NCBI GenBank assembly: GCA_018814885.1
Contig: JAHIYU010000075.1
Coordinates: 8,852-72,851 of the forward strand
Direction of reading: 5' to 3'
DNA: 64,000 nucleotides
Source: a bacterium
GTDB taxonomy: Bacteria > Krumholzibacteriota > Krumholzibacteriia > LZORAL124-64-63
Shown: positions 1 through 64,000 of the stretch, in pieces
How the letters are laid out: each line of letters starts with the position of its first letter
How positions within the stretch are numbered: position 1 is the first letter of the stretch
The notes under the pieces: model-generated
Databases searched by the model: none
The model's input: only the letters and a program-made list of their open reading frames with translations
Told to the model about the DNA's origin: nothing
Program-made: the position numbers and the translations under genes

Positions 1-496
1 TGGCGGCCAGGCTCCACAGCACGAGAAAGGCGTATCCCCGCGCCTCCTGGCTATACCAGATGTGGAAAGGGCTGATGGCCAGCAGGAGGGCGGCCCATTC
101 GCCGCAGCGGCGATCTCCCAGCTCCTGGCCCAGGCGCATGATCAACGGGACGGCAGCCACGCCCGCCACGGCGGCGGGCAGGCGCATGAGGAATTCGGAG
201 AGGTTGTCCCGGACGAAAGGCCAGAGCACGGCCATGTACAGGGGACCCTGGATGTTGTCGCGGAACTGCTCCCAGAAGCCGTGCCCCGGCCCCGGGTTCA
301 CCATGCGCCAGGTGAAGACCTCGTCGATCCAGAGCGAATCGGCGCCGAGGCGGTAGAATCTCAGCACCGCCGCCAGCAGGATCACTAGCGTCACGTAACG
401 CCAGTCGGCCTCGCCGTCCGCTGCGCGCCCCGTCCGCGACCGCCAGGGATTCTCCACCGGGCGGGCCGTGAGGCTCCCTCCGCGCTCGGATCTCAC
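1..496 (-). CDS. GT-C fold glycosyltransferase, ArnT/PMT_2-like (N-terminal ~165 aa only; C-terminus lies before window start)
   Basis: Manual minus-strand translation; this frame is absent from the ORF track because it has no stop inside the window. It reads VETRSERGGSLTARPVENPWRSRTGRAADGEADWRYVTLVILLAAVLRFYRLGADSLWIDEVFTWRMVNPGPGHGFWEQFRDNIQGPLYMAVLWPFVRDNLSEF... A basic stretch, a first TM helix and a following DE motif are typical of ArnT/PMT N-termini. A GTG at 496 overlaps the upstream stop (GTGA). Confidence 0.5.
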   Translation of the reverse strand, partial: MRSERGGSLTARPVENPWRSRTGRAADGEADWRYVTLVILLAAVLRFYRLGADSLWIDEVFTWRMVNPGPGHGFWEQFRDNIQGPLYMAVLWPFVRDNLSEFLMRLPAAVAGVAAVPLIMRLGQELGDRRCGEWAALLLAISPFHIWYSQEARGYAFLVLWSLAA

Positions 497-1308
497 CTCG
501 GTCCGGCTTCCGGCAACGTTTCACCCATGGTGAACTCCTTCAATGAAGCGTCGATGGCGCCGACCTTGACCTTGGTCTTCATCAGCACCGGCAAGCGGCG
601 CTCGTCCGCGGTCAGCCAGATGGTCAGCTTGCCTTCGAACTGGAACAGGCCTTCACCGAGAATGATCGGCTCCACCTTGAAGCAGTCGAAAGTCCCGGCC
701 GGCACACTCACGGTCTCGCGACCGTGCACGATCACTTCCAGATCGTAGTTCTTGTGGGAGCTGTGGGTGTGAATGAACGCGCTGGCGCCCGGCTGCAGAT
801 CCATGGTGCGCACGAAATAGAAGGCCGAGAGGATATCGTGCACTCCGAACGGGATCTCCAGCTCGCGCCGATCCGCATAGTGGGCCACACCCGCCTCGTG
901 ATCGAACCTGATGGCGATGTTCTTGCGGTAGTCCCCCTCCCGCAGGCGCTTGCTGAAGTATCGACTGAACAGGGTCTCGGCGTCGATGTGCGACACGACC
1001 TTGTCGCGGACCATGTAGAAAGCCGAGAAGAACCTGTTCGAGATGGCCTTGCTCTCGACGCGATAGCACAACCGGCCGTCCGATTCGACCATGTCGCGAA
1101 CCTCGAGCGAGGCTTCTCCCGCGTTCACCGGACCGTAATCGATCGAGAAGAGCAGGAACTCACCGGGTGCGTACGGGACGCGGGCATAGGCCGGTTTCGG
1201 ATCAGATACGGCCGAATCCGTGGCAGCCAACGCACCCATGGCGACGGACGCGCCGGCCGGGACCAGCCAGCAGCCAAGGAACGTCACGATTCGTAGAAGT
1301 CCATTCAT
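493..1308 (-). CDS. secreted hypothetical protein (DUF3108-like), signal peptide
   Basis: 271-aa ORF with an N-terminal hydrophobic signal (LLRIVTFLGCWLVPAGASVAMG) and protein-like composition; the family assignment is by recollection only. Confidence 0.6.
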   Translation of the reverse strand: MNGLLRIVTFLGCWLVPAGASVAMGALAATDSAVSDPKPAYARVPYAPGEFLLFSIDYGPVNAGEASLEVRDMVESDGRLCYRVESKAISNRFFSAFYMVRDKVVSHIDAETLFSRYFSKRLREGDYRKNIAIRFDHEAGVAHYADRRELEIPFGVHDILSAFYFVRTMDLQPGASAFIHTHSSHKNYDLEVIVHGRETVSVPAGTFDCFKVEPIILGEGLFQFEGKLTIWLTADERRLPVLMKTKVKVGAIDASLKEFTMGETLPEAGPR

Positions 1309-1320
1309 GAAGAAATCCGA

Positions 1321-2391
1321 TCAACTGTCGGCTGCGTCCACCGTCCGCACGCCGCTGAGGACCTGGCGCACCGCCTCGGCGACCATCTCCGCGCTAAGTC
1401 TCGTCATGCACGGATGGTCGGGCAGGGGGCACAGCGGCAAATCGCACGGTGAACAGTCTTCACCCGTCCGGACGGCAACATGCAAGGGGTGTTCCGGGTT
1501 CCAGCCGCCCGGATCGGTCGGGCCGAAGAGCGTGACCGTCGGCACGCCCATGACCGCCGCCAGGTGGCGGGGCCCGCTGTCGGTGGCGACGAGGACGTCA
1601 AGCCGGCCCACGAGATCGGCCAGCTCGCACAGATCCGTCGGCGGGGGACAGATGATCTCCGGCACTTCGGCCAGCAGAGGCGCCAGGACGGATTCCTCCC
1701 CGGGACCCGGCAGCAGCACGACCGTCGTGCCCTCGCGCAGGATAATCCGCGCGAGGCGCGCCGCAGCCGCGAGTGGCCACGACTTGGCCGGCCAGGTCGC
1801 ACTGAGCACCAGTCCGAGGCGGGGACGGGCCCGCGCTTCCAGCCGCGCCCGCCAGCGGAGGTAGGGGCCGCCGAGTTGCGAGTCCGCGAAATCAAAACGT
1901 CCCCTCGGCAGCCACGGGAGGAGCGACAGGCCCAGCGCGCGCAAGGGATCGAGGAAACTCTCGCCCGCGAACTGGCGCAGCGACAGGTCCCGCGACCGGT
2001 TGCGCGGCACGCGCACGTTGTAGGCCCAGCTGCGCCAGCGCAGATCGTATCCCACCCGCCAGCGGGCACCGCTAAGGGCCGTCCAGAGCGCCGTCTGCGG
2101 AGTGCTCAGGAAATCGATCACCAGATCGTAATGCCGCCGCCTCAACATGCCTATCCAGGCCAGCGCGCCCAGTCTGTCGCGCTCATCCCAGGCCAGCACG
2201 TTCACCCCCGCGCGGGAGCCGAACAACTTCGCCAGGGAACGATCCACGACCAGATCCAGTTCGGCATCGGGCAGGGCCTCGTGGAGGGACAGCACCGCAG
2301 GCAAGGTGACCAGCGCGTCGCCCAGCGCCCGCCGCCGGATCATCAGGACCCGCCGTGGCGCGGCGATCGACAGCGATCCGGCCTCTCTCAT
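1321..2391 (-). CDS. glycosyltransferase family 9 (LPS heptosyltransferase-like)
   Basis: The N-terminus MIRRRALGDAL... and the C-terminal DSGPRHLAAVMGVPTVTLFGPTDP motif are diagnostic of GT9. I chose the internal ATG at 2391 because it forms an ATGA 4-nt overlap with the upstream stop at 2388. Confidence 0.8.
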   Translation of the reverse strand: MREAGSLSIAAPRRVLMIRRRALGDALVTLPAVLSLHEALPDAELDLVVDRSLAKLFGSRAGVNVLAWDERDRLGALAWIGMLRRRHYDLVIDFLSTPQTALWTALSGARWRVGYDLRWRSWAYNVRVPRNRSRDLSLRQFAGESFLDPLRALGLSLLPWLPRGRFDFADSQLGGPYLRWRARLEARARPRLGLVLSATWPAKSWPLAAAARLARIILREGTTVVLLPGPGEESVLAPLLAEVPEIICPPPTDLCELADLVGRLDVLVATDSGPRHLAAVMGVPTVTLFGPTDPGGWNPEHPLHVAVRTGEDCSPCDLPLCPLPDHPCMTRLSAEMVAEAVRQVLSGVRTVDAADS

Positions 2392-3551
2392 GGCTTCTCC
2401 CCGCTCGCGAGGTGAAGTGCGGCGATCGCGTCCATGACCTGGCCGGGCGTCAAGGCGGGGAGACAGACGAAGTCGCCGCATTCGTGCAGGTCACAGGGGT
2501 GGCAGCGAGGGCGCGTGCACAGGGCCCGGTAGGGCCCGAAGGATCCGTAGGGGAACCAGATGTCGGGATCGGTCGGTCCCAGCAGCGCGACTGTGGGCCG
2601 GGCCAGGGCCACGGCCGCGTGCATCAGTCCCCCGTCCACGGTGATCACGAGTCCGCTGTGAGTGACCGCGGCCAATGCGTCGTCGAGGGACAGGGGCGGG
2701 AGACAACCGCCGTGGGGCAACCCCGAACGAGCCAGGGCGGCGCGGTAGGCGTCGCCGCCGTCGGGGGGTGGGAGCATCACGACCGGTCCGCGTCCGTCGT
2801 CCGCGAGGGCGCGCGCAAGCCGCCGCCAGTTTTCGGGCGGCCAGGCCTTGGACGGCCAGGTCGCACCGGGTACGAGCAGCGTGTAACCGCGCGGCGACTC
2901 CACACCCAGGTCGTGCAGGGCGCTACGGACTTTCCGGCTCATGGCGAAGGGATGCAGAACCGGTCCCAGCCCGACGGGAAACTCCTCGAGATACCAGGCG
3001 CGAAAATCCAGCCCGCTAGGATGGTGCCGCAAGGGCAGCAGGCGCCCCAGGTGCTCGCCGAGCGCGCCGGGTGCCGCCCGGCGGAACGTCTGGTCCGCCG
3101 CCGGCGCAGGTACTTTCGGGGCGTGGGTGAAGAGCCGGCTGCGGATGCCCCGTGCGCCGCCGATCCGGAACCGGGAGCCGGAGAGTCGCATCAGCCAGGC
3201 GCTGCGGGGATTGTAGAGGAGGTCCACGCCGAGGTCGTAACGGCGGCGGCGCAGTTCGCCGACGGTATGCCAGGTGCCGCGGCCACCGGGTGCCTGCACT
3301 CCCCGGGCGAACCGGCGCGCGGCGGCATCCGGTCCCCGGCGCGTGCTCACCAGTGCGTGGACCCGCGAGAGGCAGGGATGGTCCCTCAGGAGGGGCGCGC
3401 CCTGCGATTCGCAGAGGTACCCCAGGTCCAGGTCGGGATCGCCTCGGCGCAGTACCTGGAGCACGACGGTGGACATGACGATGTCGCCCAGATAGCGCAA
3501 CCTGGAAACCAGCACCGAGCGCAGCCGCACGCCGTCCACCTGCCAGCTCAA
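2388..3551 (-). CDS. glycosyltransferase family 9 (LPS heptosyltransferase-like)
   Basis: N-terminus RLRYLGDIVMSTVVLQVL and C-terminal DGGLMHAAVALARPTVALLGPTDP; the start overlaps the upstream stop by 4 nt. Confidence 0.8.
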   Translation of the reverse strand: MSWQVDGVRLRSVLVSRLRYLGDIVMSTVVLQVLRRGDPDLDLGYLCESQGAPLLRDHPCLSRVHALVSTRRGPDAAARRFARGVQAPGGRGTWHTVGELRRRRYDLGVDLLYNPRSAWLMRLSGSRFRIGGARGIRSRLFTHAPKVPAPAADQTFRRAAPGALGEHLGRLLPLRHHPSGLDFRAWYLEEFPVGLGPVLHPFAMSRKVRSALHDLGVESPRGYTLLVPGATWPSKAWPPENWRRLARALADDGRGPVVMLPPPDGGDAYRAALARSGLPHGGCLPPLSLDDALAAVTHSGLVITVDGGLMHAAVALARPTVALLGPTDPDIWFPYGSFGPYRALCTRPRCHPCDLHECGDFVCLPALTPGQVMDAIAALHLASGEKP

Positions 3552-4096
3552 GTATTCAGCTCCCCCAGGATGTCGTCCACGGCACGCGCCAGATCGTCCA
3601 AGATCTTCACGCGCCAGACGGGATCCACGTCACGCGCCGTCTCGCGGCCCCGGCCCGTCTCGACAAGGTAAGTGCCCATGCCGAAATGGCGACCGAGCTC
3701 GAGGTCCGAGAGCTTGTCGCCGATGATCCACGCGCGCTCAGAATGCCAACGGAGCCGGCGAGCCGCGGCGTCCAGCATACCGGGACGCGGCTTGCGGCAG
3801 TTGCAGTCGTCCTCGGGCGCGTGAGGGCAATAGTAGACGCCGTCCAGCGCCACACCCTCGGCGGCCAGGAGGGCATCGACGCGCTCCTGCACCGCCGCGA
3901 ACTCGCGCTCCGAATAGTAACCTCGGCCGATGCCCGACTGGTTCGTCACGACCACCAGGCGCAGACCGGCGGCAGCGGCGCGCGCCAGGGCCGCGGCGAC
4001 CCCCGGCAGCAACCTCACCCGGGCAGGGTCGCTGATGTATTCCGTGTCCTCGATGATGACGCCGTCCCGGTCGAGGAAGAGGATCGGTGCCGCCGT
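3548..4096 (-). other. GmhB (HAD-IIIA) domain portion of the fusion protein
   Basis: DRDG, TNQSG and CxH...CxCRKPxPGM motifs; boundary estimated by residue count. Confidence 0.7.
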
Positions 4097-5227
4097 CATC
4101 CCGGGCGTGTCCGGCGGGGGTTCGCGGCAGCAGGAGGGACCTGATCCCGGCACCATCGAGAGCGCGTCCGCCGCCCCGAGTATCCGCCGCGCGGCGATGC
4201 TGTCCAGGCAGAAGCTCTCCCGGGGACACGACGGCAGGTAGCAGGGCTGACAGGGGAATCCCTCGGCGCGTACCGAGGTCGCCGCCGGTCCGCGCGGACG
4301 GGTCCAGGCGGTGCTCGTGGAACCGTAGATGCCCACCGTGGCCTTGCCCAGGGCGGCCGCGAGATGCATCAGGCCGCTGTCGTTGCCGACGAAAACCGCC
4401 GCCTCCCGCAGTAGCGAAGCAACCTCGACCAGGGACGTGCGGCCCACGAGATCGTGACAGCCGGGCTGCTCGCCAAGGCGGTCCCGCCACGGACGATCGA
4501 CCAGCGAGCGCACCCTCCTCGCCGTGCCGCTCGCAGCGATGTCGCCGATCAGGGCCACGCGTACATCGTCTCGCGCGAGCAGTTCTGCGATCAGTTCCGC
4601 CTGCCGTTGCGGCGGCCAGGATTTGGCGTCGCCGTAAGTGGCGCCCACGGACAGCAGCCACAACGGCGGCTTCGAGTCCACATCCCTCTCACCTGGATTC
4701 GCGACACCGGCCCCCAGACGGGGATACGGTGGCACCGGATGGGCCGGCGGCTGGCAACCCAGGCAGTCCCGGGCCCAGGCCCGATAGAGCAGGCCCAACT
4801 CCTCGGTGTAGTGCATGGTGCCTCGCGGCGGACGTGCGACGGGCGCGGTGAGCAGCAGGGAGCGGGCGTCCCCCCTGAACCCGATTCGCGCTGGGATGCC
4901 GGATATGCGGGCGACGACGGCGGCGCGCAGGGAGGGCGGCAAAAGCATGACGGCCGGGTACTTCCCTCTGCGCCACTCCGCAGCCTGGCGCCAGACACCC
5001 CGCCAACCGGCATGCCGCCCCCGGCGTGAGTATCGGATCACTCCGGACAGCCTCGGGTCGTCCGCCAGCAGGGGCAGCCAAGCCTCGCGGACGGACACGT
5101 GCAAGTCCGGACAAGGAAGATCGAGATCCCGCTCGCCCGCGGCGAAGAGCTCCAGCAACGAGGTGGCCATGACCAGATCGCCGAGCCAGTTCGGCGCCGC
5201 CAGGAGGAGGGTCATGCGCCGGGCCAT
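3548..5227 (-). CDS. fusion: GT9 heptosyltransferase-like domain (N) + D-glycero-D-manno-heptose 1,7-bisphosphate phosphatase GmhB domain (C)
   Basis: N-terminal NWLGDLVMATSLLELF... and GNDSGLMHLAAALGKATVGIYGSTS are GT9 motifs. The C-terminal ILFLDRDGVIIED...VVVTNQSGIGRGYY...YYCPHAPEDDCNCRKPRPGML is the HAD-IIIA GmhB signature, including the Zn-binding Cys/His cluster. Confidence 0.8.
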   Translation of the reverse strand: MARRMTLLLAAPNWLGDLVMATSLLELFAAGERDLDLPCPDLHVSVREAWLPLLADDPRLSGVIRYSRRGRHAGWRGVWRQAAEWRRGKYPAVMLLPPSLRAAVVARISGIPARIGFRGDARSLLLTAPVARPPRGTMHYTEELGLLYRAWARDCLGCQPPAHPVPPYPRLGAGVANPGERDVDSKPPLWLLSVGATYGDAKSWPPQRQAELIAELLARDDVRVALIGDIAASGTARRVRSLVDRPWRDRLGEQPGCHDLVGRTSLVEVASLLREAAVFVGNDSGLMHLAAALGKATVGIYGSTSTAWTRPRGPAATSVRAEGFPCQPCYLPSCPRESFCLDSIAARRILGAADALSMVPGSGPSCCREPPPDTPGMTAAPILFLDRDGVIIEDTEYISDPARVRLLPGVAAALARAAAAGLRLVVVTNQSGIGRGYYSEREFAAVQERVDALLAAEGVALDGVYYCPHAPEDDCNCRKPRPGMLDAAARRLRWHSERAWIIGDKLSDLELGRHFGMGTYLVETGRGRETARDVDPVWRVKILDDLARAVDDILGELNT

Positions 5228-5240
5228 GGCGACCTCCTCG

Positions 5241-6308
5241 TCAACGCGCGCTCCGCACGGCCTCGACAGCTTCCATCAACGTCTCGATGTCCACGCGCTG
5301 GCCGCCCTTGACGCGCAGAACGCGGACGTGCGGATAACCGTCGGGCACCCAGGATGCATCGTCCTCCTTGAGAAAGAGTCCGAGCGTGGGCACGCCCGTC
5401 GCGACCGCGAAATGGAAGAGGTCCGTGTTGCCCGCGATGAACAGATCGCACAACGCGGCCAGCAGGACCGTATCGAAGAGGGTCTCGCGCGGCAGGCTGA
5501 GGGGCGGTACGGTCAACCCGGACTCGAAGCGCTGCAGCAGCTCCGGGTCGGCGTCGATGCTCAGGGGCAGGGTACGGCATGGCATCTGGCTGGCCAGCTG
5601 GTTCATGACGAAATGGAGGTTCTGGGCCGCTAGGCCGACGCCGGCTTTGCCGAGCGCGGGATCGACGCCCACCAGCACCTCGTCCTGCCGCGGTTTGTTG
5701 AAATGGATGAGCTGGCGCATGCGGCGCACGCGCTCCTCGGGCAGGGGCCAGGCGCGGTCGCGGGAGAAGGCCGGCAGCCCGAGGAAGGGCGCGGCGGCGG
5801 AGAGCCTCTCGCCGCGGTAGCGGTCGTCTGGCTCGCGCTGGCGTATCTCGAAATTGACGGCGGGGAAGGAACCGCCATGGGAAGGGCCGAGTCGCAGCTT
5901 CGCGCCGCTGGCCAGGGCTACGGCCTCGAGACCGGCCTGGGGCGTAAACGACATGACCACGCTCAGGTCGTACTCGCGCTTGCGGACGTTTTTGAGCAGG
6001 GAATACATGCCGGGGCTCCACGGCTGCAACTGCCGCCGCCGGTAGACGAGGCAGTGGTGTGCGATGCCGCTCGGCGCGATCAGCGGAGCATGCTCCTCGG
6101 GAATCAGGAAATCGATGCGCGCACGGGGATACTCTTCCCGCACCGTCTGCAACAAGGGCATGTGGAAGAGCAGATCGCACAGGTCTCCGTTGTCTATGGC
6201 CAGCAGGCGGGATTCCATGCCCAGGGTGCCCGGAAGGCTGAAGGCCCCCGCCTCGCCCCTGGCGATGAAACGTCCCAGAAGACCGGTCAAGAAGCTGCCG
6301 TCCACCAC
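5241..6308 (-). CDS. glycosyltransferase family 9 (divergent heptosyltransferase-like)
   Basis: C-terminal AGNTDLFHFAVATGVPTLGLF matches the GT9 C-domain. The ORF start is a GTG; an alternative ATG (MESRLLAIDNGDL) lies at 6218. Confidence 0.7.
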   Translation of the reverse strand: MVDGSFLTGLLGRFIARGEAGAFSLPGTLGMESRLLAIDNGDLCDLLFHMPLLQTVREEYPRARIDFLIPEEHAPLIAPSGIAHHCLVYRRRQLQPWSPGMYSLLKNVRKREYDLSVVMSFTPQAGLEAVALASGAKLRLGPSHGGSFPAVNFEIRQREPDDRYRGERLSAAAPFLGLPAFSRDRAWPLPEERVRRMRQLIHFNKPRQDEVLVGVDPALGKAGVGLAAQNLHFVMNQLASQMPCRTLPLSIDADPELLQRFESGLTVPPLSLPRETLFDTVLLAALCDLFIAGNTDLFHFAVATGVPTLGLFLKEDDASWVPDGYPHVRVLRVKGGQRVDIETLMEAVEAVRSAR

Positions 6309-6339
6309 CGTCCACCCTTCCTCGTGCGTCGGATCATCG

Positions 6340-8727
6340 TCATTCCGCGAGTGCGGGGAATATCTCCGCGAACACCTCGTCCACGTGCTTCACGCAGACG
6401 AAAGTGATGTCCTTGGCCGCCTCTTCGGGGATGTCTTCCAGGTCCGCCTCGTTCTGGTTGGGCATGATGATCTTGCGTATGCCCGCCCGGTGTGCGGCCA
6501 GCACTTTCTCCAGCAGTCCGCCGATGGGCAGGACATCGCCGGTCAGGGTGATCTCGCCGGTCATCGCCGTGCGCCTGTCGATGGCCTCGCCCACCATCAG
6601 CGAGAAGAGCACGGAGGCCATCGTGATACCTGCGCTGGGTCCGTCCTTGGGGATGGCGCCGGCGGGGATGTGGATATGGATGTCCAGATCCTTGAAGAAA
6701 GCGGCGTGTTGCGACTGCGCGCCCCACTGGCCGCGCAGATAGGAGTACGCGGCGTTCGCCGATTCCTGCATCACGCTGCCCAGCTGGCCGGTCAGTTTCA
6801 ACTGTCCGCTGCCGTTGGGCAACGTCACGCCCTCCAGGTAGAGGATCTTGCCCCCTACGGAAGTCCAGGCCAGACCAGTGGCCACACCTACCTTGGTCCG
6901 GCTGCGCAGCCGGTCTGGGTCGTAGTCTGCGTGACCCAGGTAGTCCACGAGGTTCTTGGCGGAGATCACCTGGCGCTTCCGCTTGCCGCGGGCGACCATC
7001 TTGGCGACCTTGCGGCATACGCTGCCGATCTTGCGCTCGAGTTCACGCACCCCGGCCTCTCGCGTGTAGCCGGCGATCAGAGCGCGAACCCCCGCGTCGG
7101 TGAATCTGATGTACCGTCCGGTCAGTCCGTTCTCCTCCACCTGGCGCGGCACCAGGTACCGCTTGGCGATTTCCATCTTCTCCAGGTTGGTGTAACCCGG
7201 CAGGTTGATAACCTCCATGCGGTCGAGCAGGGGGCGCGGGATGGTGTCCATCATGTTCGCGGTGGTGATGAACAGGACATGGGACAGGTCGAAGGGCACC
7301 GATATGTAATGGTCGGTGAACGAATTGTTCTGCTCGGGGTCCAGCACCTCCAGCAGGGCGCTGGCCGGGTCGCCGCGGAAGTCCTGGCCGAGCTTGTCGA
7401 TCTCGTCCAGCATGATCAGGGGATTGTTGGTGCCGCAATCCTTCAGGCCGGTGATGATGCGGCCGGGCATGGCGCCGACGTAGGTGCGCCGGTGCCCCCT
7501 GATCTCCGCCTCGTCGCGCATGCCGCCGAGCGAGAAGCGGAAGAACTCACGTCCGATGGCGTCCGCGATGCTGCGCCCCAGCGACGTCTTGCCGACGCCC
7601 GGCGGTCCCACGAGGCAGATGATGGGGCCGCGGTGATCGCCCTTCAACTTGCGCACCGACAGGAACTCAAGGATGCGCTCCTTCACGTCCTCCAGACCGT
7701 AGTGGTCCCGCTCGAGGATCTTCTCGGCCCGCTTGATGTCCAGCTTGTCCTCGGAACTCGCCAACCAGGGCAGATCTAGCAGCCAGTCGATGTAGGTCTT
7801 GCTGACCGTGTATTCGCTGGCTCCCGGCGACATGCGGGAGAGGCGGCTCACCTCCTTCTCCGCCGTCGTGCGCACGTGCTCGGGGAGATCGGCCTGGGCC
7901 AGCCGCTCGTTCAGGTCCTCGATCTCCACCGACGTGTCGTCCGTATCGCCCAGCTCGCGCTGGATCGCCTTGAGCTGCTGCCGCAGATAGTACTCGCGCT
8001 GATCCTTGTCTATGGATTTGCGCACCTTGGTCTGGAGCTTCTGCCCGAGCTCCACGACCTCGAGCTCCCGGACCACGATCTTGGCCAGGATCTGCAGCCG
8101 CTCGAGCGGCGCCACGGCTTCCAGCACGGACTGCTTCTCGTGGACGTCGATGTCCAGATTTGTGGCGATGAGGTCCGCGAGTCGCCCAGGGTCGTCTATG
8201 TTCATCACCACGATCTTCAGCTCGTCCGAGAGGGTCTCGCTGGCGTCCACGATCTTCAGGAAATTGTTGGCCACGCCGCGCATGTAGGCCAGCGTCCTGG
8301 GATCGTTTGCCGTTTTCTCCGGGACGGCTTCCACCGCCGCCTTGAGATAGGGCTTGTCGGTGATGAACTCCTTGATGCGGATGCGCGCCACGCCCTGGCC
8401 GAGCAGGCGCATGCTGCCGTCGGGGAAGCGCAGCATCTTCTGGATCTTGACAGCGGTACCGATATGGTAGAGCAGCTCCTCTCCCCGCGTTTCGGCTTCC
8501 TCCCCGTCATCGCTCTCATCCAGTTCGCGCTGCGCGAAGGCGCCCAGGATCTTGTCGCTCGCCAGGCAGTCGTCAGCGAGCTGGATGAGGTTCTCGTCGC
8601 TCAGCACCAGAGGCACCATCATGTAGGGGAAGATGACTGCTTCGCTGATCGGCAGCACAGGTAATATTTCCGGAACGAAGCCCTCGCCCTGTTCGGTGTC
8701 CATGCTGTTGGTCTCGTCGTTCATCAA
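6340..8727 (-). CDS. lon: ATP-dependent Lon protease
   Basis: 795 aa with an N-terminal LON substrate-binding domain, a Walker A motif [11 protein letters not shown], and a C-terminal proteolytic domain containing [15 protein letters not shown]. Confidence 0.95.
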
Positions 8728-8745
8728 GAGGTATCCTCTTTGCGG

Positions 8746-9204
8746 TTACTTGTCCCCGCCGTCGACGTCGATGCGCCTACGGCCCTTTTCCCGACGATCT
8801 CCCTTGCGGAACGTGACGTAGAGGAACCCATTGCGGTAGCGCGCCACAGCACTCTTTGCGATCACCGGCACGGGTATCATCAGACGTCTCGCGAACGGGC
8901 CGACATTTATCTCCATCTTGAAGTAATGCTTCTTCCCCGCCGGCGCGATGTCGCTGCGGGCGCCGCGTATCGTCAAGCTGTCGCCGTCCGTCAACACCTC
9001 GATGCCGGTCGGATCCATGCCGGCCAGATCGATCTGGACGATGAACTCAGCGTCCGTCGTATAGGCGTCTGTCGCCGGGCGCCATGAGAGATCTTCATCC
9101 AGACCGAGCGGACGCGTGGCCCGCGAATAGGAGGTCACAAGTATCTCGAATATGTCGTCCATCTGACCTGGACCATCCGGTTTGAGCTCTCCGCTGATGA
9201 TCAT
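8746..9204 (-). CDS. Hsp20/alpha-crystallin family small heat-shock protein
   Basis: 152-aa C-terminal part of ORF 8746..9798 carrying the alpha-crystallin domain (FIVQIDLAGMDPTGIEVLTDGDSLTIRG...NGFLYVTF). The ATG at 9204 is preceded by GGGGGAGGA. The longer N-terminal extension is Arg/Gly-rich junk overlapping the neighbouring gene. Confidence 0.8.
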   Translation of the reverse strand: MIISGELKPDGPGQMDDIFEILVTSYSRATRPLGLDEDLSWRPATDAYTTDAEFIVQIDLAGMDPTGIEVLTDGDSLTIRGARSDIAPAGKKHYFKMEINVGPFARRLMIPVPVIAKSAVARYRNGFLYVTFRKGDRREKGRRRIDVDGGDK

Positions 9205-9260
9205 CCCGTCCTCCCCCGAATAATTCCTCGTAGGGATGCTACTCGCGGTGAACCGCAGCG

Positions 9261-10202
9261 TCAACCTCTGCGCGGGGGCAGGATGGGGGGCGCGTCGTCC
9301 CGATAAGAGCCATGGGCCAGGAGCGTCTCCACCTCCGTCGCGCAGGGCAATCCGGCCCTGCCGCCATACGCCCGGCATTGCAGGGCCGCGACCGCCGCCC
9401 CGCAGCGCAGGCTGGCCGCGAATCCACCGCCGGCGGCCAGGGACCACGCGTAGCCGGCGTGAAAGGCGTCGCCTGCACCGGTCGTATCCACCACCTGCGT
9501 CACGAAGGCCGGGACGTAGCGAAAACCATCGCCGTCCAGTCCCAGGACCCCGGCCCGCCCGAAGGTGGTGCCGACACGGAGGGGCCCCTGTCCGCGCAGA
9601 CGCCTCAAGGCCTCCCTCTGATCCGCGATCCCGTTCAGGGCACAGGCAAAACCCGTGGCGCCGATCACGTCGGTACAATGCGCCACGAGTTCGGGGACGC
9701 CGGCCTTCACGGACCCCGCATCCAGCACCACCGGCAGCCCTCGACGCCGAGCAGCGAAGGCGAGGACCGCGGCCGCCGGAGCTTCGTGCGAATCGCACAG
9801 CAGGAGATCCGCGCCGGCGAGCCAGGACGCGTCCACGCCGGCGGGGTCGTAGCGGGGCAGATCGCCCCGCTCCCAGTAGATCCGGCGTTCCCCGCTGCGC
9901 GGATCGACGCGGATGACCGCCAGGGGCGAGCGCGAATGTGCGGCCGTCCGGATCAGCGAGACGTCCACGCCGGCGGTTTCCAGCTCCGTCAGATGCGCTC
10001 GCCCGAACGCGTCATCCGACATTACCGACACCAACCGCACCCTGGCACCGAGCTTGCTGAGCGCGATCGCCGCGTTGGCCGCCGGACCGCCCCCGCAGGT
10101 CACCATGGGCGACACCTCGGTCTTCGAATCCGGCGGCGGGGTTTCCGCAAGCGGGAAGATCAGATCCCATGCGCTGTAGCCGACGACGATGACCGTCTTC
10201 AT
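9261..10202 (-). CDS. PfkB/ribokinase-family carbohydrate kinase
   Basis: GGGPAANAAIALSKLGA (motif 1) and VVDTTGAGDAFHAGYA (motif 2); start chosen at MKTVIVVG. Confidence 0.8.
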   Translation of the reverse strand: MKTVIVVGYSAWDLIFPLAETPPPDSKTEVSPMVTCGGGPAANAAIALSKLGARVRLVSVMSDDAFGRAHLTELETAGVDVSLIRTAAHSRSPLAVIRVDPRSGERRIYWERGDLPRYDPAGVDASWLAGADLLLCDSHEAPAAAVLAFAARRRGLPVVLDAGSVKAGVPELVAHCTDVIGATGFACALNGIADQREALRRLRGQGPLRVGTTFGRAGVLGLDGDGFRYVPAFVTQVVDTTGAGDAFHAGYAWSLAAGGGFAASLRCGAAVAALQCRAYGGRAGLPCATEVETLLAHGSYRDDAPPILPPRRG

Positions 10203-10296
10203 GGATACCGCCCGTTGCCGCACCGCGAGCGGCATGTTACCGTGGGAAAGGACTCATGCACGATTCCCACCCAAACCAGATGTCGCGAGGTCGCAC

Positions 10297-10641
10297 ATGT
10301 CAGAGTGTCTCTTCTGCAAGCTCGTCTCCGGCGCCATCCCCAGCGACAAGGTGTACGAAGACGGAGATTTCCTGGCTTTCCGGGACATCTCGCCCCAGGC
10401 GCCGACGCATGTCCTGTTGATTCCCAAGCGGCATATCCCGGCGCTGACGGAACTGCGTCGCGATGACGCCGATCTGGCCGGAGCGCTCATGCTCACGGCC
10501 GCCAAGCTATCCAGTCAGCTGGGTCTGGATTCCGGGGGTTACCGCTGGGTCGTCAACTGCGGCGAGAACGGCTGCCAGTCCGTCCCGCACGTGCATCTAC
10601 ACATCCTGGGAGGGCGTATGCTCGGATGGCCGCCAGGTTGA
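10297..10641 (+). CDS. HIT-family (histidine triad, Hint-like) protein
   Basis: MSECLFCKLVSGAIPS... followed by the HVHLHIL histidine triad. Confidence 0.85.
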   Translation: MSECLFCKLVSGAIPSDKVYEDGDFLAFRDISPQAPTHVLLIPKRHIPALTELRRDDADLAGALMLTAAKLSSQLGLDSGGYRWVVNCGENGCQSVPHVHLHILGGRMLGWPPG

Positions 10642-10663
10642 CCGGGGCATGAGGCCGGCCCCG

Positions 10664-10683
10664 GACGCCAGCCGCCTGGCGCC
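10664..10683. terminator. GC hairpin between convergent genes (CGCCAG-ccgc-CTGGCG)
   Basis: Inverted repeat seen in the sequence, followed by a weak T stretch (tcttt). Confidence 0.35.
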
Positions 10684-10700
10684 CGGTCTTTGGCCCCTCA

Positions 10701-11213
10701 TCAGCTCACGCCGTAGATGCCACGTCCCTTGCGCTTCAGAAGCTTGCTCGTCGAGAGCGTGCGCCGCAGCACATTGGCGAAGTTCTTGCTCTTGGTCTTC
10801 ACCAGCTTCTTCCGGTTGATCGTGGTCAGGATGTCCTGGAACTTCATGGGTTCGCCGCGTTTGCGGATCAGGTCGGCGACCACGGTCTCCACGGTCTGCC
10901 GGCCCGCGGCTTTCCGGCGCACCGGAGCCTTCTTGCGGGTAGCGGCCTTGCGGACGGTTTTCTTCGCGGCTGCGGGCTTAGCCCTTGTCGCCTTCTTGCG
11001 TGTCGCCTTCGTGCGCTTGACAGCCTTGGCGCCCCGGAGCGCCTTCTTGTCGCCCTTGACCAGCTTGGCTATCTGGATCTCTATCTTTGCCAGTTCCTTT
11101 TCCAGCTGCGACTTGCGTTTCTCCAGGGTAGACAGCTTCTCCTTGACGGACAGCAGGTGCCGCAGTTCGTCCAACGACAGGCCGGCCGCCAGGACCTTCA
11201 ATGAGCGGGACAT
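10701..11213 (-). CDS. lysine/alanine-rich histone H1-like nucleoid protein
   Basis: N-terminal coiled-coil, a KKAxRKKA repeat region, and a C-terminal basic domain. The true start is probably the second ATG, since the first codons, GTGGAGGTAGAA, themselves form the Shine-Dalgarno sequence. Confidence 0.7.
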   Translation of the reverse strand: MSRSLKVLAAGLSLDELRHLLSVKEKLSTLEKRKSQLEKELAKIEIQIAKLVKGDKKALRGAKAVKRTKATRKKATRAKPAAAKKTVRKAATRKKAPVRRKAAGRQTVETVVADLIRKRGEPMKFQDILTTINRKKLVKTKSKNFANVLRRTLSTSKLLKRKGRGIYGVS

Positions 11214-11255
11214 TTCTACCTCCACGCCTGAGTGGTTTGCGTTAATATTACACCG

Positions 11256-11284
11256 ACTCTAGCCGCCGACTATCTGCAAGTCAA
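11256..11284 (-). promoter_or_regulatory. sigma-70-like promoter: TTGACT-N17-TAGAGT
   Basis: The minus-strand sequence GTTGTTGACTTGCAGATAGTCGGCGGCTAGAGTCGG lies about 35 nt upstream of the GGAGGT Shine-Dalgarno sequence. Confidence 0.45.
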
Positions 11285-11292
11285 CAACTGTA

Positions 11293-12921
11293 TTATTCCG
11301 CGGCGGCGCTCGTGTACTTGCGGTCGGCAGGCGCGATCCACCATTCTGTAACATTTTGGTACGGGGACAGGACATGGGGACGGACATCTCGCAAACGACG
11401 CCCGTGGCCGATTATCGTCTCCGGATAATACAGGAAGCAGAGGGGCGAATCGAAGGCTATGTGACGCTGGAAGGCATCCCAGACGGCTTTCGCCTCGCCG
11501 CGATCGGTCAGGGAGAGTGCGGCGCCTAGCAGCGAATCAGCCTTCGCACTCGCATAATGACCGTAATTGAAGCGGTCGAATGCGTCGGAGGCGTACAGCG
11601 CCGACGGGTCGACCGCCAGCCGCGAGGAGAAGACGCCCAGATACGACTCGAAGTCTCCGTTGCGCACCTGCGCGATCAACGACGTGAACTCCATGACCCG
11701 CGTCACGACGTCGATGCCGACGCGGCGCAGGTTGTCGCGGATCACCTGCAGGCCGTTCTCGCGCACGGGATCGCCCTTGCGCGTGGACATGGTGAACCGG
11801 AAAGGCGACCCGTCGCGTTCGAGCAGTCCGTCTCCGTCCTCATCCCGCCAGCCGGCCTCGGCCAGCAGCCGGCGGGCGAGTTCGGGATCGTACGCGTCCG
11901 GCGACAGCGTGGCATCGTAGGCCCATACCGCCGGGGGCAGGGGACTGCCGGCGGGAGAGCCGAAACCGCCCAGCAGGCCGTCGCAGAAGATGGAGCGGTC
12001 TATGGCGTGCGACATGGCCTTGCGCACGCGCCGGTCCGCGAAAAGGGGGGATTCCAGGTTCCAGTAGATCTGGCCCACCAGGCGGCTTTCGACCCTCTGC
12101 AGGACGATCTCCCCGTCTTCCGCCAGACGCCTGGCGTGATGCACGGGAATGTTCTCCACGAAGTCCACGCCCCCGGTCTCCAACTCGACGATGCTCGCCG
12201 TCTTGTCGGGAATGATCCTGAAGATCAGACGATCCAGCCGGGACGGGTCACCCGGATAGACTTCGTTGCGCTCCAGCACCAGATCCTGGCCGTGCCGCCA
12301 ACCCGTCAAGACGTAGGGTCCCGTCGACAAGGGAGCCTCGTTGAGCGGCCACTCGCCCACACGCGACGGATCGAGGTCCGTCGTCCGATGCGCGGGGAAC
12401 AGGAAATGGCCGAGCGCCGGGACTTGATCAGCCCGTCGCTCGCGGAACTCGTAGACGACCGTAACGGAATCGATGGCCGTGACCCGCGCGATGTTGGCGA
12501 GGCGGCTGCCGCTGCGGGGACTTGCGACGCGGGGATCCATGTAGAGCGAGAACGACGTCGTCACGTCGTCCGCCGTGACCGGTGTGCCGTCGGACCAGCA
12601 CCATGGACGCAGGGTCACGGTGATGGCCAGGCTGTCCGGAGAGAACCGCCAGCCGCTCGCGATGTGGGGATGATAGGCGAAATCCTCCCCCATCTCGACC
12701 AGACCCTCGTGCAGCAGGACCAGGATCTGGCCGCTCGCCGCGCTCTGGTAGATCAGGGGATTCAGGACATCGGGATCCTCGGCAAAGGCTATCACCGCCG
12801 TGCCGCCGGCGACCGGACTCGTGGTGCTAGCCATGTCAGCGCCCCCGCCGCAACCCGCGAGCAGGCACGTCAAGAGCATCAACGGCACGGAAACGACGCA
12901 CTTCGTGGAGCGCATGAGCAC
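11293..12921 (-). CDS. ABC transporter substrate-binding protein, family 5 (peptide/nickel type), lipoprotein
   Basis: Lipobox LLAGCGG; the length (542 aa) and conserved SBP_bac_5 stretches (LVEMGEDFAYHPHIASGW, DKTASIVELETGGVDFV) support the call. Confidence 0.8.
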   Translation of the reverse strand: MLMRSTKCVVSVPLMLLTCLLAGCGGGADMASTTSPVAGGTAVIAFAEDPDVLNPLIYQSAASGQILVLLHEGLVEMGEDFAYHPHIASGWRFSPDSLAITVTLRPWCWSDGTPVTADDVTTSFSLYMDPRVASPRSGSRLANIARVTAIDSVTVVYEFRERRADQVPALGHFLFPAHRTTDLDPSRVGEWPLNEAPLSTGPYVLTGWRHGQDLVLERNEVYPGDPSRLDRLIFRIIPDKTASIVELETGGVDFVENIPVHHARRLAEDGEIVLQRVESRLVGQIYWNLESPLFADRRVRKAMSHAIDRSIFCDGLLGGFGSPAGSPLPPAVWAYDATLSPDAYDPELARRLLAEAGWRDEDGDGLLERDGSPFRFTMSTRKGDPVRENGLQVIRDNLRRVGIDVVTRVMEFTSLIAQVRNGDFESYLGVFSSRLAVDPSALYASDAFDRFNYGHYASAKADSLLGAALSLTDRGEAKAVWDAFQRHIAFDSPLCFLYYPETIIGHGRRLRDVRPHVLSPYQNVTEWWIAPADRKYTSAAAE

Positions 12922-13038
12922 CTCGTCGAGCTGGGCGGTCGTGAAATCGCGGCCCCGTCCGTCGACGGGGCCGCGCTGGCGGCTGCTTGAAAGTAGCGAC
13001 TCCCGACTGGGAGGTCAACCGGTCCTACTGCTCCGGTC

Positions 13039-13317
13039 CTATTTCACGAGCGACATCTTGACGGTCGCGTCGGCTCCTCCGGTGCGCGCCCTCAGGAAGT
13101 AGACTCCGCTGGCCTGAGGTTGCCCGCGGTCGTCGCGCCCCTCCCAGGTGACGGAGTGCCAGCCCGGCGAGACGGTGCCCTGGTGAAGGCTGCGTACGCG
13201 CCTGCCGGCCATGTCGTAGACGTCCACCCGCAGATCCACCTCGCCCGCGTCGCCCGGGATGTAGAGCTTGACCTCCGTGCTCGGGTTGAAGGGGTTGGGG
13301 TGATTCGGCTGCAAAGT
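13039..13317 (-). other. T9SS type-A C-terminal sorting domain (Por_Secre_tail-like) of the C25 protein
   Basis: TLQPNHPNPFNPSTEVKLYI...VYDMAGRRV...WEGRDDRGQPQASGVYFLRARTGGADATVKMSLVK. Confidence 0.7.
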
Positions 13318-16300
13318 CAACCGCGAGGGCTTCGGGATGTCCGGCACCTCGGTGGTGCTCAGGATCCTGAAGACGCCGTCGCGCAGGTTGTTGCCGCGGA
13401 AGGTCAGCCAGGGGGCCTCGGTGCCGTCGAAGGCATAGGGCATGTCCCATACGTGGATCAACAGATCCCAACCGCCGTAGACGATGTCTACGTCATGATC
13501 CCTGTCGAGATCGCAGATCACGGGTGTGGGATTGACCGGTCCGCCGAGCGAGAGCGGGAAGCCCTCCACGTCCGTACCGTCGTGCTTGAAGGCGTACAGG
13601 TTGTTGGGCGACTCTGTGTTGCCGCCGCCGATGCCGAACAGGATGTCCAGCATGCCGTCGCCGTTGATGTCGCCGACCACGGGGTTCGAATTCGAGTTGC
13701 CGGGCACCATGATCGGCCAGCCGGGCATGGTCTCGCCGCTCGTGCCGCCGACGTAGTCCGTGTCGATCAAGTGCACGTACGACTCGAGGCTGCCGAAGAC
13801 CTCGACCGCCACGATCTCGAGTTCGCCATCGTCGTCGAAATCGCCGACCGCCGGACTCGGGCAGGTGCGGTCGCCGTTGTCGCTCTGGGCCCGGAAGTAG
13901 ATCGGGAATCCGGTATAGTACGAGCCGTTCTCGTGCACGACGTGAAGCTGGTCGTCCTCCGAGACGAAGATGATCTCCCAGATTCCGTCCGCGTCCAGGT
14001 CGGCCACCGTGGGACTGACCATGATGCTGCCGCCGCCCCCGGTCTCGATGGGGAAGCCGGGCAACTGGGTACCGTCCCAGCGGTAGGCGCGCAGCGAGTT
14101 GGTGGTCTCCCATCCGTAGCGCGTGCCGAAGATGATGTCCTTGGCGCCGTCGTGGTCCAGGTCGAAGAGGGCGGGCCCGGAGCGGTTCCAGCCGGCCCAC
14201 GAGAGTTCGGCCGTACGATCGATGAGCGGCCCGTTGGTGGCGGGGTTGCTGTCGCCGTCGCGAACCTCGGTGCCGTCGGCGTGCCAGGCCAGTGTGACCC
14301 GATTCAGGTTGTTGCAGACGATCTCCGGCTCGCCGTCGCCGTCGATGTCGCCCACGGCTGCCGGCGCCCAGACCCAGCCCGCACCTGTCGACTGGGGCCA
14401 CCCCGGCAGCAGGGTGCCGTCGGACTTGAAGACGTAGATGAGCTTCAGGTCGCGGTCGGAGCAGATGATCTCCGCGCCGGGCTCGCCGTCCAGCTCGGCC
14501 AGGGTGACGGCCATCGCGGTCAACCGGCCCGTGAGGTTGGTGATGGGACCGCGCGTCTGGGCGTTGTCGTCGCCGTCGAACAGCTCGCCGCCGTCCTCGG
14601 TCCAGACGTACACCTCGTCGGCCGTGAGCACCACTTCCAGACGGCCGTCGCCCGTCACGTCGCCGACAGCGCAGTGGCTGTCGGTCTCGCGACCGAAGGG
14701 CAGGGGAAAATCGCCCGTCTCCGGGGGTGCCGTGCTCTTGGCGAACGGATCTGATTGGTCTCCCTCGATCAGCGAGGTATTCACGGCCGAGACGCGGTAG
14801 TAGTAGCGGGTCAGCAGATCGAGCCCGGAGTCGCGGAAGTAGGAGATCCCCTCCAGGAGATCGACGTTGGCCCGCGCGTAGGGGCCGCCTTCGGCATCAC
14901 TGCGATACACGTGATAGCCGCGTGCGTCGTCACCAGCCACCGGGTCCCAGACCAGCTCGATCACGTCGGCGCCCAGGGTCAGGCCGGAATCGATGCCCTG
15001 CGGCACGTCCGGATCGACGATCTGGAAGTCGTGGGTGAAGGTCCGCCCCATGTTGTCCACGAAATCGATCCGTGCGTCGTAGGCCTGGGACGTGTCGATG
15101 ACCGCCATCGAGAAGAGGGCGGCGCCGTTGGACGTGTCCATCAGGGCGAGTCCCGTATACGTCACCACGGTGTCGTGAAGCGTGACGTTGGGGCTGTTGG
15201 TCCGCAGGTATCCCGTGATCATGTCGGCGAAACCCGCACCGAAATTCTTGAGACGCAGAACGATGGAGATGCGCTCGTTGTCGTCCACGATGCCGTCGCT
15301 GTTGCCGTAGAAGGTGTCGAACCAGGTCAGGGCGATGGGCTCGACTTCCGGGGCCATCATGGTCGCCCCCCACTCGCTGAACCAGGACGAGCCGCCGTCG
15401 TCGACCTCGATCGTGAAGTCCAGGTTCATGCCGTCCCACATCAGCTGATGCGCCGCGACCAGGAACGGAGCGCTCGCGGCGACGGATCCACCGGAAGGCA
15501 CGTCGGGCACCGCGACCACGCCGACGTTGAGCACCAGACCGGGCGTGGTGGTGGTCAGGGTCGCGGTCAGGCCGGTGGCTCCGCCCGTGCCGGTATCCTC
15601 GAAGCGCGCGGCGAGGGCCACAGTCTCTCCCGCCTCGATGACCCCGTTGCCGTTGCCGCTCGAGCCGAGCGTGCCGTCATCGATGACGGTCATCGATTCC
15701 AGCGCGATATAGGCGCCGGGATTGGAGACCGTCACCGTCACCGATGTCTGCTCGATGTTGGTGCCGTTCACGGTCAAGGTGAGATCGCCGCCCTCGGTCA
15801 GGGTGACGGGCAAGGCGACCTGTCCGACGCCGTCGGTGACGTCGCGCACGTAGACGCCGCCGGTCCGGGCGAGGGTGACCCGCGCGCCGACGACGGGTGA
15901 GCCGCCGGATGTGACGGTCACGTTGACCGTCTGCTGGCCGGTCACGAGGCTGCCGGGCGCGGCGATGACGACCGCCGCCGGGTCCGCGGTCCACATTTTC
16001 TGGGCGGGGTCGCCCAGCAGGGTGTAGTTCATGTAGGTCCAGCGCGTGAAGCTGTTGGTGGAGGCGAAATCGAGCCAGGGCAGTCGGCTCAAGGTCATCA
16101 GGTCGCCGAGTCGCGGCTCTCCCTCACACATCAGCTGATTGAAGAACTCGACCTGGAAGTCGTTGGCCGTGGAGGGAAAGGCGGCGCGGCTGGCGCCGAT
16201 GGAGGCGAAGGAGCCGCCATTGGGGTTCTGCACGAAACGTTCCATGAGGCACGAGTAGTCGAAGGCGGCGGATGCGCAGTTCAACGCATACATGAGGAAC

Positions 16301-17910
16301 GTGTTCTCGTTTGTCAGGGCGTCGGCGTCGCCGCCGGTGATGTTCAGATCACCCACCGACATGTCGAAGAAGAAGCCGTGTCCGATCTGGTTGAAGATGC
16401 CGTAGCGGCCGGTGTCCAGGCTGTCGAGCACCGCCCGACGGGTCTCGTTGACCGATCCGGGATACAGGAGCTGATCGAACTCGTCCCTCTCGTCGTAGGA
16501 TTCGTAGAGCCGGATGTACTCCATGTCCGTGCACGGCTCGATCACCGAGTCGACCAGGCCTTCGGCATAGTTGGCGCCGTCGAGGGTGATGTCCCCATCC
16601 TGGTTGCGGAACAACACCTCGGCCGCGAACATGAAGCGGTTGCCAAAGCCGGAGCCGGTCTGGGCGGACTCCTGGGCGATGACCTTGTTCACGAAAACGG
16701 TTGCCGCGGCGGCATTGCTGACCGGCGCCCGGCCGAAGCCGATATCGCTCGACATGTCGCAATCATCGCCGGGGTTGAGCACGCTCTGGTTCGGTTCCCC
16801 GAAGATCATGTCGCCGTCGGCGTTCCAGTTCCCGTCCAGACAGGCGAAGTACAGGTCGGCGGGGATATCGGTGCTGCCGCCGGGCGGGTAGAAGTCGCTG
16901 GTGATGAAACGAGCCGGCACGATATCCGTATCGCCTCCCAGCAGGACATATTCCACTCCCCAGCGCTGATAGGCGTCGCGAATGAACATGCGGATGGTTT
17001 CCTGAATATCCACTCCGTGCCGGTAGTTGTCCTCGATCCAGCTGATGGTCTTGACGACGGCCGGCAACCCCTGTGCCGTGCGGGAGACCGCCAGGGGCTC
17101 GAACGCGCTCGCGAGCCCGTCGCTGGTGATGATCAAGTACGCTACGTCGCTTCCGCTCAGGCTGGGTGTCTTGCTGGGAGCGAAGCCCTTTGCGGGTCCG
17201 GCGACGGTGATGCCGTCCTCGCGCTGATAGCCGGATAACGTGCCGGGATTGTCCACGGTGGCGGCCAGGATCCGCTCCAGGCGGGCGCGCTCGCCGGGAA
17301 CCTTGCGTTGGCGGACTGCCACGCTCTCGAGTGCGACGGGCACTAGCGAAGGCCGCAAGCGCACTTCGAAGCGATCGAGGAATTCCAGCGAGCCCCAGTC
17401 GCCCGCGGCGGTTCGCGTGGCGCGCAGGGGATAGACGGTGACAGTCGCCATCTTGAAGCCACGGAAGATCTGCACTCCGCCGTAGCGCCCCCAGGCGGAG
17501 GGATAGACCGAGGACTCGGCATCACCGTGCAGGGACTGGCCGACGGCTATGCCTTCGCTGCTGATCGCCTTGCCGGCGACGCGTAGGGGCGCCGGCGCGG
17601 AGACGCCATGGGTAGCGAGGGGAACGACCTCGATGTCTCCGACCGCGATGTCCAGCGGGACCAGCAAGGTCAGGGAACGTCCCACCAGTTCGGGGATGTC
17701 CGTGTCCTCCAGGCTGCGGGTGCCCGCCAGGACCGGCACGACGGTGCCGTCGCCGGTGTCGGACCAGCTCAGGCCGCTTGCGGTGAAAGTGCCCTCGTAT
17801 ATGACCTCTCCCCCCGCATGCGCCGAGATCGTGAAGATCGGCAGCAACAGCGCCAGGGCGAACGGCAGGATGATCACTGTGCGGTTGTTCAAGATTTGAT
17901 GCCTGAGCAT
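13039..17910 (-). CDS. gingipain-like peptidase C25 megaprotein with FG-GAP/VCBS repeats and a T9SS C-terminal sorting domain
   Basis: Signal peptide MLRHQILNNRTVIILPFALALLLPIFTISAHA. C25 motifs include YLIITSDGL, LLGGDTDIVP, YFACLDGNW, the catalytic-His region NQIGHGFF and the Cys region YALNCASAAFD. Multiple GDxxGDGxxE FG-GAP repeats follow, and the C-terminus NHPNPFNPST...VYDMAGRRV...SGVYFLR is a Por-secretion-tail motif. Start at 17910 is preceded by GGGGG. Confidence 0.85.
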   Translation of the reverse strand: MLRHQILNNRTVIILPFALALLLPIFTISAHAGGEVIYEGTFTASGLSWSDTGDGTVVPVLAGTRSLEDTDIPELVGRSLTLLVPLDIAVGDIEVVPLATHGVSAPAPLRVAGKAISSEGIAVGQSLHGDAESSVYPSAWGRYGGVQIFRGFKMATVTVYPLRATRTAAGDWGSLEFLDRFEVRLRPSLVPVALESVAVRQRKVPGERARLERILAATVDNPGTLSGYQREDGITVAGPAKGFAPSKTPSLSGSDVAYLIITSDGLASAFEPLAVSRTAQGLPAVVKTISWIEDNYRHGVDIQETIRMFIRDAYQRWGVEYVLLGGDTDIVPARFITSDFYPPGGSTDIPADLYFACLDGNWNADGDMIFGEPNQSVLNPGDDCDMSSDIGFGRAPVSNAAAATVFVNKVIAQESAQTGSGFGNRFMFAAEVLFRNQDGDITLDGANYAEGLVDSVIEPCTDMEYIRLYESYDERDEFDQLLYPGSVNETRRAVLDSLDTGRYGIFNQIGHGFFFDMSVGDLNITGGDADALTNENTFLMYALNCASAAFDYSCLMERFVQNPNGGSFASIGASRAAFPSTANDFQVEFFNQLMCEGEPRLGDLMTLSRLPWLDFASTNSFTRWTYMNYTLLGDPAQKMWTADPAAVVIAAPGSLVTGQQTVNVTVTSGGSPVVGARVTLARTGGVYVRDVTDGVGQVALPVTLTEGGDLTLTVNGTNIEQTSVTVTVSNPGAYIALESMTVIDDGTLGSSGNGNGVIEAGETVALAARFEDTGTGGATGLTATLTTTTPGLVLNVGVVAVPDVPSGGSVAASAPFLVAAHQLMWDGMNLDFTIEVDDGGSSWFSEWGATMMAPEVEPIALTWFDTFYGNSDGIVDDNERISIVLRLKNFGAGFADMITGYLRTNSPNVTLHDTVVTYTGLALMDTSNGAALFSMAVIDTSQAYDARIDFVDNMGRTFTHDFQIVDPDVPQGIDSGLTLGADVIELVWDPVAGDDARGYHVYRSDAEGGPYARANVDLLEGISYFRDSGLDLLTRYYYRVSAVNTSLIEGDQSDPFAKSTAPPETGDFPLPFGRETDSHCAVGDVTGDGRLEVVLTADEVYVWTEDGGELFDGDDNAQTRGPITNLTGRLTAMAVTLAELDGEPGAEIICSDRDLKLIYVFKSDGTLLPGWPQSTGAGWVWAPAAVGDIDGDGEPEIVCNNLNRVTLAWHADGTEVRDGDSNPATNGPLIDRTAELSWAGWNRSGPALFDLDHDGAKDIIFGTRYGWETTNSLRAYRWDGTQLPGFPIETGGGGSIMVSPTVADLDADGIWEIIFVSEDDQLHVVHENGSYYTGFPIYFRAQSDNGDRTCPSPAVGDFDDDGELEIVAVEVFGSLESYVHLIDTDYVGGTSGETMPGWPIMVPGNSNSNPVVGDINGDGMLDILFGIGGGNTESPNNLYAFKHDGTDVEGFPLSLGGPVNPTPVICDLDRDHDVDIVYGGWDLLIHVWDMPYAFDGTEAPWLTFRGNNLRDGVFRILSTTEVPDIPKPSRLTLQPNHPNPFNPSTEVKLYIPGDAGEVDLRVDVYDMAGRRVRSLHQGTVSPGWHSVTWEGRDDRGQPQASGVYFLRARTGGADATVKMSLVK

Positions 17911-18353
17911 TCCATACCCCCGATGTATGGAGTCCCTGAGGACTCGCGAAAGTCTGTCTGTAGGTAATTGCTCTGCAGAGCACTCGCCGTCGTGAGAAAC
18001 ACCTGGTGCGCCAATTCGGTCGCGAGCCGCGACCGCCCCCGAACAGATAGCCTCGTCGCCCAGCATGCCTCCTGGCAAATGTCTTATGTGGCGGGCGCCG
18101 CGCGTCTTACACGGCACCCGAGAGTGTACTCCAATATGACGCTCGTGTCAACTTCGGCAGGGCGGGATCCACCCCGCGAGCGCCATCCGCCCGTCGCGCT
18201 GGCACCGGGGCCGGCGAGGCTGGAATGTCAGATACGACCGGGCCGGGGTCCACATGCAACACCCGAAGTTGTATCGTGTCCACGACACGTGCGCCGCAGG
18301 CCGGCGTACGGTTACGAGAGCATGTCGAATTATACCATGCGGGAGACTGTAAA

Positions 18354-19700
18354 TCAATCCGCGGCAGCATATGGCAAGTCGATGATGTGTGTCGTGCGGG
18401 GGCTCAACCAGACGATGCCCATGCTCCGGCCGTCGGTCGCGGGCAGCCGGACGGGCCGCCGGGAATGGGTCAGGTTGCGCAACACCAGCCGTTGGCCGCT
18501 GCTGCGCAGGCTGGTGCCGCTGCGCAAGAGTTGCGCGGTCTCGACATCGGTGAGATAGATGGGCTCGTGCTCCGGATCCCCCCCCAGCTGGTCGAGGACG
18601 TGTACCAGGGCGGCGAAGCCCACGTCCACCGTTTCCGGGTCGAAATGGGCATAGTTCACCCTGTGGGTGCCGACGATCGCCGGCTCGCCCGACCGCCAGG
18701 CCCTCTGCACGCTCTCGATACAGGTCGAGGCGTGTCGCGAGGAATCCTCGGCTTGAGCTCCCTCGAGGCGGCAGTTCCGATTCAAGTACACGATCTCCTT
18801 CTCGGTCAGATAGCGCCAGCTGCGCTCACAGACTTTCCAGATACGGTCCCAGATCGTCACCTCGAGCTTGGAGAGGGAGCGCTGCTCGCGTTTGGCCTGG
18901 ATGATGCGCAATCCTTCGCGCAGCCACATCCGTTCCCGCAGACGATCCCAGGCGTAGTCGGGCGCAGCGACCGATTGAGGTGCCCGGCCGAACAGCTTCG
19001 CGAAAGCGCCCATGCCTTCCCTCAGTTCGGCGATAAATTCTTCGGGATCCCGGTCCAACGCCAGTTCGTAGGAGCGGGCACCATCGGGGAATATCAGCAA
19101 GCCCAGCCTGGCCGCGTCCTGGGCTTCGCCGTTGCCTGCCACCGTGGTACGGCGATCTTCGGGATCGTAATGCCACATGCCGTGGTACTCCGGCCACCAG
19201 ACGCCGGCGGCGATCGCCTGGCGCACGGCCGGCCAGAGATCGTCCCGTCCGTATTTCTCCGGGAGACTGGGAAGGATAGCCCGGCGCCATATGCGGTCCG
19301 TGTTGTCCGGAGTCGATGCGGCGTAGGAGAGCGAGCCCATGATGTAATTCGGCTGGAAGACGGCCGGCACGCCGTCACGCCCCGGATGGGCGGACAACAG
19401 GTCGGCCAGGCGCGCCACGGTGGCTCCGTCCTCCAAGGTCGAGTAGAGATAGACTGGCGGAAATTCACCCGGACAGATGGCTTCGATATCGATGCTGTCC
19501 AGGGCTCCGCGACTGGGCGTGAAGCCGCATAGGCCCCAGTCGTCGCTCTCGATGACGACCGCCCGCGCCGCGGTCCAGTCCACGGCGCCGCGCGGCTTCA
19601 ACAAGACGAACCCGCTGGCGAATGCCGTGCCGATCACGGCGAGTGCTAGCAGGTCCAGAAGTGGAAACCCGGTAAATGTTCGCGGCCTAATCAAATCCAC
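18354..19700 (-). CDS. hypothetical membrane-anchored protein (448 aa; possible carbohydrate esterase/deacetylase-like)
   Basis: N-terminal TM helix (LLDLLALAVIGTAFASGFVLL), a Trp-rich globular domain and protein-like composition; no confident family assignment. Confidence 0.5.
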   Translation of the reverse strand: MDLIRPRTFTGFPLLDLLALAVIGTAFASGFVLLKPRGAVDWTAARAVVIESDDWGLCGFTPSRGALDSIDIEAICPGEFPPVYLYSTLEDGATVARLADLLSAHPGRDGVPAVFQPNYIMGSLSYAASTPDNTDRIWRRAILPSLPEKYGRDDLWPAVRQAIAAGVWWPEYHGMWHYDPEDRRTTVAGNGEAQDAARLGLLIFPDGARSYELALDRDPEEFIAELREGMGAFAKLFGRAPQSVAAPDYAWDRLRERMWLREGLRIIQAKREQRSLSKLEVTIWDRIWKVCERSWRYLTEKEIVYLNRNCRLEGAQAEDSSRHASTCIESVQRAWRSGEPAIVGTHRVNYAHFDPETVDVGFAALVHVLDQLGGDPEHEPIYLTDVETAQLLRSGTSLRSSGQRLVLRNLTHSRRPVRLPATDGRSMGIVWLSPRTTHIIDLPYAAAD

Positions 19701-20350
19701 TCTCGTTCATACCGAGCCCACCAGTAATGTCCGTAGTCGATGCCCTCCTCAGCGACTTTGCGGACCAAGGCTGCGGCGTCATTCGCAATGACTCCCCGTT
19801 CATCCACCAATAATGATAACACATCATGGCGTCCGGCCGGCGAGAATTGATTCTTCGTCAGACCGAATGTCCAGGCTCCGGGTCGTACGCCATTCGCCGC
19901 GAACCGCTCGAATTCCCGCTTGGCGAGCAGACCTTTCCGCCAAGGGACGATTTGCGCGAGCAGTTCCTGCAGGTCCCGGTAGTTGCGGGCAGGACCCGGC
20001 TGCTCGGCCGGCTCGTCCTCGAAGATATACAAACATCCGCCGGCGGCCAAGCAGTCGATCCAGGCATCCGTCGGGCTGGATCGTCCCAACTTGTCCCAGA
20101 GGTGCCGCAACAGGTTGGCGGCGACCATGAGGGTCACTTCCCTGAACGGCGGCGCGGCTGCGTCGGCAAGCACCCCATGACCCGGCGCGAACACGTCGCT
20201 GCGGATTCGATCGGACATCACCACCCGGGCCCCCGCCGCGTCCAGGATACGCGTGAACCGGCCGTCGCCACAGCCGAGCTCGACGGTCAGGCCTGTCGAC
20301 GAGCTTCTCAGGTCAGTCTGGAACGCGTCGGGAAGAGGTGAGAACGACAT
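19691..20350 (-). CDS. class I SAM-dependent methyltransferase
   Basis: VELGCGDGRFT glycine-rich motif I; start chosen at MSFSPLPD. Confidence 0.6.
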   Translation of the reverse strand: MSFSPLPDAFQTDLRSSSTGLTVELGCGDGRFTRILDAAGARVVMSDRIRSDVFAPGHGVLADAAAPPFREVTLMVAANLLRHLWDKLGRSSPTDAWIDCLAAGGCLYIFEDEPAEQPGPARNYRDLQELLAQIVPWRKGLLAKREFERFAANGVRPGAWTFGLTKNQFSPAGRHDVLSLLVDERGVIANDAAALVRKVAEEGIDYGHYWWARYEREWI

Positions 20351-21656
20351 TGTCCGGGCCCGTCTCCGGTTCGTCTGCAGGTACGGAGGCCGCTCTCGCG
20401 ATCGACTCCAGTTCACCGGGGTGGTCGACCACTTCGGCCGGCGCGCGTGAACCGGCGGCGGCCGTCATCACGCGCGAGACCTTGTTGCGCTCCGCCTGGA
20501 TATCGATGATCTCAGCGACCTGGCGGCGTCGGCGCCGGAAGGTGTCCTCGACCTTGTCGTCCAGACCGAGCACGAACAGCAACTCGCTGAAGAAATCGAG
20601 CGCAGGACCCGAATCCTCGCGCCGCCGGCGATCGACCCAGATCTGCACGGGCCACAGACAGCACGCGAGGGCCGGTAAACCCAACCAGGGAATTGACAGC
20701 GAATCGGACAGGGCGAAAAGGACCGATCCGGCCGTGATGAGCAGCAGGAGCCTGACGGTGCTGCCGGGCTGGAATCCGAGCCTGACCAGTCGATGGTGAA
20801 GGTGGTAGTCGTCCGCCTCGAAGATCGAGGCGCGCTTGCGGTAGCGACGGATGATGGTAGTGCCGGTGTCCCAGATGGGCACGACCATCGGCGCCAGCAA
20901 CAATAGCAGCGAGACGCCGTTGCGTTGCCCGAGATGCATCAGGAGGCTCGCCAGCACCAGTCCCATCCACATGCTGCCCGAATCGCCCAGGAAGATCTTG
21001 CGCCTGCTCACGTTCCAGTACAGGAAGGCGAGCGAGGCGCCCCCCAGCGTGGAGGCGAAGAGCAGGGAAAAGAAATCACCCATCACGAACGCCACGGCCG
21101 CGATGCAAATGGTGGCTATCACGCCGATGCCGCTGGCTAGGCCGTCCAGTCCGTCTATGAGGTTCATGGAGTTGATGAATCCCAGGTACCAGAGCAGGGT
21201 CACCGGCCAGGCCCAACCGCCAAGATCAACCGCTCCGGCCAGGGGCAGGACGACCGTGGTCAGACGCTGGCCCATGACCATCAGGCCCAGGATCACCAGC
21301 AGCTGCCCGTAGAGTTTCTTCTCGGCGTGTATGTGGAATCGGTCGTCGCCGACGCCGAGGGCCATGATGGCGAGTCCGGATCCGCCCAGAGCCGCCAGCC
21401 AGGACCAGGGCAGCGGTTCGGTCAGGACCAGGTCGTCGAGGATGTACAGGGTGACGAAGAAGGAGATAAAGATGGCCATTCCGCCGGTGCGCGGCACCGG
21501 CTCACGGTGCGAACGCCGATAGCCGGGATGATCCACGATACCCGTAAGAAAGCCCAGACTCCGGAAATGGGGCTGAACCAACCAAGACAGTACAAAAGCG
21601 ACCGAGGCGCTGAGCAGAACGATGACTTCCGTATTCAAAATCGTCCCCTTGGGCAT
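20313..21656 (-). CDS. polyprenyl-phosphate N-acetylhexosamine-1-phosphate transferase (WecA/MraY superfamily, GT4 family)
   Basis: About 10 TM helices, the DDxxD motif (VGDDRFH region), NSMNLIDGLDGLASG, and a long cytoplasmic tail; start chosen at MPKGTILN. Confidence 0.8.
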   Translation of the reverse strand: MPKGTILNTEVIVLLSASVAFVLSWLVQPHFRSLGFLTGIVDHPGYRRSHREPVPRTGGMAIFISFFVTLYILDDLVLTEPLPWSWLAALGGSGLAIMALGVGDDRFHIHAEKKLYGQLLVILGLMVMGQRLTTVVLPLAGAVDLGGWAWPVTLLWYLGFINSMNLIDGLDGLASGIGVIATICIAAVAFVMGDFFSLLFASTLGGASLAFLYWNVSRRKIFLGDSGSMWMGLVLASLLMHLGQRNGVSLLLLLAPMVVPIWDTGTTIIRRYRKRASIFEADDYHLHHRLVRLGFQPGSTVRLLLLITAGSVLFALSDSLSIPWLGLPALACCLWPVQIWVDRRRREDSGPALDFFSELLFVLGLDDKVEDTFRRRRRQVAEIIDIQAERNKVSRVMTAAAGSRAPAEVVDHPGELESIARAASVPADEPETGPDNVVLTSSRRVPD

Positions 21657-21724
21657 TTGACCACCGCTCCGTCGGCGGTTCTTGCAACTCGCACCGTATG
21701 GCAAGCTCCGCGGGGTGGCAACGA

Positions 21725-22876
21725 TTATTTAGTCACAAGATGTCGCCGACTCAATATCCTCTGGAATGCAGCAAACGTCCTTTCCGCCGTGGCCTGCCAG
21801 TCCCAGGTGCGGCAATGCTCGAGGCCGGCGACCGCCATGCGCCCGGCGAGGTCATCGTCCCGCCAGAGACGCATCATGGCTCGAGATATCTCCCCGGTGG
21901 AATCCGGATCTACCAGCAAGGCCGCCTCGCCGGCCACTTCGCGCATCGCGCCTCGATTCGAAGTGATCACCGGCAGCCGAGCGGCCATTGCTTCCAAGAT
22001 CGGAAATCCGAAACCCTCATGCAAGGATGGGAAGAGCAAGACTCGGGCCGAAATCATGCGTTGCCACAGTTCTTCACGGTCACAATGTCCGACGATTTCG
22101 ACGGAGCCGTCCTCAGATGTCCTGCGCAACTTGTTGACCAATCCCGTATTACACCAACCGTCGGCTCCAACGATTACCAACCGGGGCAGGCCGCGGCCAG
22201 CGGCAGAAGCGGCCGCTTCCCGCCTGAAGCCGACGAAAGCGTCCAGAATGCGCGACAGGTTCTTCCGGGGTTCCAGGGCGCCGATGAACAGAAAAGGCGC
22301 TTCGGGTCCCCGCAGGGGCGGCGGCTCACGCCCGGTGACCCACTGGGGTGTCCCGAACCTTGTCACCTCGATCTTGGCGGCCGCGCGCGGGTAGAGTTCC
22401 GCCAGCTCGCGCCCGGTATTGTGCGAATTGACGATAACGACTTCCGACCGGGCCAGAGACAAGGGCAACAGCAGACGATACCCCCAGCGTCGCAGCGGCT
22501 CCACGGTTCGGGGATGAAGGCGAAAGGCGACGTCGTGGATCGTGACCAGCACGGGACAGGGCGCGAGCACCGGGGTCGGAAAGGTCGGTACGTGGAGGAC
22601 GTCCGCGCCGAGCCTGCCGGCCAGTCTCGGCAAACCCAGCTGCGTCCATTTCACACGCGCCAGGGTGCCCGACCCGGCACCGCACGCGACCATGCGCCAT
22701 TCTCTCGCCCGGTCGAGAAACGGGTACAGTTCGGGATGATCGGTGGTCAACACGAAGCGGGCGCCGCGCTCGGACGCCGACAGCGCGCGCACCAATTCCA
22801 CCACGGACCAGGGGACGCCCGTGCAGGGCGGACTCGCCACCTGTCCGTCGATGACGATCAGCGGTCCGGGGTTCAC
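21725..22876 (-). CDS. GT-B glycosyltransferase, family GT4
   Basis: EGFGFPILEAMAARLPVITS (EX7E motif); a GTG start at 22876 is preceded by GGGGAGGGG and overlaps the upstream stop (GTGA). Confidence 0.8.
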   Translation of the reverse strand: MNPGPLIVIDGQVASPPCTGVPWSVVELVRALSASERGARFVLTTDHPELYPFLDRAREWRMVACGAGSGTLARVKWTQLGLPRLAGRLGADVLHVPTFPTPVLAPCPVLVTIHDVAFRLHPRTVEPLRRWGYRLLLPLSLARSEVVIVNSHNTGRELAELYPRAAAKIEVTRFGTPQWVTGREPPPLRGPEAPFLFIGALEPRKNLSRILDAFVGFRREAAASAAGRGLPRLVIVGADGWCNTGLVNKLRRTSEDGSVEIVGHCDREELWQRMISARVLLFPSLHEGFGFPILEAMAARLPVITSNRGAMREVAGEAALLVDPDSTGEISRAMMRLWRDDDLAGRMAVAGLEHCRTWDWQATAERTFAAFQRILSRRHLVTK

Positions 22877-24276
22877 GACCGCCCCTCCCCGGCCTCGGAA
22901 GGCTTGTCGCCGCCAGACAGCGCCGCCAGCAACAGGCCCAAGGACACCCAGATGTGCGGCAGGTTGTACTGGGAGAACGTCAGGAGTTGGAACCAGACGG
23001 CAGTCACGCCCACGGTGGCGGCCACCAGCCGTCGCTGTGCGATCGGGAGCGACCGTCCCTCCGCCACCTGTCGGGGAGCCAGTGAGCGCCAGACGCGACC
23101 GGCCAGGGCAATCATCCCGCATACGAACGCCGCGAAACCGAACAGGCCCGTCTCGCAGAGGACCGCCAGTGGATAGTTGTTGACTACGGGCCAGGCGAAC
23201 TGGCTCTGCAGGCCCATCGGATCGACCAACAAGGCGAAATGATAGCCATATTGCCCCCATCCGATACCGAAGATCGGCTGCAGCAGGAAAGCGCGCCAGG
23301 CCGCCTGCATCGAATACAGGCGGGTGAGGTTGGACCAGTCCTCCATGTTGACCGATTGCCGGACCCGCTGCGCCATCAGCGCGAAGACCTGCCCATCCGT
23401 CAGGACGTAGGCGACGAGCACCAGGATGCCGGCACCCGCCAAGGCGCGCCAAGGCTTCGGTGCTATGCGCAGACCGCCCGAGCGCCGCAGGCAGATCAAG
23501 CCGACAACGATGCCGGGAACGACCGCCAGCCACGCCCCGCGTGACCATGTCGAAAACAGCAGGATAACGCCGGCCGCGGGCAGCCAGAACAACCTGCGGC
23601 GCCCGCTGGCAAGCAGGATCGTCCACGGCAGCAGCGCCAGGACGTAGTTGCCAAGATACAGGGGCTCGCAGGCGGTGCCCCTCACACGCGGAATACCCAC
23701 GAAATCCCGGCCCAAGTACAATTCCCCCGAACCCGACAAGACGGCTGGATTGGATGTGAAGAGGGAGTCCAAGCCGGCGAAGACGGTGCCCGGACCGTAG
23801 AAGTCCACCACCTGCCAGGCACCGTAGAGGAACTGGAACGACAGGCCCGCCATCAGCGCGATCAAGGCCTGGCGCCAGCGGGTCTCCCCGCGCAGCCAGA
23901 CGGCCAGATGCAGGGCGAAGGCGGACATCAACAGCCACTGCGTCAGCTGGCGGCCGTACCTGGCCCACGCCTCCTGTGGTGTCGCCAATCCGGGCGAGCG
24001 CCAGACGCCGACGGCCGAAAGGAGGATCGCCAACAGGGCCAGGGACCAGATCCAGGGCGCAGGAACCGCCTTCGCCGCGCGTCCCTTGCCGTAGGCTCCA
24101 CTGGACCAGGAGGCGACGACGGCCACGGCGAGCAACAGGTAGGCCGGCTGGAATCCCGCGCCCAGATCCCGGCCCGTCGTCGCCCGGGCAACGCAGAGCC
24201 CGATCCAGGGCAGGGTCGCCAGGCAGGCCAGGGTGGACCAGTCCGCGAGCCGGTCGGTACCGGATCCGCGCGTCAT
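22873..24276 (-). CDS. O-antigen ligase/polymerase family membrane protein (WaaL/Wzy_C/PglL-like)
   Basis: About 10-12 TM helices, with a large loop carrying the IFGIGWGQYGYHF motif typical of the Wzy_C domain. Confidence 0.7.
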   Translation of the reverse strand: MTRGSGTDRLADWSTLACLATLPWIGLCVARATTGRDLGAGFQPAYLLLAVAVVASWSSGAYGKGRAAKAVPAPWIWSLALLAILLSAVGVWRSPGLATPQEAWARYGRQLTQWLLMSAFALHLAVWLRGETRWRQALIALMAGLSFQFLYGAWQVVDFYGPGTVFAGLDSLFTSNPAVLSGSGELYLGRDFVGIPRVRGTACEPLYLGNYVLALLPWTILLASGRRRLFWLPAAGVILLFSTWSRGAWLAVVPGIVVGLICLRRSGGLRIAPKPWRALAGAGILVLVAYVLTDGQVFALMAQRVRQSVNMEDWSNLTRLYSMQAAWRAFLLQPIFGIGWGQYGYHFALLVDPMGLQSQFAWPVVNNYPLAVLCETGLFGFAAFVCGMIALAGRVWRSLAPRQVAEGRSLPIAQRRLVAATVGVTAVWFQLLTFSQYNLPHIWVSLGLLLAALSGGDKPSEAGEGRS

Positions 24277-24842
24277 GATTTCTTCAGCCTCGCACGCGTT
24301 TTCATCATCATGAACGTGGTGATCAGCAGTATGCCCAGGAAGAGCAGGTACTGGGTGCCGGAGTGCTTCTGCGGCTCACGTACGGCGAGCACGAGGCGAC
24401 CCTCGCCTACCTCGAGCACGCCGCGGTTGACAAAGAGCAGGAACGACTCGCCCCTGAGCAGCAGCGGTCCGTCGACGGGATACTCGCCTGTCACGAACCG
24501 CAATCTGCGACCGCGGCTGACGCCGCCGAGCTCCGTCCCGTAGGGGAGGCTCAGGCCCGTCTCGCCGACCGTCACCGGCACGGTGTCGGCGAGGACTGTC
24601 AACGCGCCCCAGGCCCAGGACCAGCTCCTGACGCCGTCGCCCTCATCCACGACGGGATCGAGGATGCCCTGACCGTCCAGCCCCTCGACGACCAGCATCC
24701 CTGGCGCGGCAGGATGTCGCTCCGACTCCCGACGCCCCTCGGCCCCGGCAGCCGCGGCGAGCAGGATCGTGCAGAGGCAGATATAGGCCAGGGCGGGCAT
24801 GGTCGGCCCGCCCCTGGTGCCGTACTTCAAGAGTTCCTTCAT
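24273..24842 (-). CDS. hypothetical secreted/tail-anchored protein
   Basis: Signal-like N-terminus (MPALAYICLCTILLAAAAGA) and a C-terminal TM helix plus basic tail (YLLFLGILLITTFMMMKTRARLKKS); its stop overlaps the start of the downstream ligase. Confidence 0.45.
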   Translation of the reverse strand: MKELLKYGTRGGPTMPALAYICLCTILLAAAAGAEGRRESERHPAAPGMLVVEGLDGQGILDPVVDEGDGVRSWSWAWGALTVLADTVPVTVGETGLSLPYGTELGGVSRGRRLRFVTGEYPVDGPLLLRGESFLLFVNRGVLEVGEGRLVLAVREPQKHSGTQYLLFLGILLITTFMMMKTRARLKKS

Positions 24843-24915
24843 GGCGCCATCCTACACGCGGGCGGCGCGGCGTACAAGATGCGAGGCGGGTGTCGTGGAC
24901 CCCGCCCCGGAACCG

Positions 24916-26298
24916 TCAATGCGACATGAGATAGCGTTTCAACTCCCATTCGTGCACTTGCGAGATGTACTCGGCCCAGATGCCCTCGTGGTGCGTGATG
25001 ATCTGATGCCAGACGTGTTCGCCAAGGGTTTCCCGCATGATCGCATCCTTCTTCAGGAAAGCGAGCGCTTCGGAGAGGTTGCCCGGCAACTGCGTGATCT
25101 TCAAGCGGCGTTTCTCGCGATCGCTCATGGCGAAGATATTCTTGTTGACGGGTGCGCCGCAATCGGTCTGGTTGACGATGCCGTCGTGTCCGGACGCCAG
25201 CATCACCGCGAAAGCCAGGTAGGGATTGCAGCTGGGATCCGGTATGCGCACCTCGACCCGCGTGCCCACGCCCCGGCGTTCAGGGACGCGCGCCAGCGGC
25301 GACCGGTTCCGTTCGGACCAGGCCACGTTGACCGGCGCCTCGAAGCCCGGCACCAGACGCTTGTAGGAGTTCACCAGCGGATTGGTGACCGCCACGAAAG
25401 CCCGGGCATGCTTCAGTATCCCGCCGATGTAGAAGCGCGCCAGGTCGCTGAGCTGATACTCTTTCTCGGGGTCGTAGAACACGTTCTCGTCGCCGCGGAA
25501 CAGTGACTGGTGGGTATGCATGCCCGAGCCGTTGATGCCATAGATGGGCTTGGGCATGAAGGTCGCGTGCAGGCCGTAGTCCAGGGCGATCTTCTTGACG
25601 ACCATCTTGAAGGTCATCACGTCGTCGGCCGATTGCAGAGCGTCGGCGTACTTGAAGTCGATCTCGTGCTGGCCCGGCGCCACCTCGTGGTGGGCCGCCT
25701 CGATCTCGAAGCCGATAGCCTCGAGCACGTTCACGATGTCGCGCCGAGCTTCCTCGCCGAGGTCCACGGGCAGCAGGTCGAAATAACCGCCGGCATCATG
25801 CGTGCGTACCGTCGGTTCTCCGTTGCGGTCCCTCTCGAAGAGGAAGAACTCGACTTCCGGGCCGCAGACCGGCCGCAGGCCCATCCTGTCCAGCTTGGCG
25901 ATGGTGCGTCGCAGGGTGAGCCGCGGACAGCCGGCGAAGGGTGAGTGATCGGCGTTGTACACGTCGCAGATCAGACGCGCCACCTTGCCCTGGATCTCCT
26001 CGAAGGGGAAGGTGACGTAACTCCGCAGATCCGGGACCAGGAGCATGTCCGACTCCTCGATCCGAGAGAAGCCCTCGATGGACGAGCCGTCGAACATGAT
26101 CTCGCCCCGCAGGGACTTCTCGAACTGGGATTCCGGCACTTCCACGTTCTTGTTGCAGCCCTGGATGTCCGAGAACATCAGCCTGAGGAACCTGACCTTG
26201 TCCTTGCGCATCTTCTCCAGGAGCGCCTGACGCTCGTTCTCGGACGCTATGACACCCCTTTCGAAACCCCGCGAGTAGCTGTTCTCCGTGTGGGACAT
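24916..26298 (-). CDS. glnA: glutamine synthetase type I
   Basis: 460 aa; carries the GQHEIDFKYADAL motif and full-length GS regions; an AGGAGG Shine-Dalgarno sequence lies 6 nt upstream. Confidence 0.9.
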   Translation of the reverse strand: MSHTENSYSRGFERGVIASENERQALLEKMRKDKVRFLRLMFSDIQGCNKNVEVPESQFEKSLRGEIMFDGSSIEGFSRIEESDMLLVPDLRSYVTFPFEEIQGKVARLICDVYNADHSPFAGCPRLTLRRTIAKLDRMGLRPVCGPEVEFFLFERDRNGEPTVRTHDAGGYFDLLPVDLGEEARRDIVNVLEAIGFEIEAAHHEVAPGQHEIDFKYADALQSADDVMTFKMVVKKIALDYGLHATFMPKPIYGINGSGMHTHQSLFRGDENVFYDPEKEYQLSDLARFYIGGILKHARAFVAVTNPLVNSYKRLVPGFEAPVNVAWSERNRSPLARVPERRGVGTRVEVRIPDPSCNPYLAFAVMLASGHDGIVNQTDCGAPVNKNIFAMSDREKRRLKITQLPGNLSEALAFLKKDAIMRETLGEHVWHQIITHHEGIWAEYISQVHEWELKRYLMSH

Positions 26299-26528
26299 GA
26301 TCGCCTCCTGTTGCGTTGATCAATTATTATGGTCAGTGCCGCATGATATCCATGACAGAGAATCATAATTATAATTTATTGCGACTGATTGCAACATGAA
26401 TTATGCATAATAAGCAATTATATTATTCCGCATTATTCTTGTAATTTCAACGTGCGGATTGCCGATACCAGGAGTACAATTTCCCCGTGGCAGCATGGAT
26501 GCAGCCCGCACAGCCAAGGAGGATCTGG
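26299..26528. promoter_or_regulatory. AT-rich divergent intergenic region (glnA <-> PIN-PhoH) with direct repeats TTGCGA-N4-TTGCAA and A/T tracts
   Basis: Composition is about 30% GC over roughly 150 bp within a roughly 70% GC genome, and both flanking genes have strong Shine-Dalgarno sequences. Confidence 0.4.
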
Positions 26529-27869
26529 ATGACGGCCCACGGTCTCAACGGCATCAAGATCTCGGCCATGACCGGCCGCTGCTTTCTCCTTGACACCAAC
26601 GTCCTGCTGCACGATTCGACGGCCCTCGAGGCTTTCGAAGAGCACCATATCGTGATCACGGTGGACGTCCTCGAGGAGCTCGACCGCTTCAAACGCGAGA
26701 ACGACGAGCGCGGACGCAACGCCCGCCGCGTCATTCGCACCATCGACGCCCTGCGCCAGAACGGTCCCCTGCGCGAAGGCGTCCCGCTCTCTGGCGGCGG
26801 GCTGCTCTTCGTGCTCGTCGACGACTACGTATCGTATCTGCCCAAGGGTATGTCCGGCAGCATTCCGGACAACCGCCTGCTGGCCACCGCGCTCTACCTC
26901 CAGGAGCAGGGCGTGGACATCACGTTCGTCACCAAGGACATCAATGCCCGCGTGAAGGGCGACGCTCTCGGCGTGCGTTCCGAGGACCTCCAGCGCGACA
27001 CCGTCGACTTCGACGAGCTGTACACTGGCTGGACGGAGCTGGACTGCAAGAGTTCCGAGATCGACGCCTTCTACGCCGAGGGCCACCTGGAGCTGGCGGG
27101 GGAATTCCACCCCAACGAGGGCGTCCTGCTGCGCAACGAGACCAACGCGAAGCAGACCGCCCTCGGCATCTACCAGGGGGGTTCGCATCGGATCGAGCGG
27201 CTGCGCTTCGAGGAACTCCACCCGTGGGGCCTGCAGGCGCTGAACCTGCAGCAGCATTTCGCCCTGGAACTGCTCATGAGGGAGGATATCCAGCTGGTAT
27301 CCATGCTGGGACAGGCCGGCACGGGCAAGACACTGCTGGCGCTGGCGGTGGGCTTGCACAAGGTCGCCGAGGAGAAATCGTACCGTCGGATCATGGTCTC
27401 GCGGCCGATCATGCCCCTGGGACGAGATATCGGCTACCTGCCCGGCACCAAGGAGGAAAAACTCGAGAGCTGGATGGAACCGATCTTCGACAACCTCCAG
27501 TATCTCGTCGATCCCCAGCTGGAGCAATCCACCGACAAGGTCGACTACCTGTTCGACACGGGCGTCATCGAGGTCGAGGCCGTCACCTACATACGCGGCC
27601 GCAGCCTGCCCCGTCTCTACATCCTTATCGACGAGGCCCAGAACCTGACCCCGCACGAGGTCAAGACCGTGGTCAGCCGCGCCGGACACGACACCAAAGT
27701 GGTGCTGACCGGCGACGCCTATCAGATCGACAATCCGTATCTCGACGCGTCCAGCAACGGTCTCACCTATCTGGTGGAGAGGTTCAAGAACGAGTCCATC
27801 TACGGCCACATCACGCTCGCCAAGAGCGAGCGGAGCCGACTGGCCAGCCTGGCCGCCGCACTGCTCTAG
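26529..27869 (+). CDS. PhoH-like ATPase with N-terminal PIN domain (PhoH2)
   Basis: LLDTNVLLHD...VDVLEELD (PIN acidic residues) and MLGQAGTGKTLLALA (Walker A); an AAGGAGGA Shine-Dalgarno sequence lies 7 nt upstream of the ATG. Confidence 0.85.
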   Translation: MTAHGLNGIKISAMTGRCFLLDTNVLLHDSTALEAFEEHHIVITVDVLEELDRFKRENDERGRNARRVIRTIDALRQNGPLREGVPLSGGGLLFVLVDDYVSYLPKGMSGSIPDNRLLATALYLQEQGVDITFVTKDINARVKGDALGVRSEDLQRDTVDFDELYTGWTELDCKSSEIDAFYAEGHLELAGEFHPNEGVLLRNETNAKQTALGIYQGGSHRIERLRFEELHPWGLQALNLQQHFALELLMREDIQLVSMLGQAGTGKTLLALAVGLHKVAEEKSYRRIMVSRPIMPLGRDIGYLPGTKEEKLESWMEPIFDNLQYLVDPQLEQSTDKVDYLFDTGVIEVEAVTYIRGRSLPRLYILIDEAQNLTPHEVKTVVSRAGHDTKVVLTGDAYQIDNPYLDASSNGLTYLVERFKNESIYGHITLAKSERSRLASLAAALL

Positions 27870-27924
27870 CCCGGACCACGCCCGGAGCGCTACATCTGAA
27901 GGGGCAACCGGCCCCGGGGGCGAC

Positions 27925-28704
27925 TCAGTCCACGGCCTGTGAATGGAGGAACTGCCGCAGTTGACCCAGCAGGCAGGCGTTGCAGCGTTTCACCGCCTGC
28001 GGCATGTATCTCTCGGCCAGCTGCTTGTCGGGGCGCGCGCTGGCCGGCTGGCCGCGGTCGTCCTCGACCTCGCCGATGCAGACCTCCCGCCACACCACAT
28101 CGCCCACCTGATCGCGCAGGATCATCTCGACCTCCGCTTCCGCCCTTACGTGCAACGGGACCGGCACGATTCCCAGGGCCACCACGCCCAGCACGGCCCC
28201 GCGCTTCAAGCGGGAGGACGTGTCGTCTCCCCAGACGAAGCCCCCGAGCATGCCGATCGCCGGCGGCAAGAAGAAGGAGGCGCCGCTGCGCTCCATGCGG
28301 CAGTGGAAGGAATGAATCACCGCTTCCAGCGTGTACGCGGCCTGCCCCGGCAACGGCGTCAACTCGGCCAGCTGCGTCTGGGTGATGTCCTGCGCCAGGG
28401 CCCGATGGTAGATGTCAGCCACCGGCGGTTCCCAGCTGGCATCGGAGGGAAAGGTGATGCCGGTGAAATGACCCTCTCCGTTGCGCTGCACTGCGGGCCG
28501 GCTGTCCGACACCGAGGTGATGTGCAGACGCGGCAACTCGTCGCCGAGACCGGGATAGACGATCATCTCCGCGGGATAAGGGAAACCGACCTTCTGCTGG
28601 CTGCAGGACGCCAGACAACACAGCGCGGCCGATATCGTCGCCAGCCCCAGCCAGCGCTTGAGGCGCCCGCCGGCGTGAGAATCGTGCATCAGCATCCCTC
28701 GCAA
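27925..28704 (-). CDS. hypothetical lipoprotein
   Basis: Lipobox ALCCLASCSQ. Confidence 0.5.
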   Translation of the reverse strand: MRGMLMHDSHAGGRLKRWLGLATISAALCCLASCSQQKVGFPYPAEMIVYPGLGDELPRLHITSVSDSRPAVQRNGEGHFTGITFPSDASWEPPVADIYHRALAQDITQTQLAELTPLPGQAAYTLEAVIHSFHCRMERSGASFFLPPAIGMLGGFVWGDDTSSRLKRGAVLGVVALGIVPVPLHVRAEAEVEMILRDQVGDVVWREVCIGEVEDDRGQPASARPDKQLAERYMPQAVKRCNACLLGQLRQFLHSQAVD

Positions 28705-28722
28705 GGTTGAACCTCCGTCAAA

Positions 28723-29538
28723 CTACGGCAAGACCTCGTGCAAAGCCAATCCGGGCAGCCAGTTCCACACAGCTGCGGCGCTTTCGCCCCGCACGGCGAG
28801 TTCCAGGTCGCCCCCGCTGCCCCAGTACCAGATCAACTCCCCCCTTGCTGCCGCGCCGTATGTGGTCACAGGACCAGTGGCGACGCCTTCTCCCAAACGC
28901 AGGACGGCGCCGGCGGCGAGGCGTCTGCCCTGCATGGAATCCCGCTTGATGTCCGTGATCGCGTTGCCGAACCGGTCGATCCAGATCACGCGACCTAGTG
29001 CGCCGTCATCCGCGTGATCCTCTTCAGGCAAGACACCCAGGTCTGTCGCGCCACCGGGCGATCCGACCTGGTGCAGGGGCGCGCCCATGGCCAGGTGGGC
29101 CGCGACGACGGTGAAGAGATCGCGCCCGTGGAAGGTGGGAGCGGGCTCCCGACGGCCGCACGTGTATTCCGGCCTGTCCAGCAGGACGACCGCGAGGTCC
29201 CGGGCCTCGGCGAGGCAAGAGAAGAGGCCGTTGCCGGGACCGACGTGATAGCTTCCTCGCGCCCCGGCGGCAACGGCGGGCCGGGCGGTGCCCACGCCCG
29301 GGTCCACGACCACCAGGTGGACCGTGCCCGCGGGGAACCGCGCCGAGATCCTGGCCAGCAGCCAGCCCGCGGCGGCGATGTCATGGGCCGGCACTTCGTG
29401 GGAGACATCGATGAGGGTGGGCCTCTCGCGATCGTGCGGATACCTGGCGCACTCGGACAAGACGACCGCTTTCATCTCGGCCACGTAGGGATCGGCGAGG
29501 CCGAAATCGCTGGTGAGGGTGATCACGGTGCCGCTCAT
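28723..29538 (-). CDS. SAM hydroxide adenosyltransferase family protein (DUF62; fluorinase/chlorinase-like fold)
   Basis: N-terminal MSGTVITLTSDFGLADPYVAEMK and VVVDPGVG motifs. Start at 29538 overlaps the nhaC-like stop (ATGA). The upstream 255 aa of the longer ORF is an alternate-frame artefact. Confidence 0.8.
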   Translation of the reverse strand: MSGTVITLTSDFGLADPYVAEMKAVVLSECARYPHDRERPTLIDVSHEVPAHDIAAAGWLLARISARFPAGTVHLVVVDPGVGTARPAVAAGARGSYHVGPGNGLFSCLAEARDLAVVLLDRPEYTCGRREPAPTFHGRDLFTVVAAHLAMGAPLHQVGSPGGATDLGVLPEEDHADDGALGRVIWIDRFGNAITDIKRDSMQGRRLAAGAVLRLGEGVATGPVTTYGAAARGELIWYWGSGGDLELAVRGESAAAVWNWLPGLALHEVLP

Positions 29539-31133
29539 CGGTCCGCACCGAGCACCGGCGGCGCCCGTCTCCCCCGCCACCGCAGCAGGCCAGCCAGCAA
29601 CGCCGCACCGCCCGCCAGCGAGATCCAAGGCGAGACCCCGAAGCCGGCAGGCAGATAGCCGATACAGACGGCCGCGCCGGCGGCGGCCAACGCGTAAGGC
29701 AACTGGGTACGCACGTGATCCACGTGGTCGGAGCCGGAGGCCATCGAGGACAGGATCGTCGTGTCGGAGATGGGCGAGCAGTGATCGCCGAAGACGGCGC
29801 CGGCCAGCACGGCGCTGGTCGACGACAAGGCGATGACATCGCGCAACTGCGCCGTGACGCCCCCGTCCGCGGGCAGAGCGTCGGCCAGCGGCAGGATGAT
29901 CGGGATCAGGATGGCCATGGTGCCCCAGGAGGTGCCGGTGGAGAAGCTCATGGCCGCGGCCAGCAGGAAGGAGATAGCGGGCAGCAGATGGGGCGACAGC
30001 ACGTCGCGGCTGACGTCGACGAGCCAGGGCCCGGTGCCGAGTCCATCGCAGACCGCACCCAGCGCCCACGCGAGGATCAGGATCACCATGGCGATCAGCA
30101 TCGCCCGCGCGCCGTCCAGCCAGGCGTCGACGCTGCCGCTCAGATCCAGCCGACGCGCGCCGACCGACAACGCGATGGCCACCAGCGATCCGCCGAGCGA
30201 CGACCACATCAGGACCGCCAGGCTGTCCGCCGCATTGAGAATCTCCCGCAGGCTGTCGGCTGCCTCGCCCCGCATCATCAACTCGTGCCTCCCGTGCCAC
30301 CACAGACCGACAACCGTGAGGACGACGACGGTAGCGATGGGAATCGCCGCCAGCAGAGGCGAGGCCGGCCCGGCCTCGTCGGCGACGCGCGCGAGTGCCA
30401 TGGGATCGGCTGCGGGTTGCGCGCCGGGCCGGAGCAGCTCGCCGCCCGCCGCACGCCCCTCCGCCTTGGCCATGGGACCGAAATCACGGCCCGTGCCGGC
30501 CACCAGAAAAACCATCGCCAGGGTGAGGATCGGATAGAAGTTGTAGGGCAGTGAACGTAGGAAGAACAGGTAACCAGATCCCTCCTGCGCCAGGCGCGAC
30601 AACGAATCCTGGATCAGTCCCACCTCGAAGCCGACCCAGGTGGAAATGATGGCGATGGTCGTCACCGGCGCCGCGGTGCTGTCGACCAGGTACGCAAGTT
30701 TCTCCCGGGAAATGTGCAACCTGTCGGTCAGGGGGCGCATGGTATTGCCGACCAGCAGGGTGTTGGCGTAATCGTCGAAGAAGATGGCCAGCCCCATGAC
30801 CGCGGTGACCGTCTGGCCGCTGCGCCGCGAGCGGACGCGCCGCGACAGCGCATCGACGATGCCCTCCATCGCACCGCTGCGCGAGAGGATGCCGACCATG
30901 CCGCCGAGAGTCGTGGAGAAGAGGATGATGGCCGCGTGGGATCTGTCTGCGAGAGCGTTGACCAGGTAGGTGTCGCCTACGCGCTGCAAGGCCGTCAGGG
31001 GATTGCCGCCGGTCAGGACCAGGGCCCCCACCCATACGCCGAGCAGCAGGGAGAGCACGACCTGCCGGGTGATCAGCGCCAGGCCGATGGCGAGCAGGGG
31101 TGGCAGGATGGACAGCCAGCCGTGTTCCATCAC
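29535..31133 (-). CDS. Na+/H+ antiporter NhaC-family transporter
   Basis: 532 aa, polytopic, carrying GDHCSPISDTTILSS, which is characteristic of the NhaC family. Confidence 0.8.
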   Translation of the reverse strand: MMEHGWLSILPPLLAIGLALITRQVVLSLLLGVWVGALVLTGGNPLTALQRVGDTYLVNALADRSHAAIILFSTTLGGMVGILSRSGAMEGIVDALSRRVRSRRSGQTVTAVMGLAIFFDDYANTLLVGNTMRPLTDRLHISREKLAYLVDSTAAPVTTIAIISTWVGFEVGLIQDSLSRLAQEGSGYLFFLRSLPYNFYPILTLAMVFLVAGTGRDFGPMAKAEGRAAGGELLRPGAQPAADPMALARVADEAGPASPLLAAIPIATVVVLTVVGLWWHGRHELMMRGEAADSLREILNAADSLAVLMWSSLGGSLVAIALSVGARRLDLSGSVDAWLDGARAMLIAMVILILAWALGAVCDGLGTGPWLVDVSRDVLSPHLLPAISFLLAAAMSFSTGTSWGTMAILIPIILPLADALPADGGVTAQLRDVIALSSTSAVLAGAVFGDHCSPISDTTILSSMASGSDHVDHVRTQLPYALAAAGAAVCIGYLPAGFGVSPWISLAGGAALLAGLLRWRGRRAPPVLGADR

Positions 31134-31145
31134 GACGCGCCTTTC

Positions 31146-31967
31146 TCAGCGGACCGGATCAAGCAGTTCCTCCCGTATGATCGCGAGCATGGTCGCGTGC
31201 AGCCCCGGGACGGCGGCCAGGATCTGGCTGCCGTCGAGGTACCCGTCGCCCCCGGAGAAATCGCTTACCACGACGCCGGCCTCCCGCGCGACAAGGCTGC
31301 CTGCAGCCAGATCCCAGGGATTGAGGGAGAACTCCCAGTAGCCGTCCAGCCGGCCTGACGCCACGTGGCAGAGATCGATGGCGGCGCTGCCGCCGCGCCG
31401 CACGCCGTGACACCGTCGCAGCAGGAAGGATTTCAACAGTTCGCAGTTGCGTACGACCAGTTCATCGCGGACATACGGGAAGCCCGTGGCGAGCAGCGCC
31501 CGTTCCAGATCCACCGGCTCGCGCGGCGGCAGGGCAAGCCGCGTGCGGCGCCGGGGACGCTCCAGCCAGGCGCCGGCGCTGGCGCCGGCCAGATAGAGCT
31601 CGTCCAGCTCGGGCGCGTAGACGGCTGCGAGATCGATCCCGCCTGCGGACACCCGCCCGAGGGAGACGGCGAAAAAGGGATGGTGATGCACGTAGTTCGT
31701 GGTGCCGTCCAGCGGATCTATCTGCCAGACGCGCCCGCTGGTGCCTTCGCTGACCGCCCCCTCCTCCGCGAGCAATCCGTCGTCGGGAAACTCGCGCGCG
31801 AAGAGATCGACGAGCAACGCCTCGACGCGCTTGTCCAGGTCCGTGACCATGTCCGTGGTCGACTTGTAGGCAATGGATCTCAGGCGGTCCTGCTCGGCCA
31901 TTTGCAGGGCACCCGCCGCCATCGCTATTCCCCGCAAGCGAGCCAACTCGCCGCTATCAGGCTTCAT
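31146..31967 (-). CDS. inositol monophosphatase family protein
   Basis: WQIDPLDGTTNY and WDLAAG motifs. Confidence 0.85.
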   Translation of the reverse strand: MKPDSGELARLRGIAMAAGALQMAEQDRLRSIAYKSTTDMVTDLDKRVEALLVDLFAREFPDDGLLAEEGAVSEGTSGRVWQIDPLDGTTNYVHHHPFFAVSLGRVSAGGIDLAAVYAPELDELYLAGASAGAWLERPRRRTRLALPPREPVDLERALLATGFPYVRDELVVRNCELLKSFLLRRCHGVRRGGSAAIDLCHVASGRLDGYWEFSLNPWDLAAGSLVAREAGVVVSDFSGGDGYLDGSQILAAVPGLHATMLAIIREELLDPVR

Positions 31968-32133
31968 CCGTTCTTTCCCCGTTGATCCAGCCGCACCGCT
32001 TCCGCCGCCAGGGGATGATACGGGCGACCTTGTGGCCGTACAACCGTTAGATGCGCCAGGTGAGGGGTTGACATCGCGCGGGATTCATTTAGCTTCTGCT
32101 TGTTCAACGGGACGGTACCAGAAAGGACGCACC

Positions 32134-32352
32134 ATGGAACATAAGATCAAGGAAATCCTCGACAAGATCCGTCCGGCCCTGCAGGCCGACGGCGGCGACG
32201 TCGAGTTCATCGATTACAACGACGGGATCGTCACGGTCAGGATGCAGGGCGCGTGCGGAAGCTGCCCCATGTCCCTGATGACGCTGAAGCACGGCATCGA
32301 GGCGCGTCTCAAGGAAGAGATACCCGAGATCAAGTCTGTCGAACCCCTATAG
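32134..32352 (+). CDS. NifU-like/Nfu Fe-S cluster carrier domain protein (72 aa)
   Basis: GACGSCPMS CxxC motif; an AAAGGA Shine-Dalgarno sequence precedes the ATG at 32134. Confidence 0.75.
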   Translation: MEHKIKEILDKIRPALQADGGDVEFIDYNDGIVTVRMQGACGSCPMSLMTLKHGIEARLKEEIPEIKSVEPL

Positions 32353-32407
32353 GGGCTGCCGGCCCCACTCGTCACCGGACCCGCTGCAGGCTCTGCGGCG
32401 GGTCTTC

Positions 32408-34156
32408 TTATCCGTCCGGTCCCGGCTCTGCCTTGAAATCCGGTCCCGGTCCCGTTGGCAGGGGATACGCCTCGATGCCCTCGGCCAGGATCGGCGCACC
32501 GGTACGCGAGCGCAGCAGGTTCCGCCAGTAGATCAGCCGGGCGTCGTCGTCGGCGGCGAACATCTCCACCCGCGTCACACCGACCGCGGCGAGCTTCGCG
32601 AACAGATCGTCGGGATCCGCCGCTCCCTGCTCGCAGGCCGCCAGAGCGTGCCGCAGATCACGCGTCCACGGCGGCACCCAGCCCGAGACGCCGCCCGTGA
32701 CCGGTCGGCCCGTCGCGAGGGCCCGCCAAAGCCAGCGCGCCTCGCGCAGGTCCTCGCCGTACACGTCGGGCGGCGCCGGCAAGGTCAGGACGGCCTCCGA
32801 GGAGAGCCGGCGCGGCCGGGCGCGGGTCTGATCCGGCAGGGCTACCACTGGCACGGCGACGGGCGCGGACTCCAGCAACAGGAGGATCAAGGCGGCGGCG
32901 GGCAGGACCCGGGCGCGCAGACCGGACAGACCCGCAAGATACGCCCAGCCGGCGGCCGCCCACCAGGCCACCGCCAGCGTGAAGAGGAAGGAAAAGCGCC
33001 AGACGGTGCGAAAAGCCCGCGCCGGAGGCAGGTTCTGCTGCAACCAGCCCATGGGCAGGATCACGCGGCGGCCGGTGCCCGGGATGCCGACGGAATCCCC
33101 GAAAGCCAGGACCAGACCGGCCACACCCGCGGTCAGCAACAAGTAGCCCCATTCTCGACGTCGCGCCGTCAGGCCGGACCTGGCCGCGAAACCCACGGTG
33201 GCCAGCAGCAGCGCCATCCAGCCGGGGTTCAGCACTTGGCGGGCGACACCCAGATGGCGCTTCGCCGGGTCCTCGCCCCGCCCCACCAAGTCGGCGGGCC
33301 CAGCGCGATAGGCGCCCGTGTTGAGCAGGTGCTGCGCATCGGCGCTGTACCACATCACCTCGCCGGGGTGACGGGTGAAATCCACCTCCCGAGCGGCGGT
33401 CTCCAGGTGGGGCGTGGCCAGGATCCACACGCCGGCCGCCGCCACCACCAGCGGCAGGACAGCCGCCCTGGCCGCCGGGCGCCGGGCCAGGGTCCGGTGA
33501 TGGCGCAATACCCATCCCGCCAGCACGATCCCGGCCGCCAACAATGCATAGGCGAAACCGTACCAGCCCATGGCCGCCTGGGCGATGAGAGCCGCGGACA
33601 TCAGCCACCAGTACCTGGCCGTCGCCGTACCGCGCTCCCATCCGGTCAGCGCGCAGATCAGCGCCGCCAGGACGGCCGGCACGCCCGGCGGCGGCAACTG
33701 GTTGAGATGTCCCAGCTGCGCCAGGGTGTATGGCGAGCCGATCAACAGCATGGCTGCCACGCCTCCCGACCGGGCGTCGCCGCCGGAGGCCTGCCAGAGG
33801 GCGGCGGTCGCCGCGCAGGACAGAACCAGCGCGATCAGGAAGGCGGCGTTGTAGAGCGCGGCGGAAGACATGCCCAGCCCGTGGAGGGGCTCGACGAGGA
33901 TCGCCTGGGCCGTCAGCGGATCCATGAAAGCGATGGCGTTTCCGGCGGGATGGAAGATGGGCAGGTGGCGCCAGATCTCGGGATGCCAGACGTGCCGGGC
34001 GCTCCATTCGAGCAGACTCGCCTGGAACACGGCGTCGAGGCCGCCGAAAGGCCCGAGCACGGCTTCTCCCCAGACGCCAAATACTGGGCGCAGACAGATG
34101 ACAAGGAAAAGCCCGCTGGCGAACCAGGTCCAGGGCAAGCGTCCCCTCGCGCCCAT
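32408..34156 (-). CDS. polytopic membrane protein, GT-C-like (putative lipid-linked glycosyltransferase)
   Basis: More than 12 TM helices and protein-like composition. The overlapping 529-aa ORF (32658..34247) is Arg/Gly/Pro-rich and therefore an alternate-frame artefact. The ATG at 34156 overlaps the upstream stop (TGATG). Confidence 0.55.
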   Translation of the reverse strand: MGARGRLPWTWFASGLFLVICLRPVFGVWGEAVLGPFGGLDAVFQASLLEWSARHVWHPEIWRHLPIFHPAGNAIAFMDPLTAQAILVEPLHGLGMSSAALYNAAFLIALVLSCAATAALWQASGGDARSGGVAAMLLIGSPYTLAQLGHLNQLPPPGVPAVLAALICALTGWERGTATARYWWLMSAALIAQAAMGWYGFAYALLAAGIVLAGWVLRHHRTLARRPAARAAVLPLVVAAAGVWILATPHLETAAREVDFTRHPGEVMWYSADAQHLLNTGAYRAGPADLVGRGEDPAKRHLGVARQVLNPGWMALLLATVGFAARSGLTARRREWGYLLLTAGVAGLVLAFGDSVGIPGTGRRVILPMGWLQQNLPPARAFRTVWRFSFLFTLAVAWWAAAGWAYLAGLSGLRARVLPAAALILLLLESAPVAVPVVALPDQTRARPRRLSSEAVLTLPAPPDVYGEDLREARWLWRALATGRPVTGGVSGWVPPWTRDLRHALAACEQGAADPDDLFAKLAAVGVTRVEMFAADDDARLIYWRNLLRSRTGAPILAEGIEAYPLPTGPGPDFKAEPGPDG

Positions 34157-36198
34157 CAATAACCCAGGCTCTGCAGCTGGCGGCGCAGATCGGCCGAAAG
34201 CCCGACAGAATCGACCCCGGCGGCAGACATGAGTGCGGATCGCGCATCCCACGCTGACAGGCGCGCGTGGGCTGCCGTCAAGATCGCAGCGGCGGCGGCG
34301 GGATCGTCGGCGAGCGGGTGCCGGGCTCCCGGATCCGCGCCCAGGTCGTACCAGGCGGAGCCGACGCCTCCCTCTCCCACCACACCCAGATAGGGCCAGG
34401 CTCGACAGGCGAGCTGCGGTTCACCGTAGAGCATGTTCTCCATGATCGCCGGCGCGTCGCCTTCAGCTTTGCCCTGCCGGGCTGCATCGGTGTCCACGTA
34501 CAGCAGATCATCGGCGCCTTCCAGGCCGGCCGGTGGCGTCCAGGACAGGAAACGGCATACAGACGGCACGAGATCCAGCGCATCGTGGTCGGCGGCGCAC
34601 GTGCTCCCGCCGTCCCTCGCGCCGGGCTGGCGGATCAGCAGGGGGACGCCGGTCACTTCCGGCATCAACGAATGCCCGTGCTCGAAGCCGCCGTGCTCGA
34701 AGAACTCCTCCCCGTGATCCGAGGTGACGATCACCAACGCGGAATCCCAGATCCCGAGCTCGCGCAGGGTCGCCCACAGTTTCGACAGACAGGCGTCGGT
34801 GTACTGGACCTCGCGCCGGTAGAGCGCCCACAACCCGGCACGCACCTCCGCAGACACCCCGGGCAGCGAATCGCGGACACCCGGAAGATGGGCGGCCGGG
34901 AAAACGCCGTCCGTGAACAGGGGATCATCCGGGATCTCCGTGCGCGCCGGCTGCACGCCGCGGCCCGGCGCCGCCGCGGGCGCATTCGCTGGCAGGGAAT
35001 GCCAACGGTACGGGAGGTGCGGATCCATGAGGTGAAGCCACAGGAACAGGGGGGCATCGTCCCGGCGCTGCTTCAGCCAGCGGGCGGCCTTGCCGACGAT
35101 CACGGCGGCGTCGTCGAGATCGAGTCGCGTGTCGGCAAGGTAGGAGAGCTCCCTGGCCAGCACCGAGCGCGCGGCGGGCAGGAGGGGCTCCAGGACGAGG
35201 GCGTGCTCGAATTCGCCGAAGCCACGGTCGAAGCCGTAAGCAGGCATGAGATAGGGATTGGCGGTGAAGGCCGCCGTGCTGTATCCCGCCTCGCTGGCGA
35301 GTTGTGAGAGCGTGCGCACGCCGGTAGGCACCCCCGCGTACTTGGCGACCCCCAACTCTCGCGGGGCGCGCCCGGTCATCAGCGTGGCCATCGCCGGCAG
35401 GGTCCAGCAGCTGGACGACCAGTAATTGGTGTAGAGGATGCCCTCCGCGGCGATGGCGTCCAGGCCGGGGGTCGGCGGCGCGTCGGGCGAGACGGCCGAC
35501 AGGACGTCGCGCCTCAGGGTGTCGATGGTCACCAGGATCAAGTGGGGCCGGTCGCTGTCGGCGATGCCGGCGGCCGCGGCACCCGCGCCGACGAGGCGGG
35601 CGTCTCTGCCCTCCTCGCGCCAGTTGGGCCAGAGGCTGGTGAAGACCGCCATGAAGACCACAGCCAGGAACATGTTGCGCCAGGGGTTCAGCGCCTGTCG
35701 CGAGGCCATCGTCAGGATGGGTTTGGCGAGCAGTACGGAAGCGACGATCATCAATACCATCTGGACGACCAGAGCCGCGCCATGCTCGTGGTCCGACCAC
35801 CAGTCCGGCACCACGTGCTCGCGGAGGACGTAACCGGAGTAGAAGAAGATGAAGAGCCCGAGCGCCGTGGCCACCGACAGGGCGTAGGCGTGGCGCCGGG
35901 GATGTCGCCTGTGTCGGACGAGCAAGTAGAACGGCACGAAGAGCACCGCGGCGACGAGCATGGCCACCCAGCCGTAGAGAGCCACCGTGGGGGCGACCGA
36001 TCTGACGAAGCCTGGACCGCCTTCGGCCATGAGGTCGAACCGCAGCCACTGGCTCAAGCCTTCGACCATGCCGAGCAGACCGGCCATGACGAACGCCCAG
36101 GAGGCCGTCGCCAGCAATCCGCGGATCCAGCGCCACAGTTCGTGCAACATGAACCGGTCATTCCCCTCTATGACGATCGAGCCTCGCCGCCGCCTCAC
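34156..36198 (-). CDS. membrane-anchored sulfatase-fold enzyme (LtaS/EptA-like phosphoethanolamine/phosphoglycerol transferase family)
   Basis: An N-terminal block of 5 TM helices followed by an alkaline-phosphatase-superfamily domain (ILVTIDTLRRD, VTSDHGEEF). Confidence 0.75.
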   Translation of the reverse strand: MRRRRGSIVIEGNDRFMLHELWRWIRGLLATASWAFVMAGLLGMVEGLSQWLRFDLMAEGGPGFVRSVAPTVALYGWVAMLVAAVLFVPFYLLVRHRRHPRRHAYALSVATALGLFIFFYSGYVLREHVVPDWWSDHEHGAALVVQMVLMIVASVLLAKPILTMASRQALNPWRNMFLAVVFMAVFTSLWPNWREEGRDARLVGAGAAAAGIADSDRPHLILVTIDTLRRDVLSAVSPDAPPTPGLDAIAAEGILYTNYWSSSCWTLPAMATLMTGRAPRELGVAKYAGVPTGVRTLSQLASEAGYSTAAFTANPYLMPAYGFDRGFGEFEHALVLEPLLPAARSVLARELSYLADTRLDLDDAAVIVGKAARWLKQRRDDAPLFLWLHLMDPHLPYRWHSLPANAPAAAPGRGVQPARTEIPDDPLFTDGVFPAAHLPGVRDSLPGVSAEVRAGLWALYRREVQYTDACLSKLWATLRELGIWDSALVIVTSDHGEEFFEHGGFEHGHSLMPEVTGVPLLIRQPGARDGGSTCAADHDALDLVPSVCRFLSWTPPAGLEGADDLLYVDTDAARQGKAEGDAPAIMENMLYGEPQLACRAWPYLGVVGEGGVGSAWYDLGADPGARHPLADDPAAAAAILTAAHARLSAWDARSALMSAAGVDSVGLSADLRRQLQSLGY

Positions 36199-36300
36199 AG
36201 TTTCCGGTCAAAAGGGCGGACGGTCAAGCTGCGCTTGCGGCAGCGTGGCGCCGTGGTATCTTCCCGTCTACGATCCGGCACCTCACGCGCAGGAGAGGAC

Positions 36301-37467
36301 ATGCAGACATTCAACGGTATCGACTACTACCGCTTCGAGGAGGGTTTCAACGACGAGGAGCGCGCGGTGCGCGACACCGTGCGCGAATTCGTTTCGCGCC
36401 GCTTCCTGCCTTTGGTGCGCAGGCATCACGAAGCCGGGACGTTCCCCATGGAGCTGGTGCCGGAGATGGCCGAGATGGGTCTGCTCGGGCCTTCGATCCA
36501 CGGCCCGGGCTGCCTGGGCCTTTCGGCGACCATCTACGGCATCATCTGCCAGGAGCTCGAGCGGGGGGACAGCGGACTGCGCAGCTTCGCCTCTGTGCAG
36601 GGCAGCCTCGTGATGTGGCCCATCGCCACCTACGGCAGCGCGGCGCAGAAGAGCAGGTGGTTACCGGAACTGGCCGCCGGCCGCGCCGTCGGCTGTTTCG
36701 GCCTGACCGAGGCCGGTCACGGCAGCGATCCCGGCGGCATGGAGACCACGGCCACCCCGGACGGGGACGGCTGGATCCTCAACGGCGCCAAGATGTGGAT
36801 CACCAACGCGAACCTCGCCGACCTCGCCGTCGTCTGGGCCCGCGGTCCCGACGGCGTGCTCGGTTTCCTGGTCGAGCGCGACTCCGCCGGCTTCCACGCG
36901 GCACCGGTCCGCGGCAAGTTCTCCCTGCGCGCCAGCGACACCGGCGAACTGGCCTTCGACGAGGTGCGCCTGCCGGACGCCTCCCGCCTGCCCGACGCGC
37001 GCGGGTTGCGAGCCCCCCTCTCCTGCCTCAACCAGGCGCGCTACGGCATCGCCTGGGGCGCCGTGGGGGCGGCGGCCGACTGCTACGAGACGGCGCTGCG
37101 CTACGCGCTCGCCCGGGAGCAGTTCTCTCGGCCCCTTGCCTCGTTCCAGCTGGTCCAGCGCAAGCTCGTGCGCATGCTGACGGAGATCACGAAGGCCCAG
37201 GCCCTGGTCCATCAGCTGGGCCGTCTGAAGGACCGCGGCATCGACGAGGTACCGCTGGTGTCGCTGGCCAAGCGCAACAACGTGGCCATGGCACTGGACT
37301 GCGCCCGCACAGCCCGCGACGTGCTGGGCGCGGCCGGCATCACCGACGAGTTCCCCGTCGGCCGCCACATGACGAACCTGGAATCGGTCAAGACCTACGA
37401 AGGGACCCACGACATCCACACCTTGATCGTGGGGGCCGACATCACCGGCCTGTCCGCCTTCCGCTGA
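36301..37467 (+). CDS. gcdH: glutaryl-CoA dehydrogenase
   Basis: 388 aa; the C-terminus KTYEGTHDIHTLIVGADITGLSAF is the GCDH hallmark; an AGGAGAGGA Shine-Dalgarno sequence is present. Confidence 0.85.
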   Translation: MQTFNGIDYYRFEEGFNDEERAVRDTVREFVSRRFLPLVRRHHEAGTFPMELVPEMAEMGLLGPSIHGPGCLGLSATIYGIICQELERGDSGLRSFASVQGSLVMWPIATYGSAAQKSRWLPELAAGRAVGCFGLTEAGHGSDPGGMETTATPDGDGWILNGAKMWITNANLADLAVVWARGPDGVLGFLVERDSAGFHAAPVRGKFSLRASDTGELAFDEVRLPDASRLPDARGLRAPLSCLNQARYGIAWGAVGAAADCYETALRYALAREQFSRPLASFQLVQRKLVRMLTEITKAQALVHQLGRLKDRGIDEVPLVSLAKRNNVAMALDCARTARDVLGAAGITDEFPVGRHMTNLESVKTYEGTHDIHTLIVGADITGLSAFR

Positions 37468-37474
37468 AGCGCAA

Positions 37475-37501
37475 GGCGGCGGATCCCCGCGATCCGCCGC
37501 C
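37475..37501. terminator. bidirectional GC hairpin GGCGGCGGATC-cccgc-GATCCGCCGCC
   Basis: Perfect 11-bp inverted repeat lying between convergent gcdH and nuoN; no clear U-tract follows. Confidence 0.45.
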
Positions 37502-37528
37502 GCACCGGAAAGACCGAGCGTCCGGGTA

Positions 37529-39040
37529 TCAGAAGGCCATGTGCGCGAAGGTGCGCGAGGCGAGCTCGAAGAGTGTGCCCGGCAGCACGCCGATCAGGAT
37601 GACCAGCAGCGCCAGCACGCCCGCCGTGAAAGCCGCTTCCCAGCTGGCACCTTCGTGCAGATCGCCTTCCGCCGGCTTGAAGTACATCACCACGACCACG
37701 CGCAGGTAGTAGTAGACGGACAGCAGGGAGTTGACCACGCCCCAGACGGCCAGCGGGACCAGGCCCGCCTTCACGACGGCGTCGAAGAGGTAGAACTTGC
37801 CCACGAAGCCAGCGGCCGGTGGAATGCCGGCAAGCGAGAAGAGGAACACCGACAGAGTGGCCGCGGCCAGGGGGCGCCGGCGCGAGAGACCGGCGTAGCC
37901 TGAGATCGCATCCGCCTCCTCGGCACGGCTGCGGCTCAGGTAGGCGACGATGCCGAAAGCGCCCAGGTTCATCAGGGCGTAGACGACCAGATAGAAGAGC
38001 AAGGCGCCGCCGGCTGCGCCGGCCACCTCCACGGTGCGCGTCGCGACCTCGGTACTGCGGCCCGTGTTCAACAGGGCCAGGACGCCCAGCAGCAGATAAC
38101 CGGCGTGTGCGATGCTGGAGTAGGCCAGCATGCGCTTGATGCCGTCCTGCGACAGCGCCACCACGTTGCCGATGGTCATGGTCAGGACCGCCAGGACCGC
38201 CAGCAGGGGGAACCAGACCACCGAGAGGGACGGGAGCAGCAACCAGACGAACCTCAGCAGGGCCGCCATGGCGGCCGCCTTGACGCCGGTCGCCATGTAG
38301 CCGGTCATGTACACCGGCGCTCCCTCGTAGACGTCGGGCGTCCACATGTGGAACGGCACCATGGCGATCTTGAAGCCGAAGGCGATCAGGATCAATCCGC
38401 TGGAGATCGGCAGCAGGACGCCGCCGGCGCCGGCGGCCAGCGCCGTGCCGATGGCCGCGTATGACGTGCCCCCGGTCTGTCCGTACAGCAGGGCGGAACC
38501 CATGAGCAGTACGGCCGAGGCGAAGGCGCCCATGATCAGGTACTTGAAGCCGGCCTCGCTGCTGCGCATCGAGCCGCGGTTGCCGCCCACCAGGATGTAG
38601 ACCGAGAGGCTCATGGTCTCCAGGGCCAGGAACAGGCTCATCAGGTCGGTGGCGGCCGCCATCAGCATCATGCCCAGGGTGGCGAACAGCACCAGGGGAT
38701 AGAATTCCGCCCGGAAACGCCCATCACGATCGTAGATGCTGGTGGCGAAGACGACCGTCAGCATGGCGATGGCCACGAACAGCAGATTGAAGAAATGCGT
38801 GTACAGATCGCACGCGAGCATGCCGTTCATCAGCGATCCCGTGCGAGCGGGACCCGTGCCCTGGGCCACGGCCGTCCCCAGCAGGACAAGCAGGGAGAGC
38901 ATGGAGAGGTGGTCCTTGCGTAGGCTCTTGACGAAGGCGTCCACCAGCATCACCAGCAGAGCGCCGCCGGCCAGCACGAGGTAAGGCAGCATCTGCATCA
39001 GCTGTCCGCCGAGGTCGGTCTCCGGTGCCAGGCCGTTCAT
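37529..39040 (-). CDS. nuoN: NADH-quinone oxidoreductase subunit N
   Basis: 503-aa polytopic protein, placed by similarity and operon position. Confidence 0.85.
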   Translation of the reverse strand: MNGLAPETDLGGQLMQMLPYLVLAGGALLVMLVDAFVKSLRKDHLSMLSLLVLLGTAVAQGTGPARTGSLMNGMLACDLYTHFFNLLFVAIAMLTVVFATSIYDRDGRFRAEFYPLVLFATLGMMLMAAATDLMSLFLALETMSLSVYILVGGNRGSMRSSEAGFKYLIMGAFASAVLLMGSALLYGQTGGTSYAAIGTALAAGAGGVLLPISSGLILIAFGFKIAMVPFHMWTPDVYEGAPVYMTGYMATGVKAAAMAALLRFVWLLLPSLSVVWFPLLAVLAVLTMTIGNVVALSQDGIKRMLAYSSIAHAGYLLLGVLALLNTGRSTEVATRTVEVAGAAGGALLFYLVVYALMNLGAFGIVAYLSRSRAEEADAISGYAGLSRRRPLAAATLSVFLFSLAGIPPAAGFVGKFYLFDAVVKAGLVPLAVWGVVNSLLSVYYYLRVVVVMYFKPAEGDLHEGASWEAAFTAGVLALLVILIGVLPGTLFELASRTFAHMAF

Positions 39041-40602
39041 CGCTCACCTCCCGTCCCGACGGTAACGACAGATCCCGGGTCTACGACCGCGCCTCCGGCC
39101 GGTGCGACCCCGGCCAACGCCTGCGTCACGGGCTCCAACAGCCGCATGATGGACGGCTCCATGCGCTCCAGCAGGGGCGCCGGCGCGACGCCCAGCAGCA
39201 CGATGAAGACCATGATCGGAATCAGTACGATCCACTCCCGCAGGTTCAGGTCGGAGAGATGGCGGTTCGCGTCGCGGGCGAGCCTGCCCAGGAAGACGCG
39301 CTGGTACATCCACAGCATGTAGATGGCCCCCAGGACCACGCCGGTCGCCGACAGGACCACCAGCAGCTTGGCCTGGGGCAGCAACGCGCTCGAGAAGCTG
39401 CCGAAGAGCACCAGGAACTCTCCCGTGAAACCGCAGAGGCCGGGCAGGCCTATGCTGGCCAGGGTCACGAACATGAAAACGGAGGCATAGGCCGGCATGA
39501 CGTGGGCGAGACCGCCGAACTCGTCGATCTCGCGCGTGTGCCGGCGTTCGTAGATCACGCCGACGAGAAGGAACAGGGCGCCCGTGGACAGGCCGTGCGC
39601 CAGCATCTGGTACAAACCGCCGGCCACGCCGGTCGCCGTCAGGCTGAAGAGCCCCAGCACGACGAAACCGAGATGGCTTACGCTGGAGTAGGCAACGAGC
39701 TTCTTGACGTCCTTCTGTACCATCGCCACCAGGGCGCCGTAGATGATCCCCACCACCGCCAGTCTCGCCAGCCAGGGCCCGAGCAGCAGAGCCGCCTCAG
39801 GGAAGAGCGGGATGGCGAAACGCAGCAGACCGTAGGTGCCCATCTTGAGCAGGATGGCCGCCAGGATCACCGATCCGGCCGTCGGCGCCTCAACGTGCGC
39901 GTCCGGCAGCCAGGTATGGAACGGGAAGAGCGGCACCTTGATGGCGAAGGCGAGGGCGAAGGCCGCGAAGAGCCACATCTGCTCGGTGCGACCGAGATCC
40001 AGGAGCATGAACTTGTCCAGTTCCATGCTGCCGGCCTGGTAGTAGCAGTAGAGGATGGCGACGAGCATGAAGACCGAACCGACCATCGTGTAGATGAAGA
40101 ACTTGACGGCCGCGTAGATGCGTCGCTCCCCGCCCCAGATCCCGATCAAGAAATACATGGGGATGAGCATGGCTTCCCAGAAGAAATAGAAGAGCAGCAT
40201 GTCGCGGGCCACAAAAGTGCCGATCATGGCCGTCTGCAGGACGAGCAGAAAGCCCATGGCCTCGCGCACGCGCTCCTGGATGGCGTTCCAGGTGCTGAGG
40301 ATCACCAGCGGGCCGAGGAAGGTGGTCAGCAGGACGAGGAAGAGGGAGACGCCGTCCAGGCCCAGGGAGTAGCTGATCTTGCCGTCGGCCAGCCAGGCGA
40401 CCTTTTCGGCGAACTGGTCGCCGGCGTCGCCCGCGTCGAAATGCCGGTACAGGTGCAGCGACAGCACGAAGTCGATGAGTGCGACCGCGAGGGCCGCGCT
40501 GCGCGCCGCCGCCTTGGTCCGGCCCAGCAGGAAGATCAACAGCGCGCCCGCGAGGGGCAAGAAGGTGACCCAGGAAAGAATGTGGTCGGTTACAAACGAC
40601 AC
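39037..40602 (-). CDS. nuoM: NADH-quinone oxidoreductase subunit M
   Basis: Contains FFWEAMLIPMYFLIG and WLPDAH. Confidence 0.9.
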   Translation of the reverse strand: MSFVTDHILSWVTFLPLAGALLIFLLGRTKAAARSAALAVALIDFVLSLHLYRHFDAGDAGDQFAEKVAWLADGKISYSLGLDGVSLFLVLLTTFLGPLVILSTWNAIQERVREAMGFLLVLQTAMIGTFVARDMLLFYFFWEAMLIPMYFLIGIWGGERRIYAAVKFFIYTMVGSVFMLVAILYCYYQAGSMELDKFMLLDLGRTEQMWLFAAFALAFAIKVPLFPFHTWLPDAHVEAPTAGSVILAAILLKMGTYGLLRFAIPLFPEAALLLGPWLARLAVVGIIYGALVAMVQKDVKKLVAYSSVSHLGFVVLGLFSLTATGVAGGLYQMLAHGLSTGALFLLVGVIYERRHTREIDEFGGLAHVMPAYASVFMFVTLASIGLPGLCGFTGEFLVLFGSFSSALLPQAKLLVVLSATGVVLGAIYMLWMYQRVFLGRLARDANRHLSDLNLREWIVLIPIMVFIVLLGVAPAPLLERMEPSIMRLLEPVTQALAGVAPAGGAVVDPGSVVTVGTGGER

Positions 40603-40614
40603 AACCGCCCTCCC

Positions 40615-42681
<2,067 letters not shown>

Positions 42682-42685
42682 AACG

Positions 42686-42991
42686 CTACTCCATGAGGGT
42701 CTTGAGTTCGTCCACGTTCACCGTCCGGCGCAGCCGGTAGATCTCCACCAGGATCGCCAGGCCGATGGCGGCCTCGGCGGCCGCCACGGCGAAGTTCATC
42801 AGCACGAAGACATGGCCGGAGAGATCGCCGTGCATGCGGGAATACGCGGCGAAGACGACGTTCACCGCGCACAGCATGATCTCGATGCTCATGAGCATGA
42901 TCAGGCTGTTGCGGCGGATCACGACGCCGGCCATACCCACCAGGAACATGGCCGCGGCCAGCACCAGGTAATGGGTCAAACCTATCTCCAC
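42686..42991 (-). CDS. nuoK: NADH-quinone oxidoreductase subunit K
   Basis: 101 aa (VEIGLTHYLVLAAAMF...) with a GTG start preceded by GAGGAGGA. The longer ORF is an alternate-frame extension. Confidence 0.8.
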   Translation of the reverse strand: MEIGLTHYLVLAAAMFLVGMAGVVIRRNSLIMLMSIEIMLCAVNVVFAAYSRMHGDLSGHVFVLMNFAVAAAEAAIGLAILVEIYRLRRTVNVDELKTLME

Positions 42992-43497
42992 GGCTGATCC
43001 TCCTCCCTGCGCCCCAGCGCTAGGGCGCCTATGATGGCCACCAGCAGGACGATGGAGATGAGCTCGAAGGCCAGCAGATAGCGGTTCAGCAGCAGGCCGG
43101 CCACGCGCTCCGCGGTTCCGGCGGACGCGTTCCCGGCGTCGGAAAACGCCGTGACGCCGCTGCGCGAGACCCAGCCGACGAGGACTACCGCGATCGCCGC
43201 CGCCGGGGCGGCGAGCAGGGCCAGTTTCCAGAAGCGGCGGCCCTCGCGTTCCGCCGGCAGGACCGGTCCCTGCAGCATCATGATCACGAACAGGAACAGG
43301 ACCATGATGGCGCCTGCGTAGATCAGAACCTGCAGGATCGCCAGGAAGGGGGCCGACAGCAGCGCGAAGATACCCGCGGCGTTGATGAAGCTGAAGATCA
43401 ACCAGACCGCGGCGGTCACGGCGTTGCGGCTGGCGACGGTCATCACGGCCGCCCCGAGCATCAGCGCCGCGAAAAGGTAGAACAGATAAATCTCCAC
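42982..43497 (-). CDS. nuoJ: NADH-quinone oxidoreductase subunit J
   Basis: 171 aa; begins MEIYLFYLFAALMLGAAVMTV... Confidence 0.85.
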   Translation of the reverse strand: MEIYLFYLFAALMLGAAVMTVASRNAVTAAVWLIFSFINAAGIFALLSAPFLAILQVLIYAGAIMVLFLFVIMMLQGPVLPAEREGRRFWKLALLAAPAAAIAVVLVGWVSRSGVTAFSDAGNASAGTAERVAGLLLNRYLLAFELISIVLLVAIIGALALGRREEDQPWR

Positions 43498-43518
43498 GTC
43501 CTCTTGCCTCCCGAAACG

Positions 43519-44022
43519 TCAGAGAGTCCCGCGGGTCTCGTCGTTGAGCAGAAAATCCTTGTCCACGAAGAATTTCTCCCTGGCGTCGGCCACGATCTCG
43601 TAGATGCCGGTGTCCATGCGGATGGCATCGCAGGGACAGGCCTCCTCGCAGAGCCCGCAGTACACGCAGCGCAACAGGTCGATGTCGAATCTCTCCGGGT
43701 ATTTCTCGATGGTCGGATCCGGATGCTCCGCGGCCGTGATGTGGATGCAGTCGGCGGGACAGGCGGTGCTGCACATCATGCAGGCCACGCAGCGCGGCGA
43801 GCCGTCGTCCCGCTTCATCAGACGATGGCGTCCGCGGAAACGGTCGCTGTACCGGGGCTTCTCTTCCGGGTACTGGACCGTGGGCATGTCCTTCATGGCG
43901 AAGATGTTGCGCAGCAGATGCCTGATGGTGATCAAGAGTCCGCGCAGCACCTCCCCCACGTAGACGCGCTCGCCCAGGCTCATGTCCCTGCCGTAGCCGT
44001 GTGCCTTGCCGTTCGTCCTCAT
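43519..44022 (-). CDS. nuoI: NADH-quinone oxidoreductase subunit I (2x[4Fe-4S])
   Basis: CVACMMCSTACP and CVYCGLCEEACP motifs. Confidence 0.9.
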   Translation of the reverse strand: MRTNGKAHGYGRDMSLGERVYVGEVLRGLLITIRHLLRNIFAMKDMPTVQYPEEKPRYSDRFRGRHRLMKRDDGSPRCVACMMCSTACPADCIHITAAEHPDPTIEKYPERFDIDLLRCVYCGLCEEACPCDAIRMDTGIYEIVADAREKFFVDKDFLLNDETRGTL

Positions 44023-44058
44023 GTCCTCATACCTTCACCGGGAACCGCCGCGCGTCTT

Positions 44059-45333
44059 TCAGACGATGGCGACCCCGACCGCCGTGATCACCAGGTTCGC
44101 CAGGGCCAGCGGCAACATCACCTTCCAACCCAGGCTCATGAGCTGGTCGTACCTGAAGCGCGGCAGCGTCCACCGCACCCAGACGAAGAACCAGCAGAAG
44201 AAGACCACCTTGCCCACGAACGCCCCGACCTGCAGCAGGGTGGCGAAGAGCGAAGCGCCGGCGGGGCCGACCCGCCACGGCGCGAGGGCGAACGAAGCCA
44301 GCGACAACGCGCCCACCACGGCGAAGAAGCCTCCCAGCAATCCCGGTTCGCGGTCGCGGGCATCGCCGAACTTCCCGCGTTCGCGGACCGCCCGCCTGAA
44401 GAAGAGCCACGCGATCACACCGGAAACGACCGCCTGGAGTCCGAGCACGAGCGGCAGCAGGGTGTCCGCGCCGGCCGTGATCGTCTGACGGGACAGCCAG
44501 GGAATGTTCCAGCCGCCGAAGAAGAGCGTCGCGATCAGCGCCGCACCGATCACCATGTTCGCGTATTCGGCCATGAAGAAGAGTGCGAACTTCATCGAGC
44601 TGTACTCGAGGTGGTAACCGGCGACGATCTCCGACTCGCCTTCCGGCAGGTCGAAGGGCGTCCGGTTGGTCTCGGCGAATATCGCGGTGATGAAGAGCAG
44701 CGCGCCCAGCGGCTGGATCACCACACCCCATTTGGGCAGGAACCCCCAGATCAGATCGCCCTGACCAGATACGATCTCCGTCAAGCGCAGAGACTGGAAG
44801 ATCAGGAGCAGCCCCATGATGGCCAGTCCCATGCTGATCTCGTAGCTGATCATCTGCGAGGTCGAGCGCAGGGCGCCCAGGAACGCGTACTTGTTGTTCG
44901 AGGCCCAGCCGGCCATCACGATCCCGTAGGTACCGAGGCTGGCGATGGCGAACACGTAGAGGATGCCCACGTTCAGGTCCGCGACCACCAGGGGTATCTG
45001 TCGCCCGCCCACCTCCAGGTAGTCCCCGAAGGGGATCACCGCATAGGTGACGAGCGCGACGAAGAAGACCACGAACGGCGCCAGCGCATACAGGAACCCG
45101 TGCACTCCGTCGGGGCGCACGTCCTCCTTGAAGAGCAGTTTGACGACGTCGGCGATGGGATGCACGAGGCCGCCCAGTCTGATGCCGGCCACGCTGGCGC
45201 GGTTGGGCCCGGTCCGGTCCTGGATGAAGGCCGAGCCCTTGCGCTCGGCCCAGACCAGCACCGGGATCAGACCGATCACCAGGACCAGCATGAAGACGAT
45301 CTTCAGCAGGGTCGCCACGACGAGCTCCATCAC
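44059..45333 (-). CDS. nuoH: NADH-quinone oxidoreductase subunit H
   Basis: 424 aa; contains AERKGSAFIQDRTGPNR. Confidence 0.9.
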   Translation of the reverse strand: MMELVVATLLKIVFMLVLVIGLIPVLVWAERKGSAFIQDRTGPNRASVAGIRLGGLVHPIADVVKLLFKEDVRPDGVHGFLYALAPFVVFFVALVTYAVIPFGDYLEVGGRQIPLVVADLNVGILYVFAIASLGTYGIVMAGWASNNKYAFLGALRSTSQMISYEISMGLAIMGLLLIFQSLRLTEIVSGQGDLIWGFLPKWGVVIQPLGALLFITAIFAETNRTPFDLPEGESEIVAGYHLEYSSMKFALFFMAEYANMVIGAALIATLFFGGWNIPWLSRQTITAGADTLLPLVLGLQAVVSGVIAWLFFRRAVRERGKFGDARDREPGLLGGFFAVVGALSLASFALAPWRVGPAGASLFATLLQVGAFVGKVVFFCWFFVWVRWTLPRFRYDQLMSLGWKVMLPLALANLVITAVGVAIV

Positions 45334-46895
45334 GCGTCACCCCCCGTTCCCACCGGCAGGGGCGCAACGCCGGCCGTGCCTAGGTCGTTCAAGTCGACGC
45401 CGGCGAGGGCCGGAGCCTGCTCCGCGGCCATACGGCGCACCTCCGGCAAACCGGCGGGTTGCTCCGCCGTCGTGAGCCGGCCCAGCCACCCGGCCAGGAA
45501 ACGCCAGTCCTCGCGCGTCCGCTCCGGGCCGGCTACAGCGCGTCGGATCAGCTGGAACCGCCCCTGCGCGTTGACGAAGATGCCGTCCTTCTCGGCCCAG
45601 GCGCGCAGCGGCACGACGACCTGCGCCGCATGGGCGGTCGCATTCCGATGCGTGCCGAGGTAGACGAGGAAGCGTCCGGACGCCGCTTCCGCGAAACCGG
45701 GAGAGTCCGCGACGGGATCGCCGCCGTAGACGAGGACCCCGCCGGATGAACCCGCCGTGCGCGAGACCAGATCCGCAGCCGTCACTTCGGGCAGGTCGAG
45801 CCACTCGAGCGACTTGCGATTGGGCTTACGGTCGGCCGCGAGCAGCAGTTCGTCGCCCTCGCCGCGCCCCGATTCCGCGAGGCATCCCAGCACGCGGCCC
45901 TCACCGCACAGTACGCGTCCCAGCCGCGCGAAGAGGGCCAGCTCCTCCAGCGTCTGCCCGGGCGAGGCCAGAGCCAGGCCGCCTGGCGCGAACTCGGCGA
46001 GCCGGGCGTCCAACTCGGCCCACGCCGCTTCCCGCAGCGCGCCGTCGCGCTGGACGAGCGGCGACGCCAGGCGGCTCTCGGCATGCACCGCGCGGTATTC
46101 GAGGCGTCCGAGATCGCACATCCAGGGGCCGTTCACCTCGTCGTTGCGCCGCGGCTTGATGCGGTAGATGCGTTCCGCCTCGTGATCGACGCGGATGTTA
46201 CAGCCTGTCGCGCAACCGGGGCAGACGGACTGCGTGCTGCGCAGCAGCCACACGCGCTTCTTGAAGCGGAAGTCGCGGCTGGTCAAGGCCCCCACGGGAC
46301 AGATGTCGACCGTGTTCAAGCTGTAGTTGTTGTTGAGCTCCTTGCCCGGCGCGATGCCGATCTCGGCCCGGTCCCCCCTGTTGAAGACGCCGAGTTCGCC
46401 CGTACCGGTGATGTGATCGCAGAAACGCACGCAACGGCTGCAGAGCACGCAGCGTTCCTTGTCGAGGATCACGTGCGGCCCGATGACCTGGGCCTTCACC
46501 TTGTTGACCTTGTCGCCCTTGCTCACTTCCGACTCGTACAGGCCGTAAACCATGTATTGGTCCTGCAGGCCGCATTCCCCGGCCTGGTCGCAGATCGGAC
46601 AGTCAACGGGGTGGTTGATCAGGTGCATCTCCAGGATCTGCCGGGCGGCCGTGCGCACGCGCTCGCTCCGCGTATGGACCACCATGCCCTCGCGGACGGT
46701 GGTGTTGCAGGCGATGGTCAGCTTGGGCATGCCCTCGATCTCGACCTGGCAGAGCCGGCAGACGCCGGCGACGGGGAGATCGGGATGGTAGCAGAAGTGC
46801 GGCAGGGCCTCGCCCCGCGCCTCGCGGCAGGCGTCGAAGAGCGAGGTGCCCTCGGGAAACACCAGTTCCCGGCCGTCTATCGTCAACTTGGTCAT
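45330..46895 (-). CDS. nuoG: NADH-quinone oxidoreductase subunit G (short form, 521 aa)
   Basis: N-terminal 2Fe-2S cysteines (CYHPDLPVAGVCRLC), the HPVDCPICDQAGEC cluster and 4Fe-4S cysteines; the C-terminal molybdopterin-like region is truncated. Confidence 0.8.
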   Translation of the reverse strand: MTKLTIDGRELVFPEGTSLFDACREARGEALPHFCYHPDLPVAGVCRLCQVEIEGMPKLTIACNTTVREGMVVHTRSERVRTAARQILEMHLINHPVDCPICDQAGECGLQDQYMVYGLYESEVSKGDKVNKVKAQVIGPHVILDKERCVLCSRCVRFCDHITGTGELGVFNRGDRAEIGIAPGKELNNNYSLNTVDICPVGALTSRDFRFKKRVWLLRSTQSVCPGCATGCNIRVDHEAERIYRIKPRRNDEVNGPWMCDLGRLEYRAVHAESRLASPLVQRDGALREAAWAELDARLAEFAPGGLALASPGQTLEELALFARLGRVLCGEGRVLGCLAESGRGEGDELLLAADRKPNRKSLEWLDLPEVTAADLVSRTAGSSGGVLVYGGDPVADSPGFAEAASGRFLVYLGTHRNATAHAAQVVVPLRAWAEKDGIFVNAQGRFQLIRRAVAGPERTREDWRFLAGWLGRLTTAEQPAGLPEVRRMAAEQAPALAGVDLNDLGTAGVAPLPVGTGGDA

Positions 46896-46899
46896 GTCG

Positions 46900-48204
46900 T
46901 CAACTCCTGATCTCGCGCGCCCAGCGCGAGTCCGGCCCCGGCTGCTTGCTCTCGTGTACCAGCGCTTCGAACTCGGGGCGGAAACGCTGCAGGAAACTCC
47001 GCATGGGCATCACCGCGGCGTCGGCCAGCGGGCAGATTGTCAACCCGGCCATGCCGTCGCACACTTTCGCCAGCAGGTCGATATCCTCCAGGGTCCCCTC
47101 GCCCCTGCGCAGGCGCCGCACGATCCGATGCAGCCACCCCGTGCCTTCCCGGCAGGGCGTGCACTGTCCGCACGATTCGTCCCAGTAGAAGTGCATGAGC
47201 ACCTGTATCAGCTCCACCATGTCGCAGCGCGCGGGGATGATGATCATGCCGCCGGAGCCGAGCATGGTACCGGCCTCCTGGAGCGATTCGTAGTCCAGCC
47301 GCGTGTTCATGGCCTCTTCGGCGGTGAGCACGGGCACGGACGAACCGCCCATGATCACGGCCTTGAGCTCCTCCCCTGCGGCCATGCCCCCCAACCAGTC
47401 GTGGAAGAATTCCCTGAAGGGAAGCCCCATGGGGATCTCGTGCACGCCGGGATTGCGGACGGGACCGCTGACGCTGAAGAGCTTCGTGCCGGTGGATTTT
47501 TCGGTGCCGAAGCGCCGGTAGGCCTCGGGGCCCTCGTCGACGATGTACGTGACCGCGGCGACGGTCTCCACGTTGTTCACGATGGTCGGCTTCCCGAGGA
47601 ATCCGGAGACCGCTGGGAAGGGCGGCTTGATCAGCGGCTGTCCCTTGTTGCCGGTCACGGAATTGATCAGCCCGGTCTCCTCGCCGCAGATGTAGGCGCC
47701 GGCCCCCTTGTGGACGATCATCTCGAGATCGTAGCCGCTGTCGAGGATGTTGCGGCCCAGGTAGCCGGCCGCGTAGGCCTCGTCGACGGCCTTCCGCACG
47801 CGGTCGATAAGCCAGCCGAACTCGCCGCGGATGTAGATGACGCAGAGGCAGGCGCTGACCGCGTAGGAGGAGATGATCGATCCCTCGATCACCGCATGGG
47901 GGTCGAAGTCGAGCAGGAAGCGGTCCTTGAAGGTGCCCGGTTCCGACTCGTCGGCATTGACCATGAAGTAGACGGCAGACGCGTCCTTGGGGACGAAACC
48001 CCACTTGACGCCCGCCGGGAAGCCCGCGCCGCCGCGGCCGCGCAGCCCCGAGTCCTTGACCAGCTCGGTCACCTTCGGGGGATCCAGCTCGGCGAGGGCC
48101 TTGCGCAGGGCCCGGTACCCGCCCTGGGCCTCGTAGACCGGCAGCTTGTGGCCGTCGCGGGTTCCGAAGCGTTTGGAGAGGATCCGGCACTCGTCGCGGT
48201 TCAT
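46900..48204 (-). CDS. nuoF: NADH-quinone oxidoreductase subunit F
   Basis: GRGGAGFPAGVKW, the FMN site, and ESCGQCTPCREG. Confidence 0.9.
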   Translation of the reverse strand: MNRDECRILSKRFGTRDGHKLPVYEAQGGYRALRKALAELDPPKVTELVKDSGLRGRGGAGFPAGVKWGFVPKDASAVYFMVNADESEPGTFKDRFLLDFDPHAVIEGSIISSYAVSACLCVIYIRGEFGWLIDRVRKAVDEAYAAGYLGRNILDSGYDLEMIVHKGAGAYICGEETGLINSVTGNKGQPLIKPPFPAVSGFLGKPTIVNNVETVAAVTYIVDEGPEAYRRFGTEKSTGTKLFSVSGPVRNPGVHEIPMGLPFREFFHDWLGGMAAGEELKAVIMGGSSVPVLTAEEAMNTRLDYESLQEAGTMLGSGGMIIIPARCDMVELIQVLMHFYWDESCGQCTPCREGTGWLHRIVRRLRRGEGTLEDIDLLAKVCDGMAGLTICPLADAAVMPMRSFLQRFRPEFEALVHESKQPGPDSRWAREIRS

Positions 48205-48205
48205 T

Positions 48206-48775
48206 CTAGTCCTCCAGATCCCGATCGGTGTCGGCCGGCAGCGGCTCGCCCCGGCGCATGCTGTCGAGGATCTCGTCGGCCTTCTTCGGCGTCAGGTGCT
48301 CGTAGAGGTGCTTGCCCACGAGCATGCAGGGACCCATGCCGCACGCGCCCAGGCACTCGACGCCCTCCAGGGCGAACATGCCGTCGGGCGTCGTCTCGCC
48401 GGCCCGCACGCCCAGCTTCTTCTCCAGTTGCGCCAGCAGGGGGCGCGCGCCCATGATGTGGCAGCTGATGTTATGACAGACCTGGAGCACGTGCGCGGCC
48501 TGCGGAACGTCGCGGAACATGAAGTAGAAGGAGATCAATTCGCGGACCTTCGCCTCGGAGATCTCGAGCCGGGCGGCGGTCCAGGCGACCGCCGCATCGC
48601 TGATGTAGCCGTGGCGATCCTGGATGAGCCACAAGGTCGGCATCAGCGCGCTGCGCTTGGTCGGGTACCTGGCGACGATGTCGTCGAACGCCGCCCGATC
48701 CTCCGCCGACAGGTCGAAGGCGGTGGCCTGCTCCGCCGGTGCGTTCATTTCGCCTGGTCCTTTCGTGGCGCTCAT
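48206..48775 (-). CDS. nuoE: NADH-quinone oxidoreductase subunit E
   Basis: 189 aa; contains CHNISCHIMGA and CLGACGMGPCM (2Fe-2S); start overlaps the nuoCD stop (ATGA). Confidence 0.85.
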   Translation of the reverse strand: MSATKGPGEMNAPAEQATAFDLSAEDRAAFDDIVARYPTKRSALMPTLWLIQDRHGYISDAAVAWTAARLEISEAKVRELISFYFMFRDVPQAAHVLQVCHNISCHIMGARPLLAQLEKKLGVRAGETTPDGMFALEGVECLGACGMGPCMLVGKHLYEHLTPKKADEILDSMRRGEPLPADTDRDLED

Positions 48776-50490
48776 CTGTCGAGCTCCCCGGCGATGATGT
48801 TGATGCTGCCGAGGATGGCGACGGCGTCGGGGATCATCAAGCCCTCGATCATGGTCGCGAAGGCGGAGAAGATGGGGAAGCAGGGCGGGCGCACCTTGAT
48901 GCGGTACGGCGCGCCGCCGCCGTCGGAGAAGCAGTGGAAGCCCAGCTCGCCGTTCGCGCCCTCGCCGGAGCCGTAGGCCTCCCCCCGGGGCACCTTGATG
49001 CCCTCGTAGATCAGCTTGAACTGGTTCATGACGCCCTCGATGCTCCCGTAGACCTGCACCTTGGGCGGCAGCGCGACCTGCGGATCGTCCACGATGATCG
49101 GGCCCCCCGGCAGTCCGCGGGCCAGCACCTGGCGGATGATCCGTTCGCTCTGCAGCATCTCCTCGATGCGGACCATGATGCGGTCCCGGGTATCGCCGTG
49201 CTCGCCCACGGGCACGTCGAAGTCGTACTCGTCGTAGCCCATGTAGGGCGCATGCTTGCGCAGGTCGAAGGCCAGCCCCGTGGCGCGCAGGCAGGGACCG
49301 GTGAAGCCCCAGTCCAGGGCCTGCTGCGTCGTCATGGCGCCGATGCCCACGGTCCGGTCCAGGAAGATGCGGTTGCGGGCCACCAGGCCCGTCACCTCGC
49401 GGATCGCCACCTGCAGCTTGTCCAGGTTCCGGAAAACAGCCGCTTCGAACCCCTCGAAGATGTCGTGCGAAAGGCCGCCGATGCGCGCGTAGTTGGTGGT
49501 CAGACGGGAGCCGCAGAGGGGCTCGATGATGTCGTAGTAGATGCCCTCGCGGATGTTGTAGAAGTACCAGTAGTTGGTCAGGGCGCCGATGTCGACGAGA
49601 TTGGCGCAGATGCAGACGAGATGGTCGATGATCCGGCTCAACTCGCTGACGACGATCCGGATCGCCTCGGCGCGGGCCGGCGCCTCGACGCCCAGCATCT
49701 TCTCGACCGCCGCCGCGTATATGCAGTTGTTGAGCATGGCAGACACGTAGTTGAGACGGTCGGTGTAGGGCATGACCTGCGCCCAGGTGTGGTCCTCGGC
49801 CTCCTTCTCGAAGCAGCGGTGCAGATAGCCGATCTCGGATTTGGCCTCGACGATGGTCTCGCCGTCGATCAGGCACTCCACCCGCAGGGCGCCGTGGGTG
49901 GAAGGATGGCTCGGCCCCAGGTTGAGGGTCAGCAGGTCCGACGGGAGCTGCGTGCCCGTGGCGGTCTCGGCCCGCGCGGCGGCCCGGGCGACCTCATGGT
50001 CGTCGAACAGCTTCTCCGGCGCCGAGAGCACCTGTCCCCGCTCGATGGGGTAGTCCTTGCGCAGCGCGTGGCCCTCGAACTCGTGGTGGCAGAGGATGCG
50101 CCGCAGGTCCGGGTGGCCGCGGAAGGGAACGCCGAAAAGGTCGTAGACCTCGCGCTCCGCCCAGTTGGCCGAGGCGTAGAGATCGGAGACGGTGGGCACG
50201 TCCTGGCCCTCCTCCACCGCGACCTTCACCATCAACCGCTCACCGGCGGCGAGGGAACGCAGGTTGTAATCGACCTCGAAGCGGGTCGGATCATCGAGGT
50301 GGTCCGGATGCTCGCTGAGATCGACGCCCACCACATCCAGCAGCAGCTCGCAACCCGCGCGTTCCTTGAGGTGGCGCACCACGTCGTGCAGGATGGCGCG
50401 GTCGACCCGCACCCAGGCGTCGCCCGCATGGGCGCCGCTGGCGAGATCGCCGAATTCGTCGCTGAGGCTCTCCAGAAGCTTCTCGTTCAT
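48772..50490 (-). CDS. nuoCD: NADH-quinone oxidoreductase fused subunits C/D
   Basis: A single 572-aa reading frame with a NuoC-like N-terminus (NEKLLESLSDEF...) and a NuoD-like remainder (RIEEM, the 49-kDa subunit). Confidence 0.85.
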   Translation of the reverse strand: MNEKLLESLSDEFGDLASGAHAGDAWVRVDRAILHDVVRHLKERAGCELLLDVVGVDLSEHPDHLDDPTRFEVDYNLRSLAAGERLMVKVAVEEGQDVPTVSDLYASANWAEREVYDLFGVPFRGHPDLRRILCHHEFEGHALRKDYPIERGQVLSAPEKLFDDHEVARAAARAETATGTQLPSDLLTLNLGPSHPSTHGALRVECLIDGETIVEAKSEIGYLHRCFEKEAEDHTWAQVMPYTDRLNYVSAMLNNCIYAAAVEKMLGVEAPARAEAIRIVVSELSRIIDHLVCICANLVDIGALTNYWYFYNIREGIYYDIIEPLCGSRLTTNYARIGGLSHDIFEGFEAAVFRNLDKLQVAIREVTGLVARNRIFLDRTVGIGAMTTQQALDWGFTGPCLRATGLAFDLRKHAPYMGYDEYDFDVPVGEHGDTRDRIMVRIEEMLQSERIIRQVLARGLPGGPIIVDDPQVALPPKVQVYGSIEGVMNQFKLIYEGIKVPRGEAYGSGEGANGELGFHCFSDGGGAPYRIKVRPPCFPIFSAFATMIEGLMIPDAVAILGSINIIAGELDR

Positions 50491-50530
50491 GCTTCCCCAT
50501 CCTGTCGGGCCCGGACGTCGCCGGCGCTGA

Positions 50531-51037
50531 TCAGGCTCCCCGGCCGGCCGCGTGACGCTGCGCCGCTGGCACCAGGCCTTCGTTCTGGACCTTTTCCTGC
50601 AAGGTGACCAGGGCATGCATCAGGTTCTCGGGGGTCGGCGGACAGCCGGCCACGTAAAAATCGACAGGTATGATCCGGTCGATCCCCTGCAGGGTGCCGT
50701 AGTTGTTGTAGAACCCGCCCGTGCTGGCGCAGACGCCCATGGAGATCACCCATTTGGGGTCGCACATCTGGGCATAGATGGTCTGCAGGATCGGCGCCTG
50801 CTTGTAGGAGATCGTGCCGGCGACGATCAGCAGGTCGGATTGGCGCGGCGAGAAGCGCACGGCCTCGGCACCGAAACGGCTCAGGTCGCTGTACGACGAA
50901 ACGGTGCTCATGAACTCGATGGCGCAGCACGCAGTCCCGAAGGGCAAGGGCCACAGGGAATACTTGCGCCCCCAGTTCACGGCCTGCCGCAGCCGCGTGG
51001 TGAGGTAGTTGCTGGGGCTGTCGAGGGTCACTGCCAT
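50531..51037 (-). CDS. nuoB: NADH-quinone oxidoreductase subunit B
   Basis: PFGTACCAIEFM and YVAGCPPTPE motifs. Confidence 0.9.
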   Translation of the reverse strand: MAVTLDSPSNYLTTRLRQAVNWGRKYSLWPLPFGTACCAIEFMSTVSSYSDLSRFGAEAVRFSPRQSDLLIVAGTISYKQAPILQTIYAQMCDPKWVISMGVCASTGGFYNNYGTLQGIDRIIPVDFYVAGCPPTPENLMHALVTLQEKVQNEGLVPAAQRHAAGRGA

Positions 51038-51399
51038 TCCAGCCCGCCTTTCTTCCATACATAGATGAAGCCGATCACCAGCACCGACACGAAGACGCCC
51101 ATCTCGCCCAGCGCGAAGGCCGCCTGGCCGTTCGCCAGGAATGTGCGGAACAGGAGTGCCCAGGGGTAGAGAAAAACGGCCTCCAGATCGAAGAGCAGGA
51201 AGAGCAGGGCCACCAGGAAGAAACGCACGAAGAAGCGCACCTGTATGCCGCCGCGCACCGGTATGCCGCACTCGTAGATCGTTGCCTTCAGGCGGTTGGG
51301 CGTGCGCGGACCCAGCCAGTAGCTCAACCCCAGGAACAGCAGCGAGAGGACGGCCGCCAGCGAGACGACGGTCAACAGGGGCACGAACTGTTCGGCCAT
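51028..51399 (-). CDS. nuoA: NADH-quinone oxidoreductase subunit A
   Basis: 123 aa with 3 TM helices; overlaps the nuoB start by 10 nt. Confidence 0.85.
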   Translation of the reverse strand: MAEQFVPLLTVVSLAAVLSLLFLGLSYWLGPRTPNRLKATIYECGIPVRGGIQVRFFVRFFLVALLFLLFDLEAVFLYPWALLFRTFLANGQAAFALGEMGVFVSVLVIGFIYVWKKGGLEWQ

Positions 51400-51530
51400 G
51401 GAATCGGCCTCCTCGGAATTCGCGATCCCGTCGCACGCGCGGCGGCGGGACGTCGAGGCGGAAGAGCAGTTGTTAACGTTTCAACGACTGCCACAGGATT
51501 AGACACGGCGACCGGGCTTGTCAACCGTGC

Positions 51531-51571
51531 TTGCACGCACGCCCGCGGACCACATAATGTTGCTGCGCAGC
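51531..51571 (+). promoter_or_regulatory. candidate sigma-70 promoter TTGCAC-N16-CATAAT followed by perfect palindrome GCTGCGCAGC
   Basis: Seen directly in the divergent spacer between nuoA and the aminotransferase gene; the palindrome sits at about +1 to +10. Confidence 0.3.
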
Positions 51572-51610
51572 AGCGCCCGGGGATCCGGCACTTCAGGTAA
51601 GGTAGAACGC

Positions 51611-52486
51611 ATGATTGTATTTCTCAACGGAAAGTATTGCGCTGCCGGCGAGGCGCGGGTCTCCCTGTTCGACGGCGGCTATCTCTACGGTGACGGCATG
51701 TTCGAGACCATACGGCTGTACGTCGGCCGCCCCTTCGACCTCGCCGGACACCTCGCCAGGATGTCCAGCAACCTCGAGACCCTGGGCTACGCCTACCGTC
51801 CGTCGCCGCCGGTGATCGGGGACGTGATCGCGGAACTGGTGCGGCGCAACGGCCTGGAATCCCGCGACGCCCGCTGCCGCCTCACGGTCAGCCGTGGTGG
51901 CGGACCCGGCGATCCCCTGCCGCTGAGCGGCCACGGCGCGTTGCCGCCCACGGTCTCGATCTTCCTGCAGCCCCTCGATCCCGTCCTGGCGCTCTGGCAG
52001 CGGGACGGCATCTCCGTGCTGTCGATGCGCGCGGGTTTCTCGCGAGGCGATTTCCCCCACCTGAAGACCCTGAACTACCTGACCACGGTGACGGCCCTGC
52101 GCCTGGCCCACGCGGCCGGTTGCCAGGAAGCCCTGCTCGTCGATGGGGAGAATCGGGTTCTCGAAGGCGCCACGAGCAATGTTTTCCTCGTCAGAACCGG
52201 GTCGCTGTACACGCCGCCGCTGGCGCTGGGGCTCCTCGCCGGCCGGACCCGCGACATGATCCTGGCCCTGGCAGCCGCGGGCGGCATCGCCAGCCACGAG
52301 GCCCCCTTGTCCATAGCGGACCTGTGCGAAGCCGACGAGGCTTTCCTCTGCGGTTCGGTCAAGGAGATCGTGCCTATCGTCGCGGTGGACGGTTCCCCCG
52401 TGGGTGACGGGATGCCGGGGCCCGTCACGCGGTACCTGCTAAGAGAATACCGCCGAGGAGTCATGGACTCTCTCGGCGGTATCTGA
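51611..52486 (+). CDS. aminotransferase class IV (BCAT/D-Ala aminotransferase/ADC lyase family)
   Basis: 291 aa; contains GDGMFETIR, EGATSNVF, and the fold-type IV pattern. Confidence 0.8.
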   Translation: MIVFLNGKYCAAGEARVSLFDGGYLYGDGMFETIRLYVGRPFDLAGHLARMSSNLETLGYAYRPSPPVIGDVIAELVRRNGLESRDARCRLTVSRGGGPGDPLPLSGHGALPPTVSIFLQPLDPVLALWQRDGISVLSMRAGFSRGDFPHLKTLNYLTTVTALRLAHAAGCQEALLVDGENRVLEGATSNVFLVRTGSLYTPPLALGLLAGRTRDMILALAAAGGIASHEAPLSIADLCEADEAFLCGSVKEIVPIVAVDGSPVGDGMPGPVTRYLLREYRRGVMDSLGGI

Positions 52487-52500
52487 GCGCCGGGGGCCGG

Positions 52501-53109
52501 TCAATATTCGATGGCGTTGTAATCGATCTTGCCGTCGAGAACGTTGCGGATGCGGCTCTGGGGCAGATCCTCGCCAGACCGCTCGGGCGGCGGCGCGTCG
52601 AGTGCGATCTGGTCCTTGATAGAGTCCAGGTCGATGTACTCGTCCGATGCGGCGATGAGATCGGTGCTGGTCATCTCCCGCAGCGCACACAGCTCGATGT
52701 GCTTGCCCAGTCTCGATACGCTCTCGACCAGTCTCACGAAGTCCCCGTCGCCTGAACAGATGATCACCGTATCGAGATGGGGCAGCATCTCGTAGATGTC
52801 GATGGCCATGTCCAGGTCCAGGTTGCCCTTGAAGAACCGTTGCTGGGTGTCGGCCTCCGTGAAACTCTTCAATTCCTTGGTCACGACCTTGAAACCGTTC
52901 AGTTTCAGGAAATTGACGAAGTCGATCTTGCCTTCGGACTGGTTGGAGATCGCGGTGTAGAAGTAGGCGCGGACGAGGCGCCTGTTGCCGGCAAGGGTCC
53001 GGCACATCTTGAGGTAATCCAACCTCATGTTCAGGTGTTTCGCGCTGTAGTGGATGTTCTCACCATCTATGAAGATGGCCACCTTGTCATTGGAGTCGGG
53101 ACGGTACAT
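52501..53109 (-). CDS. NYN-domain (LabA-like/DUF88) PIN-like nuclease-fold protein
   Basis: VAIFIDGENIHY and ICSGDGDF motifs; a GAGAGG Shine-Dalgarno sequence is present. The gene is noticeably lower in GC (about 50%) than its surroundings. Confidence 0.75.
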   Translation of the reverse strand: MYRPDSNDKVAIFIDGENIHYSAKHLNMRLDYLKMCRTLAGNRRLVRAYFYTAISNQSEGKIDFVNFLKLNGFKVVTKELKSFTEADTQQRFFKGNLDLDMAIDIYEMLPHLDTVIICSGDGDFVRLVESVSRLGKHIELCALREMTSTDLIAASDEYIDLDSIKDQIALDAPPPERSGEDLPQSRIRNVLDGKIDYNAIEY

Positions 53110-53436
53110 GAGATCAACCTCTCGACGAGTTCTGTGGGGGTCGGGCGATAATACTTTCAGGCCGGGCAACATCGTCGCCGCGGATGATTGACTGTAGTAT
53201 AATTCCGACCGCCTGCGAGGGCAAACCGGGAAATGATGTTCCTTGCAAGTCATCGGCTCGAGGAATGCGAACGGCCTCCGGCGACCTGCTGCGCTCCGCC
53301 GGGCACTTCCGGACGGAGCGGCGGCTGGATTTCATCAGCACCGCCGACTATCTTGCGCTGTGGTATAGGCACTTATGCGCGCGAAGGGTTTTCCGGCCTG
53401 TTGCAGCCGGCGCCGGCAACTCGGACGGGAGAGATC

Positions 53437-55152
53437 ATGAAGCTCGTTGAATGCGTCCCCAATATCAGCGAAGGCCGCGATCGGGCCGTCATCGACGCGG
53501 TGACCGCGGTGATCGAGGAAGTCGACGGCGTGGCCCTGCTGGACGTGGATCCCGGCGCGGAGACGAACCGGACCGTCATCACCTTCATCGGGACGCCCGC
53601 GGGCGTCGCCGAGGCGGCCTTCCGGGTGGTGGCGAAGGCCGCCCAGCTGATCGACATGTCCCGGCACAGCGGCGCCCACCCCCGGCACGGGGCCACCGAC
53701 GTCTGCCCCTTCGTGCCCGTGCGGGACGTCACCATGGCGGAATGCGTGGCCCTCGCCCGCGAGGTGGGCGAACGCGTCGGCCGGGAACTCGACATACCCG
53801 TCTACCTCTACGAGAGCGCGGCCACCCGCGAGGAGCGCCGCAACCTGGCCCACGTGCGCAAGGGCGAGTACGAGGCCCTCCCCGACAAGCTCGGCACCGC
53901 GGAGTGGAAACCGGATTTCGGCCCCAACGTCTGGAACACGCATACGGCGCGCACGGGCGCGACGAACGTTTCCGCCCGCGGCTTCCTGGTGGCCTACAAC
54001 GTGAACATCAACTCCCGCAACAAGTCGATCGCCTCGCAGATCGCTCTGGACATCAAGGAAGCCGGCCGCGCCCAGCGGGACCGGGACGGCAATACCGTCA
54101 AGGGGCCCGACGGCCAGACCGTCCTGGCGCCAGGCCCATACCGCCTGGAGGCCTGCAAGGCCGTGGGCTGGGTCATCCCCGAATACGACCGCGCCCAGGT
54201 GTCGATCAACCTGGTCAACACGGCGGTCACGAAGCCGCACCAGGCCTTCGAGGCCTGCCGCGAGGCGGCCCGCGACCGCGACGCCCGCGTCACCGGTTCA
54301 GAACTGGTCGGGTTGATCCCCGAGAGCGACATGCTCGCCGCCGGCAAGTACTACCTGCGCCGGGCAGGACAGTCGGCCGGCGTGCCGCGCCGTATGCTCA
54401 TCGAGACCGCGATCCAGAGCATGGGGCTGCGCGACATCGCGCCCTTCGATCCTGCCGAGAAGATCATCGAATACCGGGCCGGACTCGTGGACGGCCCGCT
54501 GGTTTCGCTGACCAACCGGGCGTTCGTCGATGTCCTTTCCACCGACGCCCCCGCCCCCGGCGGCGGCTCGGTGGCGGCCCTCGGCGCCGCCCAGGCCGCA
54601 GCCCTGGTGGCCATGGTGGCCAACCTGACCGTCGGCAAGAAGACGTACGCCGAATCCCAGGACCGCGTGAAGGAGATCGCGGAGCGGGCCCAGGCGATCA
54701 AGGACGACATGCTCAAGGCCATCGACGACGACACCGACGCCTTCAACGCGGTACTGGACACCTTCCGGCTGCCCAGGACGACCGACGCGCAGGCCCGCAC
54801 CCGTGATCTGGCCACCGCCGCCACCACCCGCCAGGCGATCTCGGTGCCCCTGTCCGTGCTCGAGGCCATGCCCGAGGTGCTGGAACTGGCCGCCGAGGTG
54901 GCCGAGATCGGCAACGCGAACTCCCTGAGCGACGCAGGCGTCGCCGCTCTCTGCGCAGGCAGCGGCGCCGAGGGCGCCTACTACAATGTGCTGATCAACC
55001 TGGCCTCGCTGGCGGGGCTGCCGCAGGACGAGGAGCCGGAGTTCGTGGCCGAAGTCCGGCGGCGCGCCGCTGCGGCCCGGCAGCACTGCGTGGACCTGCA
55101 CGCGAAAGTGCGCGACGGCGTGCGCAACCGGCTGGAAGCGGCGCTGGGCTGA
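53437..55152 (+). CDS. ftcD: bifunctional glutamate formimidoyltransferase / formimidoyl-THF cyclodeaminase
   Basis: N-terminal MKLVECVPNISEGRD (formiminotransferase), a C-terminal cyclodeaminase domain, 571 aa in total; a GGGAGAG Shine-Dalgarno sequence is present. Confidence 0.85.
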   Translation: MKLVECVPNISEGRDRAVIDAVTAVIEEVDGVALLDVDPGAETNRTVITFIGTPAGVAEAAFRVVAKAAQLIDMSRHSGAHPRHGATDVCPFVPVRDVTMAECVALAREVGERVGRELDIPVYLYESAATREERRNLAHVRKGEYEALPDKLGTAEWKPDFGPNVWNTHTARTGATNVSARGFLVAYNVNINSRNKSIASQIALDIKEAGRAQRDRDGNTVKGPDGQTVLAPGPYRLEACKAVGWVIPEYDRAQVSINLVNTAVTKPHQAFEACREAARDRDARVTGSELVGLIPESDMLAAGKYYLRRAGQSAGVPRRMLIETAIQSMGLRDIAPFDPAEKIIEYRAGLVDGPLVSLTNRAFVDVLSTDAPAPGGGSVAALGAAQAAALVAMVANLTVGKKTYAESQDRVKEIAERAQAIKDDMLKAIDDDTDAFNAVLDTFRLPRTTDAQARTRDLATAATTRQAISVPLSVLEAMPEVLELAAEVAEIGNANSLSDAGVAALCAGSGAEGAYYNVLINLASLAGLPQDEEPEFVAEVRRRAAAARQHCVDLHAKVRDGVRNRLEAALG

Positions 55153-55312
55153 ACTCTCTCCGTCTGCAGCCGGCAAGACCGGACGCCGGACTTGCCCATC
55201 TCGTACACTGGGGACCACATATAGACGTTGTGGACTCTTGACGCGTTTCCCGGCCAGGCATTAGAGTGTCCCGGTGTTTGCGTGAAATCCCGCTTACAGA
55301 AAAGGATACCGC

Positions 55313-56950
55313 ATGAGCGACACCACTGCGCGTAGCGAGGGACAAGGAGCGAAGAGCATCGGGCAGGTCGTCTCGGACGCGTTCAAGGAACTCGGGACGA
55401 CCCTGGTGGCTTTCGTGCGAGCGCCACGCGCTCTCTGGGGCATCAACATCCCCTACATCATCGAGGGCCTCTGCTACTTCGGGGGACTGACCATCCTGGG
55501 CAAGTTCTGCTCCGAGAACGTCGGTCTGAACGACGTGGTGTCGGGGTATGTATACAGCGCCGTCACGGGCGGAATCACGCTCGCCATGCTCATCTTCGGC
55601 GGTTTCGCCGACAAGATCGGCGTCCGGGCATCTCTGGCCCTCTCGCTGGGCATGATGTCCATCGGTCGCGCTCTGGTCGCCCTGTCCGATACGCTCGGGC
55701 TCGAGAACGGCCTCTGGTCGCCCATGTTCATGACGATGGCCGGCGGCCTGCTCATCATGGTCCTCAACTACGGCCTCTACCAGCCGGCCGCATATGCCGG
55801 CGTCAAGCGCTACACCAATCCCCAGACCGCGGCCATGGGCTACGCGGTGGTCTACGCCCTGATGAACCTGGGCGGATTCATCTTCGGCGGCCTCTCGCCC
55901 GCGGTGCGCAGCACCGTCGGCGGCCACTTCCCGCCCAATGGCCTGGCCGCCGTCTACTGGGTGCTGGCGGGATTGACACTGTCCGGCTCGCTCATCACCC
56001 TGCTGGTGATCACGCGCCGGACCGACCGCGCGGCCGTCGCGCGCGTCAAGCTCGAAACCCGGGGAATCCGGACAGCAGGCGACACCGGGGCTGACGCAGA
56101 AGGCGGGGCGAAACCGGCCCCAGCGTCCTACAACAAGATGCCTTTCGTGAGCCTGCTCCTGCTCTCCCTGACGGGCCTGGTCATGTTCGTCGTATCCTTC
56201 AGCGGCAGATTCGGGCCCATGGATCCGGCGATAGGACGCGCGCCCACCTGGTTCAGTTTCGGCATCCTGGGCCTGACCGCGCTGCTGGGCGCCGGCGCCA
56301 CGTGGGAATTCCTACGCCACAATCCGGATCATCCCTTCCGGAACAAGCGCTTCGTCTTCTTCATCTTCATCCTCATCCCGGTGCAGACGCTGTTCGCGCA
56401 CCAGTGGCTCACCCTGCCCTACTACTGCGACCGGGCCTTCACGGGTTCGCCGGTCAGCGAGTACTTCGAGTTCTTCTCGAACCTCAATCCGCTGCTCATC
56501 TTCATCCTGGCGCCGCTGGTGGCGGGCCTGACCGCCCGCGCCAACATCTACAAGATGATGATCATCGGCACCACGGTGATGGCGGCGCCCACCTTCCTGC
56601 TTACCCTCGGACCGCGCCTCTACCCCCTGATCGGCTACATCGTGCTGATGTCCATCGGCGAGGCCATGTGGCAGCCCCGCTTCCTGCAGTGGATCGCGGA
56701 GATCGCCCCCGAGGGCAAGACCGGCGCCTACATGGGCATCGGACAGCTGCCCTGGTTCCTGACCAAGGTCGTCACCGGGCTCTACTCGGGGCATTTCGTG
56801 GCCAACTACTGCCCCCTGCCCGGGACCGGCTTGCCCCAGCGGACGGAAATCATGTGGCTCTTCTACGGGATCATCGCCATGGTCTCGCCCGTGGTGCTGG
56901 TGCTGGCCAGGAAGTGGATGCAGAAGGGCATGCAGTCCAAGTCGATCTAG
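55313..56950 (+). CDS. MFS transporter (POT/PTR2-like motif EGLCYFG)
   Basis: 545 aa with about 14 TM helices. Confidence 0.7.
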   Translation: MSDTTARSEGQGAKSIGQVVSDAFKELGTTLVAFVRAPRALWGINIPYIIEGLCYFGGLTILGKFCSENVGLNDVVSGYVYSAVTGGITLAMLIFGGFADKIGVRASLALSLGMMSIGRALVALSDTLGLENGLWSPMFMTMAGGLLIMVLNYGLYQPAAYAGVKRYTNPQTAAMGYAVVYALMNLGGFIFGGLSPAVRSTVGGHFPPNGLAAVYWVLAGLTLSGSLITLLVITRRTDRAAVARVKLETRGIRTAGDTGADAEGGAKPAPASYNKMPFVSLLLLSLTGLVMFVVSFSGRFGPMDPAIGRAPTWFSFGILGLTALLGAGATWEFLRHNPDHPFRNKRFVFFIFILIPVQTLFAHQWLTLPYYCDRAFTGSPVSEYFEFFSNLNPLLIFILAPLVAGLTARANIYKMMIIGTTVMAAPTFLLTLGPRLYPLIGYIVLMSIGEAMWQPRFLQWIAEIAPEGKTGAYMGIGQLPWFLTKVVTGLYSGHFVANYCPLPGTGLPQRTEIMWLFYGIIAMVSPVVLVLARKWMQKGMQSKSI

Positions 56951-56978
56951 GCGGTTGTCGCATGGGCCCGACTCGAGA

Positions 56979-57012
56979 GCCTGCCGGCGGGGACCGGCAG
57001 GCTCGATTTTTT
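56979..57012 (+). terminator. rho-independent terminator GCCTGCCGG-cgggga-CCGGCAGGC + TTTTTT
   Basis: Perfect 9-bp stem plus a T6 run, 29 nt after the MFS stop. Confidence 0.65.
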
Positions 57013-57042
57013 CAACAAGCCGGCATGAGCGTTACGGGCGGA

Positions 57043-57747
57043 TCAGTCGTCTTTGGCCCTGCGCACCCGCTGTCCGTATCCGTAGTACTTATGGTCGTAG
57101 TAATAGGGCAACACCTCGGCGAGGTTGTTCGCCACCACCCCGATGATGTTCGTCCCCACGCCGCGCAGGATCCCCACGCCGCGTTCGCAGACATCCCGCG
57201 GCGTGCGGCCGGCGAGCACCATGTAGATGGCGCCGTCGACGACATCCACGAACTGCAGGGGATCGCTCACCGGGACCACGGGCGGACTGTCCAGGATCAC
57301 GATATCGTAGGCGCTCTTCAGCTTGTCGAAGACCGAGCGCACGCGGGCTCCCTGCAAGAGCTTGCTCGGATTCTCGCCGGCGTGCCCGGCGGGCAGGAAA
57401 TCGAGATTCGCGAGCAGCGTGTTGCAGGGTCTGATGCCGTCATCGTCGCCCCTGAGCAGTTCCGCCAGGCCGGGACCCCGGCCGGTCTGGAAGATCGTGT
57501 GCTGGACGGGGCGCCGCATGTCGCCGTCTATCAGCAGGATCCGCTTCTGCATGTGATGGGCCAGCACTTGCGAGAAATGCAGCGAGAACAGGCTCTTGCC
57601 CTCGCCGCGCTCCGAGCTGGTGACCATGATGCACCGCTTGCGCTCCAGGTCGAGTTCCCGATTGATGCGGATCATCACGCGTCGCAGTTCGATGGCCAGC
57701 GGCGATTCTATGTCGAAGTCCAGCCCCTTGCGCTTCTTCTTCCTCAC
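57043..57747 (-). CDS. tyrosine autokinase, cytoplasmic ATPase component (CpsD/CapB-type BY-kinase)
   Basis: Walker A motif SSERGEGKS, Walker B motif ILDSPP, and a C-terminal Tyr cluster YYYDHKYYGYG. The GTG start at 57747 is preceded by GGGAGAA and lies downstream of the PCP stop. Confidence 0.8.
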   Translation of the reverse strand: MRKKKRKGLDFDIESPLAIELRRVMIRINRELDLERKRCIMVTSSERGEGKSLFSLHFSQVLAHHMQKRILLIDGDMRRPVQHTIFQTGRGPGLAELLRGDDDGIRPCNTLLANLDFLPAGHAGENPSKLLQGARVRSVFDKLKSAYDIVILDSPPVVPVSDPLQFVDVVDGAIYMVLAGRTPRDVCERGVGILRGVGTNIIGVVANNLAEVLPYYYDHKYYGYGQRVRRAKDD

Positions 57748-57779
57748 GAATTCTCCCGTCCGTTGCGAAGCCCGCGGAC

Positions 57780-59402
57780 CTATTGGAAGCGTGGATAGAC
57801 CCAGAGCAGCCCCACGGCTGCCAGGATCAGGATGACGATCACGATTATGAACCACAGCAGTACGCGCCTGCGCCGGAGATTGTCGAAGGGACCGTCGTCG
57901 ACGACCGGCAGGGCGCCGATCACCTTCAGCTTCAGGGTCGACTCTATCTGCTGCACCGACTTGAATGACCGGTCGAGCATCTCGGCCAGCAGGACGAGCC
58001 CCACGCCGATGGCCAATGCGAGTGCGATGCCCATCATGGCGAGCTTCTTCTTGTCCGGCTCGATGGGACCGAACGGCATGCGGGGTTCCCGTCGCACCTC
58101 GATGCGGTAGCCGATCTCGGACATGCTGGCGGCCAGGCTGAGATTCTCCCGGGTGATGTCCTGTTCGATGTTGTGAAGCATGCTCTGGGCCGATTCGACT
58201 TCGCTCTGCAGGCGGCTGAGATTTGCGGCTTGTTCGGGTTGGCGGGTCAAGAAGTTCCGATATTCCTCCACCTGTTCGCTGAATCGCGCGGCGACCCTGT
58301 CCAGCACATCGCGGTAGTTGAGGGTGTAGAGGTACATGGTGACCGTGCGTCGTTCGGCCCCGCCGAGTTGGGGGTATTCCTCGGCTATCCGGCGGCTCAG
58401 TTGCGAATCCAGGGACAGACGCATGGTCCCCAGCAGGTTCTGAGTATCCCGGCCCTGCCGCGCGGTAAGGGCCGTGACGATCTGGTTGTACTCGAGATCC
58501 GCGAGGTCGCGCATGATGGCCAGCACATCGGCTTCCCGGCCCACCAACGGCTCCAGCTGGCCTACCGCCGGCAGGACAGCCCGAGCCGCCTCGCGGCTCT
58601 GGGTGATGTCGGTGAACTCCAGTTCCTCGATGCGGTGGCGAAAATCGGAGAGCAGTCCCTCGGCCTGGGCCAGGTTCTGCTCGTTGACCGGATTGCCGAC
58701 GAGAGAGGTAGAGAGCATCGAGCGCTGGAACGCGGTGAGACGCTCCTGGGCGTTCTCGAGCGCGTCAATGTAGATCTGGCGCTGCTCGTTCAGGAAGTCC
58801 CGCGTAGTGGTAGTGACTTCGAGGCGCCCGGCCTGCTCCTCCTCCAGAAAACGGTCGAGGATCTCGCGCGCCAGCCTGAAGGCCAGCTCCGGCCTTTCGT
58901 GGCGCACGCCGATGGTGAAGATCTGGGATTCCTGGTTTCCGACCCGGATGCTCTTCTCGAGGGTGGAGACCATCCGGTCCATCAACACGCCCTCGACGGG
59001 CTTTCCGGCATTCGTGACCTGGCCCGCCTCCACGAGGCCGGGCAACATGTCCAGGACCGTGAGATCGAGCTCGGTCACGACGCGCTGCAGGAAGATCGGG
59101 CTGGTGACGATAGTGCGGATCAGGGTCATGGTCTCGCGATCGGCGTCGCGCGAACTCCGGTATCGCGGCATGCCCTCGGTGAGCGTCCGCGCCGCGGTCG
59201 CTTCCTGGATCACACGCACTTGCCCGGCGGAGAAATAGATGGGTCGCATGGTCTTGATGGCCACGTAGGCCATCCCCAGACAAAGCACGAAAGGGATTAG
59301 AAAGAGCCACTTGCGGCGCATGAACGTGCGCAGCAGGTCGGCGGGGTTGAAACCTGCACCCTGCTGCTGCTCGTCGTCGTCGTACTGATCCATGATCATC
59401 AT
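57780..59402 (-). CDS. polysaccharide co-polymerase / chain-length determinant (Wzz/CpsC-like PCP)
   Basis: N-terminal TM helix, a long coiled-coil periplasmic domain, and C-terminal TM helices; the first ATG follows a TTG and is preceded by GAGG. Confidence 0.7.
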   Translation of the reverse strand: MMIMDQYDDDEQQQGAGFNPADLLRTFMRRKWLFLIPFVLCLGMAYVAIKTMRPIYFSAGQVRVIQEATAARTLTEGMPRYRSSRDADRETMTLIRTIVTSPIFLQRVVTELDLTVLDMLPGLVEAGQVTNAGKPVEGVLMDRMVSTLEKSIRVGNQESQIFTIGVRHERPELAFRLAREILDRFLEEEQAGRLEVTTTTRDFLNEQRQIYIDALENAQERLTAFQRSMLSTSLVGNPVNEQNLAQAEGLLSDFRHRIEELEFTDITQSREAARAVLPAVGQLEPLVGREADVLAIMRDLADLEYNQIVTALTARQGRDTQNLLGTMRLSLDSQLSRRIAEEYPQLGGAERRTVTMYLYTLNYRDVLDRVAARFSEQVEEYRNFLTRQPEQAANLSRLQSEVESAQSMLHNIEQDITRENLSLAASMSEIGYRIEVRREPRMPFGPIEPDKKKLAMMGIALALAIGVGLVLLAEMLDRSFKSVQQIESTLKLKVIGALPVVDDGPFDNLRRRRVLLWFIIVIVILILAAVGLLWVYPRFQ

Positions 59403-59580
59403 CAAGCCTCGATCTTGCTGGTGGCCTCGCCGCTGGGGCGGAGGGATCGCGAAAGCCAGCCCAAGTTAGCGCAACTCGTCCCCCAGTTCAATCTCGCATC
59501 AAGCCGCTGTGTTAACCCGCGGAGACGTGCAGCTCGAAGGCGACACCGCACAGCGACGGAGCAATGGGCAAGGAACTTCG

Positions 59581-60588
59581 ATGTCCTCACAGCCACGGGA
59601 TCCCGGCGATGTGAGCCGGAAGCTGATGCTGGGACTCTGCGCTCTCCTGACGCAGATTTCCTGCACGGCCGGCCCCGGCCGCACAACCGATCCGGCGGGC
59701 GGCGAACCGCCCCCGATCACCGTCGCCGGAACCTATCCGGTCGAGCTGGCGACTTTCATGGACGTCGGCACCGGCACGTTCACCTGGCGCTGGAGCCCAC
59801 CGGACTCGCGATCGTCGCAGCCTGCCACCCTGATCACGGACGGCCGGCACTGGTCGTGGCGGCTCGTTGCCGACGCCGTGGACGCGGGACTGCCTGAGCG
59901 CATATGTCTGGCGCCTGATGAACCGGATATCTGGCACAGCTTCGAGACCCGCACCGATACACTCGCACCCGGCGCCTGGTTTCCACTGCTGCGCCTGACC
60001 GTGCGCTCGCCATATTACCACGATCTTCTCGCCCTGCTCCAGGAGCTGATCGCACCGCGCTTCGACCAGCGGGTATGTCACTGGTACAGGCGACCGGTCC
60101 CCGTCGGCGCGGATCCGGCCGTGAGCGGCAGCGTCGACCTCGCCGCCTGCTTCCATGACGCCGTGGCCATCTGGAACGCCGGCGCCGAGACGGCGCTTTT
60201 CGCTTGGATACCGGACACGGCCCTTGGCACGAGGCTGCTGCACCTGCCTGGTCAGAATCTGCGACCGCCGATGAGCGCGTCCCTGGTCCAGCGCGATGAA
60301 CAGGGTCGGGCGCTGCGCCTCCAGATCCGGGTCGGCGACACCTATGACGACCCCGTCGACGAACTCTATGCGCGGCGCGGCTTCGTCCACGAACTCGCTC
60401 ATGCCCTTTTGTTGTGGGGGCACAGCCTCGACCGGGAGCATATCCTCTGGCGTTGCGGGCCCATCGTGGACCGGCCTTCCGACGACGAACGGCGGGCTGT
60501 CAGGCTCTTGCAGGTCCTGCCCGACGGGATGGATATCAGCGGCTACGGGCGGTCAACGGAACTCGATTCCCCAGGGCAAGAGCGCTAG
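59581..60588 (+). CDS. hypothetical lipoprotein with HExxH zinc-metallopeptidase-like motif
   Basis: Lipobox LTQISCTAG and the motif HELAHALLLWGHS. Confidence 0.5.
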   Translation: MSSQPRDPGDVSRKLMLGLCALLTQISCTAGPGRTTDPAGGEPPPITVAGTYPVELATFMDVGTGTFTWRWSPPDSRSSQPATLITDGRHWSWRLVADAVDAGLPERICLAPDEPDIWHSFETRTDTLAPGAWFPLLRLTVRSPYYHDLLALLQELIAPRFDQRVCHWYRRPVPVGADPAVSGSVDLAACFHDAVAIWNAGAETALFAWIPDTALGTRLLHLPGQNLRPPMSASLVQRDEQGRALRLQIRVGDTYDDPVDELYARRGFVHELAHALLLWGHSLDREHILWRCGPIVDRPSDDERRAVRLLQVLPDGMDISGYGRSTELDSPGQER

Positions 60589-62265
60589 GGGACGCCCATC
60601 ACAGAGTTCGACCTGACGCAGCAGACCCGCACCGGCCATGGTCCGCAACCCTGGCGCGAGGGACGCTGAGGCGCCGCTCTCGTGGAGCGAGCGAATGAGC
60701 AATCGTTCCAGCAGCCCGGGTCGACGCTCGCTTGTCACCAGCAACAGGGGCGAGTCCAGCGCCACGTCCAGCATGCGGCGCACCGCGTCCAAGGCCCGGT
60801 CGAGTCCGCCTAGATCGTCCACCAGGCCCGCCGCCAGCGCCTGCCGTCCCGTCCAGACGCGTCCCTGCGCGACCTCGTGCACCTGATCGCCGGACATGCC
60901 CCGGCCCTGTGCCACGCGGTCCAGGAAACGCCCGTAGAAGGCATCAAGATGCGCCTGCAGCAGGCTCCGCTGGGCAGAGGTGAAAGTTTCTTGGTCGCCG
61001 AAGATCAGGGCATTCTCACCGCGATGAACATACTCGCGCTGGACGCCGATCTTCTCGAAGAAGCCGTGCCGATCGATCTTGCCCGCAAAAACACCGATCG
61101 AGCCGGTCAGGGTGCCAGGCTCGGCGAAGATGGAATCCGCACCGCAGGACACGTAATAACCACCCGAAGCAGCGTAACCCGACATCGAAGCCACGACCGG
61201 CTTGTACGCCCTCGCCGCGACGACCTCGTGCCAGATCACGTCGCTGGCGCTGGCGGAACCGCCAGGGCTGTCCACGCGCAGCACGATCGCATCGACACGA
61301 TCGTCGCGCGCCGCTTCCCGGAGCCGTTCCGCCACGGTTTCGCTGCCCGCGGCCGGCCCCTGCCAGCCGTCTCTGGAATCGCCGTCGACAATGGTGCCCG
61401 CGACGTGCACGAGGGCGACACGCGGCCCCTTGCGGCCGCCGCCCCCCGCGTACACATAATCGGCCAAATCCGAGGTGCGCGTATCCCGGAACATGCTCTC
61501 CCTGAAATCCTGGAAGTAGAGGAGCGTGTCCGCCAGGCCTGCGGCTACCGCTCCGGCGCCGTCCCACAAGCCCTTGTCCACCGCCGCCGCCGCTGCTTCG
61601 AGAGACAGGCCGCGTCCGGACCGGATCATGTCCAGGAAACGCCGGAAGTGGTCGTCGACGATCGCCTCGATCATCTCCCGGTGCGCCGCCGAAGCCGAAG
61701 AGCGCGTCAACATCTCGGGCGCCGATTTGTAGCGCCCCACGTGCACGAAATCCGCCTCCATGCCCAGCTTGCCCAGGGTGCCGGCCAGGAAGATCATCTC
61801 GGCGCTCGCGCCGGTGATCATCAGCACGCCTTCCGGCGGCAGGGCCACCGTGCCGGCAGCCAACGCCAGGGCGTATTCGCGCGGTCCTCCCACGGTGAGC
61901 CAGGCCGCGACAGGCTTGCCGCTGGCGGCGAAACGCTCCACCGAAGCCCGCAACTCCTCCAGCTTGGCCCAGTCCATGGGCGCAGCCTCGATCTGCAGGA
62001 TCAGCCCGGTGATGCCATCGTCCCGCGCGGCCCGGCGCAAGGCCGCGGTCATCTCGCTCATGACCGGACGATAGCCCGACGAGATCAGCCCCACCGTGCT
62101 CTGGTCCCGCTTCTCGGCATAGGCTCCCTCGATCTTCCAGTGCAGGACGCCATGGGTGGGCCCGCCGACATCGCCTTCCAGCTGCCTCACCAGGAGCCAG
62201 CCCGCGAGCAGCGCGCCGGCCGCCAGCATCGAGACGATCAGGATGACGATCCAGAACTTCTTCAT
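60553..62265 (-). CDS. sppA: signal peptide peptidase SppA (protease IV, 67K type)
   Basis: Two ClpP/crotonase-like domains, with Ser/Lys dyad regions SMSGYAASGGYY and a lysine-containing segment. The ATG at 62265 is preceded by GGAGGAGAGG and overlaps the upstream stop (ATGA). Confidence 0.85.
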   Translation of the reverse strand: MKKFWIVILIVSMLAAGALLAGWLLVRQLEGDVGGPTHGVLHWKIEGAYAEKRDQSTVGLISSGYRPVMSEMTAALRRAARDDGITGLILQIEAAPMDWAKLEELRASVERFAASGKPVAAWLTVGGPREYALALAAGTVALPPEGVLMITGASAEMIFLAGTLGKLGMEADFVHVGRYKSAPEMLTRSSASAAHREMIEAIVDDHFRRFLDMIRSGRGLSLEAAAAAVDKGLWDGAGAVAAGLADTLLYFQDFRESMFRDTRTSDLADYVYAGGGGRKGPRVALVHVAGTIVDGDSRDGWQGPAAGSETVAERLREAARDDRVDAIVLRVDSPGGSASASDVIWHEVVAARAYKPVVASMSGYAASGGYYVSCGADSIFAEPGTLTGSIGVFAGKIDRHGFFEKIGVQREYVHRGENALIFGDQETFTSAQRSLLQAHLDAFYGRFLDRVAQGRGMSGDQVHEVAQGRVWTGRQALAAGLVDDLGGLDRALDAVRRMLDVALDSPLLLVTSERRPGLLERLLIRSLHESGASASLAPGLRTMAGAGLLRQVELCDGRPLALLPWGIEFR

Positions 62266-64000
62266 GACCTCTCCTCCATGATTACCGGCGCTGCGGCGTC
62301 CCGCATCTCGAGGCAGCGGGCGACGAATCCGGCCAGGGCACGAGCCGCCCGGTCGATCTTGCGGAAGACCGGTATGCCGGCCGCTTCGATCATGGTAGCC
62401 ATGGGATCGTACATTCCACCCGAATCCACGACGACCACGGCGGGCTTGTCCGACCGCGTCAGGATGCGGATGAATTCCCGCGGCTGGGAAGCCGGCCCTT
62501 CGAGGTTTTCGCCGTGGGCCCCGGCGGGATCGGCGGGAAGATTGTCGAGAGCCGGCGTGACCGGCACCGAGGAGATGATGGCACAGTCGATGGCGGCGCA
62601 GGACACGATCGCCTCCATCGCGAGGACGTAGGACGCGGTATCGGCCATGGGTGTGGCATCGACGGGATTGTCGCGGTGGGCGAACGCCGGCAGGGCCTCG
62701 TCCAGAACCGCTTTCACCTGGGGCGTGAAGGGCCGGAGCGTGAAACCGTCCACGATGTCCATCACCACCGAGCATTCGAATCCTGCGTTGCTCATGACGC
62801 CGAGGCGATTGCCACGCGCGCGCCGGGACATGAGCATGGTGAAGGTCTTTACGAGATCCTCGAAGTCCTCCAGGGTCTCGGCCACCAGCACCCCCGCCTC
62901 CTCCAGGCAGGCGCGGGTGACGTCGTAGTCGCCGGCCAGGGAGGCCGTGTGACTGGCCGCCGCCTGCGCGCCCAGCGGGGTCTTGCCCGCCTTGAACACG
63001 ATGACCTGCTTCCCTTTAGCGGCTGCTTCGCGCGCGAACGCCGCGAACCTGGCGCCATCGCCCGGCTGGAATCCCTCCACGTAACAGCCGATCACGTCGA
63101 CCGCATCCACCCGGAGGAAGTGGGCGAGGAAATCCGCAACCGTCAGATCCATCTGGTTGCCGAAGCTGATGCTGGCCCGGGGGTTGATAACACCGTCGTA
63201 ATTGCTGGCAAATGCCACGAGATAGGCGCCCGACTGGCTGACCAGAGCCAGATTGCCTCCGGCTGCGGCGTCGGCGAAGGGCAGCTTGTAGGGCGGCAGG
63301 AAGAAGGTGTTGTACTCGTCGCGGCTGACGATACCCAGACAGTTGCCGCCCACCATGACCGGCCCGCCGTCCCCACGGGCGTGCCCCGCGGCAAGGCTCG
63401 CCTCGATGTCGCGGGCGAGCTCCGGATTGCCTGACTCGGCGAATCCGCCCGGGATCAGGATCACGGTCGAGGCGGCGTCCCGCTCCACCAGCTCGGCGAT
63501 CGCGTCCCGCGCGCCCGCGGCAGGGATACAGACCACCGCCAGATCCACCCTGGCGGGCAGTTCGGAAATGCTCCGCACGCACGCGACGCCGTCGATGCTC
63601 TCGCGCTCGGGATGCACGACATGGAGCTTCTCCGCGGCCACGCCCCGCGAGTGCTGCAGATTGCGCATGATGATGCGGCCGGGGTTCGCGCTGCGCGCGC
63701 TCACGCCCAGAACGGCGGCGCTGCGCGGGTGCAACAGCTTTTCGATCAGGACCAGGGGGCGGTCCGGCTTCGGCCATTTCCGCCTGGACACCAGCCCGAC
63801 GCCGTCTATGGCGACGAGCTCGCCATCCCGGGCCACAGCCGGGTTTATCTCGAGCTCCTCGATGGTGAACTCACCATCCTCACCGGGACCGTAGGCCGCG
63901 GCGAGTTCCGCGAGATCCATCACCCGGTCCGCGAGGATGTCCGCGGACAGCGGCGGTTCCGGATACAGACGGGACGGTCGGCACAGCAGGGAGAGGAGAG
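62262..64000 (-). CDS. ADP-forming acyl-CoA synthetase-like protein (CoA-binding + ligase-CoA domains; ATP-grasp part probably encoded beyond window end)
   Basis: CoA-binding Rossmann region (AVLGVSARSANPGRI) and a succinyl-CoA-synthetase-like alpha domain. The frame stays open from 63923 to 64000, and the N-terminal EINPAVARDGELVAIDGVGL resembles the end of an ATP-grasp beta domain. Confidence 0.6.
   Translation of the reverse strand, partial: LLSLLCRPSRLYPEPPLSADILADRVMDLAELAAAYGPGEDGEFTIEELEINPAVARDGELVAIDGVGLVSRRKWPKPDRPLVLIEKLLHPRSAAVLGVSARSANPGRIIMRNLQHSRGVAAEKLHVVHPERESIDGVACVRSISELPARVDLAVVCIPAAGARDAIAELVERDAASTVILIPGGFAESGNPELARDIEASLAAGHARGDGGPVMVGGNCLGIVSRDEYNTFFLPPYKLPFADAAAGGNLALVSQSGAYLVAFASNYDGVINPRASISFGNQMDLTVADFLAHFLRVDAVDVIGCYVEGFQPGDGARFAAFAREAAAKGKQVIVFKAGKTPLGAQAAASHTASLAGDYDVTRACLEEAGVLVAETLEDFEDLVKTFTMLMSRRARGNRLGVMSNAGFECSVVMDIVDGFTLRPFTPQVKAVLDEALPAFAHRDNPVDATPMADTASYVLAMEAIVSCAAIDCAIISSVPVTPALDNLPADPAGAHGENLEGPASQPREFIRILTRSDKPAVVVVDSGGMYDPMATMIEAAGIPVFRKIDRAARALAGFVARCLEMRDAAAPVIMEERS

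What the first reader, a model, noticed from the sequence alone, without database searches (positions are those of the whole stretch)
1..6308. Tandem array of four GT9 (heptosyltransferase-type) paralogs with DUF3108 and an ArnT/PMT-like GT-C gene, all translationally coupled
Four consecutive GT9 genes (1321-6308) are followed on the same strand by a secreted DUF3108-like protein and a GT-C glycosyltransferase. Their junctions show ATGA/GTGA 4-nt overlaps at 496, 2391 and 3551. Classical LPS inner cores use two or three GT9s (WaaC/F/Q), which are usually interspersed with other genes. Four adjacent paralogs plus a lipid-A-type GT-C transferase suggest an unusual heptose-rich core or another heptosylated glycoconjugate.
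Basis: partly seen in the sequence, partly recalled or inferred. Interest (0 to 1): 0.65.

Follow-up and report, generated by a model that had tools for sequence, protein, structure and literature searches.

The report
Conserved heptosyltransferase operon in Krumholzibacteriota
This is a real, tightly packed cell-envelope sugar-building operon, most likely for the inner core of lipopolysaccharide, that is conserved across the uncultured phylum Krumholzibacteriota; it is a lineage-specific variant of a familiar kind of gene cluster, not a new system.

Summary
On the minus strand lie four intact, anciently diverged GT9 genes (25-31% pairwise identity), then a secreted DUF3108 protein and the start of a PMT_2-type GT-C. 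Three corrections apply.

- The first GT9 (A, 5241-6308) falls below Pfam's cutoff and is publicly named "hypothetical". It is GT9 by profile-profile comparison, but its donor-binding motifs are altered.
- The second (B, 3548-5227) is a WaaF-like heptosyltransferase fused to a complete GmhB heptose-bisphosphate phosphatase.
- The 3551 junction is TTGA, and two junctions are 12-13 nt gaps rather than overlaps.

The order Lon-A-B-GmhB-C-D-DUF3108-GT-C-PGT-ACPS recurs in about 70 Krumholzibacteriia genomes. Fusion occurs in 12 of 62 loci, and C or D is missing in 12 of 57. A similar Nitrospira fusion sits beside lpxB-msbA-waaA-lpxK.

The DUF3108 model has a LolA/RseB/LprG-like lipid-binding fold. 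The GT-C is not demonstrably ArnT or lipid-A-specific.

Best reading: ADP-heptose-dependent LPS inner-core assembly plus a periplasmic polyprenol-sugar module (confidence about 0.6). The rival is a non-LPS, carrier-linked heptoglycan. Whether the phylum has lpx or waaA genes could not be checked. Interest is modest.

The parts
5241..6308 (-). A: divergent, lineage-specific GT9-like glycosyltransferase (355 aa, GTG start). The canonical D-S/G-G donor motif is replaced by invariant N294-T295-D296, the WPxK lysine is not conserved, and there is no GPT motif and no 4-Cys knuckle.
   Evidence: PF01075 gives 17.8 bits, below the cutoff of 22. hhalign against the C/D profile gives 98.9% probability over 293 columns. 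Six orthologs are 47-79% identical, including a conserved N-terminal extension. The subfamily is small, with 16 representatives at E<=1e-30 among 1.84 billion proteins. It is present in all 57 complete loci. Its public name is 'hypothetical protein'.
4100..5227 (-). B, N-terminal domain: WaaF-like (heptosyltransferase II-type) GT9, residues about 1-360, with an invariant Cys326/329/334/340 knuckle.
   Evidence: PF01075 gives 119 bits. TIGR02195 gives 135.4 against a cutoff of 134.6. PDB 1PSW (WaaF) matches at E 3e-22. The AF2 model has pLDDT 91.7, and its best Foldseek hit is 1PSW at TMt 0.77. The invariant residues are listed.
3548..4099 (-). [quoted passage not shown] It has the DRDG, TNQSG, CPH...CNCRKP and GDKxSD motifs.
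   Evidence: NF006506 gives 177.1 against a cutoff of 178. TIGR01656 gives 150.9 against 84, and TIGR01662 gives 123.5 against 44.6. PDB GmhB entries 4PNH, 2GMW and 3L8H match at E 1e-30 to 8e-33. Foldseek to 3L8H gives TMt 0.92 and rmsd 1.6. The motifs were read from the sequence. GmhB is a separate gene in 50 of 62 related loci.
2388..3551 (-). C: GT9 glycosyltransferase (387 aa, TTG start overlapping B's stop as TTGA), with a 4-Cys knuckle at residues 350-363.
   Evidence: PF01075 gives 98 bits. The best equivalog is TIGR02193 (HepI) at 93.3 against a cutoff of 185. PDB WaaC 2GT1 matches at E 4.5e-14 over the C-lobe only. The 4-nt overlap with B is kept in relatives.
1321..2391 (-). D: GT9 glycosyltransferase (356 aa, ATG start overlapping C's stop as ATGA), with a 4-Cys knuckle at residues 313-328. 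It is the paralog that aligns full-length to WaaC.
   Evidence: PF01075 gives 100 bits. TIGR02193 gives 89.6 bits over residues 14-343. PDB 3TOV matches at 7.6e-14, and WaaC at 1e-11 over residues 14-295. D is absent in 10 of 57 complete related loci.
493..1308 (-). DUF3108 protein (271 aa) with an N-terminal hydrophobic signal and a LolA/YmcC-like open beta-barrel. It is predicted to be a periplasmic lipid- or glycolipid-binding protein.
   Evidence: PF11306 gives 150 bits. The AF2 model has pLDDT 83.4. Foldseek hits are 3FZX at 3.8e-6, DUF1849 (6NTR) at TM 0.57-0.66, then RseB, LprG and LolA. The hydrophobic N-terminus is shown. Across the phylum it is 53-83% identical, more conserved than the GTs.
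1..496 (-). GT-C glycosyltransferase, N-terminal 165 codons only (GTG start overlapping the DUF3108 stop as GTGA). The full protein is 538 aa: PMT_2 family, at least 8 TM segments, an invariant W-I-D-E loop-1 motif and a soluble C-terminal domain of about 130 aa.
   Evidence: The full length is in L001 9430-11046. PF13231 gives 41.9 against a cutoff of 26.1. The invariant D58/E59 are shown, and the hydropathy. It has no ArnT model hit and no PDB sequence hit. NCBI names it 'GT family 39'.

Best explanation
The region is the 5' two-thirds of a phylum-conserved envelope-glycan operon of a Krumholzibacteriota bacterium. Its order is lon | A - B::GmhB - C - D - DUF3108 - GT-C - PGT - acpS.

Most likely mechanism:
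- The four soluble GT9 enzymes act at the cytoplasmic face of the inner membrane. They extend a lipid-anchored acceptor, most probably Kdo-lipid A, which would make this the LPS inner core. The donor is ADP-glycero-manno-heptose.
- B is the WaaF-type enzyme. Its fused GmhB domain supplies the phosphatase step of ADP-heptose synthesis.
- D, or the lineage-specific A, is the candidate for the first transfer. C and D add accessory residues that some lineages lack.
- After export to the periplasmic face, the PMT_2 GT-C adds a sugar from a polyprenyl-phosphate donor to the glycolipid or to another envelope acceptor.
- The LolA-like DUF3108 protein would bind the lipid-linked substrate or product.
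- The PglC-like phosphoglycosyl transferase primes a carrier-linked glycan that feeds the same envelope pathway.

Shown: gene content, domain identities, the fusion, the folds and the conservation. Inferred: the acceptor, which GT9 acts first, the sugar specificity of A, C and D, and the roles of the GT-C and DUF3108.
For: - B reaches the HepII equivalog cutoff, and its best solved-structure relative is E. coli WaaF.
- The GmhB domain is of the beta (ADP-heptose) type, not the alpha (GDP-heptose) type: 177 bits against 89 bits. Its catalytic and metal-binding motifs are intact.
- In unfused relatives, GmhB sits between B and C with 4-nt overlaps. This ties the operon to heptose.
- The homologous Nitrospira GT9-GmhB fusion lies directly after lpxI-lpxB-msbA-waaA-lpxK.
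- The GT9s have no TM segments, the GT-C has at least 8, the PGT has one re-entrant helix, and DUF3108 has a signal sequence.
- The operon order is conserved in 57 of 57 loci spanning Lon to PhzF. A is always present and B is detected in 55 of them.
- The DUF3108 fold groups with the lipid and LPS binders LolA, LprG and RseB.
- The same window carries WecA-like, GT4, Wzy_C (O-antigen-ligase family) and Wzz-like genes. These imply a lipid-linked surface glycan and a ligase that needs a core acceptor.
- There is no promoter or terminator signal above chance inside the cluster.
Against: - No lpx, waaA, kds, gmhA, hldE or hldD gene is in the 64-kb window. The rest of the genome could not be searched, so LPS production by this phylum is assumed, not shown.
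- C and D reach only about half the HepI cutoff, and A reaches none. No clear WaaC equivalent is therefore identified, and D, the most WaaC-like, is dispensable in 10 lineages.
- A has Asn in place of the donor-site Asp and lacks the conserved Lys.
- The synteny block also includes housekeeping genes (lon, acpS). Conserved adjacency alone therefore does not prove a shared function.
- The closest DUF3108 relatives outside the phylum (Eisenbacteria) sit with polysaccharide export and PGT genes, not with GT9 or GT-C genes.
- No polyprenyl-phosphate-sugar synthase (GT2) for the GT-C is seen in the operon.
Confidence: 0.6

Rival explanations
1. The operon builds a non-LPS heptose-containing glycan on a polyprenyl-pyrophosphate carrier. 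The PglC-like PGT primes undecaprenyl phosphate. The GT9 enzymes extend it in the cytoplasm. After flipping, the GT-C transfers or polymerises the glycan onto a protein, lipid or polysaccharide acceptor, with DUF3108 as a lipid-carrier chaperone. This would parallel the PglC...PglB logic of bacterial protein glycosylation.
For: - The PGT overlaps the GT-C by 4 nt and is conserved in the operon.
- The GT-C is not ArnT-like.
- A, C and D are not equivalogs of WaaC or WaaQ.
- DUF3108 relatives in Eisenbacteria lie among Bac_transf PGTs, Poly_export, WecG and Wzy_C genes.
- GT9-HAD fusions also occur in Gram-positive Micromonospora, so the pairing of GT9 with GmhB is not restricted to LPS.
Against: - B meets the WaaF equivalog cutoff and structurally matches WaaF best.
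- The Nitrospira fusion sits in an lpx/waaA cluster.
- From my own knowledge, no GT9 is known to act on a polyprenyl-PP acceptor, and PMT_2-type GT-Cs use monosaccharide-P-polyprenol donors rather than PP-linked oligosaccharides.
- The GT-C matches STT3 only weakly, at 18 bits below cutoff.
- No flippase is present in the operon.
Confidence: 0.17
2. The cluster is two or more unrelated functions kept adjacent by the generally frozen gene order of this phylum. Under this reading, A-B-GmhB-C-D is an ordinary LPS-core module. DUF3108, the GT-C (a protein O-mannosyltransferase-like enzyme), the PGT and AcpS each do something else.
For: - The conserved block runs from HIT, PfkB, Hsp20 and Lon through AcpS, PhzF and acyl-CoA dehydrogenase, which are clearly unrelated functions.
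- NCBI names the GT-C 'GT family 39', the protein-mannosyltransferase family.
- DUF3108 occurs without GT9 or GT-C genes in Eisenbacteria and next to unrelated genes in Burkholderiales (PMC4364669).
Against: - The 4-nt overlaps D..DUF3108..GT-C..PGT recur across relatives at 41-64% identity.
- There is no terminator or promoter signal between the modules.
- All the products are envelope-glycan related except AcpS.
Confidence: 0.18
3. A is not an active heptosyltransferase. It is either a pseudo-enzyme or scaffold for the other GT9s, or a GT9 that has switched to a different nucleotide-sugar donor. In either case the array holds at most three heptosyltransferases.
For: - The invariant N-T-D replaces the D-S/G-G donor motif.
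- The WPxK lysine is variable.
- The N-terminal GD aspartate is Cys in the L010 ortholog.
- The GPT motif and the 4-Cys knuckle are missing.
- The Pfam score is below cutoff.
Against: - A is the most universally retained GT9 of the operon, present in all 57 complete loci.
- It is strongly conserved, at 47-79% identity with 100 invariant positions. This shows selection for some function but does not say which.
Confidence: 0.35

Closest known systems
E. coli/Salmonella inner-core heptosyltransferases WaaC, WaaF and WaaQ (CAZy GT9; PDB 2GT1/2H1H, 1PSW)
   Same: Both have the GT-B fold and the N-terminal GD and C-lobe D(S/G)G...H...GPT motifs in B, C and D. B reaches the WaaF equivalog cutoff, and 1PSW is its best structural neighbour. 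From my own knowledge, waaF and waaC are also adjacent in E. coli.
   Different: - Four adjacent genes instead of two.
- Only 17-24% identity to the solved enzymes.
- C and D fall far below the HepI and HepIII cutoffs.
- B, C and D carry a 4-Cys knuckle absent from E. coli WaaC and WaaF.
- A lacks the donor motifs.
- B is fused to GmhB.
[quoted passage not shown]
   Same: All HAD-IIIA catalytic motifs and the Cys/His metal loop are present. It shares 35-39% identity with the solved enzymes and gives TMt 0.85-0.92.
   Different: Here it is the C-terminal domain of a heptosyltransferase. This fusion occurs in 12 of 62 Krumholzibacteriia loci, and also in Nitrospira. I found no paper describing such a fusion.
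Nitrospira GT9-GmhB fusion in the lpxI-lpxB-msbA-waaA-lpxK cluster (locus L008)
   Same: It has the same domain order, with 33-37% identity over 93-99% of B.
   Different: It sits in a classical lipid A/Kdo neighbourhood, followed by GT4 and GT2 genes. It has no A, C or D paralog array, no DUF3108 and no GT-C.
PMT_2 (PF13231) GT-C enzymes: ArnT, bacterial and eukaryotic protein O-mannosyltransferases (GT83/GT39), and Rhizobium RgtA-D
   Same: It is a polytopic membrane protein with an acidic D-E motif in the first periplasmic loop, and it passes the Pfam PMT_2 cutoff.
   Different: It has no ArnT-specific model hit and no PDB sequence match. No partner GT2 that would make the polyprenyl-P-sugar is in the operon. 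The acceptor is unknown.
DUF3108 / YmcC-like fold (PDB 3FZX) and the LolA-LprG-RseB lipid-binding half-barrel superfold
   Same: It is a Pfam DUF3108 member, and the model matches 3FZX, DUF1849, RseB, LprG and LolA. DUF3108 is described as a YmcC-fold outer-membrane or exported protein in PMC4364669.
   Different: No DUF3108 protein has a known function. The coupling to GT9 and GT-C genes is specific to Krumholzibacteriota.
TibC/Aah autotransporter heptosyltransferases (BAHT family, PDB 4RAP/4RB4)
   Same: Both have a GT9-like catalytic core and use ADP-heptose. Both have a four-cysteine metal site in the C-lobe (TibC Cys339/342/358/370, PMC4358343).
   Different: - TIGR04414 is not met.
- Foldseek TMt is only 0.50.
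- There is no N-terminal beta-barrel or beta-hairpin thumb.
- The Cys knuckle here is compact (CxxCx4Cx4-6C), and its homology to the iron finger is untested.

Membership tests
Glycosyltransferase family 9 (Pfam PF01075) | The whole-protein score reaches Pfam's gathering cutoff of 22 bits. | tested here: met
   B scores 119.3, C scores 98.1 and D scores 100.0 bits.
Glycosyltransferase family 9 (Pfam PF01075), gene A | The whole-protein score reaches Pfam's gathering cutoff, or homology is shown by profile comparison. | tested here: inconclusive
   A scores 17.8 bits, below the cutoff of 22. However, hhalign to the C/D profile gives 98.9% probability over 293 columns, and orthologs in L006 and L010 hit PF01075. 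A is therefore a homolog, with the donor motif D-S/G-G changed to N-T-D.
LPS heptosyltransferase II (WaaF/RfaF; NCBIfam TIGR02195 equivalog) | The score reaches the curated cutoff of 134.6 bits. | tested here: met
   B scores 135.4 bits over residues 7-356, which is borderline. The E. coli-specific model NF008162 gives only 90 against 569. The best PDB sequence and fold match is WaaF 1PSW.
LPS heptosyltransferase I (WaaC; TIGR02193 equivalog) | The score reaches the curated cutoff of 185.3 bits. | tested here: not met
   C scores 93.3, D scores 89.6, B scores 61.1 and A scores 28.0 bits.
LPS heptosyltransferase III (WaaQ; TIGR02201 / NF007742) | The score reaches the curated cutoff (170.2 or 467 bits). 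| tested here: not met
   The best score is C at 69.8 bits. A scores 32.1 bits.
Autotransporter O-heptosyltransferase (Aah/TibC; TIGR04414) | The score reaches the cutoff of 200 bits, and the protein has the N-terminal beta-barrel and thumb insertions. | tested here: not met
   Only B hits, at 21 bits locally. Foldseek TMt to TibC is 0.50, against 0.77 to WaaF.
GmhB, beta-anomer-specific heptose 1,7-bisphosphate phosphatase (NF006506; HAD-IIIA TIGR01662/TIGR01656) | The equivalog cutoff of 178 bits is reached, the HAD-IIIA domain cutoffs are reached, and the catalytic DxD, T/S, K and GDxxxD motifs plus the Cys/His metal loop are present. | tested here: inconclusive
   The equivalog score is 177.1 against 178, missing by 0.9 bit. 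The domain models pass clearly, at 150.9 against 84.15 and 123.5 against 44.6. All motifs are present. PDB GmhB matches at E 1e-30 to 8e-33, and TMt to 3L8H is 0.92. The alpha-type model NF050049 gives 89 against 250, so it is not met.
DUF3108 (Pfam PF11306) | The gathering cutoff of 26 bits is reached, and the fold is YmcC-like. | tested here: met
   The score is 150.3 bits. The model matches 3FZX at E 3.8e-6.
GT-C, PMT_2 family (Pfam PF13231) | The gathering cutoff of 26.1 bits is reached, the protein is polytopic, and an acidic motif lies in the first periplasmic loop. | tested here: met
   The full-length ortholog-identical protein in L001 scores 41.9 bits. It has at least 8 hydrophobic segments and invariant D58-E59. 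The 165-residue window fragment alone scores 19.4, below cutoff.
ArnT (lipid A 4-amino-4-deoxy-L-arabinose transferase) | The protein matches ArnT-specific models or solved ArnT, has a partner ArnC-type GT2 and Ara4N synthesis genes, and uses lipid A as acceptor. | tested here: not met
   No ArnT model appears among the NCBIfam hits at E<=0.01. There is no PDB sequence hit with the single sequence or the profile. No arn genes are in the operon. The acceptor is not testable here.
LPS inner-core biosynthesis operon | The organism makes Kdo-lipid A (lpx, kds and waaA genes), and the GT9 enzymes act on it. | not testable with these tools
   Only 64 kb of the window and 20-kb loci were available, and none holds lpx or waaA except the Nitrospira locus L008. 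Enzyme activity cannot be tested.
Translationally coupled operon | The stop and start codons of successive genes overlap or abut. | tested here: inconclusive
   Overlaps are TTGA at 3551, ATGA at 2391 and GTGA at 496. The spacers are 13 nt (A->B, with GGAGG) and 12 nt (D->DUF3108). The overlaps recur in relatives. Coupling itself was not measured.

The most novel reading that the evidence does not exclude
The operon is not an LPS-core cluster. It is instead a self-contained pathway for a new heptose-containing glycoconjugate. In this reading, a PglC-like PGT primes a polyprenyl carrier, and four GT9 enzymes extend it, including a lineage-specific one with a rewired donor site. A PMT_2 GT-C then delivers the glycan in the periplasm with help from a LolA-like DUF3108 lipid chaperone. 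This would give DUF3108 its first function and would extend GT9 chemistry to carrier-linked acceptors.
Probability: 0.12. Interest if true: 0.65.

Novelty: new variant of a known kind. Interest (0 to 1): 0.3.

Why it matters
If the main reading is right, this gives the first outline of how an uncultured FCB-group phylum, Krumholzibacteriota, builds its LPS core. That outline includes a heptosyltransferase fused to the heptose-pathway phosphatase, an unannotated GT9 subfamily (A) with a changed donor site, and a conserved genomic link between a DUF3108 protein and envelope-glycan enzymes. The last point offers a testable hypothesis for a domain of unknown function: binding of a lipid-linked glycan. 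None of this overturns current understanding. It is an incremental extension of well-known LPS and glycan biosynthesis.

Tried and rejected
- **PfkB kinase as HldA.** I tested whether the upstream PfkB kinase (9261-10235) is the heptose-7-phosphate kinase HldA. It is ribokinase-like (128 bits), and rfaE domain I gives only 40 against a cutoff of 345, so I rejected this.
- **TibC/Aah-type protein heptosyltransferases.** Rejected.
- **Recent tandem duplication.** Rejected, because pairwise identity is 25-31% and the four orthologous groups are cleanly separated.
- **Pseudogenes.** Rejected, because the ORFs are intact and conserved.
- **Structure of the full GT-C.** The homolog search with the 165-residue fragment returned only short fragments. 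PDB searches with the sequence and with a 6-member profile found nothing.
- **RNA elements and signals.** The Rfam scan of the whole window found no hits. The sigma-70 promoter and terminator scan of 1-9000 found nothing above chance. FCB-type promoters are not covered by that tool.
- **Literature.** I found nothing on LPS in Krumholzibacteriota and nothing on GT9-GmhB fusions. DUF3108 is mentioned only in passing.
- **lpx, waaA, kds and ADP-heptose genes.** I looked for them in the rest of the window and found none.

Full report
**What is in the sequence**

All genes of the finding lie on the minus strand, downstream of lon (6340-8727). Reading 5' to 3', they are:

| Gene | Coordinates | Size and start |
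|---|---|---|
| A | 5241-6308 | 355 aa, GTG start |
| B | 3548-5227 | 559 aa |
| C | 2388-3551 | 387 aa, TTG start |
| D | 1321-2391 | 356 aa, ATG start |
| DUF3108 | 493-1308 | 271 aa |
| GT-C | 1-496 | first 165 codons; the gene runs off the window |

The junctions are as follows:
- A->B is a 13-nt spacer containing GGAGG.
- B->C is a TTGA overlap.
- C->D is an ATGA overlap.
- D->DUF3108 is a 12-nt spacer.
- DUF3108->GT-C is a GTGA overlap.

The cluster is therefore compact but not uniformly overlapping, and the 3551 junction is TTGA rather than ATGA or GTGA.

**Family assignments**

- B, C and D score 98-119 bits on Pfam GT9, against a cutoff of 22. DUF3108 scores 150 bits.
- A scores only 17.8 bits, and NCBI names it 'hypothetical protein'.
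- A is nevertheless a full-length GT9 homolog. BLASTP to C and D covers about 325 residues at E 8e-11 and 5e-9. An ortholog profile of A matches a C/D profile with 98.9% probability over 293 columns. A's orthologs in two other genomes pass PF01075.
- The four proteins share only 25-31% identity, so they are old paralogs. HMMs built for each group separate them cleanly in other genomes, with about 450-600 bits to their own group against less than 115 to the others.

B is a fusion. Residues 1 to about 360 are a WaaF-like heptosyltransferase:
- TIGR02195 scores 135.4 against a cutoff of 134.6.
- PDB 1PSW matches at E 3e-22.
- The Foldseek best hit is 1PSW at TMt 0.77.

Residues 380 to 559 are a complete GmhB phosphatase:
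- NF006506 scores 177.1 against 178, and the HAD-IIIA domain models pass easily.
- PDB GmhB entries match at E 1e-30 to 8e-33.
- TMt to 3L8H is 0.92.
- The DRDG, TNQSG, CPH..CNCRKP and GDKxSD motifs are present.

The beta-type (ADP-heptose pathway) model scores twice the alpha-type model. The AF2 model of B is confident as a whole (pLDDT 91.7, pTM 0.91), which predicts a fixed arrangement of the two domains.

C is closest to WaaC, but only in its C-lobe. D aligns to WaaC over its full length. Both reach only about half the HepI equivalog cutoff. No paralog resembles TibC/Aah.

**Peculiarities of A**

Across six orthologs (47-79% identity, 100 invariant positions), the following differences from canonical GT9 appear:
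- The canonical C-lobe motif (T/V)D(S/G)G..H is replaced by invariant N294-T295-D296..H299.
- The lysine of the WPxK motif is not conserved.
- The GPT motif is replaced by G-L-F.
- One ortholog has Cys in place of the N-terminal GD aspartate.

A's subfamily is small. Only 16 representatives score E<=1e-30 among 1.84 billion proteins, followed by a continuum of ordinary GT9s at 21-30% identity. Yet A is present in every complete related locus. It is under selection, but it may use another donor or have a non-canonical role.

**Beyond the window edge**

An identical contig (GCA_018822565.1, L001) shows how the operon continues:
- The GT-C is 538 aa. It scores 41.9 bits on PMT_2 against a cutoff of 26.1, has at least 8 hydrophobic segments, an invariant W-I-D-E first-loop motif and a soluble C-terminal domain of about 130 residues.
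- It is followed, with a 4-nt overlap, by a 233-aa PglC-like monotopic phosphoglycosyl transferase (Bac_transf, 219 bits).
- Next comes holo-ACP synthase.

The GT-C has no ArnT-specific model hit, and no PDB sequence match with either the single sequence or a profile. The label 'lipid-A-type' is therefore not supported. NCBI calls the protein GT family 39.

**Conservation and taxonomy**

Exact and related copies come from metagenome-assembled genomes labelled 'bacterium', Candidatus Krumholzibacteriia/-ota, or (probably mislabelled) 'uncultured Fibrobacteraceae'.

A scan of species-representative genomes with a DUF3108 alignment found 543 loci, of which the best 80 were kept. I tabulated gene order with HMMs built from six orthologs per gene. 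The order Lon-A-B-GmhB-C-D-DUF3108-GT-C-PGT-ACPS-PhzF appears in essentially all 76 Krumholzibacteriia-type loci.

Among the 57 loci that span Lon to PhzF:

| GT9 genes detected | Loci |
|---|---|
| A, B, C and D | 43 |
| A, B and C (no D) | 10 |
| A, B and D (no C) | 2 |
| A, C and D (B not detected) | 2 |

GmhB is a separate gene, overlapping B by 4 nt, in 50 of 62 loci. It is fused in 12, including this window. The fusion is therefore a recent event inside the phylum.

A second set of GT9-GmhB fusions occurs in Nitrospira, at 33-37% identity. It lies immediately after lpxI-lpxB-msbA-waaA-lpxK. This is the strongest contextual link of this enzyme type to LPS.

**DUF3108**

- The protein has an N-terminal hydrophobic signal.
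- It is better conserved than the glycosyltransferases, at 53-83% identity.
- It models confidently (pLDDT 83) as an open beta-barrel.
- Foldseek places it with 3FZX (the YmcC-like fold), DUF1849, RseB, LprG and LolA. The last three are known lipid or LPS binders, from my own knowledge of those proteins.
- The only literature statement I found calls DUF3108 proteins YmcC-fold outer-membrane proteins of unknown function (PMC4364669).
- In Eisenbacteria, the nearest relatives lie among Poly_export, two Bac_transf PGTs, a polysaccharide deacetylase, WecG and a Wzy_C-TPR protein, with no GT9 or GT-C genes.

DUF3108 of this type thus recurs with envelope-glycan genes in two phyla, but its tie to GT9 and GT-C genes is phylum-specific.

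**Interpretation**

The best-supported model is an LPS inner-core operon. Soluble GT9 enzymes use ADP-heptose on a lipid-anchored acceptor at the cytoplasmic face. B is the WaaF-type enzyme and carries the pathway phosphatase. A periplasmic module follows: a GT-C using a polyprenyl-phosphate sugar, a LolA-like binder, and a PGT priming a carrier-linked glycan.

The window also carries genes consistent with a ligated surface glycan:
- a WecA-like gene at 20313-21704;
- a GT4 gene at 21725-22879;
- a Wzy_C O-antigen-ligase-family gene at 22873-24276;
- a Wzz-like gene at 57780-59405.

The weak points are these:
- I could not check whether the phylum has lipid A and Kdo genes, and none are in the window.
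- No paralog is a clear WaaC.
- D, the most WaaC-like paralog, is dispensable in ten lineages.
- The conserved block includes unrelated housekeeping genes.

The main rivals are a non-LPS, carrier-linked heptoglycan built in the PglC...GT-C manner, and mere co-location of unrelated modules.

**Novelty and score**

The enzymes are new members of known families. The architecture is a lineage-specific variant of LPS or glycan clusters. Its distinguishing features are four GT9 groups, a divergent and unannotated A, the GmhB fusion, and the coupling of DUF3108, GT-C and PGT. Four adjacent GT9 genes are not in themselves remarkable, and 'heptose-rich core' is not demonstrated. Interest is modest (0.3).

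Noticed in passing
window 4208-4252 (B Cys326-340), 2463-2504 (C Cys350-363), 1408-1455 (D Cys313-328), minus strand: B, C and D each carry a compact four-cysteine knuckle (CxxC-x4-C-x4-6-C) just after the Pfam GT9 domain. It is invariant in 36 B-family sequences, including Nitrospira. It is absent from A, and from E. coli WaaC and WaaF in the PDB alignments. TibC has a Cys4 'iron finger' in the same lobe, described as unique in PMC4358343. Possible homology or metal binding is untested.
   Followed up: partly
window 20313-24842, minus strand: This is a second envelope-glycan cluster. It holds a WecA/MraY-family transferase (20313-21704), a GT4 glycosyltransferase (21725-22879), a Wzy_C O-antigen-ligase/PglL-family protein (22873-24276) and a 189-aa protein with no family hit (24273-24842).
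   Followed up: partly
window 57780-59405, minus strand: A 541-aa protein has an N-terminal Wzz chain-length-determinant domain (28.7 bits, just above cutoff).
   Followed up: no
window 13039-18117, minus strand: A 1692-aa protein combines a Peptidase_C25 (gingipain-like) domain, FG-GAP repeats and a C-terminal FlgD_ig domain. Its ortholog in L005 has a weak Por_Secre_tail hit, which suggests type IX secretion cargo. It is syntenic across the phylum.
   Followed up: partly
window 37529-51399, minus strand: This is a complex I (nuo) operon. It includes a fused NuoC-NuoD protein (48772-50616, Complex1_30kDa plus 49kDa) and three antiporter-like subunits.
   Followed up: no
window 10701-11225, minus strand: A 174-aa Lys/Ala-rich, histone-H1-like basic protein has a weak HARE-HTH hit, below cutoff. 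A high-GC3 ORF on the opposite strand overlaps it, which makes gene calling ambiguous here.
   Followed up: no
window 26487-27869 (+) and 53233-55152 (+): The first is a PIN_4-PhoH fusion protein of 460 aa. The second is a full three-domain formiminotransferase-cyclodeaminase (FTCD) of 639 aa.
   Followed up: no
loci L011-L081 (record titles): Many species-representative genomes that carry this exact operon are titled 'uncultured Fibrobacteraceae bacterium', and a few 'Gemmatimonas' or 'Latescibacterota'. Syntenic ones are titled Candidatus Krumholzibacteriia. The titles look like inconsistent or automatic taxonomy labels.
   Followed up: no
loci L018, L034, L050: In these long-read-derived assemblies, the operon genes appear split into several ORF fragments, for example repeated B, C, GT-C and PGT hits. 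This is most simply explained by indel errors in the assemblies rather than by real pseudogenes.
   Followed up: no
one search hits P0104, P0111, P0113 (Micromonospora, Plantactinospora): Gram-positive actinomycetes encode proteins of 540-590 aa that combine a HAD-IIIA (GmhB-like) domain with a GT9 domain. The pairing of a heptose phosphatase with a GT9 is therefore not restricted to LPS producers. Their context was not examined.
   Followed up: no

What the first reader, a model, noticed from the sequence alone, without database searches (positions are those of the whole stretch)
3548..5227. Fusion of a GT9 glycosyltransferase with GmhB heptose-1,7-bisphosphate phosphatase
GmhB is normally a standalone step of ADP-heptose synthesis. 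Here a complete GmhB domain, with DRDG, TNQSG and the Zn-binding CxH...CxC cluster, is fused C-terminal to a complete GT9 domain in one 559-aa frame. A phosphatase from nucleotide-sugar precursor synthesis fused to the transferase that uses the product implies substrate channelling. Alternatively it implies a new activity, such as dephosphorylation of a heptose-phosphate after transfer. I do not recall this architecture being described.
Basis: partly seen in the sequence, partly recalled or inferred. Interest (0 to 1): 0.7.

Follow-up and report, generated by a model that had tools for sequence, protein, structure and literature searches.

The report
Heptosyltransferase fused to GmhB phosphatase
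One gene really does encode an LPS heptose-adding enzyme joined to a heptose-precursor phosphatase, but this join is common in environmental bacteria, arises easily from two overlapping neighbour genes, and most likely just tethers two ordinary enzymes of one pathway.

Summary
It is one uninterrupted 559-aa ORF. Residues 5-356 are a WaaF-like GT9 heptosyltransferase and residues 380-555 are a complete GmhB-type HAD-IIIA phosphatase with all catalytic and Zn motifs. The gene DNA is identical in four independent assemblies, and the fusion is kept in orthologues down to 47 % identity, so it is not a frameshift artefact.

The architecture is not rare. Of the 150 best 50 %-identity cluster representatives, 43 are full-length GT9->GmhB proteins. 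Reverse-order and GT9-GmhB-GT9 forms also exist. Carriers include Nitrospira, Thermodesulfovibrio and the window's lineage. Databases name these proteins after one half only, and I found no paper describing them.

In the closest relatives (Krumholzibacteriia), and in Desulfobacterota, Acidobacteriota and Aminicenantes, the two parts are separate adjacent genes. Usually the gmhB ATG overlaps the GT9 TGA (ATGA). In Acidobacteriota-type loci the order is GT9-gmhB-heptose kinase-adenylyltransferase. A tree places fused forms in at least three clades.

Best reading: a recurrent merger of a translationally coupled waaF-gmhB pair, giving a bifunctional enzyme with two conventional, non-consecutive activities. 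Direct channelling and post-transfer dephosphorylation are not supported. Interest is low.

The parts
3548..5227 (-). Whole fused gene, 559 aa: GT9 heptosyltransferase joined to GmhB phosphatase
   Evidence: ORF list; translation; domain scans; identical DNA in four assemblies
4160..5215 (-). GT9 (WaaF-like, GT-B fold) domain, residues about 5-356. Conserved residues: G16-D17 (nearly invariant, >=90 %), K202, N282-D283, H288. Also a four-Cys cluster: C326, C329, C334, C340
   Evidence: TIGR02195 135.4 bits and PF01075 E 2.3e-34; E. coli WaaF 1psw at E 1.3e-22 by sequence and E 1.5e-19 by fold; conserved columns
4091..4159 (-). Linker, residues about 357-379. Pro-rich and variable in sequence, with a predicted short strand at 365-368
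   Evidence: Alignment A1; AF2 pLDDT 87-92 here. It aligns with the N-terminal extension of unfused Krumholzibacteriia GmhB: the 'VWKP' of fused orthologues P0009-P0015 matches 'AVWKP' in L017
3563..4090 (-). GmhB-type HAD-IIIA phosphatase domain, residues about 380-555, with DxD, TNQSG, RK and GDxxxD motifs and the CxH/CxC zinc loop
   Evidence: NF006506 177.1 bits and TIGR01656 150.9 bits; PDB GmhBs 4pnh, 3l8h, 3l8e, 2gmw at E 1e-31 to 1e-33; fold match to 3l8h with TMt 0.92, rmsd 1.7; invariant motifs
5241..6308 (-). Upstream gene, 355 aa: divergent GT9-like protein with no Pfam family on record. It ends 13 nt before the fused gene's ATG
   Evidence: Weak NCBIfam hits to heptosyltransferase III and I (E 6e-8 and 1e-6); no Pfam on record; conserved in synteny
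2388..3551 (-). Downstream GT9 paralogue, 387 aa. Its start overlaps the fused gene's stop by 4 nt
   Evidence: PF01075 E 6.6e-28; best NCBIfam model is heptosyltransferase I at 93 bits, below cut-off; E. coli WaaC E 1.8e-15
1321..2391 (-). Second downstream GT9 paralogue, called as 356 aa in public assemblies; the longest ORF runs to 2481
   Evidence: PF01075 E 2.3e-28; gene calls in L001; E. coli WaaC E 5.7e-12
493..1308 (-). DUF3108 gene that closes the tightly packed cluster inside the window. A PMT_2 (ArnT-like) gene follows and is cut by the window start
   Evidence: PF11306 E 8.5e-44; synteny in L001, L085, L086

Best explanation
The gene encodes a bifunctional LPS inner-core enzyme formed by merging two neighbouring, translationally coupled genes. 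The N-terminal GT9 domain is a WaaF-type heptosyltransferase. [quoted passage not shown] Asp17 in PNWLGD is the likely catalytic base, and Lys202 and ND283SGxMH form the nucleotide-sugar site. The C-terminal domain is a conventional GmhB. Asp386 is the nucleophile, Asp388 the acid/base, Thr428 and Lys479 hold the phosphate, Asp504 and Asp508 hold Mg2+, and the Cys467/His469/Cys475/Cys477 loop holds Zn. [quoted passage not shown] The two activities are not consecutive, because adenylylation and epimerisation lie between them. The fusion therefore does not hand a product from one site to the other. It fixes a 1:1 ratio and places GmhB next to the membrane-associated transferase, which relatives achieve with an ATGA start/stop overlap. 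Shown here: domain identity, intact motifs, the reality and recurrence of the fusion, and its origin from adjacent genes. Inferred: both catalytic activities, the acceptor, and any benefit of tethering.
For: Both domains are complete and score as WaaF-like and GmhB. Catalytic and metal-binding residues are invariant, or nearly so for G16-D17, in 30 fused homologues. The fusion is real: four independent assemblies have identical DNA, GC3 runs continuously in frame, and orthologues at 47-80 % identity keep it. In 23 species representatives the GT9 and gmhB parts are separate adjacent genes. Thirteen of these have an exact ATGA overlap, including one of the two closest relatives (Krumholzibacteriia L021), and both Krumholzibacteriia share the window's [GT9][gmhB][GT9][GT9] order. 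In L018, L023, L037, L048 and L056 the order is GT9-gmhB-hldA-hldC, so this gmhB belongs to precursor synthesis. An NJ tree of GT9+GmhB puts the fused state in at least three clades separated by unfused ones. Reverse-order and triple fusions also exist. In Nitrospira the fused gene follows lpxB-msbA-waaA-lpxK, which is LPS core context. The linker aligns with the N-terminal extension of unfused Krumholzibacteriia GmhB. The beta-type model scores 177 bits against 89 for the alpha-type, and relatives use a PfkB-type kinase and an HldE-like adenylyltransferase, which indicates the ADP-beta pathway.
Against: No activity was measured. NF006506 is 0.9 bit under its curated cut-off and TIGR00213 is below its own (128 against 149.6). 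The window holds no gmhA, hldA/E, hldC or hldD, so pathway completeness in this organism is unverified. I could not determine whether the genome has a second, standalone gmhB. The AF2 model of the window protein has pTM 0.90 with an ordered linker. That hints at a fixed two-domain unit rather than a loose tether. The Nitrospira control gave pTM 0.63 with a disordered linker, so the meaning of this packing is unclear.
Confidence: 0.78

Rival explanations
1. Transfer-then-dephosphorylate enzyme. The GT9 domain transfers a 7-phosphorylated heptose, for example from ADP-heptose 7-phosphate, onto the core. The fused HAD domain then removes the phosphate from the glycan. The two domains would catalyse consecutive steps, as in Cj1432 and Hib Bcs3.
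For: Glycosyltransferase-HAD fusions with this logic are experimentally documented (PMC12096443). The GT9-gmhB pairing is unusually tight and widely conserved (ATGA overlap or fusion). The window protein is predicted as a compact unit with pTM 0.90.
Against: The HAD domain is an ordinary GmhB by sequence and fold. In five unfused relatives' loci the adjacent gmhB is followed directly by the heptose kinase and adenylyltransferase genes, which is the place of the precursor phosphatase. An independent fusion in Nitrospira has a disordered tether, which gives no sign of coupled active sites. No ADP-heptose 7-phosphate-using GT9 is known to me (own knowledge).
Confidence: 0.06
2. Scaffolded heptose metabolon. 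In this lineage the fused protein is a rigid unit that also recruits the kinase, adenylyltransferase and epimerase, so that ADP-heptose is produced and consumed at one membrane-proximal site.
For: AF2 gives pTM 0.90 and an ordered linker. The linker derives from a conserved N-terminal extension of the standalone GmhB in sister lineages. Translational coupling is typical of interacting partners (own knowledge). The GT9-gmhB-hldA-hldC operon occurs in relatives.
Against: No partner genes lie in the 64-kb window. The Nitrospira control model shows no fixed arrangement. The high pTM may reflect the 20 window-lineage sequences that dominate the alignment. I could not inspect the model coordinates.
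Confidence: 0.12
3. Assembly or gene-calling artefact: two separate genes read as one because of a frameshift error at the junction.
For: Relatives often have separate genes with a 4-nt overlap, so a single-base error could create an apparent fusion. The linker DNA contains a C5 run.
Against: The gene is identical in four independent assemblies (NCBI x2, Logan, ENA). Nineteen diverged orthologues at 47-80 % identity have the same uninterrupted frame with different linker sequences. GC3 stays in frame across the linker.
Confidence: 0.02

Closest known systems
E. coli WaaF (heptosyltransferase II, GT9; PDB 1PSW) and WaaC (PDB 2H1F, 6DFE)
   Same: GT-B fold and GT9 signature. The PxWxGD, GxxxGxxKxWP and NDSGxMH regions align with E. 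coli WaaF, and their key residues are conserved in the fused family. It scores above the TIGR02195 cut-off. In Nitrospira the fused gene has LPS core gene context.
   Different: It carries a C-terminal GmhB domain. It has a CxxC-x4-C-x5-C cluster that E. coli WaaF and WaaC lack. It is only about 24 % identical to WaaF, so the acceptor specificity (first, second or later heptose) is not established.
[quoted passage not shown]
   Same: All four HAD motifs, the CxH/CxC zinc loop and the capless HAD-IIIA fold are present. Fold match to 3L8H has TMt 0.92 and rmsd 1.7, with 35-37 % identity to 3L8H and the E. coli GmhB structures. The zinc loop has a 5-residue spacer, as in the Bordetella and Burkholderia enzymes.
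   Different: It is not a standalone protein of about 180-190 aa but the C-terminal domain of a GT9 enzyme. It is preceded by a roughly 20-aa segment that in sister lineages is an N-terminal extension of GmhB.
HldE (RfaE), the fused heptose 7-phosphate kinase / heptose 1-phosphate adenylyltransferase of the same pathway
   Same: It is a gene fusion inside the ADP-heptose pathway that joins two NON-consecutive steps; GmhB acts between HldE's two activities (annotation; pathway order from own knowledge). HldE also occurs split as HldA + HldC, as in the relatives seen.
   Different: The domains are different. HldE joins two precursor-synthesis steps, whereas this protein joins a precursor step to the final transfer step.
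HisB (HisB-N HAD phosphatase fused to imidazoleglycerol-phosphate dehydratase)
   Same: The closest paralogue of GmhB has the same zinc cap and motifs, and it is also fixed as a fusion with another enzyme of its own pathway after insertion next to it in an operon (PMC9798254).
   Different: HisB-N is N-terminal and acts on histidinol phosphate. The window domain scores far better as GmhB (177 bits) than as HisB-N (90 bits).
Cj1432 (C. jejuni) and Bcs3 (H. influenzae b) capsule polymerases with an internal HAD phosphatase domain
   Same: A glycosyl or phosphoribosyl transferase and a HAD phosphatase sit in one polypeptide (PMC12096443).
   Different: In those enzymes the phosphatase acts on the product of the fused transferase, so the steps are consecutive. 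Here the HAD domain is an orthologue of a precursor-pathway enzyme, and no evidence points to a phosphorylated transfer product.

Membership tests
Glycosyltransferase family 9 (LPS heptosyltransferases) | Significant match to the family profile above the curated threshold | tested here: met
   PF01075 119.3 bits (cut-off 22); TIGR02195 135.4 bits (cut-off 134.6, only just above)
Glycosyltransferase family 9 (LPS heptosyltransferases) | GT-B two-lobe fold superposable on WaaF/WaaC | tested here: met
   AF2 model with pLDDT 90. Foldseek: 1psw E 1.5e-19, TMt 0.76; 3tov TMt 0.77; WaaC 2h1f TMt 0.75
Glycosyltransferase family 9 (LPS heptosyltransferases) | Conserved N-terminal GD (catalytic Asp), the Lys of GxxKxWP, and the NDSGxMH nucleotide-sugar motif | tested here: met
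   G16-D17 nearly invariant; K202, N282, D283, G285, M287 and H288 invariant in 30 homologues, and aligned with E. coli WaaF. The roles of these residues are recalled from WaaC work, not tested here
Glycosyltransferase family 9 (LPS heptosyltransferases) | Uses ADP-heptose and a Kdo/heptose-lipid A acceptor | not testable with these tools
   Only context is available: four GT9-type genes in tandem in the window, and lpxK-waaA neighbours in Nitrospira
GmhB (HBP 7-phosphatase, HAD-IIIA) | HAD motifs I-IV: DxD, T/S, K, and DxxxD or GDxxxD | tested here: met
   D386/D388, T428, K479 and D504/D508 are invariant
GmhB (HBP 7-phosphatase, HAD-IIIA) | Zinc-binding CxH...CxC loop | tested here: met
   C467, H469, C475 and C477 are invariant. 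The feature is described in PMC9798254
GmhB (HBP 7-phosphatase, HAD-IIIA) | Score above the curated equivalog cut-off | tested here: inconclusive
   NF006506 177.1 against 178; TIGR00213 128.2 against 149.6. The HAD-IIIA and histidinol-phosphatase-domain superfamily models are well above cut-off
GmhB (HBP 7-phosphatase, HAD-IIIA) | Genomic association with the other ADP-heptose synthesis genes | tested here: inconclusive
   Not met in the 64-kb window: no gmhA, hldA/E, hldC or hldD. Met for the counterpart in five relatives' loci with GT9-gmhB-hldA-hldC
GmhB (HBP 7-phosphatase, HAD-IIIA) | Hydrolyses the C7 phosphate of beta-HBP | not testable with these tools
   Needs an enzyme assay. The beta-type model outscores the alpha-type, 177 bits against 89
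GT9-GmhB fusion proteins (database architecture PF01075 + PF13242) | Both domains in one uninterrupted ORF, kept in orthologues | tested here: met
   559-aa ORF. 71 full-length GT9->GmhB proteins among those fetched, 43 of them among the best 150 representatives at 50 % identity. Twenty species-representative loci carry a single ORF

The most novel reading that the evidence does not exclude
The HAD domain has been recruited to act after glycosyl transfer. The GT9 domain would add a heptose that still carries its 7-phosphate, and the fused phosphatase would trim it on the growing core. This is a synthase-phosphatase logic like Cj1432/Bcs3, and it would explain why gmhB is welded to this one heptosyltransferase across several phyla.
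Probability: 0.05. Interest if true: 0.7.

Novelty: new member of a known kind. Interest (0 to 1): 0.22.

Why it matters
It matters little for this window. Both domains are ordinary members of well-studied families, and the fusion is widespread in public data. The modest value lies in three points. First, a waaF-like heptosyltransferase and gmhB form a conserved, translationally coupled pair in many non-proteobacterial phyla, and this pair has merged into one gene at least three times. Second, database names describe only half of these proteins, so automated pathway reconstruction could score gmhB or waaF as missing in Nitrospira, Thermodesulfovibrio and this lineage. Third, the fused proteins could be convenient subjects for testing whether GmhB physically associates with the core-assembly machinery.

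Tried and rejected
1. I first scanned the wrong upstream frame (5212-6315). The real gene is 5241-6308.
2. The nearby PfkB gene (9261-10235) looked like a candidate heptose kinase. It scores as ribokinase-like (128 bits) and only 40 bits against the HldE kinase model (cut-off 345), so I rejected it.
3. I searched the window for gmhA, hldE and hldD using NCBIfam and Pfam on selected ORFs and E. coli K-12 references against all ORFs. Nothing was found.
4. Five literature searches for a described GT9-GmhB fusion or waaF-gmhB coupling found nothing relevant. The Coxiella and septacidin papers were checked and are irrelevant.
5. The GmhB structure paper (Nguyen et al. 2010) could not be retrieved. 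I therefore make no claim about C1-phosphate-binding residues.
6. The afdb50 fold library was unavailable, so I could not list UniProt entries with this architecture by structure.
7. I considered a conserved GT9-GmhB interface as a general property of the fusions. The Nitrospira control model gave pTM 0.63 with a disordered linker, so I rejected it as a general property.
8. I considered the internal ATGA at codon 376 as a relic of the ancestral junction. The Met is not conserved in orthologues, so I treat it as coincidence.
Full report
OBSERVATION

The interval 3548..5227 holds a single 559-aa ORF, but it is on the minus strand. The plus-strand reading of the same interval is interrupted by stops. 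The ATG at 5227 is preceded by GGAGG about 7 nt upstream. The TGA stop at 3550-3548 overlaps the TTG start of the next gene by 4 nt.

Pfam finds Glyco_transf_9 (E 2.3e-34, residues 83-334) and HAD Hydrolase_like (E 2.3e-15, residues 477-548). NCBIfam finds heptosyltransferase II TIGR02195 over residues 7-356 (135.4 bits, cut-off 134.6). It finds the beta-type GmhB model NF006506 over residues 380-554 (177.1 bits, cut-off 178). The alpha-type model reaches only 89 of 250 bits and HisB-N only 90 of 140.

By sequence, the HAD half matches the solved GmhB structures 4pnh, 3l8h, 3l8e and 2gmw at E 1e-31 to 1e-33. The GT9 half matches E. coli WaaF (1psw) at E 1.3e-22 and WaaC only at about 5e-4.

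An AlphaFold2 model has mean pLDDT 90.2. Each half superposes on its own family: 1psw at E 1.5e-19, and 3l8h at TMt 0.92 with rmsd 1.7. No solved chain covers both halves; the best TMq is 0.49.

These are D386xD388G, T428NQSG, C467xH469...C475xC477, R478K479 and G503D504...D508. On the GT9 side, G16-D17 is nearly invariant (at least 90 %), and K202, N282-D283 and H288 are invariant.

IS THE FUSION REAL?

Yes. The same protein occurs on four contigs from independent assemblies: two NCBI MAGs, one Logan run and one ENA assembly. The 1680-nt gene is identical in all four. GC3 stays at 0.75-0.90 in the reading frame through the linker. Nineteen orthologues at 47-80 % identity keep one frame with different linker sequences.

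HOW COMMON IS IT?

A word-indexed search found about 30 fused homologues. It also found GmhB domains fused to other partners: a cytidylyltransferase-like domain, NTP_transferase, formyltransferase and a PlsC acyltransferase.

An exhaustive phmmer search against 1.84 billion representatives at 50 % identity was followed by local classification with domain HMMs cut from the alignment. Among the best 150 representatives there are 43 full-length GT9->GmhB proteins, 15 contig-end fragments with both domains, and 5 reverse-order GmhB->GT9 proteins. In addition there are reverse-order proteins in cultured Micromonospora and Plantactinospora, and one 875-aa GT9-GmhB-GT9 protein.

Gaps between the two domain envelopes range from 3 to 47 residues. 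Source names cover one half only: 'lipopolysaccharide heptosyltransferase II', 'gmhB', or 'HAD-IIIA family hydrolase'. Five literature searches found no description of the architecture.

WHERE IT COMES FROM

I scanned one genome per GTDB species and re-analysed the loci by ORF. Twenty loci have a true single ORF: Nitrospira, other Nitrospirota, Thermodesulfovibrio, and the window's lineage.

Twenty-three loci have separate GT9 and gmhB genes that are immediately adjacent and in the same orientation. These are Krumholzibacteriia, Desulfobacterota, Desulfarculus, Acidobacteriota, Aminicenantes, Eisenbacteria and some Nitrospirota. In 13 of them the gmhB ATG overlaps the GT9 TGA as ATGA. That is the classic arrangement for translational coupling, and a single indel would turn it into an in-frame fusion.

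The closest species representatives, two Krumholzibacteriia (39-41 % identity), have the window's gene order [GT9][gmhB][GT9][GT9] but are unfused. Their GmhB carries an N-terminal extension of about 20 aa ('MAVWKPC...', 'MSIWLQP...'). In the alignment, the 'GVWKPLG' of fused orthologues P0009-P0015 falls in the linker, at the column of the window's C365-E368. The linker therefore derives from that extension.

A neighbour-joining tree of concatenated GT9+GmhB (511 columns, no bootstrap) puts the fused state in at least three clades:
- the window's lineage, sister to the unfused Krumholzibacteriia;
- a Nitrospira clade, with unfused Nitrospirota (L029, L032) beside it;
- a Thermodesulfovibrio/Nitrospiraceae clade.

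WHAT THE PHOSPHATASE DOMAIN DOES

I used E. coli K-12 GmhA, HldE (split into its two halves), HldD, WaaF, WaaC and GmhB as references. The 64-kb window contains no gmhA, heptose kinase, adenylyltransferase or epimerase gene. The neighbouring PfkB gene is ribokinase-like, not HldA.

In five relatives' loci (three Acidobacteriota, L023, L037 and L056; also L048 and L018) the order is GT9-gmhB-hldA-hldC. The gmhB that pairs with this GT9 is therefore the precursor-pathway phosphatase. The partner genes are those of the ADP-beta-heptose route.

In Nitrospira the fused gene follows lpxA-lpxI-lpxB-msbA-waaA-lpxK, which places the GT9 half in LPS core assembly. In the window's lineage the cluster Lon-[GT9-like]-[GT9-GmhB]-GT9-GT9-DUF3108-PMT_2-Bac_transf is conserved down to 47 % identity.

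MECHANISM

From established knowledge of the pathway (GmhA, HldA/HldE kinase, GmhB, HldC/HldE adenylyltransferase, HldD, then WaaC/WaaF), GmhB and the transferase are separated by two steps. Direct product hand-over between the fused domains is therefore not possible. HldE and HisB show that fusions of non-consecutive steps are normal in this enzyme neighbourhood.

The most likely effect of the fusion is fixed stoichiometry and co-location at the membrane face. That replaces translational coupling.

The window protein's model has pTM 0.90 and an ordered linker, which would suggest a rigid unit. A control model of an independently fused Nitrospira protein, built from the same 30 sequences, has pTM 0.63 and a linker with pLDDT 26-30. 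A fixed interface is therefore not a general property of these fusions. The high value may reflect the better-sampled lineage. I could not inspect the coordinates.

RIVALS

A transfer-then-dephosphorylate mechanism has real precedents: Cj1432 and Bcs3 (PMC12096443). It would explain the tight pairing. However, nothing in the sequence departs from an ordinary GmhB, and the operon context in relatives argues against it. I give it about 0.06.

A larger heptose metabolon is possible but unsupported (about 0.12). An assembly artefact is essentially excluded (about 0.02).

VERDICT

The protein is one more member of a large, unnamed but database-visible family of GT9-GmhB fusions that arise recurrently from an overlapping gene pair. 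Interest is low, at about 0.2. The one useful practical point is that annotation names only half of the protein.

Noticed in passing
window 4208-4252 (-), residues C326-C340; also in GT9 paralogues at 2388-3551 and 1321-2481: An invariant CxPC-x4-C-x5-C four-cysteine cluster lies near the C-terminus of the GT9 domain. It is present in 74 of 75 unfused and 77 of 94 fused relatives and in both downstream paralogues, but absent from E. coli WaaF and WaaC. It may be a metal-binding knuckle. The iron-containing GT9 TibC appeared among the fold hits, but I did not compare the sites.
   Followed up: partly
window 5241-6308 (-): A 355-aa protein directly upstream of the fused gene has no Pfam family on record. 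It has only weak N- and C-terminal similarity to heptosyltransferase models (E 6e-8 and 1e-6). It is conserved in synteny down to the 47 % identity relatives, and is probably a very divergent GT9-fold enzyme.
   Followed up: partly
window 9261-10235 (-), with HSP20 and Lon (6340-8727) between it and the GT9 cluster: A ribokinase-like PfkB kinase is kept in synteny with the GT9 cluster in all close relatives. It does not score as the heptose kinase HldA (40 bits against a cut-off of 345). Its substrate is unknown.
   Followed up: partly
window 20313-21704 (-), 22873-24276 (-), 34156-36198 (-): More envelope-glycan genes lie further along the window: a WecA/MraY-family phosphotransferase, a Wzy_C O-antigen-ligase-like protein, and a 680-aa sulfatase-family protein (possibly a phosphoethanolamine-transferase or LTA-synthase type).
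   Followed up: no
window 13039-18117 (-): A 1692-aa ORF. By synteny with L085 and L086, its counterpart carries Peptidase_C25, FG-GAP, FlgD_ig and, in one relative, a Por_Secre_tail (type IX secretion) signal. This fits an FCB-group or Krumholzibacteriota-like organism.
   Followed up: no
one search hits P0096-P0120; P0139; P0104, P0111, P0113: GmhB domains occur fused to many other partners: HldC-like cytidylyltransferase, NTP_transferase, formyltransferase, and PlsC acyltransferase. There is also a GT9-GmhB-GT9 protein of 875 aa, and a reverse-order GmhB-GT9 protein in cultured Micromonospora and Plantactinospora, which are Gram-positive and have no LPS.
   Followed up: partly
window 4100-4103 (-), codon 376: An internal ATGA (Met376) lies 10 codons before the DRDG motif, where relatives have the gmhB start overlapping the GT9 stop. 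The Met is not conserved in orthologues, so this is probably coincidence. I did not assess internal initiation.
   Followed up: partly
L014 and L018 (MAGs labelled Acidimicrobiia): Two MAGs labelled as Actinobacteria (Acidimicrobiia) carry LPS-type GT9-gmhB genes that group with Nitrospira and Acidobacteriota sequences in the tree. This may be contamination from binning or a wrong label.
   Followed up: no

What the first reader, a model, noticed from the sequence alone, without database searches (positions are those of the whole stretch)
18354..24842. Compact glycan-assembly cluster (tail-anchored protein, WaaL/PglL-like ligase, GT4, WecA-like transferase, SAM-MTase, 448-aa membrane protein) immediately upstream of the T9SS cargo protease
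The six co-directional genes have tight or overlapping junctions: ATGA at 24273-24276, GTGA at 22873-22876, and about 38 nt between the WecA-like and MTase genes. They encode an initiating phosphoglycosyltransferase, one GT4, a methyltransferase and an O-antigen-ligase/PglL-family protein. No Wzx flippase, Wzy polymerase or ABC exporter is present. In Porphyromonas, T9SS cargo is anchored to a dedicated A-LPS glycan, and PglL-family enzymes are protein O-oligosaccharyltransferases. This cluster, sitting 443 bp upstream of a CTD-bearing protease, could build a short methylated glycan for cargo anchoring or for protein O-glycosylation.
Basis: inference. Interest (0 to 1): 0.75.

Follow-up and report, generated by a model that had tools for sequence, protein, structure and literature searches.

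The report
Conserved envelope-glycan operon beside C25 protease
Six tightly packed genes for building a short, chemically modified sugar chain on a membrane lipid carrier and transferring it to a cell-envelope acceptor are found in essentially every sampled genome of the uncultured phylum Krumholzibacteriota, always just upstream of a giant secreted cysteine peptidase, but whether the sugar chain anchors or decorates that peptidase is not shown.

Summary
Six co-directional, overlapping genes at 18354-24842 (minus strand) encode:
- a small bitopic protein;
- a Wzy_C protein with the WaaL fold;
- a GT4 glycosyltransferase;
- a WecA-type initiating transferase;
- a class I SAM methyltransferase;
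- a 448-aa protein, which I identify as a membrane-tethered deacetylase-like enzyme of the CE4/GH57 superfamily, from a family with no Pfam model.

A 1623-aa protein (C25 peptidase, FG-GAP repeats, T9SS sorting domain) starts 443 nt downstream.

The organism is a Krumholzibacteriota MAG. Among 64 species-level genomes of the phylum, g2-g6 are collinear in 47 of 48 testable loci. A C25+CTD gene follows in 57 of 58, in tandem pairs in 16.

The link to the peptidase stays circumstantial:
- the whole region is syntenic across the phylum;
- one metagenome contig keeps the operon but has no C25 gene;
- the C25 gene has its own conserved promoter-like site and, in the window's own clade, a ~205-nt 5' leader.

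The ligase keeps the two arginines needed in WaaL and PglL, but an invariant Asn replaces their essential histidine. It also lacks the PglL motif.

Best reading: a short HexNAc-initiated glycan assembled on a polyprenyl-PP carrier and transferred to an envelope acceptor, most likely lipid A-core. A role in T9SS cargo anchoring is plausible and untested.

The parts
24273..24842 (-). g1: 189-aa protein with an N-terminal signal-like hydrophobic segment, a ~120-aa middle domain, a C-terminal TM helix and a basic tail. Its stop overlaps the ligase start (ATGA).
   Evidence: A g1-like ORF ends at the g2 start in 43 of 53 loci. No Pfam, NCBIfam or PDB match.
22873..24276 (-). g2: 467-aa Wzy_C protein with the WaaL fold (GT-C). 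R246 and R319 correspond to E. coli WaaL R215 and R288. N366 sits where WaaL H338 / PglL H349 would be.
21725..22876 (-). g3: 383-aa GT4 glycosyltransferase with an EX7E motif (HEGFGFPILEAM). Its GTG start overlaps the g2 stop (GTGA).
   Evidence: Missing in one genome, L012.
20313..21659 (-). g4: 448-aa polyprenyl-phosphate HexNAc-1-P transferase of the WecA/MraY superfamily. It has the motifs DD, NxxNxxDGxDGL and HLHH, plus a ~110-aa C-terminal tail. It is the most conserved gene of the block.
   Evidence: Pfam Glycos_transf_4, E 8e-32. TIGR02380 WecA 117 bits, below its cutoff of 326. 57-91% identity across the phylum. Motifs read from the sequence.
19691..20350 (-). g5: 219-aa class I SAM-dependent methyltransferase-like protein with no TM segment. 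Its start overlaps the g4 end by 38 nt.
18354..19700 (-). g6: 448-aa protein with an N-terminal TM helix, a (beta/alpha) barrel of the CE4/GH57 deacetylase-hydrolase superfamily, and a C-terminal beta-sandwich. Invariant motifs are ESDDWG, HGxxH and THRxNYxHxD.
18123..18357 (-). Two sigma-70-like promoter matches in the g6-C25 spacer: 18357-18329 (TTGATT-17-TATAAT, with a TG extension) and 18151-18123 (TTGACA-17-TACACT).
   Evidence: In the three-species alignment, the second site is conserved in all three and the first in two.
17911..18118 (-). Conserved ~205-nt 5' leader of the C25 gene. The predicted structure includes pairing that covers the GGGGG ribosome-binding run.
   Evidence: No Rfam match. 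The single-sequence fold is not exceptional, z -0.9.
13039..17910 (-). 1623-aa protein: signal peptide, ~230-aa N-terminal region, C25 cysteine peptidase domain with the His/Cys dyad, Ig/Fn3-like domains, FG-GAP repeats, and a T9SS type A C-terminal sorting domain.
   Evidence: His and Cys are kept in 80 of 80 orthologues and paralogues. It is the only CTD protein in the window.

Best explanation
g1-g6 form one translationally coupled operon that is a core feature of the phylum Krumholzibacteriota.

Proposed steps:
1. At the cytoplasmic face of the inner membrane, the WecA-type enzyme g4 transfers a HexNAc-1-phosphate to a polyprenyl phosphate.
2. The GT4 enzyme g3 adds one further sugar.
3. 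The membrane-tethered CE4-like enzyme g6 removes an acyl group, most likely the N-acetyl group.
4. The soluble SAM methyltransferase g5 methylates the glycan.
5. A flippase encoded elsewhere translocates the lipid-linked glycan.
6. The WaaL-fold enzyme g2, probably working with the small periplasm-facing protein g1, transfers the short modified glycan to an envelope acceptor. I consider lipid A-core the most likely acceptor, which would make the product a short LPS cap.

The giant C25/FG-GAP/CTD protein next door is a separately transcribed T9SS-type secreted cysteine peptidase. Its functional coupling to the glycan is possible but not shown.

Shown here: gene content, folds, motifs, overlaps and phylum-wide conservation. 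Inferred: the order of steps, the sugar identities, the topology of g6, the flippase and the acceptor.
For: Gene content and coupling:
- Domain and fold assignments are given.
- The overlapping junctions are conserved across genomes.
- g2-g6 are collinear in 47 of 48 testable species-level loci. g1 is present in 43 of 53.

g4:
- It carries WecA-type motifs, including HLHH, and matches WecA better than MraY.

g6 acting on the cytoplasmic side:
- Its Eisenbacteria homologues have no TM segment or signal peptide, and are always next to a SAM methyltransferase.
- In Krumholzibacteriota, the K/R count is higher on the C-terminal flank of the TM helix (1.87 against 1.07).

g2:
- It keeps the equivalents of WaaL R215 and R288.

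LPS context:
- The same window holds LPS core genes: four GT9 heptosyltransferase-like genes (one fused to a HAD phosphatase), a PfkB kinase and a sulfatase-family membrane enzyme.

Separate transcription of the C25 gene:
- A 443-nt spacer holds two promoter-like sites, and a conserved leader follows.
Against: - The canonical histidine (E. coli WaaL H338, PglL H349) is an invariant Asn in this family. The chemistry or the acceptor may therefore differ from WaaL.
- No flippase lies within 10 kb in any locus where genes were called.
- The LPS core genes are 12-17 kb away, not adjacent.
- No NCBIfam model names the ligase.
- I could not check whether these genomes carry a second, canonical waaL.
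- The near-universal adjacency to a CTD protein (57 of 58 loci) is also what a dedicated cargo-linked function would predict.
Confidence: 0.45

Rival explanations
1. Dedicated T9SS anchor. The operon makes a special glycolipid, or LPS cap, whose free amine is exposed by the g6 deacetylase. A sortase-type reaction then attaches CTD cargo, including the neighbouring C25 protein, to that amine.
For: - A C25+CTD gene lies immediately downstream in 57 of 58 species-level loci.
- In P. gingivalis, the putative CE4 enzyme VimE exposes an amine on the linking sugar. The anchor is assembled on Und-PP by an initiating transferase plus glycosyltransferases, and reaches lipid A through WaaL (PMC7468200, PMC13086638).
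- WaaL is required for anchoring CTD cargo in C. hutchinsonii (PMC12860637).
- The C-terminal domain passes the T9SS type A model.
Against: - Gene order is conserved far beyond the pair, including unrelated housekeeping genes.
- L005 keeps the operon with no C25 gene.
- The C25 gene has a separate promoter-like site and leader.
- The cluster has no VimA-like aminoacyl transferase and no Wbp genes.
- Methylation by g5 is not part of the known anchor chemistry.
- I found no T9SS machinery genes among the ORFs scanned in the window, and no literature on T9SS in this phylum.
Confidence: 0.2
2. Protein O-glycosylation. g2 is a PglL-like oligosaccharyltransferase that transfers the short glycan onto Ser/Thr of periplasmic or surface proteins. 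Possible targets are the adjacent giant protein or g1.
For: - PglL and WaaL share Wzy_C and cannot be told apart by that domain alone.
- pglL genes are often adjacent to, and co-oriented with, their target genes (PMC3643930).
- g1 is translationally coupled to g2.
- A short glycan with no polymerase is typical of O-glycosylation loci.
Against: - There is no PglL_A (PF15864) or Wzy_C_2 match.
- The PglL H349 equivalent is Asn.
- The only strong fold match is WaaL. However, no entry annotated as PglL or Wzy appeared among the matches, so this does not discriminate.
Confidence: 0.15
3. Polymerase. g2 is a Wzy-type polymerase. The operon makes a partly de-N-acetylated, methylated disaccharide-repeat surface polysaccharide.
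For: - From general knowledge, some Wzy polymerases carry the Wzy_C domain and rely on arginines rather than the WaaL histidine.
- g2 has five invariant arginines and lacks that histidine.
- A protein with a Wzz chain-length domain lies at 57780-59465 in the window.
Against: - No Wzx, Wza or Wzc is in or near the block in any locus.
- One genome (L012) lacks the GT4 gene and so could not form a disaccharide repeat.
- The Wzz-like gene is 33 kb away.
Confidence: 0.1

Closest known systems
WaaL O-antigen ligase pathway (E. coli WaaL; C. metallidurans WaaL structure 7TPJ) with WecA initiation
   Same: - Equivalents of R215 and R288 are present.
- A WecA-type initiating enzyme carries the HLHH motif.
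- Heptosyltransferase genes lie in the same window.
   Different: - 16% identity in the structural alignment, and no profile-to-sequence match to solved WaaL.
- An invariant Asn replaces the essential H338.
- An extra, translationally coupled bitopic partner (g1) is present.
- The operon has no wzx, wzy or wzz.
- The operon includes a CE4-like enzyme and a methyltransferase.
P. gingivalis A-LPS linker pathway (WbaP, GtfC, GtfF, VimF, VimE, VimA, Wbp enzymes, WaaL) and the PorU sortase
   Same: - An initiating transferase plus glycosyltransferase(s) build a short glycan on a lipid carrier.
- A putative CE4-type deacetylase is part of the pathway.
- A WaaL-type ligase completes it.
- The neighbouring gene encodes a C25-family protein with a T9SS C-terminal domain.
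   Different: - The initiating enzyme is of the WecA type, not the WbaP type.
- The cluster has no Wbp genes and no VimA.
- g6 is not recognised by the CE4 Pfam model, whereas VimE is a clear CE4 member.
- The C25 protein scores 108 bits against a PorU cutoff of 420.
- The organism is outside Bacteroidota.
PglL/PilO protein O-oligosaccharyltransferase loci
   Same: - A Wzy_C enzyme lies in a compact locus making a short glycan.
- It sits next to, and co-oriented with, a candidate secreted target protein.
   Different: - PglL_A motif absent.
- The H349 equivalent is absent.
- No pilin-like target is present.
ArnD and PIG-L type deacylases acting on lipid-linked amino sugars
   Different: - No sequence-level relationship.
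- g6 has an extra C-terminal beta-sandwich.
- Its substrate is unknown.
- PIG-L has a different fold (general knowledge, not tested here).

Membership tests
WaaL O-antigen ligase | Wzy_C (PF04932) domain | tested here: met
   E 3.2e-14, 53 bits against a cutoff of 31.7, residues 235-385.
WaaL O-antigen ligase | Multi-helix GT-C fold like solved WaaL | tested here: met
   [not shown]
WaaL O-antigen ligase / PglL | The three functionally important residues of the Wzy_C region (E. coli R215, R288, H338; PglL R224, R298, H349; PMC3643930) | tested here: not met
   R246 and R319 are invariant and match the two arginines. The His position maps to invariant N366 (motif VVNNYPLAVLCETG against HNEIIEAG). 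The mapping uses Pfam profile coordinates and motif comparison, not a residue-level structural alignment. H346 (27 of 28) and H441 (28 of 28) are conserved elsewhere in the protein.
WaaL O-antigen ligase | Gene located in an LPS core or O-antigen locus | tested here: inconclusive
   Four GT9 genes at 1321-6389 and a PfkB kinase at 9261-10253 lie 12-17 kb downstream, separated by unrelated genes.
WaaL O-antigen ligase | Transfers an Und-PP-linked glycan to lipid A-core | not testable with these tools
   Requires genetics or biochemistry.
PglL O-oligosaccharyltransferase | PglL_A motif (PF15864), which separates PglL from WaaL | tested here: not met
   Wzy_C is the only Pfam family at E <= 0.01.
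PglL O-oligosaccharyltransferase | Gene adjacent to and co-oriented with its target glycoprotein gene | tested here: inconclusive
   The secreted proteins g1 (upstream, overlapping) and C25-CTD (five genes downstream) are co-oriented. Neither is shown to be glycosylated.
WecA (UDP-GlcNAc:undecaprenyl-P GlcNAc-1-P transferase) | PNPT superfamily domain, with a score above the WecA equivalog cutoff | tested here: inconclusive
   Glycos_transf_4 at 111 bits meets the superfamily test. TIGR02380 at 117 bits is below its cutoff of 326 but well above MraY at 47 bits. The DD, NxxNxxDGxDGL and HLHH motifs are present in the sequence.
GT4 glycosyltransferase | Glyco_transf_4 and Glycos_transf_1 domains with an EX7E motif | tested here: met
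   The motif HEGFGFPILE is in the sequence.
Class I SAM-dependent methyltransferase | Rossmann-type SAM-binding core with motif I (E/DxGxGxG) | tested here: met
   Invariant ELGxGxGxF. hhalign probability 94%, E 1.2e-7, to Pfam-positive methyltransferases. The Pfam match itself is below threshold (18 bits against 27).
Carbohydrate esterase family 4 (polysaccharide deacetylase) | NodB-type barrel with an Asp-His-His metal site (motifs TFDDG and HxxxH) and a Pfam PF01522 match | tested here: inconclusive
   [not shown]
T9SS type A cargo | C-terminal Por_Secre_tail domain (TIGR04183) | tested here: met
   27.0 bits against a cutoff of 23, residues 1607-1688 of the ORF. FlgD_ig at 37 bits.
PorU T9SS sortase | Full-length match to NF033707 above its cutoff | tested here: not met
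   107.7 bits against a cutoff of 420. Only the C25 core is matched, profile positions 365-749 of 1095. Tandem paralogues occur in 16 genomes.
Peptidase family C25 | C25 domain with the catalytic His-Cys dyad | tested here: met
   190 bits. IGHG and NCAS align to RgpB His211 and Cys244. Both residues are conserved in 80 of 80 sequences.
P. gingivalis Wbp/Vim linking-sugar pathway | WbpA/B/D/E, VimA and VimE genes | tested here: not met
   The cluster has no dehydrogenase, aminotransferase, acetyltransferase or FemAB-like gene, and I found none among the window ORFs scanned. Only a distant analogue of a CE4-type enzyme is present.

The most novel reading that the evidence does not exclude
The operon makes the amine-bearing glycolipid to which a non-Bacteroidota T9SS attaches its cargo. 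The universally conserved neighbouring protein (an active C25 domain, FG-GAP repeats and a retained CTD) would be the attachment enzyme itself: a single polypeptide doing the jobs of the PorU sortase and the glycolipid-presenting PorZ. The His-less WaaL-fold enzyme and its partner g1 would then be a new kind of ligase dedicated to this anchor.
Probability: 0.08. Interest if true: 0.8.

Novelty: new variant of a known kind. Interest (0 to 1): 0.45.

Why it matters
Krumholzibacteriota have no cultured member, and their envelope chemistry is unknown. This operon is one of the most rigidly conserved gene blocks I saw in the phylum, so it likely makes a core envelope glycan.

It offers three concrete handles:
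1. A WaaL-fold family that has replaced the histidine considered essential in WaaL and PglL. This tests current ideas about the ligase mechanism.
2. A family of CE4/GH57-superfamily enzymes with no Pfam model (about 1,500 clusters at 50% identity). Its members are paired with a methyltransferase in two phyla.
3. A natural test of whether LPS-type anchoring of T9SS cargo, known only from Bacteroidota, extends to other phyla of the FCB group.

If the link to the C25 protein is only conserved gene order, the finding is a well-defined but ordinary surface-glycan operon.

Tried and rejected
- **Ligase profile against PDB sequences.** No WaaL, PglL or SEDS match, only chance hits.
- **hhalign of the ligase family against E. 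coli WaaL.** Nothing found, probability 0.1%. Residue mapping therefore had to rest on Pfam profile coordinates and motifs.
- **NCBIfam.** No model for g1, g2, g5 or g6.
- **g1 profile against PDB.** Nothing.
- **FG-GAP region profile against PDB, looking for PorZ.** Only generic FG-GAP proteins such as CRTAC1, YesX, ITFG2 and YenB. A PorZ-like domain is not supported at the sequence level.
- **Whole C25 protein against PDB.** Only weak gingipain R and Fn3 hits, and no PorU structure.
- **First tblastn census.** My C25 query was one base out of frame. That column was discarded and replaced by HMM searches built from correctly framed proteins.
- **ParA-like/CBM48 and DUF212 genes.** They lie upstream of the block in most clades but are absent from the window and its near relatives, so I do not count them as part of the system.
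- **Literature.** No paper mentions Krumholzibacteriota together with type IX secretion.
- **Rfam.** No family matches the window or the leader.
- **tRNAs.** None in the window.
- **g1 as a sorting-signal substrate.** I considered PEP-CTERM or LPXTG types and rejected them. No such motif precedes its C-terminal helix.

Full report
**1. What is in the sequence**

The window has about 66% G+C. On the minus strand between 24842 and 18354 lie six ORFs with strong third-position GC bias:
- g1, 24273-24842, 189 aa
- g2, 22873-24276, 467 aa
- g3, 21725-22876, 383 aa
- g4, 20313-21659, 448 aa
- g5, 19691-20350, 219 aa
- g6, 18354-19700, 448 aa

- g1 and g2 share ATGA.
- g2 and g3 share GTGA.
- g4 and g5 overlap by 38 nt. 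This is an overlap, not a spacer. The g5 start MSFSP is invariant in six genomes, and the same 35-38-nt overlap recurs in them.
- g5 and g6 overlap by 10 nt.
- Only g3 and g4 are separated, by roughly 20-65 nt depending on the g4 start chosen.
- The next gene starts at 17910, 443 nt after the g6 stop. It begins with a signal peptide (MLRHQILNNRTVIILPFALALLLPIFTISAHA).

**2. What the six proteins are**

- **g3** is a GT4 enzyme with an EX7E motif.
- **g4** is a polyprenyl-phosphate N-acetylhexosamine-1-phosphate transferase. It matches Glycos_transf_4 (E 8e-32) and scores 117 bits to WecA against 47 to MraY. Its sequence shows the DD, NxxNxxDGxDGL and HLHH motifs. Their significance is from established knowledge of WecA.
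- **g5** gives only a sub-threshold Pfam methyltransferase match. Its family has an invariant ELGxGxGxF motif I. It also aligns to Pfam-positive methyltransferases with 94% hhalign probability.
- **g6** had no Pfam or NCBIfam match. A model built on 38 homologues (pLDDT 88, pTM 0.88) shows an N-terminal TM helix, a barrel and a C-terminal beta-sandwich.
  - Family-invariant ESDDWG, near-invariant HGxxH and invariant THRxNYxHxD resemble the CE4 Asp-His-His motifs.
  - Individual members give only sub-threshold Pfam hits to GH57 (6 of 38) and Polysacc_deac_1 (3 of 38).
  - An exhaustive profile search finds 1517 cluster representatives at E <= 1e-3 and 437 at E <= 1e-30. Of ten that I scanned, nine have no Pfam family above its gathering threshold and one just passes GH57 (23.1 against 21.2 bits). 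The family has no Pfam model of its own.
- **g1** has an N-terminal signal-like hydrophobic stretch, a poorly conserved middle domain, a C-terminal TM helix and a basic tail. It has no detectable relatives of known function.

**3. Whose genome, and how conserved**

The g6 and g2 proteins are 100% identical to proteins of an NCBI MAG labelled 'bacterium' (locus tag KJ554_04490). Named relatives are Candidatus Krumholzibacteriota.

Five contigs fetched through g6 homologues at 42-72% identity all show the same six-gene block.

A scan of one genome per GTDB species returned 80 loci. Sixty-four are Krumholzibacteriota, some deposited under other names. Sixteen are from a more distant group, mostly labelled Candidatus Eisenbacteria.

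In the Krumholzibacteriota set:
- g2-g3-g4-g5-g6 are collinear in 47 of 48 loci with enough upstream sequence.
- The exception, L012, lacks the GT4 gene.
- A g1-like ORF ends at the g2 start in 43 of 53 loci.
- g4 is the most conserved member, at 57-91% identity.

**4. The neighbouring giant protein**

The protein combines Peptidase_C25 (190 bits), FG-GAP repeats and a C-terminal domain. That domain passes the T9SS type A sorting-domain model (27 bits against 23) and FlgD_ig.

The catalytic His and Cys align to RgpB His211 and Cys244. Both are kept in all 80 orthologues and paralogues.

I built HMMs from the C25 domain and the CTD of five Pfam-annotated orthologues. With these, a ~1600-aa C25+CTD ORF starts within about 1.2 kb downstream of g6 (median about 320 nt), on the same strand, in 57 of 58 loci with at least 2 kb of downstream sequence. 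The 58th (L050) holds fragmented C25 ORFs. Sixteen loci have two tandem paralogues.

It is the only CTD protein in the 64-kb window.

**5. Why the association is still weak evidence of function**

- **Long-range synteny.** Gene order is conserved well beyond this pair. SBP_bac_5 follows the C25 gene(s) wherever sequence allows, followed by HARE-HTH, HIT, PfkB, LexA, HSP20 and Lon. Upstream, glnA and SurA recur. In a phylum with this much synteny, adjacency alone says little.
- **Variable copy number.** The C25 position holds no gene in the metagenome contig L005, where g6 is followed directly by SBP_bac_5. It holds one gene in most loci and two in sixteen. The six-gene block does not vary.
- **Separate transcription signals.**
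  - The two sigma-70-like matches found in 7.5 kb both lie in the 443-nt spacer.
  - TTGACA-17-TACACT is conserved in three species.
  - It is followed by a ~205-nt conserved non-coding leader.
  - The C25 gene therefore looks like its own transcription unit.
- **Not PorU by the NCBIfam test.** The protein scores 107.7 bits against the PorU cutoff of 420, over the C25 core only. Its repeat region resembles generic FG-GAP proteins, not PorZ. Tandem duplication is more typical of cargo than of machinery (my inference).

**6. Classifying the ligase**

Schulz et al. (PMC3643930) report that E. coli WaaL R215, R288 and H338 are functionally important. They are conserved in PglL as R224, R298 and H349. 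The same paper reports that the PglL_A motif (PF15864) separates PglL from WaaL.

- g2 has no PglL_A match.
- I mapped residues using the Pfam Wzy_C coordinates of g2 (235-385 to profile 5-149) and of E. coli WaaL (205-354 to profile 6-146), together with the local motifs.
- R246 and R319 correspond to R215 and R288. Both are invariant in 28 of 28 sequences.
- The histidine position falls on N366, which is also invariant (VVNNYPLAVLCETG against HLHNEIIEAG).
- H346 (27 of 28) and H441 (28 of 28) are conserved elsewhere in the protein.

g2 is therefore WaaL-like in fold and in its arginines, but it fails one defining residue of both WaaL and PglL. I treat it as a divergent family of the WaaL/Wzy_C group whose acceptor is unknown. 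A polymerase role cannot be excluded. This mapping is not a residue-level structural alignment, which I could not obtain.

**7. Topology and order of steps (inference)**

- g5 has no TM segment and needs SAM, so it acts in the cytoplasm.
- The distant homologues of g6 lack any N-terminal hydrophobic segment. In all 17 such loci examined (16 from the GTDB scan plus L003), a class I methyltransferase follows immediately, often with an AMP-binding enzyme. The ligase, GT4 and WecA-like genes are never present there.
- A deacylase-methyltransferase pair therefore recurs in two phyla, and in one of them it is cytoplasmic.
- In Krumholzibacteriota, the flanks of the g6 helix carry more K/R on the C-terminal side (1.87 against 1.07). 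This fits a cytoplasm-facing catalytic domain tethered to the membrane, as in ArnD.
- I therefore place g4, g3, g6 and g5 on the cytoplasmic face, acting on the lipid-linked (or nucleotide-linked) sugar. g2 and g1 act on the periplasmic face, after flipping by an enzyme encoded elsewhere.

**8. Acceptor**

The window carries LPS core genes:
- four GT9 genes at 1321-6389, one of them fused to a HAD phosphatase;
- DUF3108;
- a PfkB kinase;
- a sulfatase-family membrane enzyme.

These organisms therefore make LPS and need a ligase. g2 is the only Wzy_C protein found among the ORFs I scanned. This is why I rank lipid A-core first (0.45).

That reading and the cargo-anchor reading overlap. In P. 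gingivalis the anchor is itself an LPS that WaaL ligates (PMC13086638), and in C. hutchinsonii anchoring needs WaaL (PMC12860637). A CE4-type deacylase that exposes an amine is exactly what the P. gingivalis pathway uses (VimE; PMC7468200). The analogy is real, but the remaining Wbp/Vim genes are not in the cluster or among the scanned ORFs, and nothing here shows attachment.

**9. Verdict**

This is a new variant of a known kind of system (a lipid-carrier glycan pathway ending in a Wzy_C enzyme). Its unusual features are:
- a WaaL-fold ligase family without the canonical histidine;
- a CE4/GH57-superfamily enzyme family with no Pfam model;
- a translationally coupled bitopic partner protein;
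- phylum-wide placement next to a C25-CTD protein.

Interest is moderate (0.45). It would be high if the anchor or sortase reading were confirmed.

Noticed in passing
window 17911-18118 (- strand); also L001 11549-11762, L007 11436-11648, L008 16374-16585, L009 7821-8020, L010 16308-16509, L011 16326-16514: A conserved ~205-nt non-coding 5' leader lies in front of the C25 gene, downstream of a conserved TTGACA-17-TAnAnT site. The RNAalifold structure has 44 pairs, 7 of them with compensatory changes. In it a GCCCGCC stretch pairs with the GGGGG ribosome-binding run. 94% of cells are paired, against 38-48% when partners are slid. There is no Rfam match. The single-sequence fold is not exceptional (z -0.9). 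The leader was detected only in the window's own clade.
   Followed up: partly
L003 10001-12092 and loci L070-L072, L074-L086: In the distant loci (mostly labelled Candidatus Eisenbacteria), the g6 homologue has no TM segment. A class I methyltransferase always follows it immediately, often with an AMP-binding enzyme, an MFS transporter and MacB/FtsX nearby. It is never accompanied by the ligase, GT4 or WecA-like genes. A deacylase-methyltransferase pair thus recurs in two phyla in different contexts.
   Followed up: partly
L012 7768-8027: One Krumholzibacteriia genome (JAWOID010000046) has only 259 nt between the ligase and the WecA-like gene. The GT4 gene is missing while the rest of the block is intact.
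   Followed up: no
L005 10001-13139: A 408-kb metagenome contig keeps the six-gene block but has no C25 gene. g6 (here 495 aa) is followed directly by SBP_bac_5 and then an unannotated 557-aa protein.
   Followed up: no
L004 2631-4869 and most Krumholzibacteriota loci: Most clades have three extra genes between glnA and g1: DUF212, a 357-aa ParA/MinD-like ATPase fused to a CBM48/AMPK1_CBM domain, and a ~184-aa protein. These genes are absent from the window and its closest relatives.
   Followed up: partly
window 1321-6389: Four consecutive GT9 (heptosyltransferase-like) genes lie next to DUF3108. One is fused to a HAD/GmhB-like phosphatase and one matches only below threshold. This looks like an LPS inner-core cluster.
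   Followed up: no
window 57780-59465 (- strand): A 561-aa protein with an N-terminal Wzz chain-length-determinant domain (E 1.9e-6) lies next to a 372-aa ORF with no Pfam match. No other polysaccharide export genes were seen nearby.
   Followed up: no
window 34156-36207 (- strand) and 32408-34420 (- strand): A sulfatase-family membrane protein (LTA-synthase or phosphoethanolamine-transferase-like architecture) lies next to a 670-aa ORF with strong coding bias and no Pfam match.
   Followed up: no
loci L008-L011, L016, L023, L025, L035, L043, L045, L049, L054, L060, L062, L073: Where two C25+CTD genes occur in tandem, the copy next to g6 is the more divergent paralogue (profile E about 1e-125 to 1e-145). 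The second copy is the orthologue of the window's gene (1e-156 to 1e-218). Both keep the catalytic His and Cys.
   Followed up: partly
Genome contigs record titles: Many loci with this Krumholzibacteriota-type block are deposited as 'uncultured Fibrobacteraceae bacterium', 'Gemmatimonas sp.' or 'Gemmatimonadales bacterium'. These are probably mislabelled MAGs.
   Followed up: no
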